In this document: positions 1 through 64,000 of the stretch, in pieces
Layout: each line of letters opens with the position of its first letter
Numbering within the stretch: position 1 is the first letter of the stretch
Assembly (NCBI GenBank): GCA_963536495.1
Contig: CAUTAF010000002.1
Location: forward strand, 74,032 to 138,031
Direction of reading: 5' to 3'
Length of the DNA stretch: 64,000 nt
Source: an uncultured Eubacteriales bacterium
GTDB taxonomy: Bacteria > Bacillota_I > Bacilli_A > RF39 > UBA660
Program-made: the position numbers and the translations under genes
The notes under the pieces: model-generated
Databases searched by the model: none
The model's input: only the letters and a program-made list of their open reading frames with translations
What the model was told of the DNA's origin: nothing

Positions 1-1371
1 ACCATATTCCCAAGGCTTAGAAATGTTATATTTTTTATCGCTAAATTGTAAAATATTAGCAGGTGAAAAAACATTATATTGAAGTGATCTTATATATAAA
101 TTTGGATTATTTATATAATTTATACTACCATTTAATAAGTTTGCTTGCATTATAGATAAATTAGCATAATAAGCATTTTGTCTTTCAACTATTTTTTCTA
201 AAGTTTCAAAACTAGATATATAATCTCCAGTATAAGTAATCGGATATAGATGTGGTGATATCGTTGAGTTCTTTGATATTATAAAAGCTCTTGTAGATTC
301 TTTTCTAGCTTCATTTAAATATGTATAGTGATTAAGTCCCCACATATTATAAACATCACCTTCATAATCGTTCATTATAAAATCTATACCATTTTCTTTT
401 ATAGGTCTTATAAGAGATTTAATATATGTATCTATAAATTTAGCATCATTTCCTTCACAAGGAATTATGTTATTAGAATTAGGAGATAAAAACTTTCTAA
501 GTTCTACATAATTCAATTCTTTTTCATTAAAACCATTTTTGGGATTTACTTTTATACCCAAAAAAACTCCCATTTTATGAATGTTACTTGCTAAATCTTT
601 AGGTGATTCAAATCTTTCTTTATCAAACAAAAATACTGTATTATCAGCACTAAAATCACCAAGTATATAACTAGATAAATAAATATCTTTATTTTTAAAT
701 TCTTCTATTGTTTTAATAACATTTTCTGAATTTGTTTTTCTATTATCTAATAAAATATTTCCAAAAGCATATTTTGGTATTAAACTTGCTTTACCAGTTA
801 ATGCTAAATAATCTTGTAAAGCTAGTGAAAAATCATCGTTATAAACAAATAGATAAATATCAGTTTTATTATCTAAAAAAGAAAAATATCCGTTTTCCAT
901 TATAATAGGAGATAAACTTTCATCTATAACAGCATATTTACTTCTTGAAAATAAAGTTTCACCATTTAAATTATCATTTAAACTTCTAAAGTTTCCTTTT
1001 ATATTTTCATTATCTTTTTTATTCGGATACCAAACTTCATCTGTGTTATTAACTTTTGCATAAAAGTACATTGAAGGATTACTTTTCGGTCCAACTAAAG
1101 GTGCTTCTTTTTCATAAACTATATGAAAATATTTAGTTTTTATTTCAAGTGTTGTCGAACTATCAATTATATTAAATTCAGGTTTAGTAAATACTCTATT
1201 TCTAATAGATGCAGTTAAATTATCAGTAAAATTAGAATTTTCACTATATTCAAGTCTAATAAGTCTTTCAGTTAATACTGTAAATCTATATTTTTCTCCC
1301 TTAATTACTGAATCTATATTAGAAATATTTTTACTTTGATCTAAAATAAAACTGTTTTTAATCTTATCCAT
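1..1371 (-). CDS. Glycoside hydrolase, GH31-like. Only the 5' part is in the window; the N-terminus is at 1371 and the C-terminus lies beyond the window start.
   Basis: Minus-strand reading frame starts at ATG (MDKIKNSF...) and runs off the left edge with no stop. Motifs FTVLTERLIRLEY, IPKYAFG, FLFDKERFESPKDL and GIKVNP match the GH31 alpha-glucosidase/xylosidase layout. The catalytic-region motif is divergent (GIDFIMNDYEG instead of WxDMNE). Confidence 0.45.
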   Translation of the reverse strand, partial: MDKIKNSFILDQSKNISNIDSVIKGEKYRFTVLTERLIRLEYSENSNFTDNLTASIRNRVFTKPEFNIIDSSTTLEIKTKYFHIVYEKEAPLVGPKSNPSMYFYAKVNNTDEVWYPNKKDNENIKGNFRSLNDNLNGETLFSRSKYAVIDESLSPIIMENGYFSFLDNKTDIYLFVYNDDFSLALQDYLALTGKASLIPKYAFGNILLDNRKTNSENVIKTIEEFKNKDIYLSSYILGDFSADNTVFLFDKERFESPKDLASNIHKMGVFLGIKVNPKNGFNEKELNYVELRKFLSPNSNNIIPCEGNDAKFIDTYIKSLIRPIKENGIDFIMNDYEGDVYNMWGLNHYTYLNEARKESTRAFIISKNSTISPHLYPITYTGDYISSFETLEKIVERQNAYYANLSIMQANLLNGSINYINNPNLYIRSLQYNVFSPANILQFSDKKYNISKPWEYG

Positions 1372-1441
1372 AATCCCTCTATTCTCTTATAAGATTATAC
1401 CACAAGAATTATAGTTATGATATAATTGAATAGGTGATAAT

Positions 1442-2389
1442 ATGCAAGAAATAAAAGTTTTTACTAACACAAGACTATTAGCTTATCAATATGGAGTATT
1501 AAAAGCTTTAAAAAAATTAAAAATCGAACCTAAACATTTAATAAGTGATGAAGCGTCTTTTATTAATATTTTTTTATATACAAATTATAAATTATTAAAA
1601 AAATATTATGAAGGAATAGTACTTGATAAAAAGAAATTTTTAACTAAACATTTAAATTTTAAAGATTATATTTTTAATGATTATTATTTAGAAGTTGAAT
1701 TACAAGGTAATTTAATATATCAATCACAAATAACACCTAAAGATTTTAATAGATTTTTAAATTATAATTTTAAGAAAAAATATGGTCAAAAAGAAGAAGA
1801 TTATTTTTTAGCAGATTTAAATTTAGATGGTGAAAAACATATCTTAAGATTAGCAAAAGATATACAAAAGTATGATAAAGAATATTTAATTGATAAAGCT
1901 TACTACGAAACATTAAAGTATTTTAAAAAGATTGAAGGTAATACATATTATTTTCATAATAAAGAACTTGATAAATTTTACAATTCTATTAATAAAAAAT
2001 ACATTGATGATTTATTAAAATATATAAGATCTGATGATAGTTTAGAAATATTAGTAGATAAAATATCTTATATTTCTAATCTTCTAAAAGATGATAATAA
2101 GGATAATTTTTTAAATTTAATAGAAGATACTGCTAAAATATTTAAATTAAACAATTCTAAGTTATATACAATAAACAGTTTTAATGAAAATTTAAAAAAT
2201 GCTGTTTATAGATTAAGTCAAAAAAAGAATTTAACATACAATAGATTAAATGCAGTTAATTCTTTTACAGATGAAGAAATAATTACAATAATATGTAAAT
2301 CACTAAATATGAACATAGAAAAAATTATTAATATAATTAAAAAATATCCTGTTCATTTCTTATCAGCATTATATTTGGAGTTAATTTAA
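1442..2389 (+). CDS. hypothetical protein
   Basis: 315-aa ORF; its stop overlaps the start of the next gene (ATGA), so likely co-transcribed; no recognisable motif. Confidence 0.5.
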   Translation: MQEIKVFTNTRLLAYQYGVLKALKKLKIEPKHLISDEASFINIFLYTNYKLLKKYYEGIVLDKKKFLTKHLNFKDYIFNDYYLEVELQGNLIYQSQITPKDFNRFLNYNFKKKYGQKEEDYFLADLNLDGEKHILRLAKDIQKYDKEYLIDKAYYETLKYFKKIEGNTYYFHNKELDKFYNSINKKYIDDLLKYIRSDDSLEILVDKISYISNLLKDDNKDNFLNLIEDTAKIFKLNNSKLYTINSFNENLKNAVYRLSQKKNLTYNRLNAVNSFTDEEIITIICKSLNMNIEKIINIIKKYPVHFLSALYLELI

Positions 2390-3297
2390 TGAATAAAAGA
2401 TATAATAGTTTAGATGAATTTTATAAGAAAAAATTTGGTACTAAAATAGCTAAAATATCTCTTAATGCTAACTTTACTTGTCCAAATATCGATGGTAAAA
2501 AAGCTTTTGGTGGATGTACATTTTGTTTAGCTGGTTCTTCTATGTTTGGTGGAGATAAACAAAAAAGTTTATTAGAACAATTTGAAGAAGGTAAAAAAAG
2601 AGTTCAAACAAAATGGAAAGATGCTAAATATATAGCTTATTTTCAAGCTAATACAAATACATATGATACTGTCGATAATTTAAAGAAACGATTTGAAATA
2701 TTTTTAAACATGAAAGATGTAGTTGGAATAGATATTTCTACTAGAGCTGATGCTATTAATGAAGACGTCTTAGATTATTTGGAAGAGTTAAATAAAAAGA
2801 CTTTTTTAACTATCGAACTTGGTCTTCAAACAATTCATGAAAAAACTAGAAAAGAATTAAACAGATTTGAAGAAATAGAAGAAATAACTAAAATATGTAA
2901 AGAACTAAAAAAAAGAAATATAAACACTGTTGTTCATATTATTAATGGTTTTAGAAACGAAACAAAAGACGATATGTTAGAAACAATAAAATTTGTAAAT
3001 AAACTTGAAGTTGATGGTGTTAAAATCCATATGTTATTTATAGAAAAAGGAACAAAACTTAGTAAAGAATATTTAGAAAACCCTTTTCATATTTTAACTT
3101 TAAATGAATTTGTAGATATCGTATGCGACCAAATAGAACTTTTAAACAAAAATATTGTTCTTTATAGATTAACTGGAGATCCCAATAAAGAACTTACTAT
3201 AGAACCAACATGGACACATAAAAAATTTGTAGTACTTAATGAAATAGATAAAGAATTAAAAAGAAGAAATACATTTCAAGGAATTAAATCAAAATAA
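2389..3297 (+). CDS. radical SAM protein, TIGR01212/YhcC-like
   Basis: Cys motif CPNIDGKKAFGGCTFC (C-x11-C-x2-C) and overall layout typical of the TIGR01212 family. Confidence 0.6.
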   Translation: MNKRYNSLDEFYKKKFGTKIAKISLNANFTCPNIDGKKAFGGCTFCLAGSSMFGGDKQKSLLEQFEEGKKRVQTKWKDAKYIAYFQANTNTYDTVDNLKKRFEIFLNMKDVVGIDISTRADAINEDVLDYLEELNKKTFLTIELGLQTIHEKTRKELNRFEEIEEITKICKELKKRNINTVVHIINGFRNETKDDMLETIKFVNKLEVDGVKIHMLFIEKGTKLSKEYLENPFHILTLNEFVDIVCDQIELLNKNIVLYRLTGDPNKELTIEPTWTHKKFVVLNEIDKELKRRNTFQGIKSK

Positions 3298-3299
3298 AA

Positions 3300-3336
3300 A
3301 TATCTCTAAAAAAAATAGAGATATTTTTTATTTTAC
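3300..3336. terminator. bidirectional rho-independent terminator between convergent genes
   Basis: Hairpin ATATCTCTA-(A7)-TAGAGATAT flanked by an A-run and a T-run. Confidence 0.6.
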
Positions 3337-3777
3337 TTTCTTATATCCACTTGATAATAAATTCTTTTCAGTTGCTCTCAAATCAATGTATTTAGCATCT
3401 GCTCTATCAATTAATCCTCTTTTTGCTAATTCTTTAAAATTAGATTTTTTATAATTGACTTCTACTTTTAAGATTAATAATTTCTTATCAGTATATTCAA
3501 ATGAATATTTTACACCTTCAACATTATATGTAGCATCAAAGTTTTGTTTTAATGCTTTTCTTGCATCTTCTACACTAATTTCAGCTGCTTTTTTATCATT
3601 AGAATAATCTATTTTAGTATCAGCAGTATATTTAATTAACTTGTTACCTCTAGCAGTTAAAACTACGCTTGAATTAACTTTAGAATTACTTAAACTATAT
3701 TTATATTGTTTTGGTCCTAAACAAGCAGTTAATGAAAATGCAAATAATAAAATTAATCCTAAATATATCTTTTTCAT
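3328..3777 (-). CDS. lipoprotein, unknown function
   Basis: Signal peptide with lipobox LTAC (MKKIYLGLILLFAFSLTAC). Confidence 0.55.
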   Translation of the reverse strand: MKKIYLGLILLFAFSLTACLGPKQYKYSLSNSKVNSSVVLTARGNKLIKYTADTKIDYSNDKKAAEISVEDARKALKQNFDATYNVEGVKYSFEYTDKKLLILKVEVNYKKSNFKELAKRGLIDRADAKYIDLRATEKNLLSSGYKKVK

Positions 3778-3844
3778 ATTTCCTCCTATTTTTATTATAA
3801 CAATTTATTAAAGAATATGTAAATAAAAAGAACATATATTCTTT

Positions 3845-5794
3845 TTATCTAAGTTTAAGTTCAAATATAATATTTCTAAGTTGCATAGCTCTTTCAAAAT
3901 CTAATTCTTTTGCTGCTTTCTTCATTTCTTTTTCAAGTTCTTCTATATTTAAATTTTCTTCAGTAAGAGATTTTTTCTTATTTTTACTACTATTATTTAC
4001 ACTAACATTAGTAATAACTTCTTTTATAGATTTTTCTATTGTTTTAGGTACTATACCATGAACTTTATTATATTCTTCTTGTATAGTTCTTCTTCTTTTA
4101 GTTTCATTAATAGCATATTCCATAGAATTAGTTATCTTATCTGCATACATTATACATTTACCATTTGCATTTCTTGCACAACGACCAATAATTTGAATAA
4201 GACTTCTATTACTTCTTAAGAAACCTTCTTTATCAGCATCAAGTATTGCAATTAAACTAACTTCAGGAATATCTATACCTTCTCTTAATAAATTAATACC
4301 TACTATACAGTCATATTTACCACTTCTTAAATCATGTATTATTTGTAATCTTTCTAATGTTTTAACTTCAGAATGTAGATATGCTACTTTGATATCTAAA
4401 GACCTTAAATATTCAGTTAATTCTTCAGACATCTTTATAGTTAAAGTTGTAATTAAAACTTTTTCGTTTTTTACTATTCTATCTCTTATTTCATTTACAA
4501 GATCAAATATTTGATTTTCAGTCTTTCTAACCTCTATTATAGGATCTAAAAGTCCAGTTGGTCTAATAATTTGTTCTATAACTTTATTATCAACTAGTTC
4601 TAATTCATAATCCCCAGGTGTTGCAGATACATAAATAGCTTGTTTAATTTTACTAGTAAATTCTTCAAATCTTAAAGGTCTATTATCTAGTGCTGAAGGT
4701 AATCTAAAACCATATTCTACTAGTATTTCTTTTCTAGCTCTATCTCCGTTATACATTCCTCTAACTTGTGGAAGTGTAACGTGCGATTCATCTACTACTA
4801 ATAAAAAATCATCTCCAAAGAAATCAAGTAATGTAGTTGGAGCAACTCCTGGTTCTCTTCCATCAAAGTATCTAGAATAATTTTCTATACCACTACACAT
4901 TCCTGTTTCTTTTAACATTTCTAAATCATAATTAGTTCTTTCTCTTAATCTTTGCTCTTCTAAAAACTTATTTTTATTTTTAAAATTTTCTAAACTAATT
5001 GCTAAATCTTTCTTTATTTCTTTTTCTGCTTTTAAAATTTTTTCATGACTTGTTACAAAGTGACTTGCAGGAAATATAGAAACATTTTTTTTGTCACCTT
5101 TTATAACTCCTGTTACTACATCAATTTCTGATATTCTATCTATTTCATCTCCAAAAAACTCTACTCTAATAGCAGTTTGAAATTCACTAGCAGGAATAAT
5201 ATCAACAGTATCTCCTCTAACTCTAAAAGTAGCTCTTTTAAAATCAAAATCATTTCTTTCAAAAAGCATATCTACAAGTTTTTTTAACATATCATCTCTT
5301 GATATTTTCATACCTTGACTTAAAGTTAACATATGATTTTTATATTCTTCAACTTCACCTATTCCATATATACAAGATACACTAGCTACGACAATAACAT
5401 CATCATAACTTAACAAAGATGATGTAGCAGAATGTCTTAACTCATCTATTTCTTCATTAATCGATGAATCTTTTTCTATATAAGTATCAGTAGATGCAAC
5501 ATATGCTTCTGGTTGATAATAATCATAATAACTTACAAAATATTCAACATGATTATTTGGAAAAAGTTCTTTTAACTCACTATATAATTGACCTGCTAAA
5601 GTTTTATTGTGTGCAAGAACTAATGTCTTTTTTCCTGTTTCTTTAATAACATTAGCAATAGTAAAAGTTTTACCTGTACCTGTTGCTCCAAGTAAAACTT
5701 GATTTTTTTTATTATTTTTAACACCTTCTACTAATTTTCTTATAGCTTCAGGTTGATCTCCAGATGGAGAATATTTTGATACTAAATTAAACAT
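3845..5794 (-). CDS. uvrB: excinuclease ABC subunit B
   Basis: Walker A GATGTGKT, UvrB helicase motifs, C-terminal UVR domain ([24 protein letters not shown]). Confidence 0.95.
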
Positions 5795-5801
5795 ATATCA
5801 C

Positions 5802-7529
5802 CTAATCTTTTTCTATTTCAGTTTCATATAAATGTTTATATGAACTACAATTTTTTATTAAATATTCATGACTTCCACTGTCTATTATTTTACCATCTTC
5901 TAAATAAAATATTTTATTTGCTTTTCTTATTGTAGATAACCTATGAGCTATTATCAAAATAGTATATTCACCTTCCATATTTTCAATAGCTTTTTGTATT
6001 TCGTATTGAGTTTCATTATCAAGAGCACTAGTAGCTTCATCAAATAAAATTATCTCTGTTTTTTGAATTAAAGCTCTTGCTATTGCAAGTCTTTGTTTTT
6101 GACCACCAGATAAATTAACTCCACCTTCTCCGATAATAGTATCGTATTTATTTTCTAAACTATCGATAAACTTATCTAAACAAGCAAGTCTACATGCTTC
6201 TTTCATCTCTTTATCAGTTAAATCACTTTTAACTAATTTCAAATTTTCTTTAATACTCATATTAAAAATATAAGGATTTTGACCAATAATAGTAATATTA
6301 CCTCTTATTGTATCTTTATCTAATTCATTGATATCATAATCATCTATTAAAATTTGACCAGAGTTTACATCATACATTTTAACTAACAGATTAAAGATTG
6401 TAGTTTTTCCACTACCACTTTTACCTACAAAAGCTACAGTAGTATTTTTATCAATTTTAAAACTTAAATCTTTTAAAACTTTATTTTTACCATAAGAAAA
6501 TTTAACGTTTCTAAACTCAAAATCTCCATTTATTTTATCTAGATGAATATTTCCAAATTTTTCTTTTTTATATTCACCTTCTTCTAATATTTCTTTAAGT
6601 CTTACTCTAGATACATCAAACTCTTTTAAATAACTTATTAGATCTCCTAATAAATAATAGAAACTATGAGAATTTCTTACATAATTATATAGAACAACTG
6701 CACTTGCTATTGCAACATTTTTTTCTTTTATTATAAAAATTAAAAGAAAGATAAATAAAAGATTAAAAACATTATCCACTGACCAACTTAAAAATCTAAA
6801 ATCATAACCTACATTTCTTAACTTAATATATTTATTAGAATAATCATCTACATCTTTATCAAATTTAGATAAATAATCTTTTTCACTATTAAGCATTTTT
6901 ATATCTCTAGATCCTCTTACAAGTTCAGAAATAGTAGTATATAATCTATCATTTGTTTTTCTAACTATTTTATCTAATTTTTCCTTTTTATTTGATCTTA
7001 TTTGTTCTATAACAAATAAAATTATCGTCATTATAACAACTAATATACCTACCATATAATTAATTATAAATATAGCTAAAATATTACCAACATTAACAAA
7101 TAAATCTCCTAATAAATCTAAAATAACATAAAATATATCTGATATTTTATAAGTATCAGAAGTTATTCGTTGTAAAAATTTACCACTTCCAGCTTTATCT
7201 AAACCTTCATTTGTAATTTTAAGCATATTTTGTGCTACATCTTTTGTAATAGCATTTGATAATCGTTGATATATATAAGTCATTCTTTTTCTTGTATAAT
7301 AAAATGTCTGATTTTCTATAAGAGTTATTACAAATAATACCACTCCAAAATATATTAATTCATTAAATTTTCCATTAGTTAATTTTATAATTAATTGAGC
7401 TGATACTATAGGGGTAATTATTCTTAGAATTATATTAAAAGTGTTTACAATAAAAACAAGGAATATTTTAGATTTTATTCCAGAAGCATAACTCAAAACA
7501 AATTTTAAAGTCTCAATAAATTTTTTCAT
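5802..7529 (-). CDS. ABC exporter, fused permease and ATP-binding protein
   Basis: N-terminal 6-TM domain; C-terminal NBD with GKSGSGKTT, LSGGQKQR and ILFDEATSALD. Confidence 0.85.
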   Translation of the reverse strand: MKKFIETLKFVLSYASGIKSKIFLVFIVNTFNIILRIITPIVSAQLIIKLTNGKFNELIYFGVVLFVITLIENQTFYYTRKRMTYIYQRLSNAITKDVAQNMLKITNEGLDKAGSGKFLQRITSDTYKISDIFYVILDLLGDLFVNVGNILAIFIINYMVGILVVIMTIILFVIEQIRSNKKEKLDKIVRKTNDRLYTTISELVRGSRDIKMLNSEKDYLSKFDKDVDDYSNKYIKLRNVGYDFRFLSWSVDNVFNLLFIFLLIFIIKEKNVAIASAVVLYNYVRNSHSFYYLLGDLISYLKEFDVSRVRLKEILEEGEYKKEKFGNIHLDKINGDFEFRNVKFSYGKNKVLKDLSFKIDKNTTVAFVGKSGSGKTTIFNLLVKMYDVNSGQILIDDYDINELDKDTIRGNITIIGQNPYIFNMSIKENLKLVKSDLTDKEMKEACRLACLDKFIDSLENKYDTIIGEGGVNLSGGQKQRLAIARALIQKTEIILFDEATSALDNETQYEIQKAIENMEGEYTILIIAHRLSTIRKANKIFYLEDGKIIDSGSHEYLIKNCSSYKHLYETEIEKD

Positions 7530-7537
7530 AAAAATTC

Positions 7538-8728
7538 CTATTCATAAAGTACATTAACATCTACAAAACCTTGGACTCCAGAAATTAAACCATTTTCTGT
7601 AAGTTGCCACATTTTATAATCTTTAGAGTAATTAGTTTTACTAGTATAATGAGCAAGCCATATAGGATAAGAAATATTCCAAATATTTTCTAAATAATAT
7701 TTAGAAGAATAATTTAATACTTCATAACCATCTTTTTTTATTTCTTCTAAAAAAACTGCAGCATTTTTATTAATATCATAAATACTTAATTTTGCTTTTT
7801 CTACATTTTTCCAATCTTCAAAGTCGTATGCTACAGGCATATCTATTTTATAATTTTTTATATATTTTTTTATAAATTCAGCTTGTTTTTTAGCATCTTT
7901 AACATCTTTTGCATAAGAATAAAAATACACTCCTGCTTTAATACCATATTTATTTGCTAATTTAATATTTTGTTCATAATACTTATCTAATACTAACTCT
8001 TTACCAAAACCAGTTTGATAACCAAGTCTTATCATAACAAATTCAACATTTGCTGCTTTTAATTTTTCGAAATCTACATTTGCTTGCCACTTAGATATAT
8101 CTATACCTATTTTTGTTTTTTTATTTTTATGTTCATTATAGATATCTTCATATTTAATACCAACTCTTTTAGCAGGTTTTGATATTTCTTTATTATCTTT
8201 TGGTTTTTCTATAACTTCAACAGTAAATTCTTTTTTAGTTTCATTTTTAGAACTATCTGTTGCTTTTAAAATTAGTTTATATTTACCAATTTTTTCTATA
8301 TCAATATCTTGTTCTATTTCTTTTTTAACTTCTCTATCATAATTATCCAAGACAAGAAAATTTTTAGTATAATCTTTTTTTACACCTTTATATGTTTTAA
8401 AATAATTAGCACCAAAAACAAGTGGTTTAATATTATCTATGATATTTATTTTTATTCTTGCTTGTCGTTTTTTATTATTTTTATTAAGATAAACAAAAGA
8501 TATTTCTTTTTCTCCTATTTCTTCAAAAAACAACTCTCTATCATCAAGTATCTTTTCTTTCACATTTAAAATTTTAGATAATTTCTCTTTTTTATGAACA
8601 TCTAAAACAAAATTTTTATCTTTAACTATAGAATTATCAAAAAGCAGCATATTATCTATCATTACATATGCTGCTAAAGCAATTATTAAAGCAAAAACTA
8701 TACTTATAGTTATAACTATTTTCTTCAT
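7538..8728 (-). CDS. membrane-anchored GH25 family muramidase (lysozyme)
   Basis: N-terminal TM helix; C-terminal GH25 signature (GIDISKWQ..., VYFYSYA, DFEDW). Confidence 0.7.
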   Translation of the reverse strand: MKKIVITISIVFALIIALAAYVMIDNMLLFDNSIVKDKNFVLDVHKKEKLSKILNVKEKILDDRELFFEEIGEKEISFVYLNKNNKKRQARIKINIIDNIKPLVFGANYFKTYKGVKKDYTKNFLVLDNYDREVKKEIEQDIDIEKIGKYKLILKATDSSKNETKKEFTVEVIEKPKDNKEISKPAKRVGIKYEDIYNEHKNKKTKIGIDISKWQANVDFEKLKAANVEFVMIRLGYQTGFGKELVLDKYYEQNIKLANKYGIKAGVYFYSYAKDVKDAKKQAEFIKKYIKNYKIDMPVAYDFEDWKNVEKAKLSIYDINKNAAVFLEEIKKDGYEVLNYSSKYYLENIWNISYPIWLAHYTSKTNYSKDYKMWQLTENGLISGVQGFVDVNVLYE

Positions 8729-8781
8729 ACTATCATTATATAATATTAATAAATATAATTACATACTATGTATAAATTTAT

Positions 8782-9726
8782 CTAATTATTGACATTTGTC
8801 ATAGAATCTCTTCTATGTTTTAAAACTTTTACAAATTCTTTAATTGATTCTTTTTTATTTTCATGTGTTGTTTCTTTTTCTTCTTCTATATATTTATTAA
8901 TATCAAGAACAACAATAGAATCACATATTTTATACAAATAAAAACCATATAATTGAGAATAATCATTTGTTTCTCTACCATTTACCAAAGCTTTTATATA
9001 TTCATCTTTTTCTTTTAAAGTTACATAGATCGGAGGAATACCTGCTTCTATAAACAATTTATTAGTTAAAGCTCTTATAGTTCGACCATTTCCATCAAAA
9101 AAAGGATGGACAAGTAACATATCAGCACTTAATTTTACTGCATCGTAAATAAATGATGTTATTTCTTCATCAGAATTATTTTCTTTTAATTTTTTTGCTC
9201 TTTCTTCCAAAGATGCTATATCTTTATTTAAATATAATGCTTCTTTATATATATTTTCCCAAGCAACTAAATTAGTAGGGTCTCCCTTTAAATATGCAGG
9301 TGATCTTCTAAATTCACCACCACATTCAGAATATTTTTCAAATTCAAATAACTTCTTATGAAATTCTTTTAATGTGTAAAAATTTAAACTATCTATTTCT
9401 TCACTAACTAAAAAATGATATAGATTTTTCATCCCTTGTTTTTGAGCATCATTATGATCCATATCCTCAAATTTAAGTTCATTTTTAACATAGTTTTTTA
9501 TAAATTCTTTATCATTTAAATTATATGTCTTTTTCATATCAAAATAATCAGTAACTAATTTTTCAGGAAGAGATAAATCAAAACTATATAAAATACCATT
9601 TTCTTGTCTATATTTATATGCTAAAAAACGTTCAATTATCTCATTATAAGCTTCTTTATCTATCATATTCAACACCTCTTTCTTTATTAAGTTATGTATT
9701 ATATCAAATTTTTTGTTTTTTAGCAA
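8782..9726 (-). CDS. Fic/DOC family protein, putative AMPylase
   Basis: Canonical Fic motif HPFFDGNGRTIR. Confidence 0.75.
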   Translation of the reverse strand: MLKNKKFDIIHNLIKKEVLNMIDKEAYNEIIERFLAYKYRQENGILYSFDLSLPEKLVTDYFDMKKTYNLNDKEFIKNYVKNELKFEDMDHNDAQKQGMKNLYHFLVSEEIDSLNFYTLKEFHKKLFEFEKYSECGGEFRRSPAYLKGDPTNLVAWENIYKEALYLNKDIASLEERAKKLKENNSDEEITSFIYDAVKLSADMLLVHPFFDGNGRTIRALTNKLFIEAGIPPIYVTLKEKDEYIKALVNGRETNDYSQLYGFYLYKICDSIVVLDINKYIEEEKETTHENKKESIKEFVKVLKHRRDSMTNVNN

Positions 9727-9816
9727 AAAGCTTAAATTTTATATTATTAAACTATTAAATTAGTTAATGAAGGTAAATAAAAAAGATTTATAAAATAAAA
9801 ATTTAGTTTTAATAAA

Positions 9817-10233
9817 TTAATTATCATATAACCATTTTGCAATTATTTGATATTTAGGTGTATATCTAGTTTCTTCTAATATATATTTTTTTAACCAAGA
9901 ATTTTTTTGATATAAGAAAAATACTGTAGATAATACTACTACATAATATAAAGAAAATTTAATAATTGTTTTTGTTATTTTTATTTCTTTATATTTTTTT
10001 ATTAATATATATATTAAAAATATGAATAATAAAAGACTTATAATTCCACTTAATATACCTATTTTTTTACTTATTAATATATTACTATTTAAAGATACTA
10101 TAAAAATAAAGAAAAATATCGGTAATAAAACAGATCCTACATAAGTAATACTATATAAGATTTTATTATAAAATTTGTTAAGTTCTATTTTTTCTTGTTC
10201 ATATATATCTAATATTTCAATTTTATTATTCAT
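9817..10233 (-). CDS. small membrane protein
   Basis: Multiple hydrophobic helices; overlaps the upstream ORF by 8 nt. Confidence 0.4.
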   Translation of the reverse strand: MNNKIEILDIYEQEKIELNKFYNKILYSITYVGSVLLPIFFFIFIVSLNSNILISKKIGILSGIISLLLFIFLIYILIKKYKEIKITKTIIKFSLYYVVVLSTVFFLYQKNSWLKKYILEETRYTPKYQIIAKWLYDN

Positions 10234-10528
10234 CTCTTCCTCTTTTAATACAATTATTATTTTTGATATCGTTTATCTTTAAATTATCACATTCTTCTTT
10301 ATATATTTCTTTTAATACTTCTATATTTTCACTTAATAATTCACTTAAGTTATTATCAACAAAAAACTTTTCATCATTTAATAAATCACTATTATTATTC
10401 ACTATATATTCAGCAATATTTAAATAAGAATAATTTTTATCATAATTATCTATTTTTTCTAAAATAAAACTTAATACTATTAAAAATAAACCTAAAACAA
10501 CAATTAAAAACTTCTTTTTATTTTTCAT
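10226..10528 (-). CDS. small secreted or membrane protein
   Basis: N-terminal signal/TM segment. Confidence 0.4.
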   Translation of the reverse strand: MKNKKKFLIVVLGLFLIVLSFILEKIDNYDKNYSYLNIAEYIVNNNSDLLNDEKFFVDNNLSELLSENIEVLKEIYKEECDNLKINDIKNNNCIKRGRDE

Positions 10529-10552
10529 ACTATCACTAAAATTATTATATAA

Positions 10553-10592
10553 AAAAAGAGTTACTTTTATAATTAATAACTCTTTTTTTTAT
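10553..10592. terminator. rho-independent terminator hairpin
   Basis: AAAGAGTTA...TAACTCTTT followed by a T-run and preceded by an A-run. Confidence 0.5.
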
Positions 10593-10606
10593 ATTGATAT
10601 GTAAAA

Positions 10607-11791
10607 TTATCTACCTCTAAACCATTCATATTTTCTATTTGGTAAGGATATATAATTATATGCTCCTCTATATCCATTAGCTGCTAAGTCTCTAATATAC
10701 TTATCTTTTGCCCACCAATTACGACATACATTGTCAAAATAATATCTACATGGAACTATTTCTAAGTGTAAATGAGGTCCAGTTGCCCATCCGGTAGAAC
10801 CCATATAACCAATTAAATCATCACTTGTTATATCATTTCCAACTCTAATTTTAGGTCCATATGAATCCATATGTATATAAACAGAAGTATAGTATTTACC
10901 ATCTTTATAGTGTGTCATAATAACAGTTTTTCCACCATAACCATCAGTATATACTGCTACTACTTTACCATTAGCTACAGCATATATAGGTTCTCTTTTA
11001 TTACTACTACTGATATCTACACCTTGATGGAAATATCCATATGTTGCTAAATCACCTTGATAACCAGTAACATAACCTTGTCTCATAGGTCTTCTAAATA
11101 TACCAGCATCATAATCTTTAGCACAATCAACTCCAATAACGTGATTTGATTTACAACCTTTTTTCTTATAATAATTAACTATTTCATCATATTGTTCTAC
11201 TTGTTTTTTTATACTAACTCCACCTTCAACTAAATGAGCTTTATCAGTTCCAAGTTTTACTAATTGATTATCCAATTCATTCTTTTTATCTGCAAGTTTA
11301 CTTTGAATAGAAATAATATCTTTTTGTCTTTGTTCTTGTTTTTTTATAGTATCTGTTAATGTTTTCGTAGTGTTTTTAGTATATTCTAAAAATTGATCTA
11401 CAACAGAATATCTATAGATAAATGTAGAAATATCTTTTGAATCAAATATATAATCTATATAAAAATTACCACTTTGAGACATTTGATAATACTCAATTAA
11501 CTTCTTAGTCTTTTTCTTTAAATTATCTATTTCTACCTTGTTATCTTCCATCTCTTTGATAATTACTTCTTTTTCTTTTAGCAAGGAATTAACTTCATCA
11601 TTAATAGTTTTTATTCTATTATTAGCAGATGCTATTGCATTATTTGTAGAATTTATTTTAGCATTATTACTATTTAATTCAGCTTTATATTGATTAAGTT
11701 TCGCCTCATATTCTCCAAGTGTTATTGCATTAATATTATTAGAAATAAATACTATAAATAAAAGTATTGATACTTTAAATAACTTTTTCAT
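10607..11791 (-). CDS. M23 family peptidoglycan endopeptidase with N-terminal coiled coil (FtsEX-associated type)
   Basis: Signal peptide, long coiled-coil region, C-terminal M23 motifs HQGVD...HLHLE; sits immediately downstream of ftsX. Confidence 0.8.
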   Translation of the reverse strand: MKKLFKVSILLFIVFISNNINAITLGEYEAKLNQYKAELNSNNAKINSTNNAIASANNRIKTINDEVNSLLKEKEVIIKEMEDNKVEIDNLKKKTKKLIEYYQMSQSGNFYIDYIFDSKDISTFIYRYSVVDQFLEYTKNTTKTLTDTIKKQEQRQKDIISIQSKLADKKNELDNQLVKLGTDKAHLVEGGVSIKKQVEQYDEIVNYYKKKGCKSNHVIGVDCAKDYDAGIFRRPMRQGYVTGYQGDLATYGYFHQGVDISSSNKREPIYAVANGKVVAVYTDGYGGKTVIMTHYKDGKYYTSVYIHMDSYGPKIRVGNDITSDDLIGYMGSTGWATGPHLHLEIVPCRYYFDNVCRNWWAKDKYIRDLAANGYRGAYNYISLPNRKYEWFRGR

Positions 11792-12681
11792 AATTTTAAA
11801 TATTTCCTTACTGCTCCACTACTACCAAGCATACCAACTATTACTCCAATTATAACTAAAATTAAAGATACAATATATACTAAACTACTTGGTGACATTA
11901 ATTTAATTATATTAGAATATATATTTCCTTGAAATCTATTATAAACATAAGAATATAAGTATATTGTAAGTAATATAGGTATTATACTTCCAATAAATCC
12001 AAGAACCATACCTTCTACAACAAACGGAAATTTAATAGCAAAATTACTTGCTCCAACAACTCTCATTATTTCAATTTCTCTTTTTCTTGAATAAATTGTT
12101 AATTTAATAGTATTTATAATTAAGAAAATAGTAACTACTATCAATATTATTACAGTAGTATACATAAGCTTATTAACAACTTCAAAAGTTGTTAACATTT
12201 TTTCAATGGTTGTTTTACCATAATTAACACTACTTATTCCTTTAATTACTTCTATTTTACTAACTGTATCATTTATTTGTTTTAAATCACTTACCTTTAT
12301 TTTAAAACTATCTTTAAGAGGTAAATCATCGTCATTCCAATCTTTTAACCATTCTTTAAATTGAGATGAAGAAGCAGATAATTCTTTTTTAGCGTCTACT
12401 TTTGATACGAATTCTACTTTTGCTATATTTTTTAATTCATTTAATTCTTTTTGAATAGCATTTTTATCTGATTTTTTTTCTAAAAAAGCTATAATAGTAA
12501 CATCTTTTTTAATATTTGTAGAAAAATTATTTACGTTAGCACTAAGTATAATAGCAACCGATACTATAAAAAGAGTAATACTTACACAAACTATAGATGC
12601 TATTGATAAAGAAAAATTTCTTACAACACTTTTAAAAGCATCTCTTATTCCTCTTTGTAACATTCTAAAGATCTGCATCAT
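11788..12681 (-). CDS. ftsX: cell division ABC transporter permease
   Basis: 4-TM topology with large extracellular loop; 4-nt overlap with the M23 gene and 17-nt overlap with ftsE. Confidence 0.85.
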   Translation of the reverse strand: MMQIFRMLQRGIRDAFKSVVRNFSLSIASIVCVSITLFIVSVAIILSANVNNFSTNIKKDVTIIAFLEKKSDKNAIQKELNELKNIAKVEFVSKVDAKKELSASSSQFKEWLKDWNDDDLPLKDSFKIKVSDLKQINDTVSKIEVIKGISSVNYGKTTIEKMLTTFEVVNKLMYTTVIILIVVTIFLIINTIKLTIYSRKREIEIMRVVGASNFAIKFPFVVEGMVLGFIGSIIPILLTIYLYSYVYNRFQGNIYSNIIKLMSPSSLVYIVSLILVIIGVIVGMLGSSGAVRKYLKL

Positions 12682-13363
12682 TATATACTCCTTTCTCAGA
12701 GTCTTTTACTAATTTACCATTCTTAATTACTAAAACTCTTTTTTTCATATTATTTACTATTGCTTTATCATGTGTTGCCATAATAATAGTAGTACCTAAA
12801 GTCTTATTAATATTATTTAAAATATCCATTATTTCCATACTTTTTTCTGGGTCAAGATTTCCTGTAGGTTCATCACAAATAAGTAATTTAGGATTATTAA
12901 CTATCGCTCTTGCTATTGCAACCCTTTGTTGTTCTCCTCCAGATAATTGAGTAGGAAAAGATCTTGTTTTATTTTTAAGTCCTACTACTTCTAAAGCTTT
13001 TAATACTTTAGGTTGAATTTTTTTCTTTTCAGTACCTACTACTTCTAAAGCAAATGCTACATTTTCATATACCGTAAGTTTTTCTAAAAGTCTATAATCT
13101 TGAAATATAACTCCTAGTTTTCTTCTTATTTTATATACTTTATTATTTTTTAATTTAGCAACATTTAAACCACTTAATATTATTTCTCCATTAAATGGTT
13201 TAACTTCTCTATATAACATTTTTATAAATGTAGATTTACCACTTCCTGTTTTACCAATAACAAAAACAAAATCGCCCTTTTTTATTGAAACCGAAAAATC
13301 CTTAATAGCATAAACTCCATTAGGGTACTTAACATTAACATCTTTTATATTTATTAATTCCAT
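12665..13363 (-). CDS. ftsE: cell division ABC transporter ATP-binding protein
   Basis: GKTGSGKST, LSGGEQQR, LICDEPTGNLD. Confidence 0.9.
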   Translation of the reverse strand: MELINIKDVNVKYPNGVYAIKDFSVSIKKGDFVFVIGKTGSGKSTFIKMLYREVKPFNGEIILSGLNVAKLKNNKVYKIRRKLGVIFQDYRLLEKLTVYENVAFALEVVGTEKKKIQPKVLKALEVVGLKNKTRSFPTQLSGGEQQRVAIARAIVNNPKLLICDEPTGNLDPEKSMEIMDILNNINKTLGTTIIMATHDKAIVNNMKKRVLVIKNGKLVKDSEKGVYNDADL

Positions 13364-13439
13364 ATATTCCTCTTTTTCAATTTTAACACTATTAGATTAT
13401 TAGTTTAATAATATTAATTTATTTTTTATTTAAATTTGT

Positions 13440-14267
13440 CTACACTCCACCTTTAACATGATAAGAATCTGTTACTATCATAAAGGCTTCTTTATCTATT
13501 TCTTTAATTGTATCTTTTACATAATTATATTTAATAGTTGGTACTACACTCATAATAAGTTGATCATCTTTTCTACTATATGCACCTTTTACTTGAATTA
13601 ATGTTGCACCATAACCCTCTTTTTTCAAGAAATCTTCAACCTTTTTATCTTCGTTAGTTATAACATAAAATGCTTTATTACTAGATATTCCTAAAAAGAC
13701 TCTATCATATACATATCTACCTACAAATATAACTATTAAAGCATATATTAAATTCATAACATTTTTATTAACAAAAACTCCAGTTACTACTATAACAGTA
13801 TTAATCATATTGCTTATTTTCGCCATTGGTATATATGTCTTTTCATGTATTACTTCAGAAAGTAGTGTTATACCTCCTGAGTTAAATCCATTTTTAGAAT
13901 CAAGTCCTGTAGTAAATCCATTTATTAAACCTGCAATTAAAGCAATCATCAAAGGTTCAGTTATACCAATTTCAAAAGCAGTAGGTATATTTGAAGTTAT
14001 TTTTATAAAAAATGGAAGTAAAATACCAGCAAGTATAGAACTAGCTATCTTCTCTTTAGGTAAAAAGAAATTAGCTATAAATACTATTACAAGAGATACC
14101 AATAAAATTGTGATCGACGGATCTATATAAATTAAATTTTTAACTAAAATACCTATACCACTACTTCCACCTGCTACTATTTTTAAAGGTTCATAAAACA
14201 TATTAAAAACAACTGCACTTAAAAAAGTAGTAAAAACAAACACTATCCATTTAAAAGCTTTTTTCAT
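13440..14267 (-). CDS. YitT family membrane protein (DUF161/DUF2179)
   Basis: Polytopic N-terminal region plus C-terminal DUF2179-like segment ending in DSYHVKGG. Confidence 0.5.
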   Translation of the reverse strand: MKKAFKWIVFVFTTFLSAVVFNMFYEPLKIVAGGSSGIGILVKNLIYIDPSITILLVSLVIVFIANFFLPKEKIASSILAGILLPFFIKITSNIPTAFEIGITEPLMIALIAGLINGFTTGLDSKNGFNSGGITLLSEVIHEKTYIPMAKISNMINTVIVVTGVFVNKNVMNLIYALIVIFVGRYVYDRVFLGISSNKAFYVITNEDKKVEDFLKKEGYGATLIQVKGAYSRKDDQLIMSVVPTIKYNYVKDTIKEIDKEAFMIVTDSYHVKGGV

Positions 14268-15064
14268 CTATAACCTCCATAAGTTTCATATGCATCACTT
14301 ACTGATATAACGATATTTTTATCTATTTTTTCTAACCCTTTAGTAAGCATATAAAACTTTTCATTTTCTATTAAACAAAGTAAACATTTTTCTTCATTAC
14401 TTGTATATATCTCTGTAAGACCTAAAGATAAATTATTTATTAAATATTTTTTAACTTCTCTATCTTTTTTAGTTATTATATAGAAAAGTTTAGAATCACT
14501 AACACCAATTAACATATAATCAACTATTCTTTCTGTTATATAAAGTATTAATAAATTATAAACAAATAAATTAACTCCAAATACAAATAAACCTAAAAAT
14601 ACTATAAAACCATCTGTTAAAACATTAGCTGTTGCTAAAGACAAATTAGTATTTCGATAAATAATTAAAGCTATAATATCACTTCCGCCCTTAGAAAAAC
14701 CAGTTTTATATATAAGACCACTTCCTATACCATTTAATGCTATTGCACATACTGTAGATAATGGTAATGTTAATTCCAAATTTATTTTTATAAAAGAAGT
14801 TAAATAAATAAATATAGGTATTAACATAGTTCCAATTAACATATTATAAAAATCTTCTTGACTTAAAAATATAACAGCTATAATAATAAGAATAATTGTT
14901 GCAATCATAATAAATAAATTTATATCTATTCCTAAAAATTTATTAAAAACAATAGCAAGACCAGATACATCACCTATTACAAAATTATTTTCCAGCATAA
15001 AAAAGTTGTAACCAATAGCACAACATAATGAACCTAATATTAAATTAAATACTTTCTTTTTCAT
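14264..15064 (-). CDS. YitT family membrane protein, a paralog of the preceding gene
   Basis: Same architecture; C-terminal DAYETYGGY. Confidence 0.5.
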   Translation of the reverse strand: MKKKVFNLILGSLCCAIGYNFFMLENNFVIGDVSGLAIVFNKFLGIDINLFIMIATIILIIIAVIFLSQEDFYNMLIGTMLIPIFIYLTSFIKINLELTLPLSTVCAIALNGIGSGLIYKTGFSKGGSDIIALIIYRNTNLSLATANVLTDGFIVFLGLFVFGVNLFVYNLLILYITERIVDYMLIGVSDSKLFYIITKKDREVKKYLINNLSLGLTEIYTSNEEKCLLCLIENEKFYMLTKGLEKIDKNIVISVSDAYETYGGYR

Positions 15065-16170
15065 TTTTCCCCTTTTTTAAATATTCTTCTATAAAATGTT
15101 CTATTTTACCATTCATAACTTTTTCAACATCTGTTTCTTCATAATTAGTTCTATGATCTTTAACAAGTTGATATGGTGCCATAATATAACTTCTTATTTG
15201 TGATCCAAATTCTATATTTTTTTGTTCTTTATAATTAGAATTTTTTTCTTGTTCTTGTTTTTCTTGTTCTAATAAATACAATTTATTTTTTAATAGTTTT
15301 AATGCTGTTTCTTTATTTTGAATTTGACTTCTTTCAGTTTGACATGTAACAACTATATTAGTAGGTATATGGGTAATTCTTACTGCAGAATCAGTTGTAT
15401 TTACTCCTTGTCCACCTTTTCCACTTGATCTATAAACATCTATTCTTAAATCACTGGGATTTATTTCTATATTTATATCCTTATTAATAAGTGGTGTTAC
15501 AAGTACAGATGCAAAAGATGTATGTCTTCTAGCATTAGAATCAAATGGTGATATTCTAACTAATCGATGTACTCCTATTTCAGATTTTAAAAATCCATAA
15601 GCATATTCACCTTTTACTGAAAATGTTATAGATTTTAAACCTGCTTCATCCCCATCTAAATAATCAAGTATTTCTACTTTAAAGTCACTATTATCAAAAT
15701 ATCTTTGATACATTCTACTAAGCATTAAAACCCAATCACAAGCTTCCGTTCCACCTGCTCCCGAATGTATTTCAAATATTGCATCTTCTTTATCGTAATC
15801 TTCATTTAAAAGAGTTATTATCTTTAATTCTTCTACCCTTAAAATATCTTTTTCTATTTCTTTTTTCAAATTAACTACTTCTTCTTCACTACTTATTTCA
15901 ATAAGTTCTTTAAAACTATTTATATTATTTTCTATTAAAGATATTTCTTCTTTAGTCTTTTTTAAACTACTTAAATTAGACATAATATTTTTAGCATTAT
16001 TTGAATAATTCCAAAAATTTTCTTTATTAACTTCTTCTTCTAAGTCTTTTATTTTTTTATCTAAACTACCAAAGTCAAAGACAATCCTTTATATCATTTA
16101 AATCTTTTAATGATTTTTCTATATCTTTTTTTAGATTGTTAATTATATCTAAACTTTTATATTCCTCCAT
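15045..16170 (-). CDS. prfB: peptide chain release factor 2, requires a programmed +1 frameshift
   Basis: Frame-0 ORF MEEYKSLDIINNLKKDIEKSLKDLNDIKDCL ends at the in-frame UGA inside the minus-strand motif AAAGGATTGT CTT TGA C (TGA is the complement of plus 16075-16077). The +1 frame continues DFGSLDKK... into the annotated 312-aa ORF with GGQ and SPF motifs. Confidence 0.9.
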
Positions 16171-16257
16171 ATACACCTCTTTTACCTTATATAATAATAA
16201 CATAAATTTGCTTTAAATAAAATTAAGACTCTTATATAATTAATATAGGAGGTAATA

Positions 16258-16719
16258 ATGAAAATATATAAAAGAGGTATTTTATCTTTGTTATATAGTT
16301 TAGTTCTTGCTCTTATAGGAATACTATTTATTAATTATATTGTATATTGGTTAATAACTGAAAAAGCACCTGATTATATTTGGATATTTTATATAGTCCT
16401 TACTTTAAGTAGTTTATTTATGTTATATTCTTCTATATTTAAAGAAAACATAAGACTAGAAATAGAAAATAAATATTTAAAATATTATGAGAACAATAAA
16501 CTAACAGAAGAAATAGATTTATCTAAAGTATTTTATGGTTATAAAATAGTTGATAACTCTGTTATTGATTTATATTTTTACGAAAAAGATGAAGATACTA
16601 AAAAGATTTTAGATTGTGCACCTTTAGGTGTTAATAAATTTTATAAATTAATTGAAGATATAAAAAAAGAAACTAAAAATAAAGATTTTATAGAAGAAGC
16701 AAAAATTATAAAAAAATAA
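16258..16719 (+). CDS. hypothetical membrane protein
   Basis: Two N-terminal TM helices. Confidence 0.4.
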   Translation: MKIYKRGILSLLYSLVLALIGILFINYIVYWLITEKAPDYIWIFYIVLTLSSLFMLYSSIFKENIRLEIENKYLKYYENNKLTEEIDLSKVFYGYKIVDNSVIDLYFYEKDEDTKKILDCAPLGVNKFYKLIEDIKKETKNKDFIEEAKIIKK

Positions 16720-16731
16720 AGGAGATAAAAA

Positions 16732-17166
16732 ATGAACATTTTTATTATAGTTGGTATTATTGCAATAATGATTGCAGTAACTATTTTAAACATAATATAT
16801 TTAAAAAAAGGGAAAGAAGAAGATAAAAAATTTATGGAAGAAAATCCCGATATTTCAACAATAGAAGTATATTCTTCTAGCCATATAGTTAGTAGTAATA
16901 CAACTATTTATACAGTTGATGAAAAAATTCCACACTATTCAAAATCAAGTTTTAAAGGATTTGTTTTTATAGAAGAAGGTGAACATATACTTTCAGTAGG
17001 TGCAAGTTTTACAAGACCAGGAATTATGTATAAATCAGTAACTACAGATATTGGTCCAACTGATATAAAAGTTAAAATAGAAAAAAAGAAAAAATATATT
17101 TTAAAATATAACAAAAAAGAAGGTTTTTTTCTTGAAGAAATTGAAAAAAAACCTCTAAATAAGTAG
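16732..17166 (+). CDS. hypothetical membrane-anchored protein
   Basis: N-terminal TM helix; RBS GGAG upstream. Confidence 0.4.
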   Translation: MNIFIIVGIIAIMIAVTILNIIYLKKGKEEDKKFMEENPDISTIEVYSSSHIVSSNTTIYTVDEKIPHYSKSSFKGFVFIEEGEHILSVGASFTRPGIMYKSVTTDIGPTDIKVKIEKKKKYILKYNKKEGFFLEEIEKKPLNK

Positions 17167-17183
17167 ACATCATAAAAAATAGT

Positions 17184-17215
17184 AAATACACCTCATTTCG
17201 GAAGTGTATTTTTTA
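17184..17215 (+). terminator. rho-independent terminator
   Basis: AAATACAC-loop-GTGTATTT followed by TTTTT. Confidence 0.55.
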
Positions 17216-17480
17216 TGTCAGAAAAGAATAAACAATTATGTTTATCCACTATTATTAATATATATAATAGATATGTTATAACTTAGAAAATATCTAAATT
17301 TAATAATAATTAATTAGTAATTGATACATTAAACCATACAATAGCAAAAGAAATAGATGTAGATGATTAATCATTCATAGTAATCAAGACTTTAAATATA
17401 TATATTTACAAGAATATATTCAAGTTATATAAGAATAGATATTATTTTACAATACCATTAAATTAAAGTTAAAAATTAAG

Positions 17481-17510
17481 AAAAAGAGAAAAATAAATTT
17501 TCTCTTTTTT
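17481..17510 (-). terminator. rho-independent terminator ending the long minus-strand operon (downstream of the ABC-F gene)
   Basis: AAGAGAAAA-ATAAATT-TTTCTCTT with flanking A-run and T-run. Confidence 0.55.
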
Positions 17511-17560
17511 ATATAGTATTTTTTTATGATATCTACCGATTGTGATTCACATCATTTTCC

Positions 17561-19234
17561 CTAATACTTTTTTGTTTTTTTATATAACTTTTTTTCTTCT
17601 TTTTCAGCAGTTTTAGCTATTGTTTCTTTATATGAATCGTAATTACCAATATATTCTTTTATTTTACCATCTTCAAATACTATTACTTTATTTGCATATT
17701 TATTTATAAAAAATCTATCATGGCTTACAAAAATTAACGTTCCCCCAAAATCATCTAGTGCTTCTTCAAAAACTTCTTTAGTTGGAATATCTATATGATT
17801 AGTTGGTTCATCAAATATTAATGTATTAACTTCTTGTTGTAATAATTCAGCTAATTTAAGTCTCATTCTTTCCCCACCAGATAAATTTTTTAATTTTTTA
17901 TTAATAGTATCACCTTTAAACTTAAATCTTGATAGAATACTACGACTCTTTTCTTCTGGTAATCCTACTGATCTTGAAAAATATTCATATAAAGTTTTAT
18001 TTTCGTCTTCAAATTCAATAACTTGAGGTATATACCCTATTTTAACACTAGGTCCAATATAAATACTTCCACTACTTTCTAAACTTTGATTTCCCATAAT
18101 AGTCTTAACAAACGTTGATTTACCAGAACCATTTTCTCCAATTATAGCAACTTTATCTCCAGAGATAATTTCTAAATTAACATCATCTAATATAATATCT
18201 TTTTCTGGCGTAAAAACCGATAATTTATCTGCTACAATAATTCTGTTTGAAGATTTTCTTTTTTCATTAAAGGACATATTTATTTTCTTTTGTTCTAAAG
18301 GTTTTTTAATTGCTTCCAAACGCATTTTTTGTGCTCTTTCCCATAGATTCTTTCCTTGTCTTGTTAAAGAAGAACTATTTTTTGCCATTCCGGCTTGCAT
18401 AAATTGTTTTGCTTTTAGTTCTAATTGTTTAATACTTTCTTGTTCATCACCATATTGTGCTAATCTTTTTTGATACATTTCCTCACTAAGTTTTAAATAT
18501 CCCGAATAATTTGTAGCATATACTCTTCCAATCCCATCATCATCAATAGTTAAAACTTTATTAACCATTTTATCTAAAAAATATCTATCATGAGAAACTA
18601 TAACAGATGCACCCTTGAATGATTTTATATATTCTTCTAACCATTCAATTCTATTAATATCAAGATGGTTAGTTGGTTCGTCTAATATTAATAAGTCAGG
18701 TTTTAATAAAAGTATTTTTGCTAATTGAACAATAGTTTTTTCTCCTCCAGATAAATTTTTATATAACTCTTTTTTTATATTTTTATCAAGTTTCAAACCA
18801 TTTGTTACTGTACTAATTCTACTTTCAATTTCATATCCACCTAATAAGTTAAATTTTTCAATTAATGCACAATATTTTTCTAATTCTTTTTCGTTATAAT
18901 CTTCACTAATCTTTTTTTCATAAATTTTAATTTGTCTTTCAAGTTCATTTATTTCACTAAAAGCATCTTTTAAAACTTCATACACTGTTTTATCATTATC
19001 TATATTTACTATGCCTTGATCTAAATAACCAACTTTAGCTCCTTTTTTAATATTAATAGAACCAGTATCAGTTGATTCAAGACCCATAATTAATTTTAGT
19101 ATTGTAGATTTTCCACAACCATTAGGTCCAATTATTGCTATTGATTCTCCTTCGTTAAGAGAAAAAGAAACATCTTCAAATAAATGATTATATCCAAAGT
19201 TTTTTGATATTTTATTCACATCTAATAATAACAA
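17561..19234 (-). CDS. ABC-F family ATPase (tandem NBDs, no TMD), EttA/ARE-like
   Basis: Two Walker A motifs (GPNGCGKST, GENGSGKST), two signature motifs (LSGGEKT, LSGGERMR), inter-domain linker, size about 557 aa. Confidence 0.85.
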   Translation of the reverse strand: MLLLDVNKISKNFGYNHLFEDVSFSLNEGESIAIIGPNGCGKSTILKLIMGLESTDTGSINIKKGAKVGYLDQGIVNIDNDKTVYEVLKDAFSEINELERQIKIYEKKISEDYNEKELEKYCALIEKFNLLGGYEIESRISTVTNGLKLDKNIKKELYKNLSGGEKTIVQLAKILLLKPDLLILDEPTNHLDINRIEWLEEYIKSFKGASVIVSHDRYFLDKMVNKVLTIDDDGIGRVYATNYSGYLKLSEEMYQKRLAQYGDEQESIKQLELKAKQFMQAGMAKNSSSLTRQGKNLWERAQKMRLEAIKKPLEQKKINMSFNEKRKSSNRIIVADKLSVFTPEKDIILDDVNLEIISGDKVAIIGENGSGKSTFVKTIMGNQSLESSGSIYIGPSVKIGYIPQVIEFEDENKTLYEYFSRSVGLPEEKSRSILSRFKFKGDTINKKLKNLSGGERMRLKLAELLQQEVNTLIFDEPTNHIDIPTKEVFEEALDDFGGTLIFVSHDRFFINKYANKVIVFEDGKIKEYIGNYDSYKETIAKTAEKEEKKLYKKTKKY

Positions 19235-19301
19235 AATATAACACCTTCTTTCTAATTGTCATTTATTCTAACATTTTATAAGTTAAAATAAAACAATTTT
19301 T

Positions 19302-20102
19302 TTATAAAAACAATTCCGTTAATAAAATATAATACTCTATAACTTCATAATTTGGTTTAATTTCTAATCTTTCAAACAACATTTTTTCTGCTTCTGGTGT
19401 TTCATAATTTCTTCTCAATGATTTAACTAGTATTGCTATATCATACCAATAATCAGATACTCCTGCATCTCCCATATCAATAAATCCAGTTATTTTATCA
19501 TTTTCAAAAAAAATATTAGGTAAACTTAAATCTCCATGAGAAAAACATAGTTTTTCTGTTTTTGGTTTATGATTAATTAAATATTCATACGCTTTTTGGG
19601 GAGTACCAAATTTTTTGGTATTTTTTTCTTCCATTGTTGTTATTAAATTATTTTCTATATTATATTTAGCAATTGCTAATTTTATATCTAAAGTATTATA
19701 TATTAAGCATGTACTAATATCTAAGCTTTGTAAGATTTTAAGTGCTTTTGCTGCTAAATTAACAACATATTTCATATCATCAAAAATATCATCATCACAA
19801 ATCATTTTTCCTTTTAATTTTTCTGTTAGCATTATAGATTTATTTTTATCATATGAAAAATAAATTACCTTCGGAACTAAACCAGTATCCTTCAAATAAT
19901 TATAAATATAATATTCTTTATCCAAGTTATTTTCTTTAGATTCTTTAATAAAAAACACTTCATTATTTTTATTTGTTATTTCACTTACTTTATTACCAGA
20001 ACAACCTATTTCAATATCTTTTACAATAGATTTTTCTAATATTTTTTTTATAAATTTATCCATTATTTTTTTCTCCTCATTATTAACTCTTTTGCTGAAC
20101 AA
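19302..20102 (-). CDS. aminoglycoside/antibiotic phosphotransferase-like kinase (APH family)
   Basis: FSHGDLSLPNIFFENDKITGFIDMGDAGVSDYWYDIAIL closely follows the APH(3') catalytic-loop and DFG-like region. Confidence 0.65.
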   Translation of the reverse strand: MFSKRVNNEEKKIMDKFIKKILEKSIVKDIEIGCSGNKVSEITNKNNEVFFIKESKENNLDKEYYIYNYLKDTGLVPKVIYFSYDKNKSIMLTEKLKGKMICDDDIFDDMKYVVNLAAKALKILQSLDISTCLIYNTLDIKLAIAKYNIENNLITTMEEKNTKKFGTPQKAYEYLINHKPKTEKLCFSHGDLSLPNIFFENDKITGFIDMGDAGVSDYWYDIAILVKSLRRNYETPEAEKMLFERLEIKPNYEVIEYYILLTELFL

Positions 20103-20917
20103 GACTCACTACATATATTATTATCAATACCATGTCCAATTACAATACCTTGATTTTCTTCTTCATAATGAAAATCAGATCCAACACTTTCTAAAAGATT
20201 TAACTTTTTTGCTATTTCTTTATAAAATATAAAATCATCTTTAGTAAATGAAGAATGACAACTTTCAATTCCAATCAATCCTATTTTTTTTAAACTATCA
20301 ATAAGTTTAAAGATATTTTGTTTATCTATTTTTATTTTATTTGGATGAGCTATTATAGCAATACCTCCACTATCTATAATAAGTTTAATCGCTTTTTTAA
20401 TATCAATTTCATAACCAGGATATTCTGAATTATATTCTTGTATTTCTTTCGCTATATCTTGTGCTCTACTAAAACTATAATTATTTTTTATCAACAATCT
20501 TCTTATTTGCTCATCTATAAGCATATAATTATTTAAGTCTACTTGTTCTTTTATATAAGATGGAACATCTATTTTTTTGCAAGATATTTTATCTAAAGTT
20601 TCTATATGTCCCTTTTTTAGAACTTCTTTCATTCTAGATAATTCTTCGTTAAGTTCTTTATTATTTGAATCATAATCATACCCCAACAAATGAATACAAA
20701 TATTTTGATTCAAAAAATTATATTTTGTAGACAATTCTATTCCTTTTACGATTACAATATTGCTTTCAGATAAAATTTCATTAGATGGTATAATTATATC
20801 ATGATCAGTTATACTTAAAAAATCAACATTATTTTCTTTAGCTTTTTTTATTAAATTTTCAACTGATTCTGCACCATCGCTATATGTTGAGTGTACATGC
20901 ATATCTATATATTTCAT
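20063..20917 (-). CDS. PHP-domain phosphoesterase
   Basis: MHVHSTYSDG...ITDHD metal-binding motifs; overlaps the kinase gene by 40 nt. Confidence 0.65.
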   Translation of the reverse strand: MKYIDMHVHSTYSDGAESVENLIKKAKENNVDFLSITDHDIIIPSNEILSESNIVIVKGIELSTKYNFLNQNICIHLLGYDYDSNNKELNEELSRMKEVLKKGHIETLDKISCKKIDVPSYIKEQVDLNNYMLIDEQIRRLLIKNNYSFSRAQDIAKEIQEYNSEYPGYEIDIKKAIKLIIDSGGIAIIAHPNKIKIDKQNIFKLIDSLKKIGLIGIESCHSSFTKDDFIFYKEIAKKLNLLESVGSDFHYEEENQGIVIGHGIDNNICSESCSAKELIMRRKK

Positions 20918-20918
20918 A

Positions 20919-22388
20919 TTAAAGCTCCATTAATTCAATTATAACATTCATTAATATTTTCATTTTTTCAATTAATTCTAAATAATATGAAGAAAATGTT
21001 ATTCTTCCAACAATTTTTTCTGAATCTAATACTCCACAAGCAGTACCTGGAATAAATTTAATTTTACTATGTTTAAAAAGTTCAATTAAAAGATCATTAT
21101 CACTTTTAATTATATTTTCATTTATTTTCTTACTCTTTAATTTAGAAAAATCAATTAAAGCAAAGAAACCAGAAATTGGAATTATACCATTATAAAATGA
21201 TAAGATATTATTCCCTTTTTTATAATATTTTATTTCATCAATAGTTAAATTATTTTCAATGATTTTTCTATCTTTATTTGGTATAGTCAAAGCGCCAAGA
21301 ATAAAATATTTAAGTATTGATAAATTTAATTCATATTGTTTGTTAATATCAACTAAATATTTTTTTCTATAATTAGCTTTCATATAATTATCAGTAAAAA
21401 CAGAAGCTAATGCTATTTGGCTAAGCATAGAAACAGAATCTTGATCTAAAAATATATTATCTCTAATATCTTGAATAAAATATTTATTAGCTACAATAAA
21501 TCCAGCTCTTAATGATGCTAAAGAATAAGATTTAGATATACCAAAAAATGAAATAACATTATCTTTATACTCATCAAATGAATTTAAAGAAAAAGAACTA
21601 TATTCACTATCATAAACAGAATCTCTATAAATTAAATCTTCTATTATTAAAACCTTTTGTTTATAACATAATTTAGCTAATTCATGCAAATATTTTTTAT
21701 CTTTATAACTATAAGAAATACCTAAAGGATTATTTGGATTTTGAAAATATATAGCTGCTACCTTAGGAATATACTCATCTTTTTTATGAATTAAAAATAG
21801 TTTTTTATTAATATCAATTATTTGTTTTTCGAGGTTTTCTAAATTAATTTTCCAATTTAAATTTTGATCAAATTTAACCAATTCAATATTAGAGCCTAAT
21901 TTAAGCGGCTCATACAAAAATAAATTATATGTAGGCACTGGTATTAAAATAACATCATTTTTTCTTAAAACTGTTTTTAATATTAAAGAATATGCTTGGG
22001 TGGTAGATGAAGTTATAATTATTTCTTCTTCATTTCTAGATTTTATTCCAATTGAATTTAAATATCCAATTAAATTTTTTTTCACTTTAGAATCTCCTAT
22101 AGTATTTGGATATTGATTGGTATTATTTTCTTTTAAATAATAATCAATATCCTTTTTAACAAATTCATATTGTTTCCATTTTAATGGATTACCTCCACCA
22201 AAACTGATTACTTTTTCATCTTTTAGATATTTATAAATATCATATCTATATACATTAGAAGATTTTATTATTTTTTTTAAGTCTTCACTTAAATAATCAA
22301 AATTAATATTAATATTAGGACAATAATTTTCTTTTAACAAATATGATTTTCTTTTTAATAAATCATTCAACACAAAATCATTTTTCAT
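20919..22388 (-). CDS. PLP-dependent aminotransferase, class I/II fold, with N-terminal extension
   Basis: SKSYSLASLRAGF (PLP Lys, Arg), NPNNPLG. Confidence 0.65.
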   Translation of the reverse strand: MKNDFVLNDLLKRKSYLLKENYCPNININFDYLSEDLKKIIKSSNVYRYDIYKYLKDEKVISFGGGNPLKWKQYEFVKKDIDYYLKENNTNQYPNTIGDSKVKKNLIGYLNSIGIKSRNEEEIIITSSTTQAYSLILKTVLRKNDVILIPVPTYNLFLYEPLKLGSNIELVKFDQNLNWKINLENLEKQIIDINKKLFLIHKKDEYIPKVAAIYFQNPNNPLGISYSYKDKKYLHELAKLCYKQKVLIIEDLIYRDSVYDSEYSSFSLNSFDEYKDNVISFFGISKSYSLASLRAGFIVANKYFIQDIRDNIFLDQDSVSMLSQIALASVFTDNYMKANYRKKYLVDINKQYELNLSILKYFILGALTIPNKDRKIIENNLTIDEIKYYKKGNNILSFYNGIIPISGFFALIDFSKLKSKKINENIIKSDNDLLIELFKHSKIKFIPGTACGVLDSEKIVGRITFSSYYLELIEKMKILMNVIIELMEL

Positions 22389-23256
22389 AATATACCTCGT
22401 TTATATAATTAATTATTTTTTTATAATCTTTTATTTTTTTATCCATTCTAAAATATAATGTTTTATATCTTAACTTTTCTATATTAGAAAAAGAAGCATT
22501 TTTACAAAAAATTTCAAAAGGTAATTTTTCTATTGTAGTTTGTAAAATATCACTGTTATTCTCTTCCATATATTTATATAGTTTATCCTCTAATACAGAA
22601 AAACTTTCTTTATCAATATCAATTACAAATACTACTCTATGATAAGAAAAATTATCACAATCAATTAATCTGCCAGGAATCATTAAATTATCTTTTATAT
22701 ATTTATATTTTTTCTTTTTTTTTAAATAATTGAATCTATAAAAAAATATTTTTAAAAATAATCTTATTTTATCTATTGAGTTTATTTTAATTTTTGTTTT
22801 TAAATCTTTTTTAGAATATAAATAAGAATATTTTCCAAATGAAATTGGTTTTCTATTATTAAAAGAATAAATTATATAATCATATATTCCATAGTTATTT
22901 TTAATACCACTTTGACAAGAATCCAATATTTTAATAATCTTAGTTTTACTTTTGCTATAATAAATTTTATTATCAATAACAATATTTCCATATTGTTCAA
23001 CAAAAACTATTATTTTTGTTTTAAAAGAAATTTTTTTATTTATTTCTTTTTTATCTATCAAAAAATTATCATCTATATCAACAAATATTGGAATCAATCC
23101 GTTGCTTATAATAGTTTCAATTACACTTTCACATAACGTAACTGGAACTATTACTTCACTCCCTTTTTCAAAATTTAAATTTTTAAAAATTATATCAAAT
23201 GAATTAGTTCCACTTAATGCTATATTTTTAATAAAATTTTTCATTTTTATCTCCAT
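22378..23256 (-). CDS. divergent DegT/DnrJ/EryC1-like protein
   Basis: SGTNSFDII...GSEVIVP...PIFVDID and DSCQSG...SFNNRKPISFG resemble the DegT layout but are degenerate. The likely start is an internal Met (MKNFIKN) rather than the longest-ORF start at 23337. Confidence 0.4.
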   Translation of the reverse strand: MEIKMKNFIKNIALSGTNSFDIIFKNLNFEKGSEVIVPVTLCESVIETIISNGLIPIFVDIDDNFLIDKKEINKKISFKTKIIVFVEQYGNIVIDNKIYYSKSKTKIIKILDSCQSGIKNNYGIYDYIIYSFNNRKPISFGKYSYLYSKKDLKTKIKINSIDKIRLFLKIFFYRFNYLKKKKKYKYIKDNLMIPGRLIDCDNFSYHRVVFVIDIDKESFSVLEDKLYKYMEENNSDILQTTIEKLPFEIFCKNASFSNIEKLRYKTLYFRMDKKIKDYKKIINYINEVYYEK

Positions 23257-24190
23257 AATCATATAATTCTTCATATAAACTATGTTTTTTATTTTTTTCA
23301 TAATAAAAATTAAAATATAATTCTTGGTAAGAACCAAATGATAAATTCCAATTTTCTATTTCTTGAAAAACAGACCCTTCAAAATCTAAATATTTAGATA
23401 TATTATTTTTTTTCAAATATTTAATTAACTCAAAATATAATTTAGGAATAGGCGATGCATAATTTTTATTATAATAACTATACATTATATAACAATTAAT
23501 TTTATCCCAAACTACACAAATTCCACCAATTACTTTATTTTTATAAACAGCTATAAAACATTCACCTTTTTTATTTTCAATTGCTTTTTCAATATATTTC
23601 TTAACAAATTTTTCACTTGTTTTAGGACCATAATTATATTCCCATTTTAATGATTCTTGAAAATCATATAATGATATATCACCACTTTTAATATTAATTT
23701 CTGATATGCTTTTTATATCTCTTTTTCTATCTCTACAAAAAGAAGAAAATATACTATCAAGAGAATCAGATAAATTTATTTTATATGTATATCTGACTTC
23801 TGGAACAAAACCATTTTTTACACATGAAATTATATCTTTAATATACGGATCAAAAGAAAAAGAAATCGAATTATAATATTTTTTTAAATATTTTAGCATT
23901 TTATTTAGAACTTCCCTAGTATATAATAATTTTTTACGATTAGACGAAAAATTAAAAAGCAATACTGGTCCACCATATGGAATATACATAGTAGATTGTT
24001 CTAATGATTTATTTTTTTCAAACAGAGGAAAAAAAGCAACAAGCTTTTTATTATCATACACACATAATAATCTTTTAACTTTTTTTAATTTCAAAAAGAA
24101 TTCATAAGCAAAAGCTGTACCATTTAATGAATTGTCTACTAAAAAATCAATGTTATTTATATCACTTAGTTTATTAATCTTTACTTCCAT
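23228..24190 (-). CDS. FemAB/Acetyltransf_6-like (GNAT-fold) acyl- or aminoacyl-transferase
   Basis: C-terminal GNAT-like core (CFIAVYKNKVIGGICVV...YLDFEGS); paralogous to the next gene. Confidence 0.4.
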   Translation of the reverse strand: MEVKINKLSDINNIDFLVDNSLNGTAFAYEFFLKLKKVKRLLCVYDNKKLVAFFPLFEKNKSLEQSTMYIPYGGPVLLFNFSSNRKKLLYTREVLNKMLKYLKKYYNSISFSFDPYIKDIISCVKNGFVPEVRYTYKINLSDSLDSIFSSFCRDRKRDIKSISEINIKSGDISLYDFQESLKWEYNYGPKTSEKFVKKYIEKAIENKKGECFIAVYKNKVIGGICVVWDKINCYIMYSYYNKNYASPIPKLYFELIKYLKKNNISKYLDFEGSVFQEIENWNLSFGSYQELYFNFYYEKNKKHSLYEELYDYGDKNEKFY

Positions 24191-24986
24191 TTTTTATTAT
24201 TTCAAAATATACTCTTTTTATGCTATTTGTTTTTAGCAAATCATATATTTGATTATTCCTTCCAAATAAATCTATATTTAAAGTTTCTTCATCAGAAATT
24301 TTTTCTATTTGATGAAGTAACGCTATTATTCCTGCATTATTTTTTCTTCCTATATCAGTAGCTCCCCATTTTGATGCATAATAAATATTATCATATTTAT
24401 ATAACAATGAATAAGCTATTGGACTATTTTCAATATAAACTACTGTAATATAAGAAAATTTTTTTAAAGATAATAAAGAAATATGTTCGTAATACATATT
24501 AAGCATATCTGTTTTTTCTTTTCTCTTCCAACTATTTTGATCTATATATAAAATATCTTTCCAAAGTTCTAAAACATTATCTTCACTATCAACAATATTA
24601 AGTCTTTCAGATAATTTTTTACATTTTTTTATTAATCTTTTACAATTTTTACTTCTAGAAGATATATAATCTTTATAGTTTCCTTTTGTTATTTTTATAA
24701 ATGGTGCTTCCCATTCACAATTAATTTTAAGATTATATTTTGAATTTAAATAACTAAATACTTTTGAATTTTTATTAATATTTCTAAATTTTATAGCATA
24801 ATTTTTATTTATTTTATTTATTAAAAAAACATCATTTTCATTTAAATGAAAATCAAAATATTGAAAGCAATTTTTACCATCATAATATCTAATTATATCT
24901 ATATTATCAGATGAAGAAATATTTCTAACTGGAAAACGATAATATAAAGAAAGTCTATAGTTTTTATCGCTAGTAAAATTATACAT
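24174..24986 (-). CDS. FemAB/Acetyltransf_6-like transferase
   Basis: ITVVYIENSPIAYSLLYKYDNIYYASKWGAT...IDLFGRN pattern. Confidence 0.4.
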   Translation of the reverse strand: MYNFTSDKNYRLSLYYRFPVRNISSSDNIDIIRYYDGKNCFQYFDFHLNENDVFLINKINKNYAIKFRNINKNSKVFSYLNSKYNLKINCEWEAPFIKITKGNYKDYISSRSKNCKRLIKKCKKLSERLNIVDSEDNVLELWKDILYIDQNSWKRKEKTDMLNMYYEHISLLSLKKFSYITVVYIENSPIAYSLLYKYDNIYYASKWGATDIGRKNNAGIIALLHQIEKISDEETLNIDLFGRNNQIYDLLKTNSIKRVYFEIIKNGSKD

Positions 24987-26145
24987 TTTTATAATTCTCC
25001 AAATTTTGTTTTATATACTTTAAATCATTTTTACTTAGTTTAGAATTCAAATTTAACCAAGCAGTTCTTTGTAATAAATTTAAACTTTTATTACAATTAA
25101 CAACTTTATAATTATTATATGGATAATTATTTTTATATGGAGATAGTGAATTTATAAAAGTATTATAAGACGGTAAATAATTAGATATTTTTTTATGAAA
25201 TTCAATATTATTTTTATTCATATAAGAGATAAAATTATCGCATTCTTCTTCGTTATCAAAAGTTAATGATAAACTCAAATACACTGCTTGAATATCTTTT
25301 ATTTCTTTTCTAATATTATATCCAGTTAATTTGTTAGTTAAAACATTATAAATATATTTTTGTCTTTTAACTATTTTTTGATACTTATCTAATTGACCAT
25401 CTAAAATAGCACTTTCTAAATCTGTTATTTTTAAATTTTCACCATAAGAAATATATTTTTTATTCCACACTGGCATTTGATTGAATTCTCTTTCTCCACC
25501 ATTATCTGCAAAACGTTTTGCTACATTCATATTTTTTTTTGTAGTAAAACCTCCTCCTTCTCCGCAAGTAATTATTTTAGAAGACTGAAAACTAAATGCA
25601 CTACTATCACCAAAAGTTCCAGTATATTTATTCTTATATTTTGTTCCAAAAGATTGAGCTACATCTTCTATCAATATTAAATTATATTTTTTACAAAGCA
25701 TCATTATTTTTTCCATATCACATGGAAAACCTTGAAAATGCACAACTACTATAGCTTTTGTTTTTTTAGTTATCTTTTTTTCTATATCATTAACATCAAT
25801 ATTAAACGTATTATCTATTTCAGCAAAAACAGGAATTGCACCAACGTTTAAACATGCTGTAGCAGTAGCTATAAAAGATAAACATGGGACAATTATTTCA
25901 TCACCGTACCCAATATTATTAGAAATTAAAGCTAATTTTAACGCTGAAGTTCCATTGTTAACTAATAAGAAGTCTTGAGAAAACATTAAACTTAATCTTT
26001 TTTCAACTTTATCTGTTTTATACTGCATATTTACACCATCATACCTAAATAGACTTTTGCTATTTAACATAGATAATACCAAAATTTTTTCTTTAAAACC
26101 TATATAGTTCAAACCATAAAAAGCATCTGTACATATTTTTCTCAT
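24979..26145 (-). CDS. DegT/DnrJ/EryC1/StrS family PLP-dependent sugar aminotransferase or dehydratase
   Basis: GTSALKLAL, GDEIIVP, IPVFAEID, FSFQSSKIITCGEGG (PLP lysine). Confidence 0.8.
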   Translation of the reverse strand: MRKICTDAFYGLNYIGFKEKILVLSMLNSKSLFRYDGVNMQYKTDKVEKRLSLMFSQDFLLVNNGTSALKLALISNNIGYGDEIIVPCLSFIATATACLNVGAIPVFAEIDNTFNIDVNDIEKKITKKTKAIVVVHFQGFPCDMEKIMMLCKKYNLILIEDVAQSFGTKYKNKYTGTFGDSSAFSFQSSKIITCGEGGGFTTKKNMNVAKRFADNGGEREFNQMPVWNKKYISYGENLKITDLESAILDGQLDKYQKIVKRQKYIYNVLTNKLTGYNIRKEIKDIQAVYLSLSLTFDNEEECDNFISYMNKNNIEFHKKISNYLPSYNTFINSLSPYKNNYPYNNYKVVNCNKSLNLLQRTAWLNLNSKLSKNDLKYIKQNLENYKNV

Positions 26146-26148
26146 TTG

Positions 26149-27252
26149 TTAGTTCCTTTCAAAATCTTTAATTATTTCATTTATTCCATTCTTATTTATA
26201 TTTTTATAGAATTTTTTTCTTAAATCAAAATTATCTTCTTTATATTCAAAAAATTTTTTTATTTCTTTATTAAAATTTTTATAATCATATTTTTTCAAAT
26301 TCTCTAAAACTAATTTTATTCCCAAGCTTTCTTCTAAATAATATTTTATTTTTTTACATTTATTATTTTCTTGAAAGAAAAAATCTAAATTAAATTTTTT
26401 AAATTCTAATCTTTGCAAATATTGACTGTAATTAATAGGTAATAAAAATAACACCTTTATATTAGTTGATATTATTTCATTAAAATTACCTAGACCAGGA
26501 GACATAATTGCATAACTAGATTTTTTAATTATTTTTCTATATAAATTATTATCAAAACTATCTATAACAATATTATTATCAAATTTGATATTTTGTTTTA
26601 AGTAATTAATTATAAAATTTCCACCTGCAATATATACTTTTTCAAAATTTTTAATATAAGAATTTTTAAGAATAAAATTAACAGTTTTTAGATAAAAATT
26701 ATTGATAAAAGAGGAATCATACATATATGATTCTGCTCCACCTAAAGATATTAATAAATTATTTTTTTTACTATTATCTATAAATTTTTCTATTTTTCTT
26801 AATGATCCAACTTTTATTATATTAGACATATTTTTTGCTATTCTATTAATATTTTTATCACAAGATATTACATTAGAAATATAATATCTTTTTAAATTTA
26901 TCAACTCTTTTTCTATAAAGTCCCACATCCAAAAAATATTATCAATTAAATATAAATTAGATAAATGATATTTATTTATTAAAAAAATCAAAATATCAGT
27001 TGTTTCAATAGAAATAATTTTATCTGCTGTAAGAAAATACTTCTTATATTTTTCAAATTTTTTTATGTCATAATCATATGCTATTAATTTATCAAAAACA
27101 TTTTCTTTATTCGCTTTTTCTATGCACAATTTTGGACCAATAAAAATAAATTCATATTTATTTTTGTTCATTTTTGTTACTAAATGTATCGCTGTATTAA
27201 TAGGTCCATATCCAAATGCATCTGCTAATATTAAGATTTTATTTTTTTTCAT
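26149..27252 (-). CDS. putative GT-B fold glycosyltransferase or hydrolase (GT28/PseG-like)
   Basis: N-terminal ILILADAFGYGPINTAIHL pattern reminiscent of MurG/PseG; weak. Confidence 0.3.
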   Translation of the reverse strand: MKKNKILILADAFGYGPINTAIHLVTKMNKNKYEFIFIGPKLCIEKANKENVFDKLIAYDYDIKKFEKYKKYFLTADKIISIETTDILIFLINKYHLSNLYLIDNIFWMWDFIEKELINLKRYYISNVISCDKNINRIAKNMSNIIKVGSLRKIEKFIDNSKKNNLLISLGGAESYMYDSSFINNFYLKTVNFILKNSYIKNFEKVYIAGGNFIINYLKQNIKFDNNIVIDSFDNNLYRKIIKKSSYAIMSPGLGNFNEIISTNIKVLFLLPINYSQYLQRLEFKKFNLDFFFQENNKCKKIKYYLEESLGIKLVLENLKKYDYKNFNKEIKKFFEYKEDNFDLRKKFYKNINKNGINEIIKDFERN

Positions 27253-28246
27253 ATATTTTTTTGTTCATGTAAACGTTAGCATTATCACATTTGCTTTTGC
27301 ATTTACTACATTCTATCTCAAGTTCTTTTAATAACATACTATATTTTTTATTGCCAATAATTTGATTTAAAGGATTATCTATAAGATTACCAATAGCATA
27401 ATAATCTTCGTCTCTATGAACTGAACAATCACATGGATAAACATTTCCACTTACACAATCAATAAACAATGTATATTTTAATATCTTACAAGGTATTTTT
27501 TCTTTTCTGTAATCATCTCCATTATCAGAATATAAATTTTCTTCAAAATAATTAATATCGTCATATAGTAATTCAATATTATATTTTTTTATATTTTGTT
27601 TATATTTTTTTATATTTTTATTGTAATATTCAATTTGTTTTTTAGAAAAATAATATTCTGGACATTCTTTAATTATTATTGGATTTAAATAATCATACTC
27701 TACTGTTTTTTTCATTTCAATAAATTTTCCAAAATCATCAATGTTTTCAAAATTCAATACATGATTAATAACTATTTTAACATTTGGCAATTCATTTTTA
27801 ATTAAATTAATAGCTTTAGTTGCTATATCAAATATCCCTTTCACCCCTCTAATAGAATCATGAATTTCTGATTTAAAACTATCTATAGAAAAGAAAATAG
27901 CTTTAATATTATATTTTTTTAATTTTTTAATGTTAGATTTCGTTAAAAAAAAACCATTTGTAATAAAAACTATATTTAAACCTAATAAAGTTGCATATTC
28001 AAAATATTCATATATTTTTTTATTCGCTAAAGGCTCTCCTCCTCCAGTAAAATGAATATATTTACCACCATTGTTTTTAACATCCTTTAAAATTTCCTTT
28101 ACATCTAACTTTGATTCTTTCTCTTTTTTTTCATGTATATCACAAAATTTACATTTAGCATTACAAATATTAGAAATAGAAAGAAAATAATAGAGTGGAT
28201 TTTGACTGGTATTTTCTAATAAATCATTAAATAATTTATAATACAT
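27239..28246 (-). CDS. radical SAM enzyme with C-terminal SPASM/twitch-like cysteine cluster
   Basis: CNAKCKFC (Cx3Cx2C) and GGGEPL at the N-terminus; C-terminal CKILKY..CVSGNVYPCDC...CSKCKSKC. Confidence 0.75.
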   Translation of the reverse strand: MYYKLFNDLLENTSQNPLYYFLSISNICNAKCKFCDIHEKKEKESKLDVKEILKDVKNNGGKYIHFTGGGEPLANKKIYEYFEYATLLGLNIVFITNGFFLTKSNIKKLKKYNIKAIFFSIDSFKSEIHDSIRGVKGIFDIATKAINLIKNELPNVKIVINHVLNFENIDDFGKFIEMKKTVEYDYLNPIIIKECPEYYFSKKQIEYYNKNIKKYKQNIKKYNIELLYDDINYFEENLYSDNGDDYRKEKIPCKILKYTLFIDCVSGNVYPCDCSVHRDEDYYAIGNLIDNPLNQIIGNKKYSMLLKELEIECSKCKSKCDNANVYMNKKIYEKK

Positions 28247-28691
28247 TTAATACCTCCTTAATTTTATTCATTATAAGATTGATAGTATTATCTGATATTA
28301 AATCTTCATAATATACAAATTCACATTCAGTTAACTCTTTTAATCCCATTATCATAGGACTATACTCTAAGTTTTTATCTAAAAAAACTATCATCTTCTT
28401 TTTTTGATTACTTGCCCATCCAATTTCAACATGAACTCCTCCACTAATTGGGTTACCTGGTATTGCTAAAAATAAATCACATTCACTTATAGCTTTAGTA
28501 TCAGCTATAATACTTTCAGAAGGGCTAATATATTTTTCTCCCCACTCTTCCCTTTCTTGACTACAAAAATAATCTAAATTATTTTCTTTAAAAAAATTAA
28601 TTATTTTTTCAAAAAACCAACGATTTTCTAAAATAATATCTGAATCTTCTTCACAAAATTGTGAAAATGGAGATGCAAAAAATATTTTCAT
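28236..28691 (-). CDS. nucleoside 2-deoxyribosyltransferase superfamily protein (NDT/BlsM/MilB-like)
   Basis: IFFASPFS...DLFLAIPGNPISGGVHVEIGWA follows the NDT-family layout. Confidence 0.55.
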   Translation of the reverse strand: MKIFFASPFSQFCEEDSDIILENRWFFEKIINFFKENNLDYFCSQEREEWGEKYISPSESIIADTKAISECDLFLAIPGNPISGGVHVEIGWASNQKKKMIVFLDKNLEYSPMIMGLKELTECEFVYYEDLISDNTINLIMNKIKEVLNVL

Positions 28692-28692
28692 A

Positions 28693-30009
28693 TTATTTAT
28701 TTCCTTTCATTTCATCAAATTCTTTTTTGATATATTTATTTGTTCTATATATTTTTTCTTCTCTTATTTTTTTTATTTTTTCTACTCCAAAATATTCTTC
28801 CATTTGAATAATCATATTATGAACATCAGCTATTTCTTCAATAACATTTGGTAAAAGTTTATTATTATAGTCTTCTCTTTTATATTTACAAAGCGCTTGT
28901 ATTAATTCTCCCATTTCTTCTATAAGAACATTACTTTGACAATCAAATCCCCAAAAATCAATATAGAATTTTAAAAGAGCATTTGTTTCATTATCAGTTA
29001 AAGTTAAATCTTTTTTAATTAGTTCATAAATTCTAGTAGCTTCATCAAATTCTATTTGACCAACTTTATTATTATTAAATTTTTTTACATACTCTTTATA
29101 TCTACGTACTATTTCTTTTTTAGCATGTTTTTCGGCTATAGAAATATTTAAAATTCCACTTTCTATTTCGTTAATAAAAAATTCAATAATAGATTTTTTA
29201 TCTTGATCACAATCTGGAACTAATGTTTTTAACAATAAAAATGTTTCTTTGTCTCTTTCATCAATACATCTAAGCTCAGCATATTTTTGTAAATATTCAT
29301 AATCTATACAATCATTACCTCTAACATCACACATTGCCATAGACGCAGATAAGTTTATAGGATTATTAATTGAAAGTGTCGGTACTAAAAATGTTTCAAT
29401 TTTTCTATAAGAAGAAATTTTTTTATTTTTATTTTCATAAGCTATTTGCGATATACATGTAGCAAATTTTCCCGAGTTAGCTCCTGGACCAACTACAAAT
29501 ACTAATTTTTCTTTACACGGTATATATTCGTTTTTAAATATTCCATCTTTTGAAAAAACTTCTTTTATATTATAAGGATAGTTTGAATCTTCAAACTGTT
29601 TATATACATTATAACCTAAGTTTTTTAGCTTTTTTATATAATTATCTATTTTAGAATTTTTTCTATATCTCGTAATTGAAATATTAAATTTTATATTATC
29701 TTTAACAAAAACATTTATTAATCTTAACACTTCATCCATATATGACTTACAATTATCTTTTCTTTTTTTATTTTTTATAATTGATATTGAATTAATACAT
29801 ATTATCATCTCAAAATCAACATTTAAACTTTTTATTATTTCATATTTATTATCCGGATTATAACCTACAAAAACTCTAGCTGCATGTTGATCATCAATTA
29901 TTTTTCCACCAACTTCAATATATATTCTTTCTTTAATATCGTTTATAATTTCTAATATTTTTTCTTTTTCTTTTAAAAAATATTTTTTATTATCAAAATT
30001 TTTTTTCAT
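28693..30009 (-). CDS. two-domain protein: N-terminal P-loop-like region plus C-terminal MazG-like NTP pyrophosphohydrolase domain
   Basis: VVGPGANSGKF (GxxxxGK); C-terminal EEMGELIQAL...EEIADVHNMI, an EExxE pair typical of MazG; first gene of the operon with AAGGAA RBS. Confidence 0.5.
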   Translation of the reverse strand: MKKNFDNKKYFLKEKEKILEIINDIKERIYIEVGGKIIDDQHAARVFVGYNPDNKYEIIKSLNVDFEMIICINSISIIKNKKRKDNCKSYMDEVLRLINVFVKDNIKFNISITRYRKNSKIDNYIKKLKNLGYNVYKQFEDSNYPYNIKEVFSKDGIFKNEYIPCKEKLVFVVGPGANSGKFATCISQIAYENKNKKISSYRKIETFLVPTLSINNPINLSASMAMCDVRGNDCIDYEYLQKYAELRCIDERDKETFLLLKTLVPDCDQDKKSIIEFFINEIESGILNISIAEKHAKKEIVRRYKEYVKKFNNNKVGQIEFDEATRIYELIKKDLTLTDNETNALLKFYIDFWGFDCQSNVLIEEMGELIQALCKYKREDYNNKLLPNVIEEIADVHNMIIQMEEYFGVEKIKKIREEKIYRTNKYIKKEFDEMKGNK

Positions 30010-30035
30010 AATCCATAAGTTTCCTTCTTTGTTTC

Positions 30036-30080
30036 ATAATATACCATTTTTATATATAAAAATCACTATTTTTTATATAT
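30036..30080 (-). promoter_or_regulatory. putative sigma-A promoter of the cluster operon (extended -10 TGgTATATT)
   Basis: Minus-strand TGGTATATT about 30 nt upstream of the start codon (complement of plus 30038-30046); the -35 element is weak. Confidence 0.3.
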
Positions 30081-30199
30081 AATTTATTTTTTTAATAAAA
30101 AAAGCAATATTTTTATATAAAAATATATATTTTTTCATTTTTCTAAAAAAGATAAATTCAATTTAGAATATCATCTCAAGGTAGTGAGGCATTATTTTT

Positions 30200-30331
30200 A
30201 TGATAAAAGATTTTGATATAGAGTTGAAAAACAAAATTGTTTTTGAATATTTTAATAACAAAGATTGGATTAGGTTGTTAGCTAAAAAATATAGTATTTC
30301 ATATAATACAATTCAAAATTGAATTGATAAA
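30200..30331 (+). pseudogene. IS3-family transposase OrfA N-terminal (HTH) fragment
   Basis: MIKDFDIELKNKIVFEYFNNKDWIRLLAKKYSISYNTIQN-TGA-IDKK matches the IS3 OrfA HTH (...ISxxTIxxW). The conserved Trp position is a TGA codon and the ORF ends after 4 more codons. Confidence 0.5.
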
Positions 30332-30413
30332 AAATAAAACAAAGTAATCAAATAAACTATATATAATACATGAGACAGAAAAAAAGAACGATCTTTATCT
30401 AGAAGAATTAGAA

Positions 30414-30446
30414 ACAAAAAAACTTCCAAATTGGAAGTTTTTTATT
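30414..30446. terminator. bidirectional terminator downstream of lysS
   Basis: AACTTCCAA-TT-TGGAAGTT with A-run and T-run flanks. Confidence 0.6.
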
Positions 30447-30450
30447 ATAT

Positions 30451-31920
30451 TTATTTTTCTGGTCTCATAAGTGGAAACATTACTACATCTTTTATATTAT
30501 CTGCGTTTGTCAAAAGTTGAACCATTCTATCTATTCCAAGTCCCCATCCAGATATTGGAGGCATACCATATTCCATAGCTGAAATATAATCATAATCCAT
30601 ATCCATAGCTTCTTCATCACCCTCATTTTTAAGTTTAAGTTGATTAAGAAGTTTTTCTTCTTGTTCTATTGGATCAACTAACTCAGAATAAGCATTAACA
30701 ACTTCTGCTCCATTTATTACTAATTGAAATCTATCAGCAATTTGCTTATTATCATCATTTGCTCTTGCAAGTGGAGATAAACTAATTGGATGTTCAGTTA
30801 AATATATTGGCCCAACAATATGAGGTCTTGCAACTTTCTTATATAGATAATCTATTAAATTACCATAACCTAGATTTTCTATTGGAGTATCACTATCTAA
30901 CTCAATATTATCTTCTTTTATTTTAGCTAATAATTTTTCTTTTGTATCATAAACATTTATATCAATATTTGAATATTTCATTACTAAATCTCTAAATGAA
31001 TAAGTTGGCCATTCTCCAGAAAAATCTATTTCTTTACCATCTATTGTTAAAGTTAAAGTACCAAATATTTTTTGTATTATATGTTGTAGAAGTTCTCTAA
31101 TAAACTTCATATTATCTTTATAATTAAAATATGCTTGATAAACTTCCATCATAGTAAAATCTTGTAAGTGAGTAGCATCCATTCCTTCATTTCTAAAGCA
31201 TCTTGCTATTTCATAAACTTTATTAATACCAGCTACTACTGCTCTTTTTAAATACATTTCTGGTGCTATTCTTAAATAAACATCAATATCAAGCGCATTG
31301 TGATGAGATAAAAATGGTCTTGCTGCAGCTCCAGAATTAGCTGTTGTTAATATAGGAGTTTCTATTTCATAATAACCATGACTATCTAAATAATTTCTTA
31401 CTTCTCTAATAAATAAGAAACGTGTTTTAAATCTATCTCTTGTTTCTTCATTAGTAATCAAATCTACATATCTTTGACGATATTTAAGTTCTTGATCACT
31501 TAAACCTAAAAATTTTTCTGGTAGTGGTTTTAAAGCTTTACCTAAAAATTTAAAGCTATTTGCCCTTAAAGTTTTTTCTCCTGTATGAGTTGTGAATATC
31601 TCTCCTTCTACACCTATAAAATCTCCAATATCTATAAATTTATTAAAAAAGTTATATTCTTCTTCACCTAATAAATCTTTTTTAAAAGATATTTGAAAAT
31701 CAGAATCAATATCTCTTAATTTTAAGAAACTAAGTTTACCCATATTTCTAACAAATACTATTCTACCAGCTACTTTAACACCAGTAGTACCATCTTCTAA
31801 AACAGAAGCTTCTTTTAAACTATGTGTTACTTCATATCTATCAGGATAAGCTTGTCTATTTTTTCTTATTTCATCTAATTTTTCTCTTCTAATAATTTCT
31901 TGTTCTGAAAATGTTCTCAT
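30451..31920 (-). CDS. lysS: lysine--tRNA ligase (class II)
   Basis: Class II aaRS motifs; anticodon-binding OB N-terminus; conserved GIGIDR. Confidence 0.95.
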   Translation of the reverse strand: MRTFSEQEIIRREKLDEIRKNRQAYPDRYEVTHSLKEASVLEDGTTGVKVAGRIVFVRNMGKLSFLKLRDIDSDFQISFKKDLLGEEEYNFFNKFIDIGDFIGVEGEIFTTHTGEKTLRANSFKFLGKALKPLPEKFLGLSDQELKYRQRYVDLITNEETRDRFKTRFLFIREVRNYLDSHGYYEIETPILTTANSGAAARPFLSHHNALDIDVYLRIAPEMYLKRAVVAGINKVYEIARCFRNEGMDATHLQDFTMMEVYQAYFNYKDNMKFIRELLQHIIQKIFGTLTLTIDGKEIDFSGEWPTYSFRDLVMKYSNIDINVYDTKEKLLAKIKEDNIELDSDTPIENLGYGNLIDYLYKKVARPHIVGPIYLTEHPISLSPLARANDDNKQIADRFQLVINGAEVVNAYSELVDPIEQEEKLLNQLKLKNEGDEEAMDMDYDYISAMEYGMPPISGWGLGIDRMVQLLTNADNIKDVVMFPLMRPEK

Positions 31921-32534
31921 TATACCTCCACTACACTTGTTTTTGCTATTATATCATGTATTGCTTGTTTCTTAATTAAAAATACTAAGAAATTAATTAT
32001 CATAAAAGTTAAAGTTACTGGTGTTATATATTTTATATATAAAGAAAATAAAGAATAATTAATTCCTGATATTAAATATAATACAAAAGATGTACAAATA
32101 AAGTTTCTTGCTAACTCTTCTCTTATTAATAAGTTAGATAAACTTTGATATTCCACTTTAATCTTAAAAATTTTTTTAAATAGTGTTTGACCATCGTTAA
32201 AAAATGGGAAAACTACAAAATATACTATAGTTAATAACAGTATAATAATTTTTTGTGATAAGAAATATAAACTGTATCTATGTTTATATTGAGCTTTTTT
32301 AGTTTCTTCACTTAAATTTTTAATTCTATTTTCTAATTCTAAAGCTTTCTTTGCATCACTAATTGATGTTTTACTAAAATATTCTCCTGTTAGTTCAACT
32401 ATTTCTTGACTATAATTTTTAAATTCTTCACTTACTTTTTTATCATTTGATTGAATTGGTCTTGTTAAAAATACTACTAAAACAATCAAAACTATAGTGT
32501 CAAAAATATATGCTCCAACTCTTTTTATACCCAT
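31920..32534 (-). CDS. RDD-family membrane protein
   Basis: N-terminal RVGAYIFDTIV pattern plus TM helices. Confidence 0.4.
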   Translation of the reverse strand: MGIKRVGAYIFDTIVLIVLVVFLTRPIQSNDKKVSEEFKNYSQEIVELTGEYFSKTSISDAKKALELENRIKNLSEETKKAQYKHRYSLYFLSQKIIILLLTIVYFVVFPFFNDGQTLFKKIFKIKVEYQSLSNLLIREELARNFICTSFVLYLISGINYSLFSLYIKYITPVTLTFMIINFLVFLIKKQAIHDIIAKTSVVEV

Positions 32535-32535
32535 A

Positions 32536-33504
32536 TTATAAAGTCTCCTTAAATGTTTTTAGTAAGTTTATTATATCACAAATATTGTTAATTTTATTTA
32601 TTTCAACTTTTATTTCTTTAGAATTTTTTATACCTTTTAAATAAAATCCTAGTATCGACCTCATTTCAAGTACAACTTGTCTTTCATCTTTTTCTTCTAA
32701 AGCATATTTTATATGTTTTAATGCTATATCAATTATTTCTTTTTCAGTCTTGTTATCTGGAATTTTATCATAAATTAAATAATCATTTATCTCTTTAAAG
32801 ATATATGGTTTACCTAATGATCCTCTTCCTATCATTAATCCATCAACTTTGGAATAATCTAATTTTTCTTTTGCATCTTTATAGTTTTCAATATCACCAT
32901 TTCCTATAACAGGAATATTTACTGTTTCTTTAACTTTTCTTATTAAATCCCAATCAGCTTTACCACTATATCCTTGACTTCTAGTTCTACCGTGTATAAA
33001 TATTGCTTTAGCACCATTTAATTCTACTATTTTTGCTATTTCAATACAGTTTATTGAGTTTAAATCCCAACCTGTTCTAATTTTTACAGTCAATGGTATA
33101 TCTATAGCACTACTAACTTCTTTTACTATTTCTCCAATTAACTCTGGATATTTCATAAGTGATGATCCAGCTTTTGATCTAATAGCAATTTTAGGAACTG
33201 GACATCCCATATTAATATTAAGCATATCTGGTTTGATCAGTTCGCATACTTTAACTGCTGCTTCTTTTAAACTCTTAGCTGAATCACCAAATAATTGAAT
33301 ACAAACAGGTCTTTCTTTTTCATCTATCTGTAACATTTTCATAGTTTTATTATTATCATAAAGAATAGCTTTATCACTTATCATTTCACTAACCACAAGA
33401 CCACAATCATATTCTTTACATAATTTTCTAAAAGCTAAATCTGTAAAACCAGCCATAGGTGCTAATACTAAATTGTTTTTTAATTCTACATTACCTATCT
33501 TCAT
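32536..33504 (-). CDS. dusB: tRNA-dihydrouridine synthase
   Basis: LAPMAGFTD and NMGCP motifs of the Dus TIM barrel. Confidence 0.9.
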
Positions 33505-33531
33505 TTTAAATTAAAAGTAAGTTATAACAAC

Positions 33532-35427
33532 TTACTCTCCTTTTTTATTTTTAATTACTTTTTTAGATTCTTCTTTTAATTCAGTGTTTTCTTCTGGTAA
33601 TTTACCAGTTTCTACTAAAGAATCTATTTCTTCTTTATTTAAAGTTTCTTTATCTAATAAAGTATTTGCTAAAAGTTTTAATAATTTATCATTTTCTTTT
33701 ATTATCTTTTTAGCTTTTTCATAACATTCTTGAAGTATTTTTTGAACTTCTTGATCTATTTCTAACGCTACATGATCAGAATAATTTTTAACTCTTGCTT
33801 CTTCTCCTAAATAATAACCACTAGATCTATGCTCATATTGAACTGGTCCAAGTTTACTCATTCCATATTCAGTAACTATAGATCTTGCTATTTTAGTAGC
33901 TTTTTCAAAATCATTATGTGCTCCTGTTGTTACATCTTCAAAATATATCTCTTCTGATGCACGTCCACCAAATAAACCTACAATTCTTTCTAAAAGTTCA
34001 TTTTTAGTTGCTAAATATTTTTCTTCCTTAGGTAACATTAGTGTATATCCACCAGCATCTCCTCTTGGAATAATAGTGATTTTATGAACTTGTTCTGCAT
34101 CTTTAAGTTTAATACCTATTACAGCATGACCAGCTTCATGATATGCAACAACTTTCTTTTCGTGATCTGTATATTTTTTAGAATTTTTAGATGGTCCACC
34201 AATCACTCTATCAGTAGCTTCATCTATTTCTAACATTGTTATTTGATCTTTATTTCTTCTAACAGCTAAAAGCGCTCCTTCATTTAAAACATTTTCTAAA
34301 TCAGCTCCACTAAAGCCTGGAGTTCTAGCTGCTATATTTTTTAAATCTACTTCTTTTGCTAAAACTTTATTTTTAGCATGTACTTTTAAAATATCTAATC
34401 TTTCATCTTTATTAGGTAAATCAACTGTTACTTGTCTATCAAATCTTCCTGCTCTAAGTAAAGCTGGATCTAATACATCAGCTCTATTTGTTGCACCTAT
34501 TACAATAACACCTTCATTATCTTCAAATCCATCCATTTCACTAAGTAATTGGTTTAAAGTTTGTTCTCTTTCATCGTGTCCTCCACCATTTCCAGATCCT
34601 CTTCTTCTACCAATAGTATCTATTTCATCGATGAATATTAAACATGGTGCTGCTTTTTTAGCTTCTTTAAATAAATCTCTTACTCTACTAGCTCCAACTC
34701 CAACATATAATTCTAAGAAGTCAGATCCACTCATATAGAAAAATGGCACTCCAGCTTCTCCTGCTACAGCTTTAGCAAGTAAAGTTTTACCAGTTCCTGG
34801 TGGACCTACTAATAAAAATCCTTTAGGAATTCTTGCTCCCATAATTTTAAATTTTTTAGGATTTCTTAAGAAGTCTATCATTTCTTCTACTTCTTCTTTT
34901 TCTTCTTTTAATCCTGCTACATCTTTAAACTTAAATTTTGGTTTTGTACTAAGTTTTGCTGTACTTTTACCAAAATCTAAACCTTTAGCTCCAGATTGCA
35001 ACTGACTAGTAAGAAACCAACCTGCTACTCCTAAAATCAATATTAATGGGGCAAAATTTAAGAACACTGCAAGTAATTCATTATTACTTGTATCAGGTTT
35101 TACAGTTAAATTATATTGCAATTCTTTTTTATCATTTTTAACTGATAATTCTTTTAATGTATTATCAGATAACGGTGTTTTTACAATAAATTTATCGTAG
35201 TTTTTAGCATTCTTTAATTTACCAGTTATTACATATAATGAATTTTTTTGATTCGGAGTTACTTCTATTTCTTCTACCTTATTTTCATTTATATTCTTTA
35301 ATAATTCTGAATAAGTCATATCTTTATGATTATATCTAGTAAACATATATACTATAAATACTACTACAGCTATAGATATAAGACTAATATATGGTATTAA
35401 TGATTTATTAAATTTTTTATTTTTCAT
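33532..35427 (-). CDS. ftsH: ATP-dependent zinc metalloprotease FtsH
   Basis: GPPGTGKT, DEID, HEAGHA. Confidence 0.95.
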   Translation of the reverse strand: MKNKKFNKSLIPYISLISIAVVVFIVYMFTRYNHKDMTYSELLKNINENKVEEIEVTPNQKNSLYVITGKLKNAKNYDKFIVKTPLSDNTLKELSVKNDKKELQYNLTVKPDTSNNELLAVFLNFAPLILILGVAGWFLTSQLQSGAKGLDFGKSTAKLSTKPKFKFKDVAGLKEEKEEVEEMIDFLRNPKKFKIMGARIPKGFLLVGPPGTGKTLLAKAVAGEAGVPFFYMSGSDFLELYVGVGASRVRDLFKEAKKAAPCLIFIDEIDTIGRRRGSGNGGGHDEREQTLNQLLSEMDGFEDNEGVIVIGATNRADVLDPALLRAGRFDRQVTVDLPNKDERLDILKVHAKNKVLAKEVDLKNIAARTPGFSGADLENVLNEGALLAVRRNKDQITMLEIDEATDRVIGGPSKNSKKYTDHEKKVVAYHEAGHAVIGIKLKDAEQVHKITIIPRGDAGGYTLMLPKEEKYLATKNELLERIVGLFGGRASEEIYFEDVTTGAHNDFEKATKIARSIVTEYGMSKLGPVQYEHRSSGYYLGEEARVKNYSDHVALEIDQEVQKILQECYEKAKKIIKENDKLLKLLANTLLDKETLNKEEIDSLVETGKLPEENTELKEESKKVIKNKKGE

Positions 35428-36752
35428 ATTTCCTCCTTCAATTCACATGTGATTATTATATCATATTTATCCGTCTTTTTCTTGAGTAAATTTGATTTTT
35501 TAATCCCCGGAATAAAGATCGTTTTATTATTACTATCTGTAATAATTGGATAATATTTTCTTATATCTTCTTTTACTTTACTATCCCTAAAAATATCTTT
35601 TACTTTCTTTGTTCCTAAATTATTTAAAGATATAACATCATCTTCTTCAATAGTTCTTATTATAAGTGGTAATTTAACATCTTTCTTATTTAATCTCATA
35701 ACAAAATTATTATCTACATTACCATCTTTATCTAAATAAATTTTAAACATATTAAATACTTTATTCTTATCTAATATTTCTTTATTTTTTTTATAATTAG
35801 TTTCATGGAAAAAATACAATTCTTTATATTCTCTTACTATAACTTTATTAAAAGGCATATCTAAAGTTTTTTTACCAGAATAATCTTCAGTTATAGAAAG
35901 TATTGAATTAAGATGTCTTTTATTAAGTTCTACTATATCAGAAAAGTATTCTGCTTCTAAAAATCTTTCTAAAATTTTTTTCTTGATAATTATATCTTCT
36001 TTATTAAATTTTTCTAAATTTATTTTATTGTTATTTACAATATTTTCATAAACTTCATCAACTTTTTTATCAATATAACTATTCATTTCATCTAACAATA
36101 AAGAATATTCTAAAAAACTAGTATTTATATTAGGATTTTCTTTTCTTAAAAGTGGTATTATTTTAAGTCTATATCTATTTCTTGTAAATAAACTTATTTT
36201 ATTAGTTTTATCTATAAAATATTTTTGTTTCTTTTCTTTTAAATATTTTAATATTTCTTTCTTATCTGCAAGAAGTAAAGGTCTTACTAAACTATAATTA
36301 TTTCTCTTATCTTCTATTTTAAAACCTTTATATCCATTTATTGTGCTACCTCTTACTAATTTCATTAAAACTGTTTCAATAAGATCATCTGAATGATGAG
36401 CAGTAAATAAATATTTTGAATTATATTTATCAATCATTTTTTCAAAAAATTCATATCTTGCTTCTCTTGCTTTTGCTTCTAAATTTTTTAAATCTCTTGG
36501 GAAATAATCATATATTTCAAATATTAAAGAATTACGTTCACAAAAATCTCTTATATATCTTTCTTCTTTTTCACTTTCTTTTCTTAAATGATGGTTTACA
36601 TGTGCTACTACTATATTAAAGTGATACATATCTTTTAAACTTTTTAAAACTAGTAAAAGAGCCATTGAATCAGGCCCTGTAGATACTGCACATATAACAT
36701 TATCATTTTCTTTAATTTTAAGTTTTTCTATATATTTTATAACTTCTTTCAC
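35424..36752 (-). CDS. tilS: tRNA(Ile)-lysidine synthetase
   Basis: PP-loop AVSTGPDS; gene order divIC-tilS-ftsH. Confidence 0.9.
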   Translation of the reverse strand: MKEVIKYIEKLKIKENDNVICAVSTGPDSMALLLVLKSLKDMYHFNIVVAHVNHHLRKESEKEERYIRDFCERNSLIFEIYDYFPRDLKNLEAKAREARYEFFEKMIDKYNSKYLFTAHHSDDLIETVLMKLVRGSTINGYKGFKIEDKRNNYSLVRPLLLADKKEILKYLKEKKQKYFIDKTNKISLFTRNRYRLKIIPLLRKENPNINTSFLEYSLLLDEMNSYIDKKVDEVYENIVNNNKINLEKFNKEDIIIKKKILERFLEAEYFSDIVELNKRHLNSILSITEDYSGKKTLDMPFNKVIVREYKELYFFHETNYKKNKEILDKNKVFNMFKIYLDKDGNVDNNFVMRLNKKDVKLPLIIRTIEEDDVISLNNLGTKKVKDIFRDSKVKEDIRKYYPIITDSNNKTIFIPGIKKSNLLKKKTDKYDIIITCELKEEI

Positions 36753-37045
36753 GCTTCACCTTTAGGAATCCGAATAATGTATTCACCTTCCTTCGAGTAC
36801 AAAAATTTTTCTCTAAGATATCTTGCTACATATTCTGGATTTTTTAATTTTTCAACATCAGAATTAAGTTTTTCTTCTTGTTGTTTTAATTTTATTATTT
36901 CTCTTTCTGTTGCTTGTTTTTCTTTTTTAACTTTATTTATTTTTTGCCATGAATTATAAATATTTAAAAAAATAAAAAAAGATAGTACGAAAAAAAACAA
37001 AGCTTCTAAAAATGATTTAAAACTACTTTTCATCTTTTTTTTCAT
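36749..37045 (-). CDS. divIC: septum formation initiator (DivIC/FtsB family)
   Basis: TM helix plus coiled coil; conserved position upstream of tilS. Confidence 0.6.
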   Translation of the reverse strand: MKKKMKSSFKSFLEALFFFVLSFFIFLNIYNSWQKINKVKKEKQATEREIIKLKQQEEKLNSDVEKLKNPEYVARYLREKFLYSKEGEYIIRIPKGEA

Positions 37046-37126
37046 ACTATCACCTATCTATCATAATTATACAAAATAATTAGACTAGATAAATATTTAT
37101 ATTACTATTTATTTTTTATTTGACAA

Positions 37127-37348
37127 TTAATCTCTTGCAAATGGTAATAGTGCTATTGCTCTAGCTTTCTTTATTTCTCTTGCAATAATTCTTTGATCTT
37201 TAGCACATGCACCTGTAGCTCTTCTTGGTAATATTTTACCTCTTTCGTTAATAAGTTTTGATAAAGTTTCTACATCTTTGTAGTTTACTTCCTTACCACT
37301 ACATATTATACATACTTTTTTTCTTCTATTATTACGATAATCTGCCAT
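37127..37348 (-). CDS. rpsR: 30S ribosomal protein S18
   Basis: Sequence identity pattern. Confidence 0.95.
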
Positions 37349-37363
37349 TATTCATTCCTTTCC

Positions 37364-37816
37364 TTAAAAAGGTAACTCTTCATCGCTAATTTCATCTACT
37401 TTGATGTCTTTTCCAAAATCTGAGTATATATCAGTTGTATCATCTATATTAAAATCTGATGGTTTTACTGAACTAACTCCAGAATCTGTCATATTAGAAT
37501 CTACTTTAGATAAAAATTGAACATTTGTAGCTACAACTCTATATGTTGTTCTAGCATTACCATCTTTATCGTTAAATCTATCCATTCTAATACTTCCATC
37601 TATAGCAACTTGACTTCCCTTTTTTAAATATTTGTTTACATTTTCTGCTGGTTTATTCCAAACCTCAATATTGATAAAATCTGCTTCTTGAGTTCCATCT
37701 TCTCTTCTAAAGTTTCTATCAACAGCTATAGAAAAATTTGCTACTGCTGTTTGATTACTTGTATATCTAAGTTCTGGATCTCTTGTTAATCTACCAATTA
37801 AAAATACTTTGTTCAT
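37364..37816 (-). CDS. ssb: single-stranded DNA-binding protein
   Basis: OB fold; C-terminal DEELPF. Confidence 0.95.
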   Translation of the reverse strand: MNKVFLIGRLTRDPELRYTSNQTAVANFSIAVDRNFRREDGTQEADFINIEVWNKPAENVNKYLKKGSQVAIDGSIRMDRFNDKDGNARTTYRVVATNVQFLSKVDSNMTDSGVSSVKPSDFNIDDTTDIYSDFGKDIKVDEISDEELPF

Positions 37817-37828
37817 ATTTTTCTCCTA

Positions 37829-38119
37829 TTATTTTTCATCTTTAACTATTAAATGACGAATAATATTTTCACTTATTGTTGCTACTCTATCGAATTCTTT
37901 AATATCATTAACATTTTCAGTTTTGAAAGTTAATAAGAAATAGTATCCTGTTTTAAATTTCTTAACTTCATATGCTAATTCTCTTTGACCCATTTCTTTT
38001 AATTCTACATTTTGTGCTTTTGTTGATAAAACTAATGCTTTATAATCTTCAGCAACTTTTTTGATTTCAGCTACTTCAAGATTAGGTCTAACGATAAACA
38101 TTATTTCATAATTACGCAT
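37829..38119 (-). CDS. rpsF: 30S ribosomal protein S6
   Basis: MRNYEIMFIVRP... Confidence 0.95.
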   Translation of the reverse strand: MRNYEIMFIVRPNLEVAEIKKVAEDYKALVLSTKAQNVELKEMGQRELAYEVKKFKTGYYFLLTFKTENVNDIKEFDRVATISENIIRHLIVKDEK

Positions 38120-38225
38120 ATTTTTACACCTCCTTCTGGTCTTTACTGGCTATTTCTAGCAAGGAGCTTTTCACTCTTTTTGTATTATAACAAATAATAT
38201 ATATTTTTGCTACTAAAAATTAAAA
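38120..38225 (-). promoter_or_regulatory. rpsF promoter (extended -10 TGtTATAAT) and structured leader with an anti-SD element
   Basis: On the minus strand TTTGTTATAATAC, then a leader in which GCTCCTTG can pair with the SD CAGAAGGAGGTG. Confidence 0.35.
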
Positions 38226-38249
38226 AAAGAAATATCATTAAGGATATCT

Positions 38250-38424
38250 CTAGTCTATAGTAATTTCTGATTCTAAATTAGGATTAATATCTTCTTTTAA
38301 ATCAGTTTTTAGTATTTCTTCAGTTTTATTATTCTCAGATTTCTTTTCTTCCTTAGGTTTTTTTACTTGATTACAAGAAACTAGTAAAAAAGCTAATATT
38401 AATATTAGAAATATTTTTTTCATA
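38250..38424 (-). CDS. small lipoprotein (58 aa), absent from the ORF track
   Basis: MKKIFLILILAFLLVSCNQ... with lipobox LVSC; the ORF ends at TAG. Confidence 0.35.
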
Positions 38425-38427
38425 CCG

Positions 38428-39075
38428 TTACTCCTTATTAAACATCTTATATATTTTATATAACATATTTAATTTTATATCAGCATTTTTAGAATTTATT
38501 TTTTTTAAACTGTATTTGGCTACACTATTTAAATCTTTTCTATTTTTTAACAAAAGTGAGTGAAAACCAATATTTAACTTTTCTTTTTTTATTGTTTTAT
38601 TTACATATCTTGTTAATTCTTTTAAATATGATTCTAAACCTAAATAATCAGCATTTAAAATATTTTTATTATAAAAATCAACAGAAAGAGTATTTAATAT
38701 ATTACCTTTTTGATTTTTTATCATATCTCTTAAAAACAGTTTACTAAATAAATATAAAGAATTTAATTGATATTCATAACTAGTATTTTTACTATCACTA
38801 TCAAAAAACTTATCATTATTATAAAAATTCAAATTATTTATTATAAAGTCAGGATTTTCTTTTCTTATGAAAATATATATTTCTTTTATTTTAGATTCTA
38901 AGGAAATATCACTTGCAATTATTTGCATATTTACTTTTCCTTTATATTTATTTTGTGTATTTATTAAATTTTCTTTATCGCTATCTATTAAAATTAAATT
39001 ATTTTCTTTATTAGATAATAATTTTACATATTCCATTCCAATTTTTGAACATGCTCCTATAATAACTACTTTCAT
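38428..39075 (-). CDS. NAD(P)-binding Rossmann-fold protein (SDR-like)
   Basis: N-terminal VVIIGACSKIG. Confidence 0.4.
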   Translation of the reverse strand: MKVVIIGACSKIGMEYVKLLSNKENNLILIDSDKENLINTQNKYKGKVNMQIIASDISLESKIKEIYIFIRKENPDFIINNLNFYNNDKFFDSDSKNTSYEYQLNSLYLFSKLFLRDMIKNQKGNILNTLSVDFYNKNILNADYLGLESYLKELTRYVNKTIKKEKLNIGFHSLLLKNRKDLNSVAKYSLKKINSKNADIKLNMLYKIYKMFNKE

Positions 39076-39083
39076 ATACCCAC

Positions 39084-39590
39084 CTAATTTTTAATATCTT
39101 CTTTTACTAAATCTTTTTTTATTTTTAATATTTTATATTCTACCCTTTTTTGATTAATTTCTAAAAGTTCTGATATTTCTCTTGAATTAAAATCATTAAT
39201 ATATAATTCAAATATTTGAGAATCATCTAAACTTAAATTAAATTTATATTCTTTTAATTTATCTTTTAAATTCATAAAAACAATATCATTTTCTATATAA
39301 CTTGGACTTTCAAACTCTTCTTCTGTTTCTTCTTTTATTTCTAAAATATTATTATTAAGATTTTTCCTAAACCAATTGTTCATCTTAGCTCTAATACAAA
39401 TATATGCAAAAGTCGTAAAACTAGCTTTTAAGTTACTATCATATTTATCTATTGCTTCACTAAGTCCAATCATTCCTTCTTGATAAAAATCTTCATAATC
39501 ATTTTTATAAAACGGATATTGTTTTATATATTTATTCGCTAAATTTATTACTATATGTTTATATTCCAATAATTTTTCTTCTTTATTCAT
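39084..39590 (-). CDS. sigH: RNA polymerase sigma factor, SigH-like
   Basis: Sigma-70 region 2 (FYQEGMIGLSEAIDKYD) and region 4 HTH; conserved neighbourhood rlmB-mrnC-cysS-gltX. Confidence 0.7.
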   Translation of the reverse strand: MNKEEKLLEYKHIVINLANKYIKQYPFYKNDYEDFYQEGMIGLSEAIDKYDSNLKASFTTFAYICIRAKMNNWFRKNLNNNILEIKEETEEEFESPSYIENDIVFMNLKDKLKEYKFNLSLDDSQIFELYINDFNSREISELLEINQKRVEYKILKIKKDLVKEDIKN

Positions 39591-40284
39591 TTTTACCTTC
39601 TCTTACAATTTCATAAATCATAAGAGCTGCTGCAACTGATGCATTTAAACTATTAGTAGTTCCATACATAGGAATCTTAACATTGAAATCTAAATGTTTA
39701 ATTGTGGATTCGCTTATTCCTTTTCCTTCATTACCTATTACTACAGCAATTTTACCAGAATAATCAATGTTTTTAAAATCTTCTTTAGCATCAAGTGTAG
39801 TTCCTACTATCCAAAAACCTAACTCTTTTAATTTTAAAATTGTACTATTAATATTAGTTACTTGAGAGATTTTTACATTTTCTATTGCTCCTGCACTTGT
39901 TTTTACAACAGTATAATTAACATCAGTTGCTCTATCTTTTGGAATAATTATTCCAGTTAAATTAGCAGCTTCTACAGTTCTAACTATTGCACCTAAATTA
40001 TGAGGATCTTCTAAATGATCTAAAATAATAATTTTAGCATTTTCTACATTTAAATCTTCAATAGGAGAATACTTAAAATCTTCAATATCTAAAATTATAC
40101 CTTGATGAGGCATTTTAAAAAAATCATCCTTAGTATTTTTATCAAAGTAATTTATTTTAATATTCTTCTTTTCTAATAAAGAAAGTATATTTTCTTCTTT
40201 AAATCCTTCTTGTAAATAACATTTTTTAACTTTTTTATCCTTTAACAATATTTCTTTTGCTACATTTCTTCCACATACTAACAT
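39583..40284 (-). CDS. rlmB: 23S rRNA (guanosine-2'-O)-methyltransferase, SpoU/TrmH family
   Basis: SpoU motifs (VVIGNEGKGIS, LNASVAAAL). Confidence 0.8.
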   Translation of the reverse strand: MLVCGRNVAKEILLKDKKVKKCYLQEGFKEENILSLLEKKNIKINYFDKNTKDDFFKMPHQGIILDIEDFKYSPIEDLNVENAKIIILDHLEDPHNLGAIVRTVEAANLTGIIIPKDRATDVNYTVVKTSAGAIENVKISQVTNINSTILKLKELGFWIVGTTLDAKEDFKNIDYSGKIAVVIGNEGKGISESTIKHLDFNVKIPMYGTTNSLNASVAAALMIYEIVREGKNE

Positions 40285-40322
40285 ATAAATTTACTCCGTT
40301 TATATTATAACAAAAAAATCAG

Positions 40323-40736
40323 TTAAATACTGATTTTTATGTCATATATATAATTTAAGATATAATTTAATCTGTTTTTATCTTTAAAATATAAATATCC
40401 AATCAAACTTTCTAAAGCTGTTGCATGTTTATAAGTTACTACATCACAACTTTTAGGTTTATGATTAGATTTAGAATTTCTTGCTCTTTTTACAATATCT
40501 ATTTCTTCTTCTGTTAACATTTCATTATCAATTATCTCTTTTAAAAAATAAGCTTGAGATTTAGCATTAACATATTTTAAAGTTTCTTTTGCTAAATCTT
40601 TTATTTTACAAAGACCTTTATTGACATTTTGTTCTCTAATAAAACTTTCAAATATACTATCCCCTATATATGCAAGAACTAACGGATTAACTTCTAATAA
40701 ATTTTTATTATTTAATAAGGTACCATTTTCCATCAA
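40323..40736 (-). CDS. mrnC: mini-ribonuclease III
   Basis: LAYIGDSIFE RNase III signature; size; position next to cysS. Confidence 0.8.
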   Translation of the reverse strand: MMENGTLLNNKNLLEVNPLVLAYIGDSIFESFIREQNVNKGLCKIKDLAKETLKYVNAKSQAYFLKEIIDNEMLTEEEIDIVKRARNSKSNHKPKSCDVVTYKHATALESLIGYLYFKDKNRLNYILNYIYDIKISI

Positions 40737-41166
40737 TAAAACCTACTAATATCTTTTTATTATCAGTTGATTTTTCATTATTTACTATAGCAGTTTGAGA
40801 AACTTCAACTTCATAAGCTTTTTTAATATCTATTTTACATTCGTGTTTATAAGTATTTTTATATTCTTCTAATTCTTTTTTAGATAATAATCTTGCTGAT
40901 TTTATAGAATATTCATATTTTATATTATAATTTTTAATTGGAGCAAGTTGACTTTCTAACTCTATCTTAAATGCTTCATTTTTAGATAAACAGTTATGAT
41001 AAGCATTTGCTGCTTTCTCTACATTTTTTTCATTTATTGCTTCATATAATTTTTTTATTGGTGTCTTATAAGTGTTTCTATTAAAAATTATAACAACTGT
41101 AAGTGATAACGCTGCTACAACTAAAGAAACTAGTAATATATTAATCATTTTATCCATTCTTTGCAT
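40708..41166 (-). CDS. membrane-anchored hypothetical protein
   Basis: N-terminal TM helix. Confidence 0.4.
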   Translation of the reverse strand: MQRMDKMINILLVSLVVAALSLTVVIIFNRNTYKTPIKKLYEAINEKNVEKAANAYHNCLSKNEAFKIELESQLAPIKNYNIKYEYSIKSARLLSKKELEEYKNTYKHECKIDIKKAYEVEVSQTAIVNNEKSTDNKKILVGFIDGKWYLIK

Positions 41167-41168
41167 AT

Positions 41169-42560
41169 TTACCTCACTATTTCATACAAAGTTTTTTCTT
41201 TTGTATCTTTTAGAATTATATTTTTTTCTTTTAATTCTTCTCTTATTTGATCTGCTAAAACATAGTTTTTATTCTTTTTAGCTTGATCACGTTCTTTTAT
41301 TTTTTCTTCAATATATTTAATTAAATCTTCATCTATTTCTTCTTCTTTAAATAAATCTAAACTTAATACTTTATCGAATTCTTTCAATAAATATATTTTA
41401 CTAGAATTAGATATATTGCTTTTTAAAACATCATACATTGTTTTTAACATAAGAGAAGTATTTAAATCATTATTTATGGCATCTTTAAATTGATTTAAAT
41501 ATTCTTTTATTATTTCTTCATTTAATTTTTTATCTTCTTTTAAATTTTTAACTTTATTTCTAATTTTATTTAATAAATTACCATTTTTCTTTATTTCTTC
41601 TAAATCTAAAACTAGTTGTGATCTATAATGACTTTGTAAACAAGTTAAACGATATGCAAGTGGATCTATATTATCTTCTTTTAATGTATCAACAGTTATT
41701 ACATTACCTAAAGATTTACTCATTTTTGCATTTTTCAAATTTAAATGTTCTCCATGCATAAAATATCTACACCATTTATGTCCTAAATAAGCTTCTGATT
41801 GAGCTATTTCGTTAGTGTGATGTGGAAATATATTGTCTACCCCTCCACAGTGAATATCTAAATATTCTCCTAAGTTTTTAATAGCTAAACCACTACATTC
41901 AATGTGCCACCCAGGATATCCATATCCCCAAGGTGAATCCCATTTCATTTCTTGATTTTTAAATTTAGAATCAGTAAACCAAAGTGCAAAATCTTCTTGA
42001 TTCTTTTTATTAGAATCATAATCTACTGTTTCTCTAACACCTACTTGTTGATTATTCCTATTTCCTGGTAATTCATAATAATCTTTAAACTTTTTAACAT
42101 CAAAATAAACATTATTGTTTGAAACATATCCATAACCATTTTCAATAATTTTTTCAATCATTTTAATAGTAAAAGGAATATTTTCACTAGCTTTTTCAAA
42201 TATTTTAGGAATCTTTATATTCAAACTTTCACAATCTTCTACAAACTTTTTTGTATAAAAATCTGCTATTTCCGATACTTTTTTATGTTCTTTTAAAGCA
42301 GCCTTTTGCATTTTATCTTCACCAGTATCAGAATCATTTTCTAAATGTCCTATATCGGTAATATTCATTACTCTTCTTACATCATATCCTAAAAACTTTA
42401 ATGATTTTTCTAATATATCTTCAAAAATATAAGTTCTTAAATTACCAATATGTGCATAACTATATACTGTTGGTCCACAAGTATATAAATTAACGACATT
42501 TTCTTTATGCGGAATAAATTCTTCTTGTTTTTTTGTAAGAGTATTATAAATTTTCATCAT
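41169..42560 (-). CDS. cysS: cysteine--tRNA ligase
   Basis: HIGNLRTY (HIGH), KMSKSLGN, zinc ligands. Confidence 0.95.
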   Translation of the reverse strand: MMKIYNTLTKKQEEFIPHKENVVNLYTCGPTVYSYAHIGNLRTYIFEDILEKSLKFLGYDVRRVMNITDIGHLENDSDTGEDKMQKAALKEHKKVSEIADFYTKKFVEDCESLNIKIPKIFEKASENIPFTIKMIEKIIENGYGYVSNNNVYFDVKKFKDYYELPGNRNNQQVGVRETVDYDSNKKNQEDFALWFTDSKFKNQEMKWDSPWGYGYPGWHIECSGLAIKNLGEYLDIHCGGVDNIFPHHTNEIAQSEAYLGHKWCRYFMHGEHLNLKNAKMSKSLGNVITVDTLKEDNIDPLAYRLTCLQSHYRSQLVLDLEEIKKNGNLLNKIRNKVKNLKEDKKLNEEIIKEYLNQFKDAINNDLNTSLMLKTMYDVLKSNISNSSKIYLLKEFDKVLSLDLFKEEEIDEDLIKYIEEKIKERDQAKKNKNYVLADQIREELKEKNIILKDTKEKTLYEIVR

Positions 42561-44007
42561 TTAACCTTTTTAATACCTTTTCTTTTCCAAGTAAATATAT
42601 AGTTGCAGATAATTCAGGACCATGCATCAAACCACTACTTGCTATTCTTATAGGCATAAATAAACTTTTTCCTTTATTACCTGTTTCTTCTTTTACTTTA
42701 TTAATAATATTAACTATATTTTCTTCAGTAAAATCTTCTAATTCTTCTATATGTTTTTTAAAAGATTTAACTGTTTTGATAGATTGTTCTTCTTTTAATA
42801 TTTCTTTTGCTTCTTCAGTTATTTCATGATTATCATTAAAGAATATTGAAATTTCATCTATTATTTCTTCAGCATATGATATATGTTGTTGATAAATTTC
42901 AAGTAATCTATTTATCCATGCTTCATCTTTACCGTCCAAAGAATATTTGTTAGTTATAAAAGGTATAATCCATTCTTTAAATTTATCAAATGGCATTTTC
43001 TTAATATAATGAGAATTTATCCATCTTAATTTTTTAATATCGTATACTGCCGGAGATTTATTAATTCTAGTACTATCCCAGTCTTTAGTTAATTCTTCTA
43101 ATGTAAATATTTCTTTATTTTCTGGATGAGTCCAACCTAAAAGTGCTAAGTAATTTACTATAGCTTCTGGTAAATAACCAGCATTATATAAATCCATAAA
43201 ACTTGCATCACCATTTCTCTTAGATAACTTATGTCCATCTTCTCTTATAATGTGTGGTAAGTGTATATAAACTGGTGATTCCCAACCAAATGATTTATAA
43301 AGCAATAAATATTTAGGAGTTGAAGATAAGTATTCATTTCCTCTTACCACATGAGTAATATTCATCAAATGATCATCTATTACATTAGCAAAATTATATG
43401 TTGGAAATCCATCACTCTTAATTAAAATTTGATCTTCTAAAAGTTTATTTTCAACAGATATTTTTCCATATACTAAATCTTCATATGAAGTTATACCTTC
43501 TTTTGGCATCTTTTGTCTAATAACATATGGCTCATTATTAGCTACTCTTTTTTTAGCTTCTTCTAAAGATATATTTTTACATTTACCATCATACATAAAT
43601 GTAACTTTCATAAGTTCTGCTTCTTCTCTTAATTCTTGTAATCTTTCTTCATTACAAAAACAGTAATAAGCTTCACCTTTTTCTACTAATTCTTCAGCAT
43701 ATTTTAAATAAATATCTTTTCTTTCACTTTGGATATATGGTCCACAATCTTTAGGATTATTAGGTCCTTCATCTATATTTAAATTACATAATTCTAATGT
43801 TTTATAAATAAACTCTACTGCACCTTCTTTTTGTCTTGTTTGATCAGTATCTTCTATTCTAAGTATAAAATCTCCATTTTCATGTTTTGCTACTAAATAT
43901 TCAAATAATGCACTTCTTAAATTTCCTATATGCATAAAACCTGTTGGACTTGGTGCAAATCTTGTTCTAATTTTTTTATTGTTATCTATCATTTTTCCTC
44001 CAATCAA
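42544..44007 (-). CDS. gltX: glutamate--tRNA ligase
   Basis: HIGNLRSALF, KLSKR. Confidence 0.95.
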   Translation of the reverse strand: MIGGKMIDNNKKIRTRFAPSPTGFMHIGNLRSALFEYLVAKHENGDFILRIEDTDQTRQKEGAVEFIYKTLELCNLNIDEGPNNPKDCGPYIQSERKDIYLKYAEELVEKGEAYYCFCNEERLQELREEAELMKVTFMYDGKCKNISLEEAKKRVANNEPYVIRQKMPKEGITSYEDLVYGKISVENKLLEDQILIKSDGFPTYNFANVIDDHLMNITHVVRGNEYLSSTPKYLLLYKSFGWESPVYIHLPHIIREDGHKLSKRNGDASFMDLYNAGYLPEAIVNYLALLGWTHPENKEIFTLEELTKDWDSTRINKSPAVYDIKKLRWINSHYIKKMPFDKFKEWIIPFITNKYSLDGKDEAWINRLLEIYQQHISYAEEIIDEISIFFNDNHEITEEAKEILKEEQSIKTVKSFKKHIEELEDFTEENIVNIINKVKEETGNKGKSLFMPIRIASSGLMHGPELSATIYLLGKEKVLKRLNDENL

Positions 44008-44642
44008 TTATAGTTATTAGGATTTAATAATTTCCAATTATTATCAACTTTTACTATAACTAAACTTTTTTTATTTTCAAAATTATCTTCTTTTCCTTTT
44101 AATTTATAATTAATTAAAACTTTATAAGCTTTTGTTATTTTTTTATCAAAAAGATGTTGCTTATCAAGCAATTTTAATTCTTCTTTTTTAAGTTCTTCTC
44201 CAGTATCTATTACAATACAACTAATATTGTTTTTACCACTATCTTTAAGTTCATTTAAATAAAAACCATTATCTACATCAACATATTTTTCTATTTTTTT
44301 AAAATCTAAAGATTTTAAATACTCACAATATTTTTTTGCCACCCTAACTCTTATATTATTCGCATTAAGAATTCCAGTTAATAAAACTATAGATATCGCT
44401 ATAAAAATACAAATATTAGTAATGAAATAATAATCAATTTTTTTCTTTTTAACACTTTCGATGTTTATTTCTTTTTCTTCTATTTTTTCTTCAAAACCTT
44501 TATCTTTAACAACTATAGTTTCGTTAACAGAATCATTATTTTGAACAAAATTCTTCATATCACTAAACTCTACTACCTCTTCATTCTTTGTAATGTCTTC
44601 GATACTTTCGTTAGTAGGTGTTATAAGTATATCATCTTCCAT
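44004..44642 (-). CDS. hypothetical membrane-anchored protein
   Basis: Single TM helix; 4-nt overlap with gltX. Confidence 0.4.
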   Translation of the reverse strand: MEDDILITPTNESIEDITKNEEVVEFSDMKNFVQNNDSVNETIVVKDKGFEEKIEEKEINIESVKKKKIDYYFITNICIFIAISIVLLTGILNANNIRVRVAKKYCEYLKSLDFKKIEKYVDVDNGFYLNELKDSGKNNISCIVIDTGEELKKEELKLLDKQHLFDKKITKAYKVLINYKLKGKEDNFENKKSLVIVKVDNNWKLLNPNNYN

Positions 44643-44781
44643 ATTAACCTCTATGTATTTATTATATCACCTTAAATTTATTTTATATATTTTTAGAGAC
44701 AATTTTATAAAATATATAAAAGTTAGTATATATTTTTTTGTTATTTTGTCAATAAAAGAAAAAATACTATTTTAAGTATTT

Positions 44782-45642
44782 TTATCTTATTTTATTTTTA
44801 TTTTCTTCTTTATTTTTTTCATAACTAAAATTTTCTCTATTTAATAAATATTTCTTTTCTAGTAAATCTTTTATATTTTTATTTTTTTCTGCTTCTAATT
44901 TTTTACTTATTTCTTCTTTAGGTAATTTTCTTATCTTTTTACTCTCTAAAAGATTAGATTTTATAACAATTTTTCTATAACCATTATCACTATATATTTC
45001 TTGATAACCATTATATATTTCTTCACCCATATTATTTAATTCTATACAGTTAAAAACATCAAAATAAACTCTATTTGCTAATGTTACAGAATCGGCAGAA
45101 CTTATAAATAAAGGTTCATCAAAACTATAAAAATCTATTTCATCTTCTATTTTTTTCAATCTCTTCGAACTAAGAACTATCTTATTTTTTTCTAAACCTT
45201 CTTTCGTAAAATTTCTTGTTTTACTGTAAGAATGAATCTCACAAAGATTATCTTCTTTAGCTACATCTTTTAATTCTTCTTTTATAGTATAATCTGCACT
45301 TTCTTTATCTATCGATATTAAAGCTTTATCTCTTACTAAATGTGTTATATTTTCTTTTTTAGATAGCTTAGCAGCAAATATAGAAATATTCTTATAATTA
45401 TCTTCTTCCTCTATTCTAAGAAGAAATTCTAAATCTTTATTTCTAATTATTAAACTATTACTAAATAAATCTACTGTTTCTATTTTAAAATTTTCTTTTA
45501 TTAAACTTAAAATATTCTTTATTTCTTCATATATATAATCTTTATTTAAATCTTTATTAACATCTTTTCCTATATTTAATTTTTCTAAATAATCATCTAT
45601 ATTTCTAGATAATTCTTGATAACTCATTTTGTTATTTATCAT
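44782..45642 (-). CDS. hypothetical protein
   Basis: ORF only. Confidence 0.4.
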   Translation of the reverse strand: MINNKMSYQELSRNIDDYLEKLNIGKDVNKDLNKDYIYEEIKNILSLIKENFKIETVDLFSNSLIIRNKDLEFLLRIEEEDNYKNISIFAAKLSKKENITHLVRDKALISIDKESADYTIKEELKDVAKEDNLCEIHSYSKTRNFTKEGLEKNKIVLSSKRLKKIEDEIDFYSFDEPLFISSADSVTLANRVYFDVFNCIELNNMGEEIYNGYQEIYSDNGYRKIVIKSNLLESKKIRKLPKEEISKKLEAEKNKNIKDLLEKKYLLNRENFSYEKNKEENKNKIR

Positions 45643-46318
45643 TATTTTTACCTCTTACTACTTTAGCATTATTAAAAATACTATTTAAATATTTATCTGG
45701 ATAATACTTATCTAATAAAACATCCACAATATTATTAGCTTTTTTATTATTTCTTCTTTCATTTTGTCTATAACAAGCAAGTATAGATATAGTGCAATCT
45801 ATTATTAAAACATAAGTTATAATTCTGGTTATCCATTTATGATTAGATATGTTTTTAATAAATTTATCAACAAGTGGAATGATAAATAAAGCAAATATAA
45901 TCCCAAAAAATCCCCAAAATATCATATGAAACAAACTCGTTCTTCCATTAAAATTAAAACTTAGATAAGAATAATCCCAGGATATTGTCCCAAATATTTT
46001 TTCTTGTAAAAAAGAAAATAAATATTCTATTATTCCTCCCCCTAAAAATCCATAAAGAAAACCTTTAAATATCGATAAAATTTTATTATTTTTATAAAAA
46101 TTACTAAAAGAATATAAAATATATAAGATTAAAAAACCTATTCCATATATAGGAATTAAAGGTTCATAAATAAGACCTTGTCTAATTACTATTTCACCTT
46201 TAAAAACAGTTAATAAGTTTTCATGAAGAAAACCTATAAAACTACCAATTATAAATATCCAAAAATATTCAGTATAAGTTTTTCTAATTTTATTTTCCAT
46301 TATAAACCCAATAAACAC
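45632..46318 (-). CDS. polytopic membrane protein
   Basis: 5-6 predicted TM helices. Confidence 0.4.
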   Translation of the reverse strand: MFIGFIMENKIRKTYTEYFWIFIIGSFIGFLHENLLTVFKGEIVIRQGLIYEPLIPIYGIGFLILYILYSFSNFYKNNKILSIFKGFLYGFLGGGIIEYLFSFLQEKIFGTISWDYSYLSFNFNGRTSLFHMIFWGFFGIIFALFIIPLVDKFIKNISNHKWITRIITYVLIIDCTISILACYRQNERRNNKKANNIVDVLLDKYYPDKYLNSIFNNAKVVRGKNNDK

Positions 46319-46330
46319 CTTTATTATATA

Positions 46331-47848
46331 CTAAAATAAAGGAGATAGAAATCTTAGTATCTTATTTATTATTTTATTAATTCTTTTTTCGTTTTTCTTT
46401 ATGGCTTTTTTTGACAATTTAGAACATTTTTTAGATGTTTTTATAAAATCTTTCTTTAAATCTTTAATTATTTCACTTTTGTAAAAAACTGAATTTGATT
46501 CAAATGTTAAAAATAAACTTCTATAATCTAAATTTACAGTTCCAATACAAGCTATTTCATCATCAACAAGAACTGCTTTAGCATGTAAAAATCCAGGAGT
46601 ATAAGTTAATATATCTACCTTTTCTTTTGCTAAATCACTAGCATAACTTAAAGTCATATTATATGCCATTTTTTTATCAGGTATCTTAGGTATATATATT
46701 TTTACATCTACTCCTCTTTTAACAGCGGATATCAAAGCTTTACTTAATTTTTCATTAACCATTAAATACGGTGTGTAAAACCATGCATATTTTTTACTGT
46801 TATCTAGTAATTTAACATATAAATTATTAGATATTTCTTCTTTATAATTTGGTGAATCATAATACGAAAGTATATAACCATCTTTTTTGTTACTTACATA
46901 ATTTTTTTTAAAAATTTCATCTCCAAGTTTATTTTTAGAATATGCATTCCAAAATTCCATAAACATATAAGTATAGTTTTCTACTGCTTTTCCTCTAAGT
47001 TGAAATCCAATATCTTTCCAATGACCAAATCTTACTTTTTCATTTATATATTCATCTGCTATATTTATACCGCCACTAAATACAATCTTATTATCAATTA
47101 TCATCATTTTTCTATGATCTCTATTATTTAATGATGATGTTATAAATCTAACAGGATTAAAAACATTACATTTAATTCCTTTTTGATTTAATATAAAAAT
47201 ATTTTTAAAAGAATAAGTCGTCATGCTACCAAAATCATCATATAAAATTCTAACATCAACATTTTCTTTCACTTTTTTTTCTAATATTTTCATAATAGAA
47301 TTCAAAAATTTTCCTTTTGATAAAATAAAATATTCTAAGAAAATAAACTTTTCTGCTTTTTCTAATTCTTTAATCATATCTAAATACATATCTTCTCCAA
47401 GAGAATAATATTTAGCATATTCATTATAATTTATATTTGTATTAGTGTTTTTTGCTACATAATTAAATATCTCATATATCTTTTTATCATCATTTTTAAG
47501 TTCTTCATTAACACTTTTATTAGGTAAAAGAGTGAATTTTACATTCTCTTTACCTTTTTTTATCTTTTTCATTATAGGTTTAGAAGTCTTCTTATTAGCA
47601 GAAGTAAAATACAACCAAGATCCAAATATCGGTATGAAAAACAAAATAAAAATCCAAATTGGTTTGTAAGACGTTTCTTCTTTTTTATCATAAAGCAAGC
47701 GAAATATTACCGCTAAAGAAATAATACTAAAAAAAACTAAAACAAAAAAGAGCACTTCATAAAACCAATTAATTATTAATATATAAAATAATAATTGGAT
47801 TGTTATATATGGTGATATTATAAATAATCTATCTAGTATTCTTTTCAT
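46331..47848 (-). CDS. cls: cardiolipin synthase
   Basis: Two N-terminal TM helices; two PLD HKD motifs (HRKMMIIDNK, HAKAVLVDDE). Confidence 0.9.
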   Translation of the reverse strand: MKRILDRLFIISPYITIQLLFYILIINWFYEVLFFVLVFFSIISLAVIFRLLYDKKEETSYKPIWIFILFFIPIFGSWLYFTSANKKTSKPIMKKIKKGKENVKFTLLPNKSVNEELKNDDKKIYEIFNYVAKNTNTNINYNEYAKYYSLGEDMYLDMIKELEKAEKFIFLEYFILSKGKFLNSIMKILEKKVKENVDVRILYDDFGSMTTYSFKNIFILNQKGIKCNVFNPVRFITSSLNNRDHRKMMIIDNKIVFSGGINIADEYINEKVRFGHWKDIGFQLRGKAVENYTYMFMEFWNAYSKNKLGDEIFKKNYVSNKKDGYILSYYDSPNYKEEISNNLYVKLLDNSKKYAWFYTPYLMVNEKLSKALISAVKRGVDVKIYIPKIPDKKMAYNMTLSYASDLAKEKVDILTYTPGFLHAKAVLVDDEIACIGTVNLDYRSLFLTFESNSVFYKSEIIKDLKKDFIKTSKKCSKLSKKAIKKNEKRINKIINKILRFLSPLF

Positions 47849-47889
47849 TCAAATTCCTTTATATAAATAAACAATTTTGTTCAAAAGTT

Positions 47890-49044
47890 TTAAATATTTA
47901 ATTTTTTGATATATTCATATCCTAATAAAATTTTATTAGAAATGCTAGTGTTTTCATTATATATTTCTTTTAATTTATCCATAACTTTTACTTCTTGATC
48001 ATATAAGCTATAAAAACTATCATAAGCTTTATAATTTATCTTAAAAATATCTTTAAATATTTTTGAGTTAAGTATAGGATCAACAACCATTTCACTATAT
48101 TTCCATATTAAATTAGGAGTTTCAAATTCTTCTTTTTTATAATTAGGAAACATTTCTTTCCATTTTTCAAACCAAAAAAAGTGTAATATTTCATGAGATG
48201 TAGTTTCTATTAATTTTTCTTCATCAACTATACCTATAGAAAAACTGTATGTATCTAAATATCTAGGAAATATAGGTATAATACCCACATTTGCAATAAT
48301 TTTAGATACTTTAAGATTAGAAATATCAAAATATTCAGATAAGCTTTTTAAGTATATATCATTATATTTATTCCATATATTAGTATATTCTGTTATTTTT
48401 TGATTTAGCAAATCAAAGTTATCATAATATCTCTTATTAACAATATCTTCAATTTGTTTATTTATATCTAAATCCTTTTTTATTTCTTTTAACTCTGGAA
48501 AAAGACCAGTAACATATTTATATGTGTTTATTGTCTTATCCTTTTCATTATATGCATATTTTACTAAATCTATATTTTCTTCTAAAGTCATAACTTTAAA
48601 TTCAACTATTAAAGATTTTTTATATTTCATATAATATCTACTTTCAGTTTCATCTACTATAATAAAGTTTAATCTTTTATATAAAGAAACAGCTTTTTTA
48701 TTTTCTTTATAAACCCATAAATAAACAATATTGTTAATATCTAATATATTTTTTATAATCTCTGTTCCTATACCTAAACTTCTATAAGATTCTTCTAAAT
48801 ATATTTCATCAAGTAATACTCCATCATCTTGTTTTTTTATCAAAAGACATCCAATAGCTTTATTATTAAATAGTATTATCTTATATTCTTTTAATTCTTT
48901 AGGAATAGAAGTATCAATATAATTGTTTATTTTAATTTTTTCTTCTTCTGTTAAATTATTAGCATAAGTATAAATAATATTACTTTTAGCTTGTTTTAAA
49001 TAATTTATATAATCTATACTAGCATCTACTAAACTATATTTCAT
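47890..49044 (-). CDS. GNAT acetyltransferase domain fused to a C-terminal domain carrying an HExxH motif
   Basis: N-terminal GNAT core (KAIGCLLI...YRSLGIGTEI...AVSLYKRLNF); C-terminal TSHEILHFFW. Confidence 0.45.
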   Translation of the reverse strand: MKYSLVDASIDYINYLKQAKSNIIYTYANNLTEEEKIKINNYIDTSIPKELKEYKIILFNNKAIGCLLIKKQDDGVLLDEIYLEESYRSLGIGTEIIKNILDINNIVYLWVYKENKKAVSLYKRLNFIIVDETESRYYMKYKKSLIVEFKVMTLEENIDLVKYAYNEKDKTINTYKYVTGLFPELKEIKKDLDINKQIEDIVNKRYYDNFDLLNQKITEYTNIWNKYNDIYLKSLSEYFDISNLKVSKIIANVGIIPIFPRYLDTYSFSIGIVDEEKLIETTSHEILHFFWFEKWKEMFPNYKKEEFETPNLIWKYSEMVVDPILNSKIFKDIFKINYKAYDSFYSLYDQEVKVMDKLKEIYNENTSISNKILLGYEYIKKLNI

Positions 49045-49405
49045 AGCAAATCCTTTCTTATATATTTTTATTTAATTTTGAAAATATATTTAAATTATAT
49101 CATATAAAAAGAAGTGTTTTTATTTAATCAAAAGAAAACCAGCTATTAAACTAATCCCATTTGGAATTAAAATAATAAGCTGGTCGCATTTCTTATTGTC
49201 GAATTTAACATTTGAATCAAAAATATTTACTCTAAAAGTTAATTGTAAATAATTATAAATTGTAATATATAAATTCTAAACTTAAAAATTTAAATAAATT
49301 ATAAATTATTTAGAGCAAATATATAAACAAATGACAACAAGAATGCTTTGGCTAAAAATATTTATTTTTATTTAATCCACAAAATAACTTAGTAGAACCA
49401 ATAAA

Positions 49406-49906
49406 TTATATAGTAAATTCTGTAGAATTCAACTTAGAAATTTCAAAATCTGTCTTTTGAATTTCACTATCTATTTCTGCAATTTTTTTTCTTAATTTCT
49501 TTCTATCAAAATTTAATGTCTTAGATTCAAAATATGAATTATTTACTTCTGTAACTCTTTTTTTACTATTTTTTAATGTTAATAAATTTTCATATGTTGT
49601 CTTAAGTTTTCTTAAATTAGTATTATCAACTATCGCTTCTTGTATAGTTCTACCATCACTTAATTTAAATTCATTATTTTTTTCATATAAAATAGCTTTC
49701 AATTTTGATAACTCTTTAGAAGTTTTTTCTATATCTTCAAGATTTAAATCAAACTCTTCTTTATTATCTTCAATCAAATTAACTCTACCATCAAGTTCTT
49801 CGATAGATATATTTAAAGCATAATCTTCTATACTATAAACTTTTGAATTTAAATTTTTTTCTGTTTCTGAAATTAAATTCATAAGTGCTGATATATTTGT
49901 TTTCAT
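49406..49906 (-). CDS. hypothetical coiled-coil protein
   Basis: ORF only. Confidence 0.35.
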   Translation of the reverse strand: MKTNISALMNLISETEKNLNSKVYSIEDYALNISIEELDGRVNLIEDNKEEFDLNLEDIEKTSKELSKLKAILYEKNNEFKLSDGRTIQEAIVDNTNLRKLKTTYENLLTLKNSKKRVTEVNNSYFESKTLNFDRKKLRKKIAEIDSEIQKTDFEISKLNSTEFTI

Positions 49907-49975
49907 TTTATTATTCTCCTTTTATCATTTACATTTTACTATATATCAAAAGAAAAGAATATTACAAATAATATT

Positions 49976-50623
49976 CTAGTTTAATTTTTTAACTAATTTT
50001 TTACTATATCCATAAACAGGACTTGAAAACTCTTTTTTAAATATATCTTTTTCATATTCTAAATAATCTTTACCAAATTTATTGATAGTATATATTTTAA
50101 ATCTTTCTGGATTATAATTTTCCATATCAAAATATTCTTCTTTTTTATATACTTGAAAAAATAACTCTGTTAAATCTAAATCTACTAATGTATCTATTCC
50201 TCTTTCTAATGATTTTTCTGCTACTTTTTTAACACAATCATTAGCGTGATATCCACCTATTACTAATTTATCGACATCTTTTAATTTTTCTATTATTTTA
50301 TCTTCATCTGGATATTTAGGAATAAAATTTTTCTTTTCATTTCCTCTTTCATCATATGCATTAATATCCAAAAATAAAGTATCAGTATATATTATTTTAT
50401 CTTCTTCTTTTTTATCTATTCCATATATTTTTTTATCAGGAAACATTACAAAAATAACTTGATAATCTTTTTGTCTATATCTTCTATCAATTGTTTCATT
50501 AAGTATCGGCATAGGTTTTAAAATATGCCACGTATCATATAAACTCTCATCAGATAGTAAATATGTACTAGCAAATTCTTTTATAGGATATAAATACAAA
50601 AACACTTTTTTCATAATCATCAA
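49976..50623 (-). CDS. isochorismatase-like cysteine hydrolase family protein
   Basis: KLVIGGYHANDCV resembles the catalytic Cys region of the isochorismatase family. Confidence 0.4.
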   Translation of the reverse strand: MMIMKKVFLYLYPIKEFASTYLLSDESLYDTWHILKPMPILNETIDRRYRQKDYQVIFVMFPDKKIYGIDKKEEDKIIYTDTLFLDINAYDERGNEKKNFIPKYPDEDKIIEKLKDVDKLVIGGYHANDCVKKVAEKSLERGIDTLVDLDLTELFFQVYKKEEYFDMENYNPERFKIYTINKFGKDYLEYEKDIFKKEFSSPVYGYSKKLVKKLN

Positions 50624-50703
50624 GTCTCCATATTTTCTACTTTTAAAAGTATTTTATTATCTAATTTCATTATAGCATATATCTTATTTAAACATACTAT
50701 ATT

Positions 50704-52002
50704 TTAATATCTCTTTTTCTTAACTATCTCTAATTCTCTAGGATCATATTTCATATTAGAATAAAAATCATCTTCTTTTGTTAGTGATAATTTTAATAAA
50801 TCTTTATCTGTTATTTTTACATCAAATGTTTTTATATTTTCATCTTTTTTATCTGTGTTCCAAAAATTAAATATATTATCTTTATACTCGTATCTTCCAT
50901 GCATAATAGATGTTCTTATTTCATAAATAAATTCTTTATTTGTTAAATTGTTTTTTAATTTGTTGTCTATTTTTAACAAATCATAATTATAATTATCTTT
51001 ATCATAACTATCATAATTATATATAAAATTTATATAAAATTTTGATAATATTATTAAAGAATTATATAAGTCGAATTCTTCTTTTGAAAAATTATTAAAT
51101 ATAGATTCTATATCTAAAATATCAACTTTATTTTCAAATATATCAATAAACTTGATATATGGATTATCTTTTTTAACATATAAATTTTTAGCTAAATAAC
51201 TTATATATTTTGGATTAATATTGTTATTTTTATCGTATGCTATATTTAGTTGATTCAAATCATATATTAACAAATTTCTTTGTGAACCATATACATATCT
51301 ATCATCAAAACTTGGTAAATTAAAAGTTTGATATTCACTTATACTATCATATTTACCAGAATTAACTAAAGTAAATCTTCCGTGAGCTATAATATTTCTA
51401 ATTTGAGTAAAGAAAAACTCTGTTATATTAGATTGTTTTATATCACCACTATTAATTTTAATTTTTCTAATTTCATTATTAAATTTATTAATACACTTTA
51501 TAACTGTACATCCTTTTCTTAACGATGTTATTACTCCATTATTTATAGATAAAATATTATTATCATATAAAAAATCCCAATCGTTAATATTAAAATAACT
51601 TGTATTTGTTTTTATGTCATAAATAGATAGTGTATCTTCAGGAATAACAAAAGATTCTCCTATATTCATATTTTTTTCTTTTAAATTAGAAAACGTATGA
51701 CCTAATAAAAGTGAAATTTTATTATCTTCTTTTATTTCAAAATGGTTCATATAATTATATAAATCTTCGTTTTTTATATATTTTTCTAAATCATCCTTAT
51801 TAGAAGTAATAGAAATTAAAGAAAATATCAAAAGAAGTAATTGGGGATCACTTATTTCAAATATATCAGAAAGATTTTCATTAACATCACTATATGCGTT
51901 TAATATTTTATTTACATCATATATAAATTTTTCTCTAGAATGTTCTCTTTCGTATAAAAGCATATCTTTAAATTTTGAACTTATTTGATCAAATTCTTGC
52001 AT
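50704..52002 (-). CDS. hypothetical protein with two Rx4H (HEPN-type) motifs
   Basis: FFTQIRNIIAHGRF and IYEIRTSIMHGRYEY lie about 170 aa apart. Confidence 0.45.
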   Translation of the reverse strand: MQEFDQISSKFKDMLLYEREHSREKFIYDVNKILNAYSDVNENLSDIFEISDPQLLLLIFSLISITSNKDDLEKYIKNEDLYNYMNHFEIKEDNKISLLLGHTFSNLKEKNMNIGESFVIPEDTLSIYDIKTNTSYFNINDWDFLYDNNILSINNGVITSLRKGCTVIKCINKFNNEIRKIKINSGDIKQSNITEFFFTQIRNIIAHGRFTLVNSGKYDSISEYQTFNLPSFDDRYVYGSQRNLLIYDLNQLNIAYDKNNNINPKYISYLAKNLYVKKDNPYIKFIDIFENKVDILDIESIFNNFSKEEFDLYNSLIILSKFYINFIYNYDSYDKDNYNYDLLKIDNKLKNNLTNKEFIYEIRTSIMHGRYEYKDNIFNFWNTDKKDENIKTFDVKITDKDLLKLSLTKEDDFYSNMKYDPRELEIVKKKRY

Positions 52003-52042
52003 TATTTACTTCCTTTTTATATATATTATATTACAAATTACA

Positions 52043-52081
52043 AAACAAATAGCATATTATGTTTATATGTGCTATTTGTTT
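52043..52081 (-). terminator. terminator hairpin downstream of the GNAT gene
   Basis: Perfect 12-bp inverted repeat AAACAAATAGCA / TGCTATTTGTTT with a 15-nt loop. Confidence 0.5.
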
Positions 52082-52166
52082 AAATATTATTAATTTTTTA
52101 TTCAACAAAATGTGTGTGTTTTATTTGACATTTTTATTCGATATATAAAATTTTTTAAATTTCATA

Positions 52167-52655
52167 TTAATCTTCTATCTTCTTTATCATTGTTTCCATT
52201 CTTGTATGGTAGTTTATCTTGTTATAAAATTTCTTACCTATTTCATTGTAAGCAAATACATCAACTATTACATATTCACATCTGACTGACTTAAAATATT
52301 CTTCCATTTTATTTATAAGTTCTTGTCCTATTCCTTTACTTCTAATTTTATTTGTAACAATTAATTCTGTAATTTTTCCTCTTTTAGGACATTTATAATC
52401 TAGATAATCATATTCATCATAAGAAAATATACGTCCCATGATTAAGCCAATTATCTTATTATTTTTTACTGCCAAATAACATTTACCATTATTTTTATTA
52501 ATTTCTTCTAAATCTATAATTGCCCTTTTCTCTCGATATTCAGGATGAACTTGATCGAGATGATCTTTATCTATTGATACAATATATTCTTCAAGTTCAA
52601 CTAATAAGTCCTTAACATCATCTAGATATTTGTCTTCATATTCTATTACTTGCAT
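52167..52655 (-). CDS. GNAT family N-acetyltransferase
   Basis: RSKGIGQELI...YVIVDVFAYNEIGKKFY. Confidence 0.7.
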   Translation of the reverse strand: MQVIEYEDKYLDDVKDLLVELEEYIVSIDKDHLDQVHPEYREKRAIIDLEEINKNNGKCYLAVKNNKIIGLIMGRIFSYDEYDYLDYKCPKRGKITELIVTNKIRSKGIGQELINKMEEYFKSVRCEYVIVDVFAYNEIGKKFYNKINYHTRMETMIKKIED

Positions 52656-53514
52656 TTTTAATCACCTCAAATACTTCAAATTCAACTTTTGTGTTTTCGT
52701 TAAAATTAGGATCTATTTTTTTAAAAAAATTCATATGATTTTCTTTCCATTCACTTAATGATTTGTTCTCTCCCTCTAATTTTGCTAAATCCCATGTAAT
52801 ATTTTTAAATTCAGTAATAACAACATTAATTGTTTTTATAAGGCATACAGTGTTATCTTTTAAATCTGTCAATATTGATATATCTCCAACTTTTGAAATA
52901 TTATCCAATTCATATAAAGATGTAGTAGCTGTCTTTTTACCTTCTAATACAAGATTAACTAATCTATCTACATCAATTCCAAACGTCCATCTATCGAGTC
53001 TATTTAATAGAACTATCATTTTTTCTTTATTTCCTAATGTGTCGGTTTCTATATATTCATCAACTATTTCAAATCCACATTTTTCATAGAATTTAATAGC
53101 CCTTTTGTTCCTTTTAAAAGGTCTTAAAACAATACAGTCACACAAATAATTCTCATAAATATAATTATTAATATAATCAACGACTTTTGTATCAATTCCT
53201 CTCAATAAGTATTCTGACTCGCCAATAAATATATCATATTCATATATACTATCATATTTTATTAATTCTTTACTTTTCTTATCATCATATTTATATATTT
53301 GAACAAATCCTATTTTATTATCATTGTAATTTATAAAAAATAGATGTGGTTGATTTACTAACAATTTATTCTTATATTTATTTTCTATCTCTTCAAATGA
53401 AAACTTTTTTTGTTCAAAGCACTCATAAATAAATTCTTGACTACACCATTTATACATTAATTCATAATTATCTTTTTTATCAGTGAATTTAATTAAATCT
53501 ATTTCGCTCATCAT
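52636..53514 (-). CDS. GNAT-like domain fused to a C-terminal ASCH domain
   Basis: N-terminal acetyltransferase-like core; C-terminal LEGKKTATTSLYEL...EVFEVIK typical of ASCH/YqfB. Confidence 0.5.
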   Translation of the reverse strand: MMSEIDLIKFTDKKDNYELMYKWCSQEFIYECFEQKKFSFEEIENKYKNKLLVNQPHLFFINYNDNKIGFVQIYKYDDKKSKELIKYDSIYEYDIFIGESEYLLRGIDTKVVDYINNYIYENYLCDCIVLRPFKRNKRAIKFYEKCGFEIVDEYIETDTLGNKEKMIVLLNRLDRWTFGIDVDRLVNLVLEGKKTATTSLYELDNISKVGDISILTDLKDNTVCLIKTINVVITEFKNITWDLAKLEGENKSLSEWKENHMNFFKKIDPNFNENTKVEFEVFEVIKNASNRI

Positions 53515-53635
53515 ATCACCAACTTTTACACATAATTATACCATGAAACCATAATAAATTTTTACTTATATAGACAAATATCTAAATCAAAATTACTCCA
53601 AAGTAGCTCCAGCCTTTATTTTGGGCTATTTTTTG

Positions 53636-53681
53636 TCAAAAAGAAAAACTCGTATTTTCTCTTATGAGATCTTACGAGTTA
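53636..53681 (-). terminator. terminator after secA
   Basis: AACTCGTA...TACGAGTT hairpin plus U-run on the minus transcript. Confidence 0.5.
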
Positions 53682-56168
53682 TTTTCCACAACATTGTTTA
53701 TATTTCTTACCACTTCCACATGGACACAAGTCATTTCTACCTACTTTTTCTATCTTTTTAGGTTTATTTTTTAATTTAACTTTTCCATCATTAGTCATTT
53801 TTGACTTAGATATTTCTTGTCTTTCTTGATTTTGAGATATTTCAGATTTAACTAAGAATAAAGTTATTTCTTGATCTATATTTTGTAACATCTTATTAAA
53901 TAAATCAAAACCTTCTACTGTATAAGCTCTAAGTGGATCTTGTTGACCATATCCTCTTAAATATATAGCTTCTCTAAAATGTTCCATAGCATTTATATGT
54001 TCTGTCCAGTATTTATCTACTACACTTAAAGTAATAACTTTTTCAAATTCTTCTACTACTTCAATTGGTAACTCTTTTATTTTTTCTTGATATTCATTTA
54101 ATATTTTTTCTTTAACAAAATATATTATAGCATCAGCATCCATTGAAGATATTTCATCAAATTTAATATCTTCTCTAAGTAATGTATTAAAATATTCTAC
54201 TATTTCTTGTAAATCTTCTTTTGTTAATTTTTCACTATCTATTAGTTTTGATTTAACAACATCAGTAACATGGTTTTCTACTGCTACTAAGATACTATCG
54301 TGAATAGATTCGCTATCTAATATTTCATTTCTCTTAGCATACATTATTTCTCTTTGATTATTCATAACATCATCATATTGTAATAAATTTTTACGAATAT
54401 CAAAGTTATTTCCTTCAACTCTTTTTTGTGCTGAAGAAAGCCCTTTAGTAAATCTCTTACTAGTTATTGCTTCTGTTTCTTCAAAACCTAATCTAATAAG
54501 CATATTCTTTAGACCATCAGTTCCAAATCTAACCATTAAATCATCTTCCATAGAAACATAGAATTGACTAAATCCAGGATCTCCTTGTCTTCCACTTCTT
54601 CCTCTTAACTGATTATCAATTCTTCTTGATTCATGTCTTTCAGTTCCTAAAACACATAAACCTCCAAGAGCTTTAGTTTCATCAGTAAGTTTAATGTCAG
54701 TTCCACGACCTGCCATATTAGTTGCAACTGTAACTGCTCCTTTTTGACCTGCTTTAGCTATAATTTCTGCTTCTCTAGCGTTGTTTTTAGCATTTAAGAC
54801 TTCATGTTCGATGTTTTTAGCTGTCAACAATTGACTAATTAATTCATTAGTTTCAACAGCTATAGTACCGATAAGTATTGGTTGACCTAACTTATGTCTT
54901 TTTTCAACTTCATTAATTAAAGAAGTAAATTTACCTTTTTGTGTTGGATATAACAAATCTGGAGCATCTATTCTTGCTACTGGTTTATTAGTAGGAATAC
55001 AAATAACTCTCATATTATATATATCATTAAATTCTTCTTCTTCTGTTTTAGCAGTACCTGTCATACCAGATAATTTATTATACATTCTAAATAAGTTTTG
55101 GAATGTTATAGTAGCTAAAGTTTTAGTTTCTTGATTAATCTTAACATTTTCTTTTGCTTCTATAGCTTGATGAAGACCATCACTATATGCTCTTCCCTTC
55201 ATTAAACGTCCAGTAAATTGATCTACTATAACTATTTCACCATTATTAACTACATAATCTACATCTTTTCTCATAGAGAAATTAGCACGTAATGCTTGAT
55301 TAATATGGTGAATTAAATTAGCGTTAGATACTTCATAAAGATTAGCTAAATGGAATTCTTTTTCTCCTTTTTTAACTCCTTCTTCTGTAAGTGTAACTGT
55401 CTTATTTTGTTCTTCATATATATAATCTATATCTTTTTTTAATTTCTTAGCAAATCTATCTGCTGCTTCATACATAGAAACATTTTTTAAATCTCCTCCA
55501 GATATAATTAAAGGAGTTCTAGCTTCATCTATTAAAACTGAGTCAACTTCATCTACTATTGCAAAATTAAGTTTTCTTTGTACTCTATCTTCTTTATGAG
55601 TAACCATATTATCTCTTAAATAATCAAATCCAAGTTCATTATTTGTAGTATATAAAATATCACATTCGTATGCTTTTTTCTTTTCTTGAGGAGTTAAATC
55701 TCTTAAGTTTATACCAACGCTAAGACCTAAAAATTCATGTATTCTTCCCATCCACTTAGCATCACGATCTGCAAGATATTCATTAACAGTTACTATGTGT
55801 GTACCTTTACCATCTAGTGCATTTAAATAAGCTGGTAATACAGAAGTTAAAGTTTTACCTTCTCCTGTTTTCATTTCAGCTATATTACCTTTATGTATAG
55901 CAATAGCACCAAGTAATTGAACATAGAATGGTTTTTCATTATTTACTCTAAATGCTGCTTCTCTTGCCGTAGCATAAGCTTCAACTAAAATATCATCTAA
56001 TGTTTCACCATTTTCTAATCTATTTTTAAATTCATCAGTCTTTGCTTTTAATTCATAATCTGAAAGTTTAGAATATTCTTCTTCTAACTCTTCAATTTTA
56101 TCAGCTATTATAGAAAATTTTTTTAGTTCTCTATAATCTTGATCAAATAATCTTTTTAAAAAATTCAT
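53679..56168 (-). CDS. secA: preprotein translocase ATPase SecA
   Basis: DEAD-like motor motifs; C-terminal zinc-binding CPCGSGKKYKQCCG. Confidence 0.97.
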   Translation of the reverse strand: MNFLKRLFDQDYRELKKFSIIADKIEELEEEYSKLSDYELKAKTDEFKNRLENGETLDDILVEAYATAREAAFRVNNEKPFYVQLLGAIAIHKGNIAEMKTGEGKTLTSVLPAYLNALDGKGTHIVTVNEYLADRDAKWMGRIHEFLGLSVGINLRDLTPQEKKKAYECDILYTTNNELGFDYLRDNMVTHKEDRVQRKLNFAIVDEVDSVLIDEARTPLIISGGDLKNVSMYEAADRFAKKLKKDIDYIYEEQNKTVTLTEEGVKKGEKEFHLANLYEVSNANLIHHINQALRANFSMRKDVDYVVNNGEIVIVDQFTGRLMKGRAYSDGLHQAIEAKENVKINQETKTLATITFQNLFRMYNKLSGMTGTAKTEEEEFNDIYNMRVICIPTNKPVARIDAPDLLYPTQKGKFTSLINEVEKRHKLGQPILIGTIAVETNELISQLLTAKNIEHEVLNAKNNAREAEIIAKAGQKGAVTVATNMAGRGTDIKLTDETKALGGLCVLGTERHESRRIDNQLRGRSGRQGDPGFSQFYVSMEDDLMVRFGTDGLKNMLIRLGFEETEAITSKRFTKGLSSAQKRVEGNNFDIRKNLLQYDDVMNNQREIMYAKRNEILDSESIHDSILVAVENHVTDVVKSKLIDSEKLTKEDLQEIVEYFNTLLREDIKFDEISSMDADAIIYFVKEKILNEYQEKIKELPIEVVEEFEKVITLSVVDKYWTEHINAMEHFREAIYLRGYGQQDPLRAYTVEGFDLFNKMLQNIDQEITLFLVKSEISQNQERQEISKSKMTNDGKVKLKNKPKKIEKVGRNDLCPCGSGKKYKQCCGK

Positions 56169-56192
56169 AATATCACCTAAAGTAATTCTATC

Positions 56193-56222
56193 AAAAAAAG
56201 ACTTGTAATTACAAGTCTTTTA
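56193..56222 (-). terminator. terminator after hpf
   Basis: Palindrome AGACTTGTAATTACAAGTCT plus U-run. Confidence 0.55.
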
Positions 56223-56232
56223 ATGAACTATG

Positions 56233-56751
56233 TTACTTATCTTCCTCAATAAGTCCATAATTTCCATCTTTTCTTTTATATAATACTTTTATATCCATAG
56301 AATCAGAATCTTTAAATATAAAGAAATCGTGTCCCAATAATTCCATTTGTAACATTGCTTCTTCTTCATTCATAGGTATTAATTCTATATTTTTTCTCTT
56401 AACTATAGATTTTTCATTATCTTTTATTTCTTCTATTTCTTCATAGATAAATATTTCTTCTCTTCTTTTGGAAAGTTTAGTCTTATTTTTTCTAATTTGT
56501 CTTTCTATTTTATCTATTGCTAAATCTATACCAGCATATAAATCAGGATTTTTTTCTTCAGCTCTTATATATAAAGCCCCAGTATTTAAAGTAAATTCAG
56601 TAATATAAGCATTATTTTTATTACCAGAAAGTACTACATTTACTTCCATATCTTCTTTATTTATATATTTATTTAATTTAGAAGTTTTTTCTTCAACATA
56701 ACTCTTAATTGAATCTGTCACTTCAAAATCCTTTGCTCTTATATTTATTTT
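56233..56751 (-). CDS. hpf: ribosome hibernation promoting factor (long form)
   Basis: MKINIRAKDFEVTDSIKSYVEEK...; C-terminal dimerisation domain; likely start at the internal Met. Confidence 0.85.
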   Translation of the reverse strand, partial: KINIRAKDFEVTDSIKSYVEEKTSKLNKYINKEDMEVNVVLSGNKNNAYITEFTLNTGALYIRAEEKNPDLYAGIDLAIDKIERQIRKNKTKLSKRREEIFIYEEIEEIKDNEKSIVKRKNIELIPMNEEEAMLQMELLGHDFFIFKDSDSMDIKVLYKRKDGNYGLIEEDK

Positions 56752-56790
56752 CATACAAAACACCTCCTTATATGATTAATAAACTAATTA

Positions 56791-59700
56791 TTATTTACAA
56801 CTCCATTTAGGTTTTTGACAAACTGTAGTATTTCCAGCATTATCTATTCCTAAATAACAAGTCGATGCTGATTTTGCAACAGTACAATTTAAACAAAATC
56901 TATTGTTAGGATGTTTATCACAATATTTTTCTGTTTTTGTACCAAGATTAACTACTGGACGCATTCCACTTTCTTCATCGTAAAAATTACATTTTTTATT
57001 ATAACTTTCTCCATCTGAAGTATTACATGTATCTGGTTCTCTAAGACGAGGTGGTTCATCATCAATCTTAAATTCTAAACTACATCCCCCTTCATTACCT
57101 GCTGCATCCATCATCCATATTCTCATAGTTCTTGAAGAACCAAGTTGATGATTTTTATCTTTTTGTAATTTATTCATATAAGTTCTTGTTTTTGAAGTAA
57201 GTACAGAGTGTTGTCCTCCAGTTTTATTTTTGTTTTCCCAAATGTTATCGTGATTTTGCATAACAAACGTTGTATATCTTGGTTTTTCATTTCTTTCTGC
57301 ATCAGTAAAGGCTATTTTATTTACATTTGATAGATATTCCTTACTTAAAACAATAAATTTTGTTTTAGTTGTTATCCAATCATCATACCTAAAATTCCAA
57401 CTACTTTCATCATTTAAATAATCTCTATCATCTGGAGTTTCCCTAACTTCATCTCTTACCAAATCAAATGTACATACAGGTTTTGTTTTATCTATTAAGA
57501 TACCATATTTTTTAATCGTTGTTTTCCCTTGATGTGAAATACTTGTTCCTATACTCTTATCATCAAATGGACAAACTCCTAAATTACCAGCATAGTCATA
57601 TATAACTCCATATGGTTTAGTCCATGCACTAAAGTTAGCATCACTTAGATGATTATATGGATCTATTGCTGTTTCTTTTGTCATTTTAAATGTTTCACCA
57701 TCGTGGTCAAAATCTTGTTCTAACTTGATAAATTCATCAACGTTATAATCTTTTACTGCTGCTACATTATTTATATTACTATTATGTTTATTCCAATCAA
57801 CATTTGGATATAAAGCATTTGGTCCAACATCTATATAACTATTAGACAAATTATATGGTTCATTTCCTATTGGTCTTAAACATTTATAGTCATGTAATGA
57901 ATTAAGACTACTACCTCTTGCACTAACTCCAGTTGCTCTATCACAACTAGCTACATTAGAAAAACTTGAGAAGTATACATTAACATCACTACTATACCAC
58001 CATTTAACATTATTATTTTTTCCTTTTAATTTTATCTTACAAGCAGGAGTTTGTTTAACAATATTATTTACTGTAACTGATTGAGTAACTCTATTACCTG
58101 AATTATCTACCACCATTATATTTACAGTTCCGTTATTAAATACAGATCTATATTTTTCATAAGAAACTACCCTTTGACCAGCTTGTTCTGTTTCAATATC
58201 TTTAATACCACTTATATCATCTTTAGCATCTAAATATAATTGAACAGCATTTCTTGTAAATATTCTTTTACCTCTTACTGGATTTTCATTACTTCTCGTA
58301 TATACATAAACATTAGTTATATTAGAAATATCTCCTTGAATTTGTAAAGAATTTAAATCTCTTACTTCAGGAAATCTTAATAATACTCTTCTTCCACCCT
58401 TACTAATACTTCTTGTAAATGTTTCACCATTTACTGTAATTCTATATTCAGAAGAAGATGATAAATTGCTTAATTCTAAAGCTATAAGTTTAACATCAGT
58501 AAAGTCAGTAATATTATTTGTTCCCATAATACCCATTATCGGATCTTTATAAGTCCATTGTTCAGTTCCTCTAAGACCTTTTTTAATATTACATCCTTCA
58601 GATTGATTATCATAATCACTTTCGTATTGACCTGGGAAATATCCAACTAGTCTACAAGCTGATTTATCAACTATTAATTTTTGTTCACTATTATAAACTT
58701 TATATCCAAAGTATATATCTTCTGGTTTTAATTCAGGAGGTTTTCTATCTCTTGTAGTTTGATATGGATTTCTACAAACACTTCCATTACAGTGACTTCC
58801 GTTTTCTCTCCATCCTCTATCTCTATTTAATTCATTTCCCGCATTATCTTTAGCATACCCATATACTAAATTAATACCATCTTTTAATTCTATTTCATTT
58901 AATTGATTATATTTAGGATTATCAGGACTATCTCCAAGTCCCCAAGTAGATATACCACTTTCATTATCCTTTAAATAAGTTATTTCTACTTTATCATTTT
59001 TTAACCCTAAAGATAAATGTGGATTTCTAACATCCTGCATAACTTTAACTTCACAAGTTGTAGCTCTTCCTTTTCTATCATATACACTAACTTTATCAGT
59101 TAATTTATAATTTCCTGGTTTTGCTGTTATCTTTTTAGTATAAAGTTCTCTTCTACATCTTTCTCCACCAAGTTCATCAATACATCTTACAGATACTTCT
59201 ACATCTTTATTTGTCCATTTATCATTTTCCATTTCAACTTCACATTGAACCTTAGGACAAATTTTACCTTTTTCACACTTATTAGTACCTGGTTGATAGT
59301 TTTCATCTGTTTCGTCTTCGTCTTCTTCTTTTAATTTTAAAAGACTCTTACAGTCATCTTTGGATTTATTTTTTCTACATTCTAAATATTTATTTAAACC
59401 ATCATAAAGATTAGAACATCCGACTCCTACTTCATTACCACATATAATACAAGCTTTATATTCATAATTTTGATTACCAAGGTTTTTTATTTGAACAACA
59501 CTTATATCTTTATAACAATATCTTTCTTTTTCATCCGTTCCTTCTTTATAATAAGGATTTTTTAAATCATGTTCATATCCTTCTTCAATAAGTTGTTCTA
59601 AAGTTACTATTTCTCTAGAATTATCCTTTGGTACTGGACAATTTTTATCGTTTGCATCTTCACAATATTTATTTTCACTAAGATATGTACTAGTCATATT

Positions 59701-59898
59701 TTTACCAGCTGTTTTCATACCATTTTCATGACTTATAAGTACATTTTTTTTAGTTTTACTAATATATCCAGTTACTGATACTATTGCAATAGAACTAAGT
59801 ATTCCTATAATCACTATAACTGCAATAATTTCCACTAGTGTAAACGCTTTTTTATTCTTATGTTTACATTTTTTATTACATTCTATCTTTTTCTTCAT
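56791..59898 (-). CDS. large (1035 aa) Cys-rich surface protein with type IV prepilin-like N-terminus
   Basis: MKKKIECNKKCKHKNKK-AFTLVEIIAVIVIIGILSSIAIVSVTGYISKTKK: a class III signal/pilin N-terminal helix with Glu at +5. Confidence 0.6.
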   Translation of the reverse strand: MKKKIECNKKCKHKNKKAFTLVEIIAVIVIIGILSSIAIVSVTGYISKTKKNVLISHENGMKTAGKNMTSTYLSENKYCEDANDKNCPVPKDNSREIVTLEQLIEEGYEHDLKNPYYKEGTDEKERYCYKDISVVQIKNLGNQNYEYKACIICGNEVGVGCSNLYDGLNKYLECRKNKSKDDCKSLLKLKEEDEDETDENYQPGTNKCEKGKICPKVQCEVEMENDKWTNKDVEVSVRCIDELGGERCRRELYTKKITAKPGNYKLTDKVSVYDRKGRATTCEVKVMQDVRNPHLSLGLKNDKVEITYLKDNESGISTWGLGDSPDNPKYNQLNEIELKDGINLVYGYAKDNAGNELNRDRGWRENGSHCNGSVCRNPYQTTRDRKPPELKPEDIYFGYKVYNSEQKLIVDKSACRLVGYFPGQYESDYDNQSEGCNIKKGLRGTEQWTYKDPIMGIMGTNNITDFTDVKLIALELSNLSSSSEYRITVNGETFTRSISKGGRRVLLRFPEVRDLNSLQIQGDISNITNVYVYTRSNENPVRGKRIFTRNAVQLYLDAKDDISGIKDIETEQAGQRVVSYEKYRSVFNNGTVNIMVVDNSGNRVTQSVTVNNIVKQTPACKIKLKGKNNNVKWWYSSDVNVYFSSFSNVASCDRATGVSARGSSLNSLHDYKCLRPIGNEPYNLSNSYIDVGPNALYPNVDWNKHNSNINNVAAVKDYNVDEFIKLEQDFDHDGETFKMTKETAIDPYNHLSDANFSAWTKPYGVIYDYAGNLGVCPFDDKSIGTSISHQGKTTIKKYGILIDKTKPVCTFDLVRDEVRETPDDRDYLNDESSWNFRYDDWITTKTKFIVLSKEYLSNVNKIAFTDAERNEKPRYTTFVMQNHDNIWENKNKTGGQHSVLTSKTRTYMNKLQKDKNHQLGSSRTMRIWMMDAAGNEGGCSLEFKIDDEPPRLREPDTCNTSDGESYNKKCNFYDEESGMRPVVNLGTKTEKYCDKHPNNRFCLNCTVAKSASTCYLGIDNAGNTTVCQKPKWSCK

Positions 59899-59932
59899 AA
59901 TAAAGTAACTCCTATATTAATATAATATCATT

Positions 59933-59967
59933 TTAAAAAAAATAATGTGTTATTTTATATACACATT
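59933..59967 (-). terminator. terminator after the tagO/wecA gene
   Basis: AATGTGT-loop-ACACATT plus U-run on the minus transcript. Confidence 0.45.
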
Positions 59968-59994
59968 ATCACTTTCTATGTAAAAATACAATTC

Positions 59995-61044
59995 TTATTT
60001 TTTGTTTTCTAAGTTAATTTTATCACTTAAAATATTAGTATGAAAAACAAACCATAAAGTTAATAAAAATAATACAATATATACTATCGTTCCAAGCAAT
60101 CTTTCTTTAATAACATAAAAAATAGATGCTATAGAAAATAAAGTATTAATTAAATATATTATTAAAACCGTTTTTTTATGAGAAAATCTCATTTTAAGTA
60201 TTTGATGATGAAAATGATCTTTATCTGGATCAAATATTGGTTTGTGTTTTAATTTTCTTCTAAATATTGCAAATAAAGTATCAAATATTGGAATAGATAA
60301 AATTAAAAGTGGTACAAATAAAGAAGTAATCATAGCTGATTTAAAACCTACTACAGAAATAATTCCAATAATAAATCCTAAAAAGACAGACCCTGTATCA
60401 CCTAAAAAAGTCTTAGCAGGATTAAAGTTATATCTTAAAAACCCCAAAGATGATCCAAGCATAGATATAGCTAAGAAAAGTTCTAATGTTCCAAATCTTT
60501 CTTGAAATAAAGAGATAACTATTATAGTTAAAAAATATATAGAAGAAATACCAGTTGCTAATCCATCTAGTCCATCAATTAAATTTATAATATTCATACA
60601 AGAAACTATAAATAAAATAGTAAGAGGTATAGCAAAATATCCTAAATTAATAGTAAATCCCATAATACCAATATTAGAAATAAGTAAATTACCATATAAA
60701 ACAACAATAGATGCTGATATTATATGTAGTAAAAATTTTATTTTAGCTCTTACTGGCTTAACATCATCAAACAAACCTAAAATAATAATTATAAAAGATG
60801 CTACTACGATAGATAATAATTCTTTAGAAAAATTACCAAATAATAATATCGCTAATATAAAAGATATATATACTGCTAAACCTCCAATTCTTGGTATTGG
60901 TTTAGTATGCACTCTTCTTTCATCTTTTGGTATATCTATTGCATTTATATGATATGCCATTTTAATAACTTGTGGTGTTACAAGTAAAGAAGAAAACATA
61001 GGTACTAAAAATATTAAGAATAATCTTAAATAATACATTTCCAT
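59995..61044 (-). CDS. tagO: undecaprenyl-phosphate N-acetylhexosamine-1-phosphate transferase (GT4 MraY/WecA/TagO family)
   Basis: 10-11 TM topology; conserved DD and NxxNxxDGIDGL motifs (NLIDGLDGL). Confidence 0.8.
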   Translation of the reverse strand: MEMYYLRLFLIFLVPMFSSLLVTPQVIKMAYHINAIDIPKDERRVHTKPIPRIGGLAVYISFILAILLFGNFSKELLSIVVASFIIIILGLFDDVKPVRAKIKFLLHIISASIVVLYGNLLISNIGIMGFTINLGYFAIPLTILFIVSCMNIINLIDGLDGLATGISSIYFLTIIVISLFQERFGTLELFLAISMLGSSLGFLRYNFNPAKTFLGDTGSVFLGFIIGIISVVGFKSAMITSLFVPLLILSIPIFDTLFAIFRRKLKHKPIFDPDKDHFHHQILKMRFSHKKTVLIIYLINTLFSIASIFYVIKERLLGTIVYIVLFLLTLWFVFHTNILSDKINLENKK

Positions 61045-61053
61045 TTTGTTCTC

Positions 61054-61500
61054 CTATTTTAATTGATTTTCATAATTAGTTATTTTTTCTATTCTTTTTA
61101 TATGTCTTTCTTCATTAGAAAATTCTGTTGTAATAAATGTTTCTATTATTTCCACTAAATCACTTAAATTATTTGCAGCAGATAGTGCTAACATATTAGC
61201 ATCATTATGACTTCTAGCAAGTCTTGATTCTTCTTTATTTACAACTCTTGCACATCTTATACCTTTTACTTTATTACAAGCTATACTCATACCTATTCCA
61301 GTACCACATATTGCTATACCATAATCTAAATTATTATTTGCTACTTCTTCCGCTAAAGATATACCATATAAAGAATAATCACATGATCCAGGTGTAAAAC
61401 ACCCATTATCTTTTATATCAATATTTTTATTTTTTAAATCTTTTATTATTTCTTTTTTTATTTCAAAACCTCTATGATCTGAAGTTATTCCAATTATCAT
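61054..61500 (-). CDS. rpiB: ribose-5-phosphate isomerase B (RpiB/LacAB family)
   Basis: MIIGITSDHRGFE...CGTGIG. Confidence 0.85.
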   Translation of the reverse strand: MIIGITSDHRGFEIKKEIIKDLKNKNIDIKDNGCFTPGSCDYSLYGISLAEEVANNNLDYGIAICGTGIGMSIACNKVKGIRCARVVNKEESRLARSHNDANMLALSAANNLSDLVEIIETFITTEFSNEERHIKRIEKITNYENQLK

Positions 61501-61541
61501 CTCATTCCTCCTGTATTAATTTTAACAAAAAAAAAGATGAA

Positions 61542-61772
61542 TTACTCATCTTTTGTATCAAAACCGTATTTTTTGTTAAATTTATCTACTTTTCCAGCTT
61601 TTCTCTTTCTATTATCTATTCCTGTATAGAATGGATGACAATTTGAACATGTTTCAACACGAATTTCTTTTTCTGTTGATTTTACATCAAATACTGCTCC
61701 ACAAGAACATATAACTTTTGCATCTTTATATTCTGGATGAATTCCTTTTCTCATTTTATCTCCTTCCGCCAT
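61542..61772 (-). CDS. rpmE: 50S ribosomal protein L31
   Basis: MRKGIHPEY; CxxC...CxxC. Confidence 0.9.
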   Translation of the reverse strand: MAEGDKMRKGIHPEYKDAKVICSCGAVFDVKSTEKEIRVETCSNCHPFYTGIDNRKRKAGKVDKFNKKYGFDTKDE

Positions 61773-61845
61773 GATTTAAAAAAACCATAGAAATTAAATA
61801 CGATGTTATTTTAACAAGTAATTAAAAACTTTTCAAGTATTATTA

Positions 61846-63102
61846 CTATTCATCTAATATTTTTATATCTGCACCTATTTCAATAAGTTTGTTTTCTATT
61901 CCTTCATAACCTCTTAAAATATGTTCAGCATTTAGTATTCTAGTTTTACCTACAGCTGCAAGACCAGCAAGTAAAACTGCTGCTCCACCTCTTAAATCTG
62001 TAGCATGAACTTCTCTTCCTTTTAAATAAGTAGGTCCTGTTATATAAGCTTTATCTCCAACTACTGATATTTTAGCTCCCATCTTATTTAATTCTTCTAC
62101 ATGCATAAATCTATTTTCCCAAATAGTCTCTTCTATAGAAGAGACTCCATCTGCTTTTGTAAGAAGTGTAGATAAAGGTTGTTGAAGATCCGTAGGAAAA
62201 CCTGGATATATTAGAGTTTGAACATTTATAGGTTTTAAATTATTACTTTCATAAACAGTTATATAATCATCTCCTATATCTAATTTAATTTTCATTTCTT
62301 GTAATTTAGATACAAGAGAAGCTAAATGTTCTGGAATTATATTATATACTTTAAGTCTTTTAGTAGCTAAAGCTCCTAACATTAAATATGTACCAGCTTC
62401 TATTCTATCCGGAATAATTTCATCAAAACATCCCTCTAGTTCATCTACTCCTTCTATTTTAATAGTATGAGTACCTGCTCCTGTTATTTTACCACCCATA
62501 TTATTAATAAAAGTTGCAACATTTACTATTTCGGGTTCTTTTGCAGCGTTATGAATAATAGTTGTTCCTTTAGCAAGAGAAGATGCTAGCATAATATTAA
62601 TAGTTGCTCCTACACTTGCTATATCTAAATAAATATCTGCTCCCTTTAATTCTTCTGCTTCTATATAAAATATAGAATTATCATATCTTACAGTTGCTCC
62701 CATAGCTTCAAATGCTTTTAGATGTAAATCAATTGGTCTTTTACCAATATTACATCCTCCAGGAAAAGACATTTTTACTTTCTTAAACCTAGCTAAAAGC
62801 ACTCCCATAAAATAGTAAGATGCTCTTAATTTAGAAGAAAATTCATAAGATATTTCTTTATTTTGAACTTCACTAGCATCTATTGTCATAGTTTCGGTAT
62901 TTCTAGTTACCTTACAACCTAAATACTCTAAAATATTTACTAAATTATCAGTATCTGTAATATCTGGAACATTACATAATGTGCTAATATTTTTTGATGC
63001 TAATATAGTTGCTGGAATAAGTGCAACAGTTGCATTCTTAGCTCCACTTATTTTTATACTTCCCTCTAATTCTTTTCCACCATTTATTTCTATAACTTTC
63101 AT
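61846..63102 (-). CDS. murA: UDP-N-acetylglucosamine 1-carboxyvinyltransferase
   Basis: Full-length MurA; active-site Cys in FPGGCNIG. Confidence 0.95.
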   Translation of the reverse strand: MKVIEINGGKELEGSIKISGAKNATVALIPATILASKNISTLCNVPDITDTDNLVNILEYLGCKVTRNTETMTIDASEVQNKEISYEFSSKLRASYYFMGVLLARFKKVKMSFPGGCNIGKRPIDLHLKAFEAMGATVRYDNSIFYIEAEELKGADIYLDIASVGATINIMLASSLAKGTTIIHNAAKEPEIVNVATFINNMGGKITGAGTHTIKIEGVDELEGCFDEIIPDRIEAGTYLMLGALATKRLKVYNIIPEHLASLVSKLQEMKIKLDIGDDYITVYESNNLKPINVQTLIYPGFPTDLQQPLSTLLTKADGVSSIEETIWENRFMHVEELNKMGAKISVVGDKAYITGPTYLKGREVHATDLRGGAAVLLAGLAAVGKTRILNAEHILRGYEGIENKLIEIGADIKILDE

Positions 63103-63941
63103 TATGACTCCATTAATTTCAATTTATATTCTACTACATTTTTTAGATTTTCTTCACCGCTTGTTATTATTTTTCTTGGATCATAAACATCTTTTTTCTT
63201 TTCTATAAAATTTAATACTCCTTCATGCCATGCTTGTTGAAGTTCTGTATTAATATTTATTTTTGATATTCCTAATTTTATAGCTTCCTTTATTTTTTCA
63301 TCAGGTATACCACTTCCCCCATGTAAAACTAAAGGAATATTTAGATTCTTTTTTAATTTTTTTAAAAGTTCAAAATCTAGATTTGGTTCACCTTTATATA
63401 CTCCATGAACACTTCCAATAGCAGGTGCTAACATATCAATTCTTGTTTCTTTAACATACTTTATACAATCATCTAAAGATGCTACCAAGACACCATTTGT
63501 TATTCCATCTTCTGTTCCACCGATATGTCCAACTTCTCCTTCAACTGTAACATTTTTATTGTGAGCATAGTTAACTACTTCTTTGGTAATAGCTATATTT
63601 TCTTCTAAACTATATTTTGATGCATCTATCATAACTGATGAAAAACCTGCATCTATTGCTTTTTTACAACTTTCAAAACTTGATCCATGATCTAGATGTA
63701 AACATACATCTATAGATATATTTAAATCTTTTACTAAAGAATAAACTAAGTGAGCTACAACATTTACTCCACCCATATATTTTATAGCACCTTCACTAAC
63801 TCCAAGTATTACATCTTTATTTAATTCATTACATTTTTCTAATATAAACTTAGTCCATTCTAAATTATTAATATTAAAATGAGCTATACAAGTTTTATTA
63901 TCTCTTGCTTCTTTTAGCATTTTTTTTGCATTAACTATCAT
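63102..63941 (-). CDS. fba: class II fructose-bisphosphate aldolase
   Basis: HLDHG and HGGSG motifs. Confidence 0.9.
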   Translation of the reverse strand: MIVNAKKMLKEARDNKTCIAHFNINNLEWTKFILEKCNELNKDVILGVSEGAIKYMGGVNVVAHLVYSLVKDLNISIDVCLHLDHGSSFESCKKAIDAGFSSVMIDASKYSLEENIAITKEVVNYAHNKNVTVEGEVGHIGGTEDGITNGVLVASLDDCIKYVKETRIDMLAPAIGSVHGVYKGEPNLDFELLKKLKKNLNIPLVLHGGSGIPDEKIKEAIKLGISKININTELQQAWHEGVLNFIEKKKDVYDPRKIITSGEENLKNVVEYKLKLMES

Positions 63942-64000
63942 AGTAAATTCTCCCTTTTTATTTTAACATATTAAGAAATTTATTATAAGAAAATTACTAT

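Follow-up and report, generated by a model that had tools for sequence, protein, structure and literature searches.

A twelve-gene accessory island between lysS and prfB in an uncultured bacterium, probably encoding a peptidyl-cytosine nucleoside

The window analysed here, a stretch of DNA of 64,000 nucleotides from a gut Firmicute whose DNA is very AT-rich, contains twelve open reading frames (G1 to G12), all on the minus strand from 30009 to 17561, which are flanked by lysS (30451-31920) and prfB (15045-15983). They are tightly packed: neighbours overlap by up to 17 nt or lie at most 3 nt apart, and only the APH-like (G11) and ABC-F (G12) genes are further from each other (67 nt). A near-identical contig (L090) allowed us to improve the starts of G8, at 23244, and G11, at 20063. 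These coordinates bear out the closely spaced twelve-gene run, and its position between prfB and lysS, that had been described in an earlier, sequence-only reading of this DNA. The genes are:

G1, 28693..30009, minus strand: DUF1846 N-terminal domain followed by a ca. 100-aa MazG-like (all-alpha NTP pyrophosphohydrolase-like) tail
G2, 28236..28691, minus strand: predicted CMP N-glycosidase, MilB/BlsM/BcmB subfamily
G3, 27239..28246, minus strand: radical SAM/SPASM enzyme, BlsE-like
G4, 26149..27252, minus strand: GT-B glycosyltransferase of the GT1-like small-molecule type, proposed cytosine glycosyltransferase
G5, 24979..26145, minus strand: DegT/DnrJ/EryC1 sugar aminotransferase with PLP lysine
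G6, 24174..24986, minus strand: FemAB-like GNAT (Acetyltransf_6)
G7, 23228..24190, minus strand: tandem-GNAT, putative Fem-type aminoacyl-tRNA-dependent peptide synthase (fold-based assignment)
G8, 22378..23244, minus strand: shortened DegT-like PLP protein of 288 aa (gene call from L090)
G9, 20919..22388, minus strand: class I/II PLP aminotransferase-fold enzyme of 489 aa
G10, 20063..20917, minus strand: PHP-family phosphoesterase
G11, 19302..20063, minus strand: APH-family kinase, APH(3')-like
G12, 17561..19234, minus strand: ABC-F ATPase, ribosomal-protection-like

Nearly all the genes in the window sit on the minus strand, and co-directionality alone is thus weak evidence for a unit. That the twelve genes are a real unit follows from the conservation of the cassette elsewhere (see below) and from the finding that close relatives lack it at this site. 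In BLASTN comparisons with three empty-site contigs (L091, L093 and L096), the window showed homology from 34000 to 30380 and from 17151 to 13001, with 85–91% nucleotide identity, and none between 30380 and 17151. The gene order on these contigs is lysS-sm2-sm1-prfB, without the cluster; in these sister lineages, whose LysS products are 92–97% identical, lysS directly adjoins the genes beside prfB and all twelve genes are absent together. Because lysS is joined straight to the prfB-side genes in the sister lineages, we delimited the island at ca. 17152-30379. The synteny check in relatives thus shows directly that the cluster is an accessory island missing in some of them, as the sequence-only reading had anticipated, and we propose that it was acquired, or is at minimum variably present, at the lysS/prfB locus. 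The island and its associated features are:

ca. 17152..30379, no strand: accessory island of 13.2 kb, comprising the 12-gene cluster and its 5' and 3' non-coding ends, from BLASTN against the empty-site contigs
30380..30419, minus strand: left copy of an imperfect direct repeat, in which the 3' end of a small gene (16732-17166) is duplicated in degenerate form, from alignment with the empty sites
17113..17151, minus strand: right copy of the repeat, formed by the authentic 3' end of that small gene
17481..17510, minus strand: AT-rich hairpin followed by a T-run, likely a terminator, just 3' of the ABC-F gene, read from the sequence
17184..17211, minus strand: second terminator-like hairpin, at the right end of the island
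30200..30322, plus strand: 40-aa ORF, from the ORF list, earlier read as an IS3 helix-turn-helix remnant

The 40-nt direct repeats flanking the island are identical at 31 of 40 nucleotides, with a local score of 23 (null, 8.5 ± 2.3). The hairpin at 17481-17510 was found where it had been claimed; it is not listed by the terminator scanner, its stem having fewer than three G-C pairs, and the scanner did retrieve the hairpin at 17184-17211 (1 found, 0.0 expected). Two other claims were not borne out. The cluster had been described as more AT-rich than its flanks, but its composition is not distinct from theirs, either in GC per gene (0.216 vs 0.231, p=0.13) or in GC3 (0.099 vs 0.091, p=0.15), and the supposed IS3-type transposase fragment is unsupported, the 40-aa ORF having no Pfam match at E<=0.01.

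The same gene set recurs in ca. 35 species-level genomes of uncultured gut Bacilli, with no cultured bacterium among the carriers found. G2-G3-G4-G5 are adjacent in every locus covering them, including Paenibacillus clusters that are otherwise different. G6 is kept in all the gut-Bacilli versions of the cluster, G10 is conserved in the gut-Bacilli loci covering its position and G11 appears in nearly every one extending past G8, while G1 is restricted to type-A clusters and G9 mostly occurs in them. The PHP, APH and ABC-F genes recur across the gut-Bacilli loci in two gene orders and, because the last two travel with the cluster through both, we consider that they belong to it. The earlier description of these two as resistance-like genes therefore stands as to cluster membership, and their resistance role is kept here as putative.

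Pfam and NCBIfam searches agreed with most of the families previously assigned by eye, namely NDT-like (weakly), Radical_SAM plus SPASM, DegT, a shortened second DegT, Aminotran_1_2, PHP, APH and ABC-F. An exception was G1, read as a MazG fusion, which is mainly DUF1846_N (PF08903, 238 bits; PDB relatives are the UPF0371 proteins 7f00 and 3bh1) and whose C-terminal tail falls below the PF03819 cut-off (14.8 vs 22 bits). This tail nevertheless gives repeated sub-threshold MazG/PRA-PH matches in six homologues, and is also found as a stand-alone 99-aa gene in three loci (L037, L038 and L041). G2, previously 'NDT-like', is assigned by its profile to the MilB/BlsM/BcmB subfamily of CMP N-glycosidases: in searches against the PDB it matches BcmB (4jen, 2.9e-42), MilB (4jem, 6e-35) and BlsM (5vto, 8e-35) over its full length, whereas canonical NDTs, the true deoxyribosyltransferases, reach only 1e-5. 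Its HVE(I/L)GWAS motif is invariant.

G3 (Radical_SAM 94 bits, SPASM 29.5 bits) has BlsE (7vob) as its best PDB match, both with the single sequence (3.4e-15) and with the profile (3.5e-21). Eight of its cysteines are invariant, including CxxxCxxC, and its C-terminal motif y-x-C-x-C-x-x-H-R shows a weak alignment with BlsE (3.0 bits, second aligned stretch). The homology is distant: the BlsE model TIGR04466 is among the top NCBIfam matches at 77.6 bits, against a curated cut-off of 400, and G3 scores about alike on AhbD (79.6 bits) and pVip (73 bits) models. G4 gave a confident GT-B, GT1-like structural model and no named relatives were found for it; among the 150 best representatives of its family there are eight CMP-glycosidase::GT and two GT::DegT fusions. 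From its predicted fold, position and these fusions, we propose that G4 might be a cytosine glycosyltransferase. G5 is a DegT protein (PF01041, 239 bits; PDB sugar aminotransferases at 1e-42) with a visible SFQSSK motif.

As for the two genes read as FemAB-like, G6 agrees weakly with that family (PF13480, 24.3 bits with a cut-off of 22; FemAB_like E 0.08), and G7 does so by fold, no family match having been found for its sequence. The AF2 model of G7 (pLDDT 89.6) retrieved as top Foldseek matches Sba18/Sbb17, with the amino-sugar substrate streptothrisamine (TM 0.69/0.76), and then FemX (TM 0.69); G7 is thus predicted to share the fold of amino-sugar-acylating peptide synthases that depend on aminoacyl-tRNA, a class reviewed in PMC12945691. 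G8 lacks the N-terminal ca. 40 aa and has a divergent C-terminal domain, with PF01041 (55.6 bits) spanning profile positions 47-179 only, and keeps the lysine motif as SFNNRK, in register with the PLP lysine in G5. G9 matches PF00155 (96 bits), and its best NCBIfam match is GntC-like (98 bits, far under the cut-off). G10 matches PF02811 (35.9 bits) and the NCBIfam 3',5'-nucleoside bisphosphate phosphatase (125 bits, cut-off 400), and G11 matches PF01636 (63 bits) and the APH(3') model NF033068 (197.9 bits, cut-off 205). G12, which falls within the bounds of the island and persists in both gene orders, passes the curated ribosomal-protection-like model NF000355 (449.9 bits, cut-off 380), a broad 'protection-like' model, and falls under the cut-off of all the models for named resistance classes and for EttA/Uup.

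Together, these results suggest, with a probability that we put at about 0.65, that the island is a biosynthetic cluster whose product is a translation inhibitor, a peptidyl-cytosine nucleoside, and that it includes genes for self-protection. Of the product types contemplated in the sequence-only reading, peptidyl nucleosides are favoured by the subfamily of G2, the relation of G3 to BlsE and the fold of G7, whereas aminoglycosides and glycan modification lose ground. An aminoglycoside or aminocyclitol cluster, in which the DegT enzyme, a BtrN-like radical SAM dehydrogenase and the GT would build a pseudo-oligosaccharide, and the APH(3') would confer producer resistance as in butirosin producers, could accommodate the APH(3') score of G11, slightly under the cut-off, the matches of G5 to the 2-deoxy-scyllo-inosose aminotransferases 2c7t and 5w71 (5e-38) and the third place, by protein, of BtrN in the G3 profile search (1.5e-11). 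We regard it as unlikely, since BlsE outranks BtrN in that search, the twelve proteins gave no match to a sugar-phosphate cyclase or 2-deoxy-scyllo-inosose synthase, and a conserved CMP N-glycosidase, at times fused to the GT, has no role in aminoglycoside pathways. ABC-F proteins are known to protect the peptidyl-transferase/exit region of the 50S subunit and not the site on the 30S subunit where aminoglycosides act. DegT, GT-B and FemABX enzymes are also classic for cell walls, and the aminotransferases that G5 matches in NCBIfam are without exception of the O-antigen, ECA or nonulosonate kinds, as would suit the decoration of an envelope glycan or peptidoglycan with an amino sugar (made by DegT and radical SAM enzymes), transferred by the GT and aminoacylated by Fem-type enzymes, next to unrelated ABC-F and APH genes. 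This is quite improbable: those two genes accompany the cluster in both gene orders and are missing along with it from the empty site, the locus is accessory and not present in all relatives, none of the twelve proteins matches a flippase, polymerase, transporter or lipid-carrier transferase family, and the CMP N-glycosidase is left unexplained.

MazG-like and NDT-like domains occur in defence contexts, and could assist a viperin-like G3 making a chain-terminating dehydro-nucleotide from CTP; indeed, G3 matches PADLOC pVip models (73 and 70 bits) and the NCBIfam prokaryotic viperin (66.8 bits), with viperins at about 4e-10 in its profile search. However, the NCBIfam score is far under the cut-off of 180, BlsE exceeds viperins in the profile search (79 vs 42 bits), and G3 ends in a SPASM domain whose cysteines are invariant, a kind of domain that viperins are not known to possess. 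Nor do known viperin systems have any use for a GT, two Fem-like ligases and two or three PLP enzymes. PADLOC on ten proteins (G1-G10) returned a sole match, a generic radical-SAM match of G3 to pVip, and no defence family for the other nine; we give the defence reading very little weight. Least probable of all is a bacimethrin-type pyrimidine antimetabolite or salvage pathway, in which the glycosidase would free a (modified) cytosine for tailoring and no nucleoside antibiotic would be made. Among solved structures, the closest to G2 is BcmB, the CMP N-glycosidase named for bacimethrin biosynthesis, but the twelve proteins include no CMP hydroxymethylase (ThyA-like), base methyltransferase or ThiD-like kinase, and they do include a GT (at times fused to the glycosidase) and DegT, radical SAM and Fem-like enzymes.

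The most likely product class is, then, a peptidyl-cytosine (aminohexopyranosyl) nucleoside of the blasticidin S, mildiomycin or gougerotin type. In such a pathway, the MazG-like tail of G1 might yield CMP from CTP, and G2 would hydrolyse CMP to free cytosine, as its strong homology indicates. From its fold, position and gene fusions, G4 would join cytosine to either a UDP-hexose or a UDP-hexuronate, by analogy with BlsD/MilC, which use UDP-glucuronate; no UDP-glucose dehydrogenase lies inside the island. The distant homology of G3 is consistent with BlsE-type radical chemistry on the sugar, leading to a 4'-keto, possibly 3'-deoxy, intermediate, which G5 would transaminate at C4', judging from its family. 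G7, by fold, and G6, by its weak Pfam match, would then acylate the newly formed amine with amino acids carried by aminoacyl-tRNAs. The PLP enzymes G8 and G9 may act in sugar or side-chain tailoring, the latter being our proposal for G9. The G11 kinase and the G10 phosphoesterase could form a phosphorylation/dephosphorylation pair that either masks the toxic product intracellularly or activates a hydroxyl for PLP-dependent elimination, the latter as with GenP in gentamicin biosynthesis; the APH may thus be biosynthetic and not protective. G12 is a candidate ribosome-protection gene for the producer. The twelve proteins include no transporter-family match, so the island encodes no dedicated exporter. 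If this reading is correct, the product would inhibit the ribosomal peptidyl-transferase centre, as compounds of this class do. Dozens of uncultured gut Bacilli carry versions of the cluster, none of them apparently described so far.

A cytosylglucuronic acid core is common to blasticidin S, mildiomycin, gougerotin and arginomycin (PMC5572114), and the mildiomycin set comprises the hydrolase MilB, the CGA synthase MilC, the BlsE homologue MilG, the DegT protein MilD and a putative tRNA-dependent aminoacyltransferase, MilH (PMC11784345). In the island, G2, G4, G3 and G5 mirror MilB, MilC, MilG and MilD, respectively, the builders of the cytosine nucleoside skeleton in the mildiomycin/blasticidin S systems.

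Between lysS and prfB lie twelve minus-strand ORFs, here called G1 to G12 in operon order, whose positions bear out the tightly packed gene series proposed by the sequence-only reading. Neighbouring genes overlap by up to 17 nt or are separated by at most 3 nt, with the sole exception of a 67-nt gap ahead of the last gene, G12. The relevant features of the window are as follows.

30451-31920, lysS
30417-30443, lysS terminator
30200-30322, 40-aa ORF without Pfam match at E<=0.01
30009-17561, minus strand, G1 to G12
17481-17510, hairpin with an AT-rich stem of fewer than 3 G-C pairs, then a T-run, read in the sequence
17184-17211, minus strand, second terminator-like hairpin (11 pairs, then a T-run), immediately ahead of the junction repeat on the island's right side; perhaps a copy of the lysS terminator that has diverged
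16732-17166 and 16258-16719, plus strand, two small hydrophobic genes without Pfam match, located between the island and prfB and also kept at the empty site of the sister lineages
about 16073-16079, minus strand, canonical RF2 programmed +1 frameshift site CTT TGA C, upstream of the prfB ORF
15045-15983, prfB; the listed ORF (312 aa) lacks the N-terminal segment because of the frameshift site
1442-3294, one of the few plus-strand stretches in the window: an ORF without Pfam match (1442-2386), then a Radical_SAM plus Radical_SAM_C protein unrelated to G3 (2389-3294)

The hairpin at 17481-17510 had been predicted as the end of the gene series and stands, its absence from the scanner list being due to the low number of G-C pairs in its stem. 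The window shows 23% GC overall, a GC3 of ~9% and a uniformly negative GC skew, and the minus strand holds roughly 50 of its 58 ORFs. UGA is evidently a stop codon in this genome, and the Mycoplasma genetic code is not used, because prfB is present and the ORFs are intact under table 11. Scans of the window for Rfam families and tRNAs were empty, which leaves the cluster with no annotated riboswitch or leader upstream; promoter scans gave results at chance level.

Pfam and NCBIfam profile searches of the twelve proteins, all encoded on the minus strand, yielded these assignments.

G1, DUF1846_N (PF08903, 238 bits) with a weakly MazG-like tail (PF03819, 14.8 bits; cut-off 22)
G2, NDT-like, weak Pfam match
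G3, Radical_SAM and SPASM (94 and 29.5 bits)
G4, no profile match
G5, DegT (PF01041, 239 bits)
G6, Acetyltransf_6 (24.3 bits)
G7, no profile match
G8, DegT, profile positions 47-179 only (55.6 bits)
G9, Aminotran_1_2 (96 bits)
G10, PHP (35.9 bits)
G11, APH (Pfam APH, 63 bits, cut-off 23; APH(3') model NF033068, 197.9 bits, cut-off 205)
G12, ABC-F (ribosomal-protection-like model NF000355, 449.9 bits, cut-off 380)

Most of the earlier family calls were confirmed in this way, G4 and G7 remaining without any profile match. The first gene, previously described as a MazG fusion, is mainly DUF1846_N, and what is left of that description is its tail: PF03819 matched the same helix, with 11.6–16.4 bits (cut-off 22), in the window protein and in four of five further homologues, the fifth giving only a weak PRA-PH match. 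A literature search gave no function for DUF1846. No transporter family or UDP-glucose dehydrogenase was matched among the 12 island proteins.

As an island test, we searched metagenomes for relatives of LysS. A near-identical contig (L090), reached via a 99% relative of G7, shows lysS followed by the full cluster. Conversely, five contigs from sister lineages, with LysS 92–97% identical and flanks 85–91% identical at the nucleotide level, carry lysS, then directly the two small plus-strand genes and prfB, and none of the twelve island genes. The sister contigs thus delimit the island to positions ~17152-30379 (13.2 kb), which includes the ABC-F, APH and PHP genes, and agree with the proposal of an island present or absent between lysS and prfB. 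Both junctions contain an imperfect 40-nt direct repeat (31/40 identical; local score 23 versus a null of 8.5 ± 2.3), which stems from the 3′ terminus of the small gene at 16732-17166. By its presence/absence polymorphism at a conserved site and its junction repeats, the segment is a genomic island; whether it was gained or lost is judged from the junction repeat and by parsimony. Its composition is not deviant, contrary to what had been claimed from the sequence: per-gene GC is 0.216 in the cluster versus 0.231 in the flanks (p=0.13), and GC3 is 0.099 versus 0.091 (p=0.15). The ORF at 30200-30322, taken earlier for an IS3-family transposase remnant, was also discarded as such, with no transposase helix-turn-helix or DDE match in Pfam.

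The four genes G2 to G5 resemble the core of cytosylglucuronic acid (CGA) clusters. A profile of G2 homologues matched, over the full length and among PDB entries, BcmB (2.9e-42), MilB (6e-35) and BlsM (8e-35), while true nucleoside deoxyribosyltransferases reached just 1e-5; moreover, the HVE(I/L)GWAS region, in the catalytic region, is invariant among the homologues. As judged from these profiles, G2 is a member of the CMP N-glycosidase family (MilB/BlsM/BcmB), a feature of CGA clusters. The best solved relative of G3 is BlsE (3.4e-15 with the single sequence, 3.5e-21 with a profile, ~79 bits), annotated as cytosylglucuronate decarboxylase, and SkfB, BtrN and viperins rank after it. Eight cysteines are invariant in the G3 family, and the C-terminal y-x-C-x-C-x-x-H-R motif aligns weakly to BlsE (second stretch, 3.0 bits). 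Against the BlsE model TIGR04466, G3 scores 77.6 bits (cut-off 400), and unrelated SPASM families and pVip score similarly; the likeness of G3 to BlsE is, from these alignments, a distant one. G5 is a complete DegT enzyme that retains the PLP lysine and would, at the family level, be the DegT PLP aminotransferase (MilD/BlsH/GouH) for the 4′-amino group required in CGA clusters.

G4, which adjoins G2 and G3, gives a confident GT-B, GT1-like model. An exhaustive profile search retrieved 824 relatives at E<=1e-3, and the best 150 of these include eight fusions of a G2-like CMP-glycosidase domain to the glycosyltransferase (P0346, P0377, P0385, P0391, P0408, P0409, P0412 and P0415) and two glycosyltransferase::DegT fusions (P0296 and P0314/P0436, one of them annotated from Candidatus Rhabdochlamydia sp. 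T3358). Through such fusions, G2, G4 and G5 are joined in a single pathway. The names of the relatives are 'hypothetical', 'glycosyltransferase' or those of mislabelled fusions, and none points to a CGA synthase; this glycosyltransferase family is large and essentially unannotated.

For G7, sequence searches gave nothing by phmmer or profile against the PDB, nor by Pfam, and it is the fold alone that is informative. Its predicted structure (pLDDT 89.6) matches best Sba18 and Sbb17 (TM 0.69/0.76), which are aminoacyl-tRNA-dependent peptide synthases crystallised with the amino-sugar substrate streptothrisamine, and then FemX (TM 0.69). In this model, G7 adopts the tandem GNAT fold of FemABX-type transferases, with the substrate cleft between the two domains. 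G6 appears to be a weak FemAB-like GNAT, a putative role that rests on the marginal match to Acetyltransf_6; the Pfam FemAB models gave no match above threshold, and a profile-profile comparison of G6 and G7 showed no significant paralogy (E 0.27). Aminoacyl-tRNA-dependent peptide synthases of this class are known from the biosynthesis of pacidamycin, dehydrophos, valanimycin and BD-12 (PMC12945691).

G12 contains two ABC domains and the inter-domain linker (ABC_tran_Xtn), and passes the 'ribosomal protection-like ABC-F' model. It stays far under the cut-offs of the named resistance classes, namely the producer type (364 versus 800 bits), Vga (341 versus 725) and Lsa (256 versus 750), and also below those curated for the Msr, Sal and OptrA class models; G11, in turn, belongs to the Pfam APH family and misses the APH(3′) model narrowly. 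On the ribosome, it is the peptidyl-transferase/exit region that ABC-F proteins protect; this antibiotic class acts on the peptidyl-transferase region, in keeping with the strict co-inheritance of G12 with the cluster. We know of no ABC-F tied to blasticidin-class compounds.

Homologues of G3 form a well-populated family of ~335 aa (106 matches at E <=5e-54, with 39–65% identity among those aligned). The closest radical SAM relative in the genome collection shows 61% identity, and an exact look-up retrieved no contig with an identical copy of the window's protein. From the genomic contexts of G3 homologues and 80 loci, one genome per species, we found the cluster in ~35 species-level genomes, nearly all of them MAGs of uncultured 'Bacilli', 'Tenericutes' or 'Erysipelotrichaceae', with record titles indicating rabbit, goat and human gut. 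Carrier loci show two gene orders. Type A is that of the window, G1 to G12, and occurs for instance in L001, L004-6, L010 and L011, which show 55–65% radical SAM identity and differ in their flanking genes; type B reads LysR, PHP, G2, G3, G4, G5, G6, G7, methyltransferase, G8, ABC-F, APH. Nearly all gut-Bacilli loci of sufficient extent contain the ABC-F and APH genes, and those covering the position of PHP contain it too. In L005, a type-A locus from human gut, a weak bAvd match and an RVT_1 reverse transcriptase, a pair resembling a diversity-generating retroelement, are found at 1506-3696, ~6 kb upstream of the cluster; at the corresponding place L004 has a DDE transposase.

Two loci of cultured bacteria, from Paenibacillus faecalis (L003, 7900-20100) and Paenibacillus periandrae (L031, 6000-21000), have only G3-G4-G5 in common with the island, G2 lying nearby. 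The remaining tailoring genes encode an arginase-family enzyme, a class-III aminotransferase, a GNAT, a CPT-like kinase, PPDK-like proteins and an Exo_endo_phos phosphatase, and the cluster may be gougerotin- or bagougeramine-like, in a tractable host.

The CMP glycosidase, glycosyltransferase, BlsE-like radical SAM enzyme and DegT quartet most likely corresponds to the MilB/MilC/MilG/MilD set, proposed to build the 4′-amino pyranosyl-cytosine skeleton of mildiomycin, for which MilH is a putative tRNA-dependent aminoacyltransferase (PMC11784345). A CGA core is common to mildiomycin, blasticidin S, gougerotin and arginomycin (PMC5572114; PMC12835213). This shared core and the quartet match are the grounds for the steps proposed for G1 to G9. 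G2 would hydrolyse CMP to cytosine, with the MazG-like tail of G1 perhaps providing CMP from CTP; G4 would glycosylate cytosine with a UDP-sugar, G3 would carry out a radical dehydration or oxidation of the sugar, and G5 would transaminate C4′. G6 and G7 might then each add an aminoacyl group from aminoacyl-tRNA, and G8 and G9 would tailor the sugar or the side chain. The G11 kinase and G10 phosphoesterase may mask the product inside the cell or, alternatively, could activate a hydroxyl for PLP-dependent elimination; a parallel is GenP, which does so in gentamicin biosynthesis. Direct homology or fold evidence exists for the families of G2, G5 and G12, the folds of G4 and G7, the linkage and the island status; we infer the substrates, step order, sugar identity and the roles of G1, G8, G9, G10 and G11. 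In all, we assign a probability of about 0.45, slightly short of even, to a mobile, self-contained gut-Bacilli cluster for a new peptidyl-cytosine nucleoside translation inhibitor, spread over ~35 species from humans, rabbits and ruminants, with its peptide built by Fem-type aminoacyl-tRNA-dependent ligases and its ABC-F being the first ribosome-protection factor matched to the blasticidin/gougerotin class.

The APH(3′)-like kinase, together with BtrN-like and DOI-aminotransferase-like matches, could also suggest an aminoglycoside cluster, but neither Pfam nor NCBIfam identified a sugar-phosphate cyclase (2-deoxy-scyllo-inosose synthase) among the 12 proteins, and this reading leaves the CMP glycosidase and the ABC-F unexplained. 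Nor does the locus look like one for a cell-wall glycan: it is accessory, none of the twelve proteins matched a flippase or polymerase family, and G4 is slightly closer to small-molecule than to polysaccharide glycosyltransferases. A pathway to a modified base of the bacimethrin type would need a hydroxymethylase, a methyltransferase and a ThiD-like kinase, all missing here.

Viperin-type defence was considered because PADLOC gives G3 a pVip score of 73 bits. This is a generic radical-SAM match, explained by the shared core of these enzymes, and the curated model NF038283 reaches only 66.8 bits (cut-off 180). Furthermore, G3 ends in a SPASM domain whose cysteines are invariant, a domain that to our knowledge viperins lack, and no defence family is matched by any of the other nine proteins scanned; we thus reject this reading.

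The chemistry class of a peptidyl-cytosine nucleoside is already known, and the island is not categorically new. Still, the literature we searched describes no such cluster from gut Bacilli, nor any cluster combining Fem-type ligases, DUF1846-MazG, a shortened DegT, PHP/APH and ABC-F. Cytosine peptidyl nucleosides such as blasticidin S, mildiomycin and gougerotin, used as fungicides, selection agents and ribosome probes, have come almost only from actinomycetes so far; a related but rewired pathway in uncultured gut Bacilli would bring this chemistry into the animal gut and suggests translation-inhibitor warfare among gut microbes. It would also offer new enzymes, including tRNA-dependent ligases that act on a nucleoside, cytosine glycosyltransferases of a divergent family and DUF1846 in a defined pathway. 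The ABC-F and the kinase are a possible gut reservoir of resistance to peptidyl-transferase-centre inhibitors and, if the ABC-F is the matching protection factor, the gut microbiome would hold a ready-made, transferable resistance gene. With 13 kb in one apparent operon, the cluster is suited to synthesis and heterologous expression.

Among known systems, the mildiomycin cluster of Streptoverticillium rimofaciens (MilB, MilC, MilG, MilD, MilH) has the five enzyme types that are predicted for the island: CMP N-glycosidase, cytosine glycosyltransferase, BlsE-type radical SAM enzyme, DegT aminotransferase and putative tRNA-dependent aminoacyltransferase (PMC11784345). The island differs in lacking the CMP hydroxymethylase (MilA), the MilM/MilN-type arginine-tailoring enzymes and an ACP, in having two Fem-like genes instead of one, and in adding DUF1846-MazG, the shortened DegT, a class I/II PLP enzyme, PHP, APH and ABC-F. 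Its host is a gut Firmicute with 23% GC and not an actinomycete, and the sequence likeness is distant (about 79 bits for G3 to BlsE, the MilG homologue). In blasticidin S, from Streptomyces griseochromogenes (BlsM, BlsD, BlsE, BlsH), an aminomutase makes the beta-arginine side chain, which a ligase attaches, and the producer protects itself by leucylation, acetylation or deamination plus an exporter, whereas the side-chain enzymes of the island are predicted to be Fem-type and protection would be by ABC-F and kinase. BlsM and BlsE are nonetheless among the best solved relatives of G2 and G3, in a pathway that starts from CMP-derived cytosine and applies radical-SAM and PLP chemistry to a pyranose (PMC3715490).

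The gougerotin/bagougeramine type can be likened to the island by its 4-amino cytosyl-hexuronate skeleton bearing a dipeptide, and CMP-glycosidase::GT fusions exist among the relatives of G4. A Bacillus/Paenibacillus-type organism is the source of bagougeramines, and the four-gene core of the island occurs in Paenibacillus genomes. In gougerotin, GouA, GouF and GouH build 4-amino-CGA, the gene roles listed include no radical SAM enzyme and the peptide is attached by GouJ, an acyl-CoA-type N-acetyltransferase (PMC12835213), unlike the island with its BlsE-like radical SAM enzyme and putative tRNA-dependent-type ligases. The tandem-GNAT Fem fold of G7 is that of the Orf11/Sba18-type enzymes (BD-12/glycylthricin) and of PacB (pacidamycin), which acylate the amine of an amino-sugar antibiotic intermediate (PMC12945691); the Orf11/Sba18 type is the best structural match of G7, with no detectable sequence similarity. 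Lastly, G12 falls under the curated cut-off of every named class of antibiotic-resistance ABC-F (VmlR, Vga and Lsa, or the producer proteins TlrC/CarA/OleB/SrmB), but it shares their two ABC domains and ABC_tran_Xtn linker and, as producer ABC-Fs do, it sits inside an antibiotic-like cluster.

Follow-up and report, generated by a model that had tools for sequence, protein, structure and literature searches.

In streptomycin producers, the kinase StrA (APH(6)) phosphorylates the drug, an aminoglycoside, and a cluster-encoded phosphatase, StrK, which is an exported enzyme of the alkaline phosphatase type, frees the active compound. Kinases of actinomycete nucleoside clusters, namely, CapP (capuramycin), Hyg21 (hygromycin A), and Ard2 (A201A), phosphorylate a sugar hydroxyl and thereby confer self-resistance; one of them, CapP, is APH(3')-like, and none of the three is known to have a paired phosphatase. 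A kinase and a phosphatase (AmiN and AmiO, the latter annotated as an alkaline phosphatase) also lie beside the genes for a ribosome-targeting antibiotic in a member of the Firmicutes, in the Bacillus amicoumacin cluster, and stand-alone amiN homologues occur in strains without that cluster (PMC6156654). The blasticidin S, mildiomycin, and arginomycin clusters of Streptomyces hosts encode a CMP N-glycosidase, a BlsE/MilG-like radical SAM enzyme, a glycosyltransferase, and a sugar aminotransferase (PMC3715490, PMC5572114). The known pathway is defined by BlsD/MilC, BlsE/MilG, and cytosylglucuronic acid (CGA) (PMC3715490), and the blasticidin S pathway masks a toxic intermediate by leucylation, a precedent for masking within this drug class (PMC5572114). 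Our literature searches found no paper that brings together cytosylglucuronic acid and a phosphotransferase, and none mentioning cytosylglucuronic acid that concerns Firmicutes or gut bacteria; a review of self-resistance makes no mention of phosphatases.

The locus described here lies in a 64-kb stretch of DNA (the window) and contains an APH(3')-like kinase gene and a PHP phosphoesterase gene, which the original prediction read as a StrA/StrK-style couple. It departs from StrA/StrK in that its phosphatase appears to be cytoplasmic and belongs to another superfamily, and in that the surrounding pathway is of the nucleoside type. Compared with AmiO, the phosphatase is of the PHP-fold TrpH type and is without a signal peptide; the predicted product would also fall into another antibiotic class than amicoumacin. 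Genes resembling those of the blasticidin-type clusters are found here in uncultured low-GC gut Bacilli rather than in Streptomyces. The cassette lacks the arginine aminomutase and ATP-grasp genes of those clusters; adds an ABC-F protein, the PHP protein, a DUF1846 protein, and two unassigned conserved proteins; and would use phosphate, not leucine, as its mask. In its proposed role, the kinase would resemble CapP, Hyg21, and Ard2.

Results

Two adjoining genes near the end of a 12-gene operon

Two minus-strand open reading frames (ORFs), 19302..20102 (the kinase, as the longest ORF) and 20063..20917 (PHP), are both real and lie close to the downstream end of an operon of 12 genes. The motifs HGDLSLPNIF and IDMGDAGVSDYWYDIA, quoted in the original prediction, are both present. 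The 40-nt overlap proposed at the same time shrinks on closer reading. The kinase start most likely is the in-frame ATG at 20063, judging from a GGAG 9 nt upstream, from the choice of this start by metagenome gene callers (253 amino acids [aa]), and from the kinase homologues, all of which start at the equivalent position. The TTG at 20102, which gives the 40-nt overlap, is probably unused, and we dropped it on the same grounds as an artifact of taking the longest ORF. With the ATG start, the kinase gene spans 19302..20063, and the PHP stop codon TAA (20065-20063) and the kinase ATG (20063-20061) overlap by 1 nt (TAATG).

The PHP-kinase junction is tight throughout the window's cassette type, ranging from -17 to +17 nt at 20 loci. 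Such tightness is not peculiar to the pair and is shared by nearly every junction of the operon: all fall between -17 and +3 nt, save the 67 nt from the kinase to the ABC-F gene.

The operon resembles cytosine-nucleoside pathways

The operon runs on the minus strand from 30009 to 17561, with a terminator-like hairpin at either edge (minus strand; 30417..30443 upstream, after lysS, and 17184..17211 downstream, past the ABC-F gene) and none internally. Its first gene, on the minus strand like all the others, encodes a 438-aa DUF1846/UPF0371 paralogue (28693..30009; Pfam PF08903, 237.7 bits; PDB matches 7f00 and 3bh1). It is followed by a 151-aa protein resembling the CMP N-glycosidases of the BlsM/MilB/BcmB family (28236..28691; PDB 4jen, E = 1.6e-24; 5vto [BlsM], 4e-21; MilB, 9e-21) and by a 335-aa BlsE-like radical SAM/SPASM enzyme (27239..28246; Pfam Radical_SAM, 94.3 bits; SPASM, 29.5 bits). 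The best PDB match of this enzyme is the cytosylglucuronate decarboxylase BlsE (7vob; E = 3e-15); its score against the NCBIfam BlsE model is 77.6 bits, far under the cutoff of 400, and its similarity to prokaryotic viperins is about equal. A 367-aa GT-B glycosyltransferase (26149..27252) is a candidate for the base-sugar coupling enzyme. Its AF2 model (pLDDT 92.3) is matched by Foldseek to the GT1 UDP/TDP-glycosyltransferases OleD, YjiC, and GtfD (E of ~1e-8); the protein has no Pfam match, and just 21 word-indexed homologues were found in 5.8 billion proteins.

Downstream are genes for a DegT/DnrJ/EryC1-type sugar aminotransferase of 388 aa (24979..26145; Pfam PF01041, 239 bits), a 270-aa protein (24174..24986), a conserved 320-aa protein of unassigned family (23228..24190), a short DegT-like protein of 288 aa (22378..23244; Pfam DegT_DnrJ_EryC1, 55.6 bits, a partial match), and a 489-aa protein with a class I/II PLP aminotransferase fold (20919..22388; Pfam Aminotran_1_2, 96.3 bits). 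The 270-aa protein is called GNAT/FemAB-like from a single borderline Pfam match (Acetyltransf_6, PF13480, 24.3 bits; cutoff, 22), and its family profile has no match in PDB. The 320-aa protein is present in all cassette types examined and matches nothing in Pfam, NCBIfam, or PDB; profile-profile comparison of the two gave nothing significant. The 489-aa protein occurs in cassettes of the window's type and in a small number of others. After the PHP and kinase genes, the operon closes with an ABC-F ATPase of the ribosomal-protection type (17561..19234; NCBIfam NF000355, 449.9 bits, above the cutoff of 380), which has two ABC_tran stretches and an ABC_tran_Xtn and is ~41% identical to plasmid-borne "ribosomal protection-like ABC-F" proteins. 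The pair was predicted to sit inside a biosynthetic operon, and so it does, together with this ribosomal-protection gene.

In gene content the operon resembles pathways for cytosine nucleosides (blasticidin, gougerotin, or amicetin class) and not those for aminoglycosides, and it probably makes a blasticidin-like cytosine-nucleoside antibiotic. The Pfam families of the blasticidin-specific side-chain genes (arginine 2,3-aminomutase and ATP-grasp ligase) do not appear among the 12 operon genes, the cassette contains no exporter gene, and no Rfam riboswitch or leader RNA reached the gathering score anywhere in the 64-kb window.

An APH(3')-like kinase with substituted pocket residues

The kinase is APH(3')-like in sequence and in modeled fold, as had been proposed. 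It scores 63.7 bits against Pfam APH and 198.1 bits against NCBIfam APH_3p (NF033068), 7 short of the curated cutoff of 205. Its best PDB match is APH(3')-IIIa (134 bits; 33 to 35% identity), and its AF2 model (pLDDT 91.8) reaches a Foldseek TM of 0.81 to the structure of that enzyme (1j7l). Membership in the choline, LicA, homoserine, or macrolide kinases is ruled out by the scores and the fold ranking. A homoserine kinase model gives 30.7 bits compared with 198 for APH(3'), and no choline, LicA, or homoserine kinase fold is within the top 50 structural matches, so the kinase does not group with these families; grouping with them is what the original prediction had named as counting against it.

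Across 111 aligned kinases, the equivalents of the catalytic residues K44, E60, D190 (HGD190), N195, and D208 are invariant. In the subfamily to which the kinase belongs, the equivalents of E157, D193, R211, E230, and D261 are substituted (Glu157 by M, L, or I; R211 by D/E; E230 by R; D261 by T/M), and one additional residue follows the Phe/Tyr264 equivalent, which is hence no longer the C terminus. The aminoglycoside-binding residues of APH(3') enzymes are Glu157, which hydrogen-bonds the aminoglycoside, Glu160, Glu262, and the C-terminal Phe264 (PMC3691515); Glu160 and Glu262 are mostly retained here. A common pocket signature (D/E211, R/K230, a nonacidic residue 261, and one residue past the Phe/Tyr that is C-terminal in canonical APH(3') enzymes) is present in 51 of 51 cassette kinases. 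Of the 149 top-ranking family representatives, 85 are of the canonical kind (R211 and D261, mostly ending ...LDELF), and only nine carry the cassette-kinase signature. On these residue patterns, the kinase is a member of a small subfamily that has kept its catalytic residues and lost hallmark features of the aminoglycoside pocket. Because these features are lost, an aminoglycoside MIC phenotype is unlikely for the kinase, and the substrate of the subfamily is probably not an aminoglycoside.

A cassette-restricted clade of PHP proteins

The neighboring gene (20063..20917, minus strand) encodes a 284-aa PHP-domain metal-dependent phosphoesterase of the TrpH/YciV type. It scores 35.9 bits against Pfam PHP, above the cutoff of 26.4; its best NCBIfam matches, pAp phosphatase (124.8 bits; cutoff, 400) and RNase RNM (101.7 bits; cutoff, 375), are both far under their cutoffs, and its PDB matches are 9etk, 7ug9 (RNase AM), and 2yb1 (Cv1693). 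The protein shares its fold, nine metal ligands, length, and insertion domain with Escherichia coli RNase AM and the Chromobacterium violaceum pAp 3'-phosphatase Cv1693 (PMC9410882), and the ligands (equivalents of H13, H15, D20, H45, E72, H83, H198, D255, and H257) are kept in 82 to 85 of 85 clade members.

What sets the cassette proteins apart from RNase AM and Cv1693 lies in the 5'-phosphate pocket, which in RNase AM is made up of Arg107, Arg110, and Arg141 (residue roles from PMC9410882). Arg107 is retained in 61 of the 85 cassette-clade PHPs, and the Arg110 position is variable in cassette PHPs and generic relatives alike. The Arg141 equivalent is R/K in 71 of 74 generic relatives; in the cassette clade it is D, S, I, E, or H, and R/K is never among the five commonest residues of the 85 members. 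In the window's PHP, as aligned to its PDB matches, this position is Asp135. Cassette PHPs from every architecture form a single clade apart from the generic TrpH proteins, and by sequence the PHP is a cassette-specific offshoot of the TrpH/YciV nucleotide phosphoesterases. Inspection of the sequence revealed no signal peptide, hydrophobic leader, or membrane segment; the N terminus, MKYIDMHVHS, opens directly with the metal-binding HxH motif.

Cassette architectures and orphan kinases

The cassette is present in many gut bacteria, all uncultured, and occurs in four architectures (types A to D, the window's being type A) in metagenome-assembled genomes (MAGs) of gut Bacilli. The same 12 genes as in the window recur at 41 to 73% amino acid identity amid differing flanking genes; the other three architectures come in addition. 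In a scan centered on the glycosyltransferase rather than on the kinase, 19 cassettes had good flanks; 16 of these carried intact PHP, APH, and ABC-F genes along with the core, and one further cassette had a PHP gene with a nonsense codon. Types A, B, and C have both the kinase and PHP, and type D (L139) has PHP, ABC-F, and the core genes and no APH. A nonsense allele of PHP, Q141* (CAG→TAG), is present in an otherwise intact cassette of one lineage, in two assemblies.

In type A, PHP lies immediately upstream of the kinase at all 20 loci measured, L021 and L015 among them. Adjacency of the two is limited to this type and its close rearranged relatives L021, in which they form a separate unit on the opposite strand, and L022; in the decayed locus L015, they are the sole intact survivors of the cassette. 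In the other three types (B, C, and D), the cassette opens with PHP, beside the CMP-glycosidase or DegT genes and far from the kinase. Adjacency of APH and ABC-F is kept across types.

It is also kept outside the cassettes. Counting only cases with adequate flanking sequence, we found 12 orphan kinases and four orphan kinase-ABC-F pairs that bear the subfamily signature and have no biosynthetic genes nearby; orphan genes of the subfamily occur in Clostridia, Erysipelotrichaceae, and gut Alphaproteobacteria. Kinases that occur with or without ABC-F, and without biosynthetic genes, are the pattern expected of a resistance gene, and they mirror the stand-alone amiN homologues (PMC6156654). The kinase appears to serve the producer's self-resistance and not to be a classical aminoglycoside resistance gene. 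If so, the orphan kinases and pairs further suggest genuine selection by the predicted compound within gut communities.

Discussion

The sequence data establish what the genes are, the families in which they fall, how their set is conserved, the residue patterns, and the existence of orphan kinases; the product class, the kinase substrate, and the link between PHP and kinase are inferences. We put at about even the likelihood that the two are accessory genes of the nucleoside operon, whose product is phosphorylated for self-protection and dephosphorylated by PHP. The operon would build a hexopyranosyl-cytosine nucleoside, probably aminoacylated, of the blasticidin, gougerotin, mildiomycin, or amicetin class; antibiotics of this class bind the ribosomal peptidyl-transferase center. 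With its intact APH(3') core, the kinase would transfer phosphate from ATP to a hydroxyl on the sugar of the operon's own amino-nucleoside, whether the finished compound or an intermediate late in the pathway, and the phosphorylated compound would be harmless to the producer's ribosomes. Kinase and adjoining ribosomal-protection ABC-F would together constitute a self-resistance module, and this module, or the lone kinase, may circulate among nonproducers as a resistance determinant. PHP would be a trinuclear-metal phosphomonoesterase derived from the TrpH/YciV nucleotide 3'-phosphatases and 5'-3' nucleases, minus their 5'-phosphate-binding arginine, and most likely strips a phosphate off the nucleoside scaffold. 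We prefer that it undoes the kinase's mark to yield the active drug; alternatively, it would clear a phosphate on a pathway intermediate.

The original claim of kinase/phosphatase self-protection fares differently for its two halves. As a self-protection enzyme, the kinase is reasonably supported by the orphan kinases, the APH fold, and the ABC-F neighbor; as the kinase's partner, PHP is plausible but unproven. Adjacency of the two in one of four architectures counts against a pairing, as does the Q141* allele. The StrA/StrK-style reading is only partly supported, since the kinase-less type D keeps PHP and since PHP has no signal peptide. Lacking one, the phosphatase would share the cytoplasm with the kinase, which entails the risk of a futile cycle. 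Also weighing against the overall reading are the lack of an exporter gene and of the blasticidin side-chain genes, the radical SAM and PHP scores far under their equivalog cutoffs, the viperin likeness of the radical SAM enzyme, and the distance of PHP from the kinase in types B, C, and D.

If the self-protection reading is true, these abundant uncultured gut bacteria make an unexplored antibiotic family, and the locus brings a three-part protection of kinase, phosphatase, and ribosome-protecting ABC-F. It would make the gut microbiome a concrete setting for resistance-guided discovery of a translation inhibitor, and a role beyond RNA and pAp metabolism would be possible for TrpH-type PHP proteins. 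The kinase subfamily, as a distinct group of APH(3') enzymes that probably act on something other than aminoglycosides, would bear on resistome annotation, because such genes now carry the aminoglycoside label. A broader proposal, which we hold tentatively, is that uncultured gut Bacilli widely encode a new cytosine-nucleoside antibiotic that targets ribosomes, with an APH(3')-derived kinase as its off-switch and PHP as its on-switch. On this proposal, PHP would be the first antibiotic-unmasking enzyme of its family, and the kinase subfamily would be a natural resistome for the compound and may be part of the evolutionary pool behind the clinical aph(3')-IIIa.

A rather doubtful alternative, though the likeliest of those considered, is that the kinase (with ABC-F) serves purely in resistance and that PHP is an independent biosynthetic or house-cleaning phosphohydrolase, next to the kinase by accident, whose substrate would be an intermediate derived from a nucleotide or a phosphorylated by-product that is toxic. 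Its first-gene position in types B, C, and D and its presence in the kinase-less type D are what such independence would lead one to expect, and it is APH-ABC-F adjacency, rather than PHP-APH adjacency, that is conserved. Types C and D moreover add nucleotide pyrophosphohydrolase-like genes (weak Ham1-like and MazG-like matches and a NUDIX gene). Set against this are the unbroken contiguity of the pair in type A, its persistence in the rearranged L021 and the decayed L015, and the loss of the 5'-phosphate-binding arginine, which disfavors an ordinary nucleotide substrate. Nor are cytosyl-hexose pathways known to have a step that requires a phosphatase (PMC3715490).

We consider it unlikely that the phosphorylation is cryptic, that is, that the kinase acts on an early intermediate, downstream enzymes need the phosphate, and PHP removes it at the end. 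Cryptic phosphorylation has been described for nikkomycin and polyoxin, and it corresponds to the processing step that the original prediction gave as its alternative. Such a scheme would suit two cytoplasmic proteins co-transcribed across tight junctions, a cassette without an exporter gene, and the near-universal presence of kinase and PHP among cassettes. However, orphan kinases and kinase-ABC-F pairs without biosynthetic genes are hard to square with a purely biosynthetic enzyme, type D retains the whole core without the kinase, and a PHP-null allele sits within an otherwise intact cassette.

Still less probable, in our judgment, is that the kinase gene is an ordinary resistance gene for an aminoglycoside 3'-phosphotransferase, placed by chance next to a sugar or nucleoside operon to which it is unrelated. 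APH(3')-IIIa is its nearest characterized relative, its APH_3p score is close to the cutoff, and some sources label its homologues "aminoglycoside 3'-phosphotransferase." The kinase has the fold, catalytic residues, and similar length of APH(3') enzymes; it differs from them in its nucleoside cassette, its altered pocket (the Glu157 substitution, the nonterminal Phe264 equivalent, and the loss of the R211 and D261 that 85 of 149 representatives keep), and its absence from sequenced plasmids and phages. It travels with the cassette across architectures, down to 33% identity, and no subfamily member was found on 72,556 plasmids or 50,697 phages, where the best match was aph(3')-IIIa at ~35% identity. 

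Finally, it is highly improbable that the cassette is an anti-phage system making a viperin-like chain-terminating nucleotide whose phosphorylation is tuned by kinase and phosphatase: the radical SAM enzyme does match PADLOC pVip (73 bits, weak) and NCBIfam viperin (66.8 bits), and types C and D have MazG-like, Ham1-like, and NUDIX genes, but that enzyme has a SPASM domain and a BlsE match reaching past the core, PADLOC returned nothing for the kinase, PHP, or most other genes and only generic ATPase matches for ABC-F, and a CMP glycosidase, a GT-B glycosyltransferase, two or three aminotransferases, and a ribosomal-protection ABC-F suit a ribosome-acting antibiotic rather than a nucleotide analogue.

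The exact sequence of the window's kinase is indexed in 132 blocks of a public assembly collection.

A PHP phosphoesterase and a kinase adjoin in a putative nucleoside operon

The two reading frames at 19302-20917 are real, and the quoted kinase motifs are present in the sequence. The 40-nt overlap reported in the original prediction arises only with the mechanically called longest kinase ORF (19302..20102, minus strand), which begins at a TTG at 20102. The more likely start is an ATG in the same frame at 20063, 9 nt downstream of a GGAG; metagenome gene callers choose it (giving a kinase of 253 aa), and the N-termini of all homologues align there. With this start, the stop of the PHP ORF (20063..20917, minus strand; TAA, 20065-20063) shares one base with the kinase ATG (TAATG). 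The observation is real, the length of the overlap excepted. The junction is tight throughout cassettes of the window's type (-17 to +17 nt, 20 loci), and this is not peculiar to the pair: all junctions of the operon measure -17 to +3 nt, except for a 67-nt gap ahead of the last gene.

The pair does lie inside a biosynthetic operon, as had been proposed, with PHP and kinase as genes 10 and 11 of twelve minus-strand genes (30009 to 17561); terminator-like hairpins bound the set at 30443-30417, after lysS, and at 17211-17184. Gene 1 (28693-30009, 438 aa) is a DUF1846/UPF0371 paralogue; gene 2 encodes a BcmB/BlsM/MilB-family CMP N-glycosidase (E 1.6e-24 to 9e-21); and gene 3 encodes a radical SAM/SPASM enzyme whose closest solved relative is the cytosylglucuronate decarboxylase BlsE (E 3e-15). 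The 367-aa product of gene 4 had no match in a Pfam search and only 21 homologues in a word-indexed protein search, and its confident model (pLDDT 92.3) adopts a GT-B fold like that of GT1 glycosyltransferases acting on natural products. There follow a DegT sugar aminotransferase (gene 5), a GNAT/FemAB-like protein with a borderline match (gene 6), a conserved protein of no recognised family (gene 7), a short DegT-like protein (gene 8) and a class I/II aminotransferase (gene 9). Gene 12 encodes an ABC-F protein that scores 449.9 against the curated "ribosomal protection-like ABC-F" model (cutoff, 380) and shares ~41% identity with plasmid-borne proteins so named.

Blasticidin S, mildiomycin and arginomycin share a pyranosyl-cytosine core whose known route involves freeing cytosine from CMP, a glycosyltransferase joining cytosine and sugar, a radical SAM enzyme of the BlsE/MilG type, and a transamination (PMC3715490). 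Since the operon's gene set resembles this route, we infer that its product is a hexopyranosyl-cytosine nucleoside. Such nucleosides act on the ribosomal peptidyl-transferase centre, a target that fits the presence of ABC-F. The radical SAM enzyme, however, scores far under the BlsE equivalog cutoff, and about as well against prokaryotic viperins, and genes for the blasticidin side chain are absent from the 12 operon genes. The searchable literature yielded no account of such a cassette. It is best placed with two known kinds, blasticidin-type clusters and self-protection by a kinase and a phosphatase, although its host group and its phosphatase family are both unusual.

The gene 1 paralogue is shortened (438 aa versus ~495-507 aa), with a family match over approximately the first 340 residues only; it occurs in the type A cassettes described below and a rearranged one (L021), and another locus (L022) holds a short C-terminal-like fragment. 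One family member is listed as essential in Clostridioides difficile (PMC12157513), and a pneumococcal member is named a hemin-binding protein (PMC9238395). The cassette is flanked by lysS/dus/ftsH/tilS on one side and a release-factor gene on the other, and shares their composition. Throughout the window (1-64000), GC content is ~19-29% and the minus strand carries nearly every gene; GC skew is below zero in every 2-kb bin except one, and no Rfam family matches at gathering score.

Cassette architectures

The exact kinase sequence is indexed in 132 blocks of a public assembly collection; of the contigs carrying it, the longest 23 were examined. Type A, the window's type, has the same 12 genes at 41-73% identity amid varying neighbours, glmS and mutS among them. 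Type B is more distantly related (kinases 33-41% identical) and runs LysR / PHP, a 189-aa gene, CMP-glycosidase, radical SAM, glycosyltransferase and DegT, then a 280-aa gene, a 320-aa gene, methyltransferase-like, DegT-like, ABC-F and APH. Type C reshuffles two cassette gene kinds (DegT and a CMP-glycosidase-sized gene), with PHP first and an N-terminally extended APH; type D begins with PHP and has no APH.

The variant with the extended APH (L138, 16456-18114) encodes a kinase of 354 aa, ~120 residues of which form the N-terminal extension; the next gene encodes a 191-aa protein whose match to Ham1/ITPase-like proteins is weak. The type D cassette (L139, 10001-20523) contains PHP, two DegT genes, CMP-glycosidase, ABC-F and a radical SAM enzyme without APH, together with a 692-aa protein weakly matching Acetyltransf_6, a gene resembling MazG and, upstream, a NUDIX gene. 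Its 373-aa protein faintly matches class I lysyl-tRNA synthetase (26.4 bits; cutoff, 27), which we take to recall the tRNA-synthetase-like gene of the blasticidin cluster and which would hint at acyl rather than phosphate masking.

Is the phosphoesterase the kinase's partner?

The reading that we favor, at about even confidence, is that the kinase would phosphorylate the operon's own nucleoside, conferring self-resistance, and that the PHP would strip a phosphate from the nucleoside scaffold, most likely the kinase's mark. The PHP protein scores 35.9 bits against Pfam PHP (cutoff, 26.4); its best NCBIfam models are 3',5'-nucleoside bisphosphate phosphatase (124.8; cutoff, 400), RNase RNM (101.7; cutoff, 375) and phosphoribosyl cyclic phosphodiesterase (75.1; cutoff, 500), and its PDB relatives are 9etk, Escherichia coli RNase AM (7ug9), Cv1693 (2yb1) and 3e0f. 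Residue roles were transferred from RNase AM, in which Arg141 is one of three arginines burying the substrate 5'-phosphate (PMC9410882). All nine metal ligands are kept in cassette PHPs. Of 74 generic relatives, 71 have R or K at the Arg141 position, where the cassette clade (85 members) has D, S, I, E or H; in the PDB-search alignment, Asp135 of the window PHP falls there. In a neighbour-joining tree, cassette PHPs of all architectures form one clade (85/159 sequences), outside which fall generic TrpH-like proteins and PHP-NUDIX fusions; genomic context placed two further clade members in additional cassette variants and one PHP from outside the clade beside priA, a housekeeping context. The TrpH-type fusions (P0119, P0123, P0132, P0137, P0166, P0173, P0181 and others) are ~450-494 aa long.

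Evidence that PHP and kinase are partners is mixed. In every type A cassette one directly adjoins the other; L021 has the two as a separate unit, on the opposite strand to the biosynthetic genes; and L015 has lost the biosynthetic genes and most of ABC-F with both still intact. Enzymes of the PHP protein's family cleave phosphates from nucleoside sugars, and the lost 5'-phosphate pocket is consistent with a substrate that has no 5'-phosphate. Against this, PHP lies distant from the kinase, as first gene, in types B to D, and type D has no kinase at all. Two assemblies carry a CAG-to-TAG change (Q141*) in the PHP gene of a type A cassette that is intact in other respects; either the allele is naturally null or the stop codon is read through. 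Both proteins would be cytoplasmic, PHP starting directly with its metal-binding motif (MKYIDMHVHS...) and therefore having no signal peptide, and no exporter is encoded in the cassette. That PHP works independently of the kinase is a lesser, rather unlikely possibility. Of the predicted StrA/StrK-type self-protection, the kinase half is reasonably well supported by a resistance-like distribution; the phosphatase half has adjacency for it, and type D and Q141* against it.

The Q141* sites are L016 9552-9554 and L092 ~16732; the sister lineage L015 has CAG. In L015 (8756-11110, CAKOJQ010000005.1), C-terminal fragments of the 489-aa aminotransferase and ABC-F flank the pair, and mnmA is directly upstream.

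A kinase with the distribution of a resistance gene

The kinase scores 63.7 bits against Pfam APH and 198.1 against the general NCBIfam APH(3') model, just below its cutoff of 205; APH(3'') (52 bits), homoserine kinase (30.7) and APH(2'') (~16) models score lower, and macrolide and choline kinase models gave no match in the Pfam/NCBIfam profile search. APH(3')-IIIa is the closest solved structure (134 bits, PDB search), and the AlphaFold model (pLDDT 91.8) superposes on it with a TM score of 0.81 at 33% identity, followed by APH(3')-Ia, -IIa and -IIb and then APH(3')-VIII, APH(3'') and APH(2''). Among the top 50 structural matches there is neither a choline nor a homoserine kinase; a grouping with those families, which would have told against the original prediction, is thus not borne out.

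Judged by its residues, the kinase is nevertheless an atypical APH(3'). Across 111 aligned relatives (APH(3')-IIIa numbering), catalytic K44, E60, D190, N195 and D208 are invariant, and substrate-side positions are changed systematically in the kinase subfamily: E157 to M, L or I; D193 to L or I; R211 to D or E; E230 to R; and D261 to T or M, with one further residue after the C-terminal F264 (...ELFL or ...ELYL). Glu157 and Glu160, both in the binding loop, form hydrogen bonds with the aminoglycoside, and Glu262 and Phe264 have a critical role (PMC3691515). When 1.84 billion representatives were searched exhaustively with a profile, 234 family members emerged at E <= 1e-30; the best 149 of these include 85 with the canonical R211 and D261, most of them ending ...LDELF, and only 9 with the subfamily signature.

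That signature is present in all 51 cassette kinases, in 12 of 17 solo kinases (flanked on both sides by 8 kb or more of unrelated genes), and in four kinase and ABC-F pairs without biosynthetic genes (L013, L026, L050, L069). Orphan hosts include Bacilli and Erysipelotrichaceae, and a gut Alphaproteobacteria metagenome-assembled genome (MAG) holds one solo kinase of the subfamily. A scan centred on the glycosyltransferase, and for that reason unbiased as to the kinase, yielded 19 cassettes with sufficient flanking DNA. Intact PHP, APH and ABC-F occur together in 16; one has APH and ABC-F with a nonsense codon in PHP (L092), one lacks ABC-F (L124), and one divergent cassette lacks all three (L125). 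Being nearly always in a cassette, usually adjoining ABC-F, and kept alone elsewhere too, the kinase behaves as a resistance gene for the operon's product would. The amicoumacin kinase AmiN shows the same pattern of stand-alone homologues (PMC6156654), and masking has a precedent in the drug class inferred for the operon, the blasticidin producer being shielded by leucylation of a toxic intermediate (PMC5572114).

Cryptic, purely biosynthetic phosphorylation is made improbable by the kinase copies kept without biosynthetic genes. That it is an ordinary aminoglycoside resistance gene, as its fold might suggest, is very doubtful given the altered substrate side; no subfamily member was found on 72,556 plasmids or 50,697 phages, where the best match was aph(3')-IIIa (~35% identity). 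An antiviral system, to which the viperin-like score of the radical SAM enzyme might point, is hardly credible with this gene set.

Among other kinase relatives, P0051-P0064 are ~406-aa fusions of an APH-like domain to TrmD (tRNA m1G37 methyltransferase, PF01746), ~30% identical to the window kinase, with two source-named copies from Spirochaetales MAGs. P0042 (431 aa), possibly a bifunctional modifying enzyme, bears GNAT acetyltransferase domains; its APH(3')-like domain, like those of several 400-515 aa representatives, is N-terminally extended. In some strains of the window's species, truncated kinase calls (P0210, 57 aa, on 9 contigs of up to 208 kb; P0213, 110 aa) and, in one strain, a 489-aa aminotransferase broken into 39 + 388 aa (L006, 7677-9145) may reflect strain-level inactivation or assembly errors in A-rich tracts.

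Follow-up and report, generated by a model that had tools for sequence, protein, structure and literature searches.

A predicted CMP N-glycosidase and a PyrJ/MazG-like fusion protein at the head of a predicted peptidyl nucleoside operon in an uncultured Eubacteriales bacterium

The first two genes of a 12-gene operon in an uncultured, low-GC Eubacteriales bacterium, probably of gut or rumen origin, most likely form the precursor-supply head of a pathway toward a ribosome-targeting, cytosyl-pyranoside peptidyl nucleoside of the blasticidin/mildiomycin type. The second gene encodes a 151-aa protein whose assignment to the CMP N-glycosidase branch (MilB/BlsM/BcmB) of the nucleoside 2-deoxyribosyltransferase (NDT) superfamily is well supported by sequence comparison, and which is predicted to take unmodified CMP as its substrate and to release free cytosine. 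The first gene encodes a 438-aa protein, an undescribed fusion of a PyrJ half with a small domain of the nucleotide pyrophosphatase type. All positions refer to the window, i.e., the whole stretch of 64,000 nucleotides that was analyzed (GCA_963536495.1, CAUTAF010000002.1:74032-138031).

Layout of the operon and of related loci

The operon runs from position 30009 to position 17561 on the minus strand, is bracketed by two terminator-like hairpins, and is surrounded by housekeeping genes (Table 1). An earlier note on this DNA had proposed that an operon opens at the 438-aa gene, which is consistent with the terminator-like hairpin that follows lysS and the AT-rich spacer of 400 nt that separates this hairpin from the 438-aa gene. 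Both reading frames lie where that note had placed them (438 aa, 28693-30009; 151 aa, 28236-28691; minus strand), and all of the motifs that it quoted (FFASPF, GGVHVEIGWA, GPGANSGK, EEMGE, and EEIAD) were found. A single nucleotide separates the stop of the 438-aa gene from the start of the 151-aa gene, which in turn overlaps the following radical SAM gene by 11 nt.

In every one of the nine related BGC-type loci that we compared (L001-L006, L015, L016, and L008), and in the window as well, a MazG-like gene or domain directly precedes the glycosidase. The MazG-like part is a free-standing 99-aa gene in four of the nine loci, and the PyrJ-like domain is missing in four related operons, indicating that the core pathway can do without it. 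Furthermore, the FemAB-like proteins are conserved across all related loci, and the APH kinase and the ABC-F protein are conserved in synteny among them.

Table 1. Features of the operon and its boundaries (positions in the window)
Feature	Position	Strand	Basis
438-aa fusion protein, PyrJ/DUF1846 N domain + MazG-like domain	28693..30009	-	ORF, PF08903, PDB 7F00/3BH1
DUF1846_N domain, aa 4-324	29038..30000	-	PF08903, PDB, PyrJ description
GPGANSGK, aa 174-181, phosphate-loop-like motif of DUF1846 N domain	29467..29490	-	
MazG-like all-alpha NTP pyrophosphohydrolase domain, aa ~345-430, in place of PF20921	28720..28977	-	phrog_2245, profile, fold
EEMGE (EExxE), aa 364-368, first acidic metal-binding motif	28906..28920	-	
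EEIAD (EExxD), aa 391-395, second acidic motif	28825..28839	-	
151-aa CMP N-glycosidase, MilB/BlsM/BcmB type, NDT superfamily	28236..28691	-	PDB 4JEN/5VTO/4JEM
Glu89 codon, counterpart of MilB catalytic Glu103, HVEIGWAS motif	28425..28427	-	
Radical SAM/SPASM enzyme	27239..28246	-	Pfam, TIGR04466, PDB 7VOB
367-aa GT-B glycosyltransferase, MilC/BlsD type	26149..27252	-	Foldseek, BLASTP, hhalign
DegT/DnrJ/EryC1 sugar aminotransferase, MilD-like	24979..26145	-	PF01041
Two FemAB-like/Acetyltransf_6 proteins, 270 + 320 aa	23228..24986	-	Weak Pfam matches
DegT-like 319-aa protein + 489-aa class I/II aminotransferase	20919..23337	-	
PHP phosphatase, APH(3')-like kinase, ABC-F ribosome-protection protein	17561..20917	-	Pfam, NF000355, APH_3p
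Terminator-like hairpin 3' of lysS, upstream operon boundary	30417..30443	-	
Terminator-like hairpin 3' of ABC-F gene, downstream operon boundary	17184..17211	-	

The 438-aa fusion protein

With respect to the N-terminal part of the 438-aa protein, PF08903 matches residues 4-324 (237.7 bits, E = 1.9e-70), and the solved UPF0371 proteins 7F00 (E = 6.5e-53) and 3BH1 (E = 5.8e-48) match the 438-aa protein. The DUF1846/UPF0371 family has been described as PyrJ, an ammonia-dependent CTP synthase (preprint, bioRxiv 10.1101/2024.09.24.614635). Purified full-length Spd_0310, the 7F00 protein and the only one for which the activity is known, makes CTP from UTP and ammonia, and Spd_0310 is synthetically lethal with pyrG; the N domain of PyrJ is described as P-loop ATPase-like, while the C domain as the site of amination is the authors' speculation (10.1101/2024.09.24.614635). 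The earlier note had seen a P-loop-like element in GPGANSGKF, which was right in spirit and missed the identity of the domain, GPGANSGK being the PGxxSGK motif that is invariant in DUF1846 N-terminal domains. The element does not fit the canonical Walker A pattern, GxxxxGK[ST], since its spacing is GxxxGK or GxxxxxGK and a Phe follows the Lys.

The alignment with canonical PyrJ stops near aa 340, where the canonical relatives have PF20921, a C-terminal domain of cytidine-deaminase-like fold that is absent from the 438-aa protein and from the whole fusion family. The resulting two-domain architecture is common to 27 full-length homologues, both domains are under purifying selection, and across 28 fusion proteins invariance extends to 61 N-domain positions and to 21 of the 76 in the MazG core. 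The N domain shares 30-39% identity with canonical PyrJ and keeps 48 of the 138 positions at which nine canonical PyrJ proteins do not vary, most of the charged ones among them; the 438-aa protein scores 243.2 bits against the NCBIfam equivalog NF010184, whose cutoff is 631.

A real, if doubtful, possibility is that the PyrJ-type N domain is no longer a CTP synthase and serves as a nucleotide-binding ATPase only, with the cytosine coming from the cellular CTP/CMP pool; such a domain could gate or oligomerize the MazG-like domain or phosphorylate a different substrate. The absence of the proposed amination-site domain, the change at 90 of the 138 canonical-invariant positions, a score far under the equivalog cutoff, and the four orthologous operons without the domain all point this way. 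However, most of the charged invariant residues and the PGxxSGK loop are retained, the 61 N-domain positions are held invariant throughout the fusion proteins, and what the PyrJ C domain does is itself a matter of speculation. In addition, free-standing, N-domain-only DUF1846 genes exist with no C domain nearby, an argument for the autonomy of the N domain.

The MazG call that had been made for the C terminus is borne out by profile and fold searches. The phage family phrog_2245, "NTP pyrophosphohydrolase," matches the domain with an E value of 1.6e-22 (phrog_4856, 1.6e-4), and the profile of the MazG-like family matches the solved proteins 5IE9 (3.9e-5), 2Q73 (3.6e-4), 4QGP (2.6e-3), and 2GTA (3.2e-3), and also 1VMG. 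Both acidic motifs, EExxE and EExxD, are invariant throughout the 28 fusion proteins and 33 members of the wider family; EEMGE aligns with EEMGEL of 5IE9 and EEIAD with EEELGD, and the motifs of 2Q73 are aligned as well. The AF2 model (pLDDT 89.7) consists entirely of helices over ~95 residues, and its top Foldseek matches in the PDB are all MazG-type, but with E values of 0.2-2, while phage NTP-PPases in BFVD match with E = 2.5e-4 and TM scores of 0.6-0.8 (up to 0.80). Pfam MazG (PF03819) is matched by 24 of the 33 family members (best E = 2.9e-5), and its threshold is missed by the C domain of the 438-aa protein (15.1 versus 22 bits). No precomputed Pfam domain is found in any member of the domain's family, and hhalign detects no similarity between the domain and E. 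coli MazG.

Fold and catalytic motifs are shown in this way; CTP as the substrate is what we infer from the neighbors on both sides, i.e., the PyrJ-type domain and the CMP glycosidase. In other MAGs of Firmicutes, close free-standing relatives of 89-96 aa are encoded between gyrB and gyrA, next to dnaA, dnaN, and recF, which looks like the setting of a general house-cleaning role. MazG-type enzymes are classically sanitizers of NTP pools, many relatives of the domain are phage NTP pyrophosphohydrolases, and other self-protection genes are already present in the operon, so that the domain might destroy a toxic triphosphate (a phosphorylated intermediate or a noncanonical NTP) and have no part in CMP supply. 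We regard this as unlikely, given that in the loci compared the MazG-like gene always lies immediately 5' of the CMP glycosidase and never beside the resistance genes at the far end, that one clade has the domain fused to a CTP-synthase-derived domain, and that no obvious route leads from the expected pyranosyl nucleoside to a 5'-triphosphate.

The predicted CMP N-glycosidase and the downstream genes

The 151-aa protein matches the solved CMP N-glycosidases BcmB (4JEN, E = 1.6e-24), BlsM (5VTO, 4.2e-21), and MilB (4JEM, 8.7e-21), and shows negligible similarity to true NDTs (E about 0.3). Together with the active-site residues, these matches confirm the NDT/BlsM/MilB identity that had been suggested and narrow it to the CMP N-glycosidase branch. 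MilB residues F17, F22, E62, D78, S97, G99, and E103 correspond to F4, F9, E48, D64, S83, G85, and E89 in the 151-aa protein, with FFASPF spanning aa 4-9 and GGVHVEIGWA containing Glu89. The catalytic Glu, for which the earlier note had asked, is hence present (Glu89, equivalent to MilB Glu103), and it is conserved in six orthologues. The protein does not reach the gathering score of PF05014 (26.5 versus 28.8 bits), a model built mainly on deoxyribosyltransferases. Its direct comparison with PDB entries is far stronger than its PF05014 score.

Phe at the MilB F17 position confers a preference for ribose over deoxyribose, deoxy-specific enzymes having Tyr there; Glu at the E62 position reads cytosine, and Asp78, Ser97, and Gly99 bind ribose and phosphate. 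Arg or Lys at the MilB Arg23 position marks hmCMP enzymes and is linked to the CMP hydroxymethylase MilA. This hmCMP-selecting Arg/Lys is the only one of the MilB substrate-binding and catalytic residues missing from the 151-aa protein, which has Ser10 in its place (Ser/Ala in the orthologues), and we therefore predict unmodified CMP as the substrate. A Pfam search found no MilA/ThyA or other base-modifying enzyme in the operon, which, together with the lack of Arg/Lys, groups the enzyme with CMP-type BlsM rather than with MilB/BcmB. It is very improbable that the pair instead acts on deoxynucleotides (dCTP to dCMP to cytosine and deoxyribose 5-phosphate, in the manner of DNPH1/Rcl plus a dCTPase) or that the 151-aa protein is a true NDT. 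The NDT superfamily does include deoxyribosyltransferases and dNMP hydrolases, the weak Pfam and PHROG matches bear that name, and dCTP is preferred by some MazG-like enzymes (DCTPP1 and RS21-C6, both among the fold matches), but similarity to true NDTs is about 0.3 in E value versus 1e-24 for CMP glycosidases, and the ribose-specifying Phe and the phosphate-binding Ser and Gly are all in place.

The genes that follow are consistent with a cytosyl nucleoside pathway. The best solved relative of the radical SAM enzyme is the cytosylglucuronate decarboxylase BlsE (7VOB, E = 3.4e-15), matched over the N-terminal half only, and its TIGR04466 score of 77.6 bits lies below the cutoff of 400, with another model ranking first among its NCBIfam matches. 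The 367-aa glycosyltransferase has no Pfam or PDB sequence match; its AF2 model (pLDDT 93.5) gives Foldseek matches to GT1/GT-B enzymes near 1e-8, its homologues are named hydroxymethylcytosylglucuronate/cytosylglucuronate synthase in IMG, and BLASTP (5e-20) and hhalign (99.9%) support the homology. The enzyme is a homologue of cytosylglucuronate synthase and the predicted consumer of free cytosine, and in some proteins a glycosidase domain is naturally fused to a glycosyltransferase of this type. The DegT aminotransferase directly after it (PF01041, E = 1e-70) corresponds to MilD, the DegT-type aminotransferase in the mildiomycin parts list, and the two FemAB-like proteins are candidate aminoacyl-tRNA-dependent peptide-bond formers. 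At the end of the operon, the ABC-F protein passes the ribosome-protection cutoff (NF000355, 449.9 versus 380 bits), the APH(3')-like kinase scores 197.9 bits against an APH_3p cutoff of 205, and the two presumably form a self-resistance and activation module with the PHP phosphatase.

Two of the combinations expected of the cluster type are found, namely a CMP glycosidase with a cytosylglucuronate synthase homologue and a DegT aminotransferase with FemAB-like proteins (the latter by weak Pfam matches), and the parts parallel the mildiomycin list MilB/MilC/MilD/MilG/MilH. Although envelope biosynthesis often involves DegT aminotransferases and FemAB-like transferases and housekeeping genes surround the operon, we consider it highly unlikely that the operon decorates the cell surface or peptidoglycan with amino sugars, with ordinary nucleotide salvage in its first two genes, as genes for a flippase, a polymerase, and a lipid-carrier transferase are all missing from the operon, the CMP glycosidase, cytosylglucuronate synthase, and BlsE-like homologues are together cytosyl-nucleoside-specific, and the operon ends in the syntenic APH kinase and ribosome-protection ABC-F protein.

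Proposed pathway and comparison with known systems

In the favored reading of the two genes as a precursor-supply head, the 151-aa enzyme would cut the N-glycosidic bond of CMP to give cytosine and ribose 5-phosphate, as suggested by homology and active-site residues, and the MazG-like domain would feed it by converting CTP to CMP and pyrophosphate. The PyrJ-type N domain would bind a pyrimidine and/or adenine nucleotide and may turn UTP, ATP, and ammonia into CTP, in which case the fusion would convert UTP to CMP and spare the cellular CTP pool; this is the least certain step, given that the fusion lacks the C domain that PyrJ normally has. The MilC/BlsD-like glycosyltransferase would then couple cytosine to a UDP-sugar, the radical SAM enzyme, the aminotransferases, and the FemAB-like transferases would process the product, and the APH kinase, PHP phosphatase, and ABC-F protein would protect the producer. 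The earlier note had envisaged the supply of a modified base, nucleoside, or sugar-nucleotide for the downstream aminotransferases. Base supply fits this scheme, but the wording was too loose, since what the pair is predicted to deliver is a free base without modification and no MilA/ThyA-type enzyme accompanies it; nor are the aminotransferases its direct consumers, a role predicted for the cytosylglucuronate synthase homologue.

More tentatively, the 438-aa protein might be a self-contained UTP-to-CMP converter, in which the N domain alone is a complete ammonia-dependent CTP synthase that passes CTP directly to the MazG-like domain. If so, the catalytic site of canonical PyrJ would lie outside its cytidine-deaminase-like domain, and the fusion would represent a natural domain-swap experiment dissecting a newly reported and largely uncharacterized CTP synthase. 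The fusion and the translationally coupled glycosidase would then provide three active sites leading from UTP to free cytosine, insulating antibiotic production from the CTP pool of the cell.

Compared with known systems, the 151-aa protein resembles the glycosidases of mildiomycin, blasticidin S, and bacimethrin biosynthesis (MilB, BlsM, and BcmB; 4JEM, 5VTO, and 4JEN) in size, fold family, the catalytic Glu in HVEIGWAS, the ribose Phe, the cytosine Glu, the phosphate Ser/Gly, and its position at the pathway start. It differs at the MilB Arg23 position, where it has Ser, BlsM has Met, and BcmB has Lys, and in its host, an uncultured member of the Bacillota with ~22% GC rather than an actinomycete. 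Its translational coupling to a MazG-like partner is known from no described pathway.

In the case of PyrJ (Spd_0310; 7F00 and 3BH1), the N-terminal ~325 residues are homologous and retain the PGxxSGK loop along with most of the invariant charged residues, whereas the whole PF20921 C domain is swapped for a MazG-like domain, the activity is putative, and the context is an antibiotic-type operon instead of a housekeeping one. The MazG-like domain shares the all-helical core of ~95 residues and the EExxE ... EExxD acidic motifs with the Bacillus-conserved MazG 5IE9, the integron iMazG 2Q73/2Q5Z, YpjD (2GTA), and phage phrog_2245, but here it is either fused to a PyrJ N domain or free-standing and locked beside a CMP glycosidase.

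The Streptomyces clusters for blasticidin S, mildiomycin, and arginomycin share with the operon the counterparts of MilB/BlsM, MilC/BlsD, and MilD, a possible counterpart of MilG/BlsE, and a putative tRNA-dependent aminoacyl-transferase function. We know of no Streptomyces pathway of this kind that needs a CTP pyrophosphatase. In contrast to those clusters, the operon lacks arginine-modifying, ATP-grasp, and methyltransferase genes, uses FemAB-like transferases, and has an extra PyrJ_N-MazG head; its resistance tail is of the APH/PHP/ABC-F kind, where those clusters rely on deaminase or leucylation-type resistance.

Operon limits and conservation of the gene pair

The genes for the 438-aa fusion protein and the 151-aa glycosidase, with 1 nt between the stop of the first and the start of the second, open a predicted 12-gene operon that two terminator-like hairpins would bound; the 151-aa gene in turn shares an 11-nt overlap with the next gene. 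All motifs cited in the earlier note were found in the two proteins. The window has a G+C content of about 22% and a strong strand bias, and the locus is flanked by housekeeping genes, including lysS, ftsH, tilS, gltX, cysS, secA, and murA. An Rfam search of the whole window gave 0 matches, with no riboswitch or leader RNA upstream of the operon, and a promoter scan (131 sites versus 145 expected) was uninformative in this AT-rich DNA. An anti-phage defence role was rejected, given 0 PADLOC matches and the biosynthetic context. The G+C content of the operon middle is 18.6 to 21.5%, against 24 to 26% in the housekeeping flanks, a possible sign of horizontal acquisition or of weaker constraint.

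TGA is a stop codon in the window. In prfB, the gene for release factor 2, a 30-codon leader precedes a classical site for programmed +1 frameshifting (CTT TGA C), which shows that TGA is read as stop in this organism (genetic code 11). Elsewhere in the window, a 314-aa ORF likely encodes a Fic/DOC-family AMPylase, as predicted from the Fic motif HPFFDGNGRTIR, read from the translation only.

Features of the window and their coordinates
Feature	Position	Strand	Remark
438-aa ORF	28693-30009	-	ORF call, first gene of the pair
PyrJ-type N domain	29038-30009	-	part of the 438-aa protein
151-aa ORF	28236-28691	-	ORF call, second gene of the pair
367-aa ORF	26149-27252	-	GT-B glycosyltransferase, predicted
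Predicted operon	30009 to 17561		12 genes
Operon middle	22001-28000		low G+C
Terminator-like hairpin	30417-30443		after lysS
Terminator-like hairpin	17184-17211		after ABC-F gene
prfB ORF1	ATG at 16170	-	release factor 2
prfB frameshift site	16074-16080	-	programmed +1
prfB ORF2	15045-15983	-	release factor 2
314-aa ORF	8782-9726	-	likely Fic/DOC-family

The window's operon is also present in six Bacilli/Clostridia MAGs, from goat rumen and other samples, and in further metagenome contigs. Among the related loci, L001 to L003 have the fusion as first gene, while L004 to L006 and L016 are without the PyrJ-like domain and have a free-standing 99-aa MazG-like gene directly upstream of the glycosidase. 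The fusion is also the first gene of a different cluster, L015, where the glycosidase domain that comes next is joined to about 280 further residues. These gene orders place the MazG-like and glycosidase genes next to each other in 9 of 9 related loci as well as in the window. In L015 (4608-21314) the fusion is 55% identical, the glycosidase domain is the N-terminal part of a 422-aa protein, an 825-aa glycosyltransferase-aminotransferase fusion is also encoded, and dCMP-deaminase-like, Ham1 (ITPase), NUDIX, and small kinase genes lie just upstream of the cluster. The L016 glycosidase (5427-5881) is split into 114-aa and 36-aa ORFs in an otherwise intact operon, representing either a frameshift/pseudogene or an assembly error.

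A related core in the cultured Paenibacillus periandrae has the glycosidase but lacks the MazG-like gene. This core (L007; GCA_022458865.1, contig JAJNMU010000025.1, 5070-12395) lies inside a different cluster and comprises an NDT-like glycosidase, a radical SAM/SPASM enzyme, a member of the 367-aa glycosyltransferase family, and a DegT protein, with an arginase, a second radical-SAM enzyme, and a kinase also in the cluster; it offers a possible way in through a culturable organism.

Distant free-standing MazG-like relatives are encoded close to the replication origin, in the interval between gyrB and gyrA. These 89- to 96-aa proteins, from other Firmicutes MAGs (L013, 8001-8291; L014, 6696-6965), have dnaA, dnaN, and recF adjoining and appear to form an unannotated small pyrophosphatase family in a conserved housekeeping position; the putative antibiotic operon has probably recruited a housekeeping pyrophosphatase. 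In Escherichia coli K-12 (L019, NC_000913.3, 2908029-2910685), where the order is relA, mazE, mazF, mazG, pyrG, eno, mazG is directly upstream of the CTP synthase gene, an unexplained adjacency that would echo the fusion of a MazG-like to a CTP-synthase domain.

The two domains of the 438-aa protein

Residues 4 to 324 correspond to the DUF1846 N-terminal domain (PF08903, E = 1.9e-70), and this part matches the solved UPF0371 proteins 7F00 (E = 6.5e-53) and 3BH1 (E = 5.8e-48). The exact 438-aa protein is present in 99 blocks of the contig collection. Its GPGANSGK element, described in the earlier note as P-loop-like, is the family's invariant PGxxSGK motif; a canonical Walker A is spaced differently. 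7F00 (SPD_0310) was published as a hemin-binding protein. According to a 2024 dual Tn-seq preprint, pyrJ is synthetically lethal with pyrG and cytidine rescues the double mutant, and purified SPD_0310, renamed PyrJ, converts UTP to CTP with ammonia, not glutamine, with its authors speculating that ATP hydrolysis drives a deaminase reaction backwards (bioRxiv 10.1101/2024.09.24.614635). We therefore set the hemin-binding role aside, preferring the enzymatic and genetic evidence for a CTP synthase. A comparison of the fusion family with E. coli PyrG by hhalign gave no match, so that no sequence link to the PyrG amidoligase domain can be claimed.

The N domain also matches phrog_30143, a phage family of unknown function (E = 4e-54, profile length 504), indicating that DUF1846/PyrJ-like proteins occur in phage genomes as well. 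N-domain-only DUF1846 proteins of about 340 aa were found (L017, 4001-5032; L018, 1528-2586; P0033, P0036, P0040, P0045 to P0048), some of them in contexts of archaeal type (topoisomerase VI, THUMP); a gene for PF20921, the C domain of canonical PyrJ, was not found nearby. The PyrJ N domain may be an autonomous unit.

Canonical PyrJ proteins are 485 to 495 aa long, with PF20921 after residue ~340. This domain is absent from the 438-aa protein and from 27 full-length homologues (433 to 458 aa, 45 to 63% identity to it), its position being taken by a helical domain of ~95 residues in which W353, G354, Q358, S359, E364, E365, E368, E391, E392, A394, and D395, among others, are invariant. That this C terminus is MazG-type, as the earlier note had proposed, is upheld by several comparisons. 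The 438-aa sequence matches the phage family phrog_2245, "nucleoside triphosphate pyrophosphohydrolase" (PHROGs, E = 1.6e-22), and a 33-member family profile matches solved small MazG-like enzymes (5IE9, 3.9e-5; iMazG 2Q73, 3.6e-4; AF1178 4QGP, 2.6e-3; YpjD 2GTA, 3.2e-3; 1VMG, 0.018) with the EExxE and EExxD motifs aligned in register. Pfam MazG is matched by 24 of the 33 family members (best E = 2.9e-5). The AlphaFold model of the domain (pLDDT 89.7), compared with the PDB by Foldseek, retrieves only MazG-type folds at the top of the list, yet at E = 0.2 to 2, and matches phage NTP-PPases at E = 2.5e-4 with TM up to 0.80.

The MazG signal is significant only with the wider family profile and PHROGs. 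For the 438-aa C domain itself, Pfam and NCBIfam return only MazG (15.1 bits in Pfam, threshold 22) and PRA-PH, both sub-threshold; a profile of close homologues reaches E of about 0.18 against iMazG, hhalign of the C-domain family with E. coli MazG gives no match, and none of at least 245 detected MazG-like family members has a precomputed Pfam domain. We infer that the domain represents a remote branch, so far without classification, within the MazG-type NTP pyrophosphohydrolase superfamily. Since a defining domain is missing, the 438-aa protein should not be filed as PyrJ, and it should be called MazG-like at the superfamily level only. Within the fusion family, pairwise identity averages 54% in the N domain and 66% in the MazG core, and purifying selection acts on both domains.

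The predicted CMP N-glycosidase and the downstream genes

The 151-aa protein scores 26.5 bits against the Pfam NDT model, just under the threshold of 28.8. Among solved structures its matches are unambiguous, namely the CMP N-glycosidase BcmB (4JEN, E = 1.6e-24), BlsM (5VTO, E = 4.2e-21), and MilB (4JEM, E = 8.7e-21), with true nucleoside deoxyribosyltransferases (several entries) at E of about 0.3. This is in line with the previous NDT/BlsM/MilB-like call, and on sequence grounds the protein appears to be a new member of a known family. The residue mapping follows the printed alignment together with what is published on MilB (PMC4081090, PMC10603095). The catalytic Glu, which the earlier note had left to be checked, is E89 (MilB E103); F4 corresponds to MilB F17 (ribose versus deoxyribose), F9 to F22 (base stacking), E48 to E62 (reading the cytosine N4 amino group and N3), D64 to D78 (ribose and base binding), and S83 and G85 to S97 and G99 (phosphate binding).

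The sole difference among the mapped residues is at MilB R23, where the 151-aa protein has Ser10 and its orthologues Ser or Ala. Arg or Lys at this position recognises the 5-hydroxymethyl group, and enzymes bearing it are always linked to a MilA/ThyA hydroxymethylase, while the CMP-specific BlsM has Met (PMC4081090). No ThyA-like gene was found in the operon by Pfam. Taken together, Ser10, the Ser/Ala orthologues, and the lack of a ThyA-like gene lead to the well-supported prediction that the enzyme cleaves CMP to cytosine and ribose 5-phosphate.

Downstream, the best solved relative of the radical SAM/SPASM enzyme is the cytosylglucuronate decarboxylase BlsE (7VOB, 3.4e-15), and Pfam identifies a DegT aminotransferase (PF01041), two FemAB-like proteins (weak matches), and a DegT-like protein with a class I/II aminotransferase. 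A PHP phosphatase and an APH(3')-like kinase (Pfam, NCBIfam) suggest self-protection by phosphorylation followed by dephosphorylation, and an ABC-F protein above the NCBI ribosomal-protection cut-off (449.9 versus 380) suggests a ribosomal target of the product.

The 367-aa protein had no match in Pfam, NCBIfam, or PDB sequences, profile query included, and was placed by structure prediction, full-library HMM search, and source names. Its model (pLDDT 93.5) is a GT-B glycosyltransferase of GT1 type, with YjiC, OleD/OleI, and MurG as structural neighbours (E of about 1e-8). The family comprises about 1,100 cluster representatives, two of which, homologous to the 367-aa protein (BLASTP 5e-20, hhalign 99.9%), are named "hydroxymethylcytosylglucuronate/cytosylglucuronate synthase" by IMG. 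Natural fusions attach family members to a homologue of the 151-aa glycosidase as N-terminal domain (P0322, P0348), and also to a DegT aminotransferase and to a radical-SAM enzyme. The fusion proteins observed (P0298, P0319, P0322, and P0348, 522 to 555 aa; P0231 and P0249, 761 to 781 aa; P0350, 720 aa) are candidate Rosetta-stone links joining pathway steps.

Proposed precursor supply and relation to known cytosyl nucleoside pathways

In the pathway that we propose, the MazG-like domain would cleave CTP to supply CMP, from which the 151-aa enzyme would release cytosine for uptake by the MilC/BlsD-like glycosyltransferase. Cytosine use by this predicted glycosyltransferase is well supported. 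CMP supply is held with moderate confidence: the MazG-like domain is tied to the CMP glycosidase on one side and, on the other, joined in one clade to a domain derived from a CTP synthase. Least certain is whether the N domain still makes CTP: the C domain is lost, only 48 of 138 canonical-invariant positions are kept, and four orthologous operons do without the domain, but the phosphate loop and most charged invariant residues are retained, conservation within the fusion family is strong, and free-standing N-domain-only proteins exist with no C domain nearby. The report of PyrJ as a CTP synthase dates only from 2024, and the roles of its domains are still guesswork (bioRxiv 10.1101/2024.09.24.614635); the conserved C-domain swap and the N-domain-only proteins allow the question of which domain is catalytic to be tested directly.

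In the literature searched, with partial coverage, we found no MazG in nucleoside-antibiotic clusters, no such clusters in Firmicutes, and neither the PyrJ_N-MazG architecture nor the obligatory MazG-like/glycosidase pairing. Within that literature, no nucleoside pathway is described as having a head like PyrJ_N-MazG, a putative device for precursor supply that points to a way in which an anaerobe with a small genome may secure its CMP and cytosine. The MazG-like family and the cytosylglucuronate-synthase-like glycosyltransferase family, both without Pfam coverage, also mark an annotation gap.

Actinomycetes are the known source of cytosyl-pyranoside antibiotics (among them blasticidin S, mildiomycin, and gougerotin) and of the gene clusters behind them. 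The operon places the core logic of these pathways in abundant, uncultured, very low-GC gut or rumen Bacillota. With predicted counterparts of MilB, MilC, and MilD and of the MilH function in the mildiomycin pathway, and a candidate counterpart of MilG, it appears to be a new version of the Streptomyces clusters for cytosyl nucleosides, and since the tailoring and resistance genes differ, its product is probably a new ribosome-targeting nucleoside.

Follow-up and report, generated by a model that had tools for sequence, protein, structure and literature searches.

The 64-kb window analysed here (the whole stretch of DNA, 64,000 nucleotides, with a G+C content of ~22 %) encodes on its minus strand a 432-residue protein, the open reading frame for which was found exactly as claimed in a preliminary description of this DNA. 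The protein carries two R-x4-H motifs in one chain, and we refer to its gene as the dual-motif gene; the features of the gene, its product and its surroundings are collected in Table 1. Inspection of the sequence 5′ of the ATG revealed an AGGAAG ribosome-binding site at a distance of 6 nt and, beyond it, a TATAAT element, which are likely the gene's own expression signals; a promoter scan overall performed no better than its shuffled controls. The gene belongs to an accessory stretch of six, whose products are a GNAT-ASCH protein, a GNAT, the dual-motif protein, a 215-residue protein that is weakly isochorismatase-like, a DUF6847/DIP1984 protein and a 384-residue GNAT fusion. Housekeeping genes lie on either side, encoding MurA, a family-4 glycosyltransferase, a pilin-like protein, HPF and SecA on one, and cardiolipin synthase, GluRS and CysRS on the other.

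Table 1. Features of the dual-motif gene, its product and its locus, in positions of the 64-kb window.
Feature	Position	Strand	Basis or remarks
Accessory stretch of six genes between secA and cardiolipin synthase	47890..53678	minus	Annotation and contig comparison
secA 3′ end (SEC-C motif CPCGSGKKYKQCCGK*), terminator hairpin and ~110 nt downstream	53566..53725	minus	Contig comparison
Hairpin 5′ of the gene	52043..52081	minus	Folding, ΔG −11.3 kcal/mol; 12-bp perfect stem, 15-nt loop, then UUUUG
Likely own expression signals of the gene	52009..52030	minus	Sequence inspection; TATAAT 52025-52030, AGGAAG 52009-52014
Open reading frame of the candidate dual-motif protein	50704..52002	minus	ATG start, 432 aa; coordinates include the stop codon
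N-terminal helical region, residues 9-85	51748..51978	minus	Model secondary structure; Y17, R23, K25, L55, I63, K69 and D70 invariant
Predicted Big_2/Ig-like all-β domain, residues 89-185, directly before the motif-1 helix	51448..51738	minus	Model and Foldseek
Middle region, residues 187-280, with motif 1 and the invariant N250-x-L252-N253-x2-Y256 block	51163..51444	minus	Alignment and model
Motif 1, IRNIIAHGRF, residues 201-210 (R202, N203, H207)	51373..51402	minus	R202, N203, A206, H207 and G208 invariant
C-terminal region, residues 281-432, putative second HEPN-like unit	50707..51162	minus	Alignment and model, pLDDT ~90
Motif 2, IRTSIMHGRY, residues 362-371 (R363, T364, H368)	50890..50919	minus	R363, T364, I366, H368, G369 and Y371 invariant

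The secA-proximal border of the accessory stretch was defined by comparison with ~40 contigs of the same or sister species, which have the synteny upstream in common with the window and encode a SecA that is at least 99 % identical in protein and 85–90 % in DNA. All lack the dual-motif gene and carry unrelated content downstream of secA, homology ending exactly at the secA stop codon; nothing in positions 44000–53700 matched the 8 kb downstream of secA in these contigs. The secA gene ends in ~45 nt that code for the SEC-C motif CPCGSGKKYKQCCGK*, and this 3′ segment, together with the terminator and ~110 nt, recurs in related genomes as remnants on the far side of inserts. At locus L006 a secA remnant follows each of three successive cassettes, one of which includes a homologue of the dual-motif gene, and at P0015 and L012 the homologue lies directly after secA. 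The 3′ end of secA is a hot spot for strain-variable cassettes.

Other homologues occupy quite different surroundings. Two assemblies have the gene order TnpV, homologue, HTH_36 and large serine recombinase; in one branch the homologue is found in a Mob_Pre/AAA_25/integrase island, with an AlwI restriction-modification system and GmrSD as neighbours; one locus is near a NERD-domain gene; and at L010 the order is F420-ligase, an AbrB/MazE-type gene directly upstream of the homologue, the homologue itself, NUDIX and RecD2. No flanking ORF is common to the independent contexts, nor is there a conserved partner or antitoxin. From this variety of contexts without a common flanking ORF it follows that the gene is a mobile, strain-variable, stand-alone cassette, which adjoins recognised defence genes only occasionally. 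The gene had originally been placed in an accessory island of GNAT and hydrolase genes and read as an abortive-infection or toxin-like RNase or an unrecognised defence gene. Its accessory and mobile nature is borne out by its absence from the ~40 contigs and by its carriage on mobile islands elsewhere, but its neighbourhood in the window (GNATs, the ASCH fusion and DUF6847) is not a recognised defence island, PADLOC (PADLOC-DB v2), which had been suggested as a check, giving zero matches for the window neighbours and for all 22 aligned members of the family. A homologue in a defence setting does exist, namely the one beside the restriction-modification and GmrSD genes.

The preliminary description also assigned the gene a hairpin of its own. 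The 12-bp stem exists, but is not conserved along with the gene: it folds only marginally better than its shuffles (z = −1.8), lies ~85 nt past the stop codon of the upstream GNAT gene (52167–52655) and is absent from the homologous upstream regions with which it was compared (L005, L006 and L007), which have in common a different, promoter-like TGTTATAAT element. The absence from these three regions and the low z-score rule the hairpin out as a conserved element of the dual-motif gene, and it is probably the terminator of the preceding GNAT gene.

The family is tiny and rare. At 90 % identity it comprises 65 clusters in a collection of 5.8 billion proteins; at 50 % identity the number is 25, a good many being fragments, in one of 1.84 billion representatives. 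Full-length intact homologues share 31–99 % identity with the 432-residue protein. A single match was found in 185,579 reference genomes, a 56 % identical homologue in an ‘uncultured Bacilli bacterium’ metagenome-assembled genome from Hadza gut samples, and there were no relatives in annotated phages, annotated plasmids or IMG/VR contigs. Nothing could be learned from metagenome locus L015, whose assembly is riddled with indels, and no annotated relatives were reached when the 1.84 billion representatives were searched exhaustively with HMMER.

The central observation made earlier, that the protein contains two HEPN-type R-x4-H motifs, is upheld. Both motifs are invariant in 22 aligned homologues with identities down to 31 %, and the remoter relatives P0067 and P0077 retain the pair in the forms RN(I/V)xAHG and LRTAIMHGWY. 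The protein has only five histidines in total, and the sole histidines invariant across the 22 homologues are H207 and H368, one from each motif. The two motif arginines are 161 residues apart, rather than the approximately 170 first estimated. At least two motifs of the form R[NDHT]x3H arose in 8 of 20,000 shuffles of the 432-residue protein, which is the sole case with two such motifs among the 55 minus-strand ORFs of at least 100 residues in the window; the pair is well beyond chance. In the HEPN superfamily, defined by an R-x4-6-H motif, the residue after the arginine is typically polar, being N, D or H (Anantharaman et al. 2013, PMC3710099). A polar residue follows the arginine in both motifs here (N203 and T364), threonine falling outside the typical set. 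The two motifs are real, fully conserved and of HEPN-like form. A bare R-x4-H is in itself non-diagnostic, for the window also encodes, at 30451–31920, a class II aminoacyl-tRNA synthetase with three.

We generated an AlphaFold2 model of the protein from the family alignment (mean pLDDT 83.5, pTM 0.84). Helices in the N-terminal region, residues 9–85, are followed by an all-β domain for which Foldseek comparison of the full model with the PDB gave Big_2/Ig domains as its top matches (7quz, E = 3.5e-3, probability 1.0; rmsd 3–4 Å across ~85 columns). Residues 89–185 are thus predicted to form an Ig-like β-sandwich of the Big_2 type; Pfam Big_2 itself gave no match at threshold for these residues, and weak Pfam HL_N-beta matches to the β-domain were seen in 7 of the 22 members. 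Motif 1 comes next, on a helix (193–207) that in the model terminates exactly at H207 and leads into a strand (210–214), and short elements and helices then extend over residues 264–334. The C-terminal region is modelled as helices 283–334, which include the invariant SKFYINFIYNYD block at residues 320–331, then the motif-2 helix (355–367), which stops just before H368, a three-stranded sheet (371–398) and a final helix (399–416). Each motif thus falls, in the model, at the C terminus of a helix, which is the placement described for HEPN domains. [quoted passage not shown] Aligned together they score 32–33, versus 11–12 ± 2.3 for shuffled sequences, and none of 100 shuffles equalled the score. 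What is duplicated is a block, [FI][FY]xxIR[NT]xIxHGR[FY], both times at a helix end with a strand after it. Masking the 14-residue motif block left no remaining similarity between the two halves of the protein; since the signal vanishes with the motif, we reject a demonstrable duplication of a whole domain.

The HEPN fold proposed at the outset was not confirmed by database searches. Neither the protein nor any of the 22 members matched Pfam (all HEPN families included), NCBIfam, PADLOC or PHROGs, and neither the single sequence nor the family profile retrieved any PDB sequence. The check suggested for the fold, Foldseek comparison of an AlphaFold model, detected only Ig-like domains in the PDB and no HEPN or Cas13 structure when the full model was used, and when residues 187–432 were modelled separately nothing significant was found in the PDB (best E = 0.57) or BFVD (best E = 0.099). 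The PDB contains many HEPN and Cas13 structures.

One HEPN family, PF18736 (HEPN pEK499_p136), did show a marginal similarity, and its members were tied to restriction-modification and Pgl defence operons in the 2013 census (PMC3710099). Precomputed PF18736 matches are listed for most close homologues, graded ‘faint’ and in one case, P0012, ‘weak’ (E ≤ 1e-3). These were not reproduced with a local PF18736.6 model, which matched none of the 22 members at E ≤ 10; the gathering threshold of the family is 26.6 bits, and its type protein, WP_000528932.1 from the E. coli plasmid pEK499, scores 168 bits (E = 1e-49). We built a PF18736 family alignment from this type protein and compared it with the dual-motif family by hhalign, both whole and by segment, with column-shuffled controls. 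Full length against full length, only 15 columns round motif 1 were aligned, with a probability of 1.3 %. By segment, the C-terminal unit aligned over 67 columns spanning a helix, the motif, three strands and a helix (E = 0.029; score reached in 6 of 100 shuffles), and the N-terminal and middle regions without the Ig domain aligned over 134 columns (E = 0.014; score reached in 1 of 100 shuffles); overall, E values fell between 0.006 and 0.04 and probabilities between 1 and 6 %. With filters off, a PF18736-type HMM touched both motif regions in every member, at a mere 0–4 bits, and in several members it touched the N-terminal helices as well, in collinear order. The apparent link to PF18736 is collinear and suggestive but not significant, because shuffled columns reach the same scores in 6 and in 1 of 100 trials.

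Like PF18736, the dual-motif protein has an R-N-x-x-A-H core at a helix end, with alternating-hydrophobic stretches and then a helix after it, and its C-terminal unit appears to have the same order of elements; for PF18736 the strands and helices are deduced only from the pattern of residues in its alignment, and the three β-strands of the 432-residue protein come from the model. Both families are found on mobile DNA. They differ in that PF18736 proteins are of ~160 residues with one motif (relatives are mostly ~155–170 residues when full-length, shorter fragments also being found), as opposed to 432 residues with two motifs and an Ig-like insert, and in that the PF18736 motif is followed by F or I where the 432-residue protein has G-R-[FY]. 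The latter, moreover, falls below the Pfam threshold and is unreported by hmmscan.

Two R-x4-H motifs in one chain, thought to form one composite RNase site, are characteristic of Cas13, and in a literature search ‘two HEPN domains’ turned up for hardly any proteins other than Cas13 and Las1; the 2013 HEPN census (PMC3710099) contains no protein with tandem HEPN domains in a single chain. The protein had earlier been distinguished from Cas13 as being far smaller than any of these effectors. This argument is outdated, and fails because proteins of Cas13an, compact ancestral type VI CRISPR effectors of 429–577 residues, are as small as 429 residues and hence similar in size to ours. Other differences do set the dual-motif protein apart. 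It has no CRISPR array, no guide RNA and no sequence or Foldseek similarity to the Cas13 structures of the PDB, and it possesses an Ig-like insert. In agreement with the preliminary description, we detected no CRISPR or tandem repeat array in the 64-kb window, nor in five homologous loci (L001 and L005–L008). The paper on Cas13an proposes that Cas13 originated through fusion of two AbiD/F-like defence HEPN genes, and here too the proteins diverge, since the weak affinities of the 432-residue protein are towards PF18736, not AbiD/F. AbiD and AbiF (Abi_2) are likewise stand-alone, mobile Firmicutes proteins with an R-N-x3-H HEPN motif and a presumed role in abortive infection, but have one motif per chain instead of two; the 432-residue protein has neither an Abi_2 match nor the RNA family RF03085, which was absent from the window at the gathering threshold, from 49–54 kb at E ≤ 1 and from the five related loci. 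No other Rfam family occurs near the gene in the window or in those loci. Since neither the window nor the related loci yielded a CRISPR array, a tandem repeat or an Rfam family, we reject both the Cas13-like reading and one based on an AbiF-type RNA, and the protein fails every Cas13 and AbiD/F test except that of two motifs in one chain.

The chemistry proposed below would be that of Csm6/Csx1, Las1, the KEN domains of RNase L and Ire1, and HepT, in which two R-x4-H motifs contribute to each active site, and Csx1 also resembles the dual-motif protein in having a β-hairpin straight after its motif. In these homodimeric HEPN RNases, however, the motifs are paired between subunits, whereas the 432-residue protein has both in one chain, and it lacks a CARF, kinase or MNT partner. 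It differs from HEPN-MNT systems (HepT/MntA) in having no conserved adjacent antitoxin or nucleotidyltransferase, its neighbours being GNATs and the 215-residue protein.

The reading that we favour, and to which we give about an even chance of being correct, is that the protein is a stand-alone dual-HEPN-like RNase carried on mobile cassettes, an effector of abortive infection or of the toxin type, in which the Ig-like insert is a candidate module for regulation or binding. A first unit (A) would be made up of the helices at the N terminus, the helix of motif 1, at whose end R202-N-x3-H207 lies, and the stretch that follows, the Ig-like β-domain being inserted between helices 2 and 3 of this unit. 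The second (B) would be formed by the C-terminal 150 residues, that is helices, the motif-2 helix ending in R363-T-x3-H368, the three-stranded sheet and the last helix. As in HEPN dimers and Cas13, the loops that bear R-x4-H may lie opposite one another and create one composite, metal-independent RNA-cleaving site, in which the histidine would serve as general base and the arginine would stabilise the transition state. Such an enzyme would be cytoplasmic and, as no antitoxin-like partner is conserved, presumably auto-inhibited until switched on by a trigger, for which the Ig-like insert is a candidate sensor; alternatively, the insert may bind the substrate. Its most likely role would be abortive-infection-type defence or element-stabilising toxicity, because mobile cassettes and islands carry the gene with them.

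The main structural alternative is a non-HEPN fold absent from solved structures, in which the R/H block would serve another chemistry (a phosphoesterase, or DNA or RNA binding) or be structural. In its favour, no fold, HEPN or other, was retrieved for the motif-bearing regions, none of the curated HEPN profiles gives a match, and similarity both to PF18736 and between the two halves shrinks to ~14 residues at the motif. Several invariant elements, namely NxLN at 250–253, SKFYINFIYNYD at 320–331, R23/K25 and K69/D70, are moreover without counterpart in the definition of HEPN. We regard a non-HEPN fold as unlikely without being far-fetched.

A HEPN RNase might also act outside phage defence, either as an addiction or competition toxin of the cassettes or as an RNA-processing enzyme of small-genome gut Bacilli. 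The contexts in the window and at P0015, L006, L010 and L012 are indeed of metabolic or acetyltransferase genes with no defence genes, an AbrB/MazE-type gene is directly upstream at one locus and no PADLOC model matches. A toxin or processing role is nevertheless at odds with the lack of a partner conserved across loci, strain variability and carriage on mobile elements speak against housekeeping, and one branch does sit beside a restriction-modification system and GmrSD; a role of this kind seems to us rather improbable. Far less credible still is an RNA-guided or RNA-regulated dual-HEPN effector, similar to Cas13an or to AbiD/F with a non-coding RNA, whose RNA was overlooked. Two HEPN-like motifs in 432 residues do fall within the Cas13an range of 429–577, and the upstream hairpin could in principle belong to an RNA. 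This idea is already largely refuted, and exceedingly improbable, given that neither the window nor five homologous loci contain a CRISPR or tandem array, that neither RF03085 nor another Rfam family lies near the gene, that the hairpin and upstream sequences are not conserved, with a gap of only 44 nt to the preceding ORF at L001, and that the protein has no Abi_2 match in Pfam and no Foldseek match to Cas13 in the PDB.

Taking the dual-HEPN-like RNase a step further, it is possible, though doubtful, that the family arose by an independent, non-CRISPR fusion of two HEPN units, with an intramolecular composite RNase site and an Ig-like sensor in the first unit, and that single-gene cassettes carry it to new sites, in particular to a site-specific insertion hot spot where the end of secA encodes SEC-C. 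The family would then be a natural counterpart of the step, proposed for the origin of Cas13, at which two defence HEPN genes became fused, but with a pEK499_p136-like instead of an AbiD/F lineage as its source, and it would constitute a new stand-alone abortive-infection family.

The accretion of cassettes at the secA 3′ end offers a tidy case of a gene-end hot spot for integration. Should the HEPN assignment prove false, the protein would still be a conserved orphan in which an invariant R/H block occurs twice. Should it prove true, the family would add, outside CRISPR, a second way of arriving at a single-chain dual-HEPN nuclease, with a bearing on the origins of Cas13-type effectors; a non-CRISPR single-chain dual-HEPN protein is in concept relevant to the fusion proposal for Cas13. 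The protein would also provide a very small (432 residues), guide-free RNase scaffold with a built-in Ig-like module. For the abundant uncultured low-GC gut Bacilli in which it is found, the gene would be an unannotated defence or toxin gene that Pfam, NCBIfam and PADLOC have missed.

The region upstream of the gene for the 432-aa protein with two HEPN-like Rx4H motifs lies against secA, whose 3' end has the marks of an insertion hot spot. Remnant copies of this end, together with its terminator and ∼110 nt, were found after inserted genes; the segment is the coding sequence of the SEC-C zinc finger, CPCGSGKKYKQCCGK*, and homology among the remnants begins at 'CCATGTGG'. No recombinase was seen near the copies (coordinates are collected in the table below). 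The arrangement looks as if the secA 3' end were a target for site-specific insertion, at which cassettes have accreted in tandem.

Related contigs (L016-L024) share synteny with window positions 53679-64000. Because SecA is at least 99% identical in protein but the DNA across the syntenic 10 kb is 85-90% identical, these contigs are placed in a sister lineage, the divergence within secA being almost purely synonymous. Two kinds of content follow secA in them: either APH-like genes, or a set of a T4SS coupling-protein fragment, HisRS and an NTP_transf_2 (MNT-like) gene. The most divergent DNA of the conserved block is the gene for a 1035-aa prepilin-motif protein, the counterparts of which vary in length in the related contigs (1074-1078 aa).

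Two unusual GNAT fusions (292 and 384 aa) flank the neighbourhood of the gene in the window. At L010, which carries the homologue P0009, an AbrB/MazE-family gene lies 131 nt upstream of that homologue; no other locus has a neighbour that plausibly resembles an antitoxin. The distant homologues, at 31% identity (P0040-P0065), sit in an island (in L001) with GmrSD, an AlwI-type restriction enzyme, two methyltransferases, AAA_25, a Mob_Pre relaxase and an integrase fragment, and a 135-aa orphan ORF directly precedes the homologue with a gap of 44 nt. The island adjoins recG, PFOR and cotE, which suggests that the host is a spore-forming Firmicute.

A bare Rx4H motif is not diagnostic, as a control within the window demonstrates: an ORF with three matches encodes a class II (Asp/Lys/Asn-type) aminoacyl-tRNA synthetase, and its matches are therefore chance. 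Precomputed Pfam matches of P0012, P0015 and other homologues to PF18736 (HEPN pEK499_p136) use PF18736.8, but PF18736.6, the version in our local library, did not match the homologues even at E≤10; weak or faint matches thus depend on model version or filter settings. The contig of L015 (VOFJ01002342.1) contains short ORFs only, and its homologue, of the P0022/P0028 type, seems to be broken up over the three reading frames; the pattern points away from a recoded genome and indicates an indel-rich, probably long-read, assembly.

Coordinates of features in the window and in loci carrying homologues or secA 3'-end copies
Feature	Locus	Position	Strand	Remark
Class II synthetase ORF	window	30451-31920	-	
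GNAT fusion, 384 aa	window	47890-49044	-	C-terminal 250 residues without family match
GNAT + ASCH domain fusion, 292 aa	window	52636-53514	-	unusual fusion
secA 3'-end segment	window	53566-53725		sole copy in window
1035-aa protein	window	56791-59898	-	only N-terminal prepilin-type methylation motif recognised
secA 3'-end copies	L006	5440-5612, 6628-6738, 7709-7766, 9467-9564		
secA 3'-end copy	L012	40-150		
secA 3'-end copy	L016	16270-16399		
secA 3'-end copy	L018	11718-11875		
secA 3'-end copy	L020	17539-17696		
AbrB/MazE-family gene, 80 aa	L010	1342-1584		PF04014, E = 1e-11
Restriction island	L001	1-9795		
Split homologue	L015	7900-9400		
TnpV / HEPN-like gene / HTH_36 / large serine recombinase element	L005	9511-13621		
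Same element	L007	218-4326		

L005 and L007, which come from different assemblies, share one small element, consisting of TnpV, the HEPN-like gene, HTH_36 and a large serine recombinase; the genes on its flanks are 96-99% identical. This element resembles a Tn4451-type mobilisable transposon, with the HEPN-like gene as its cargo.
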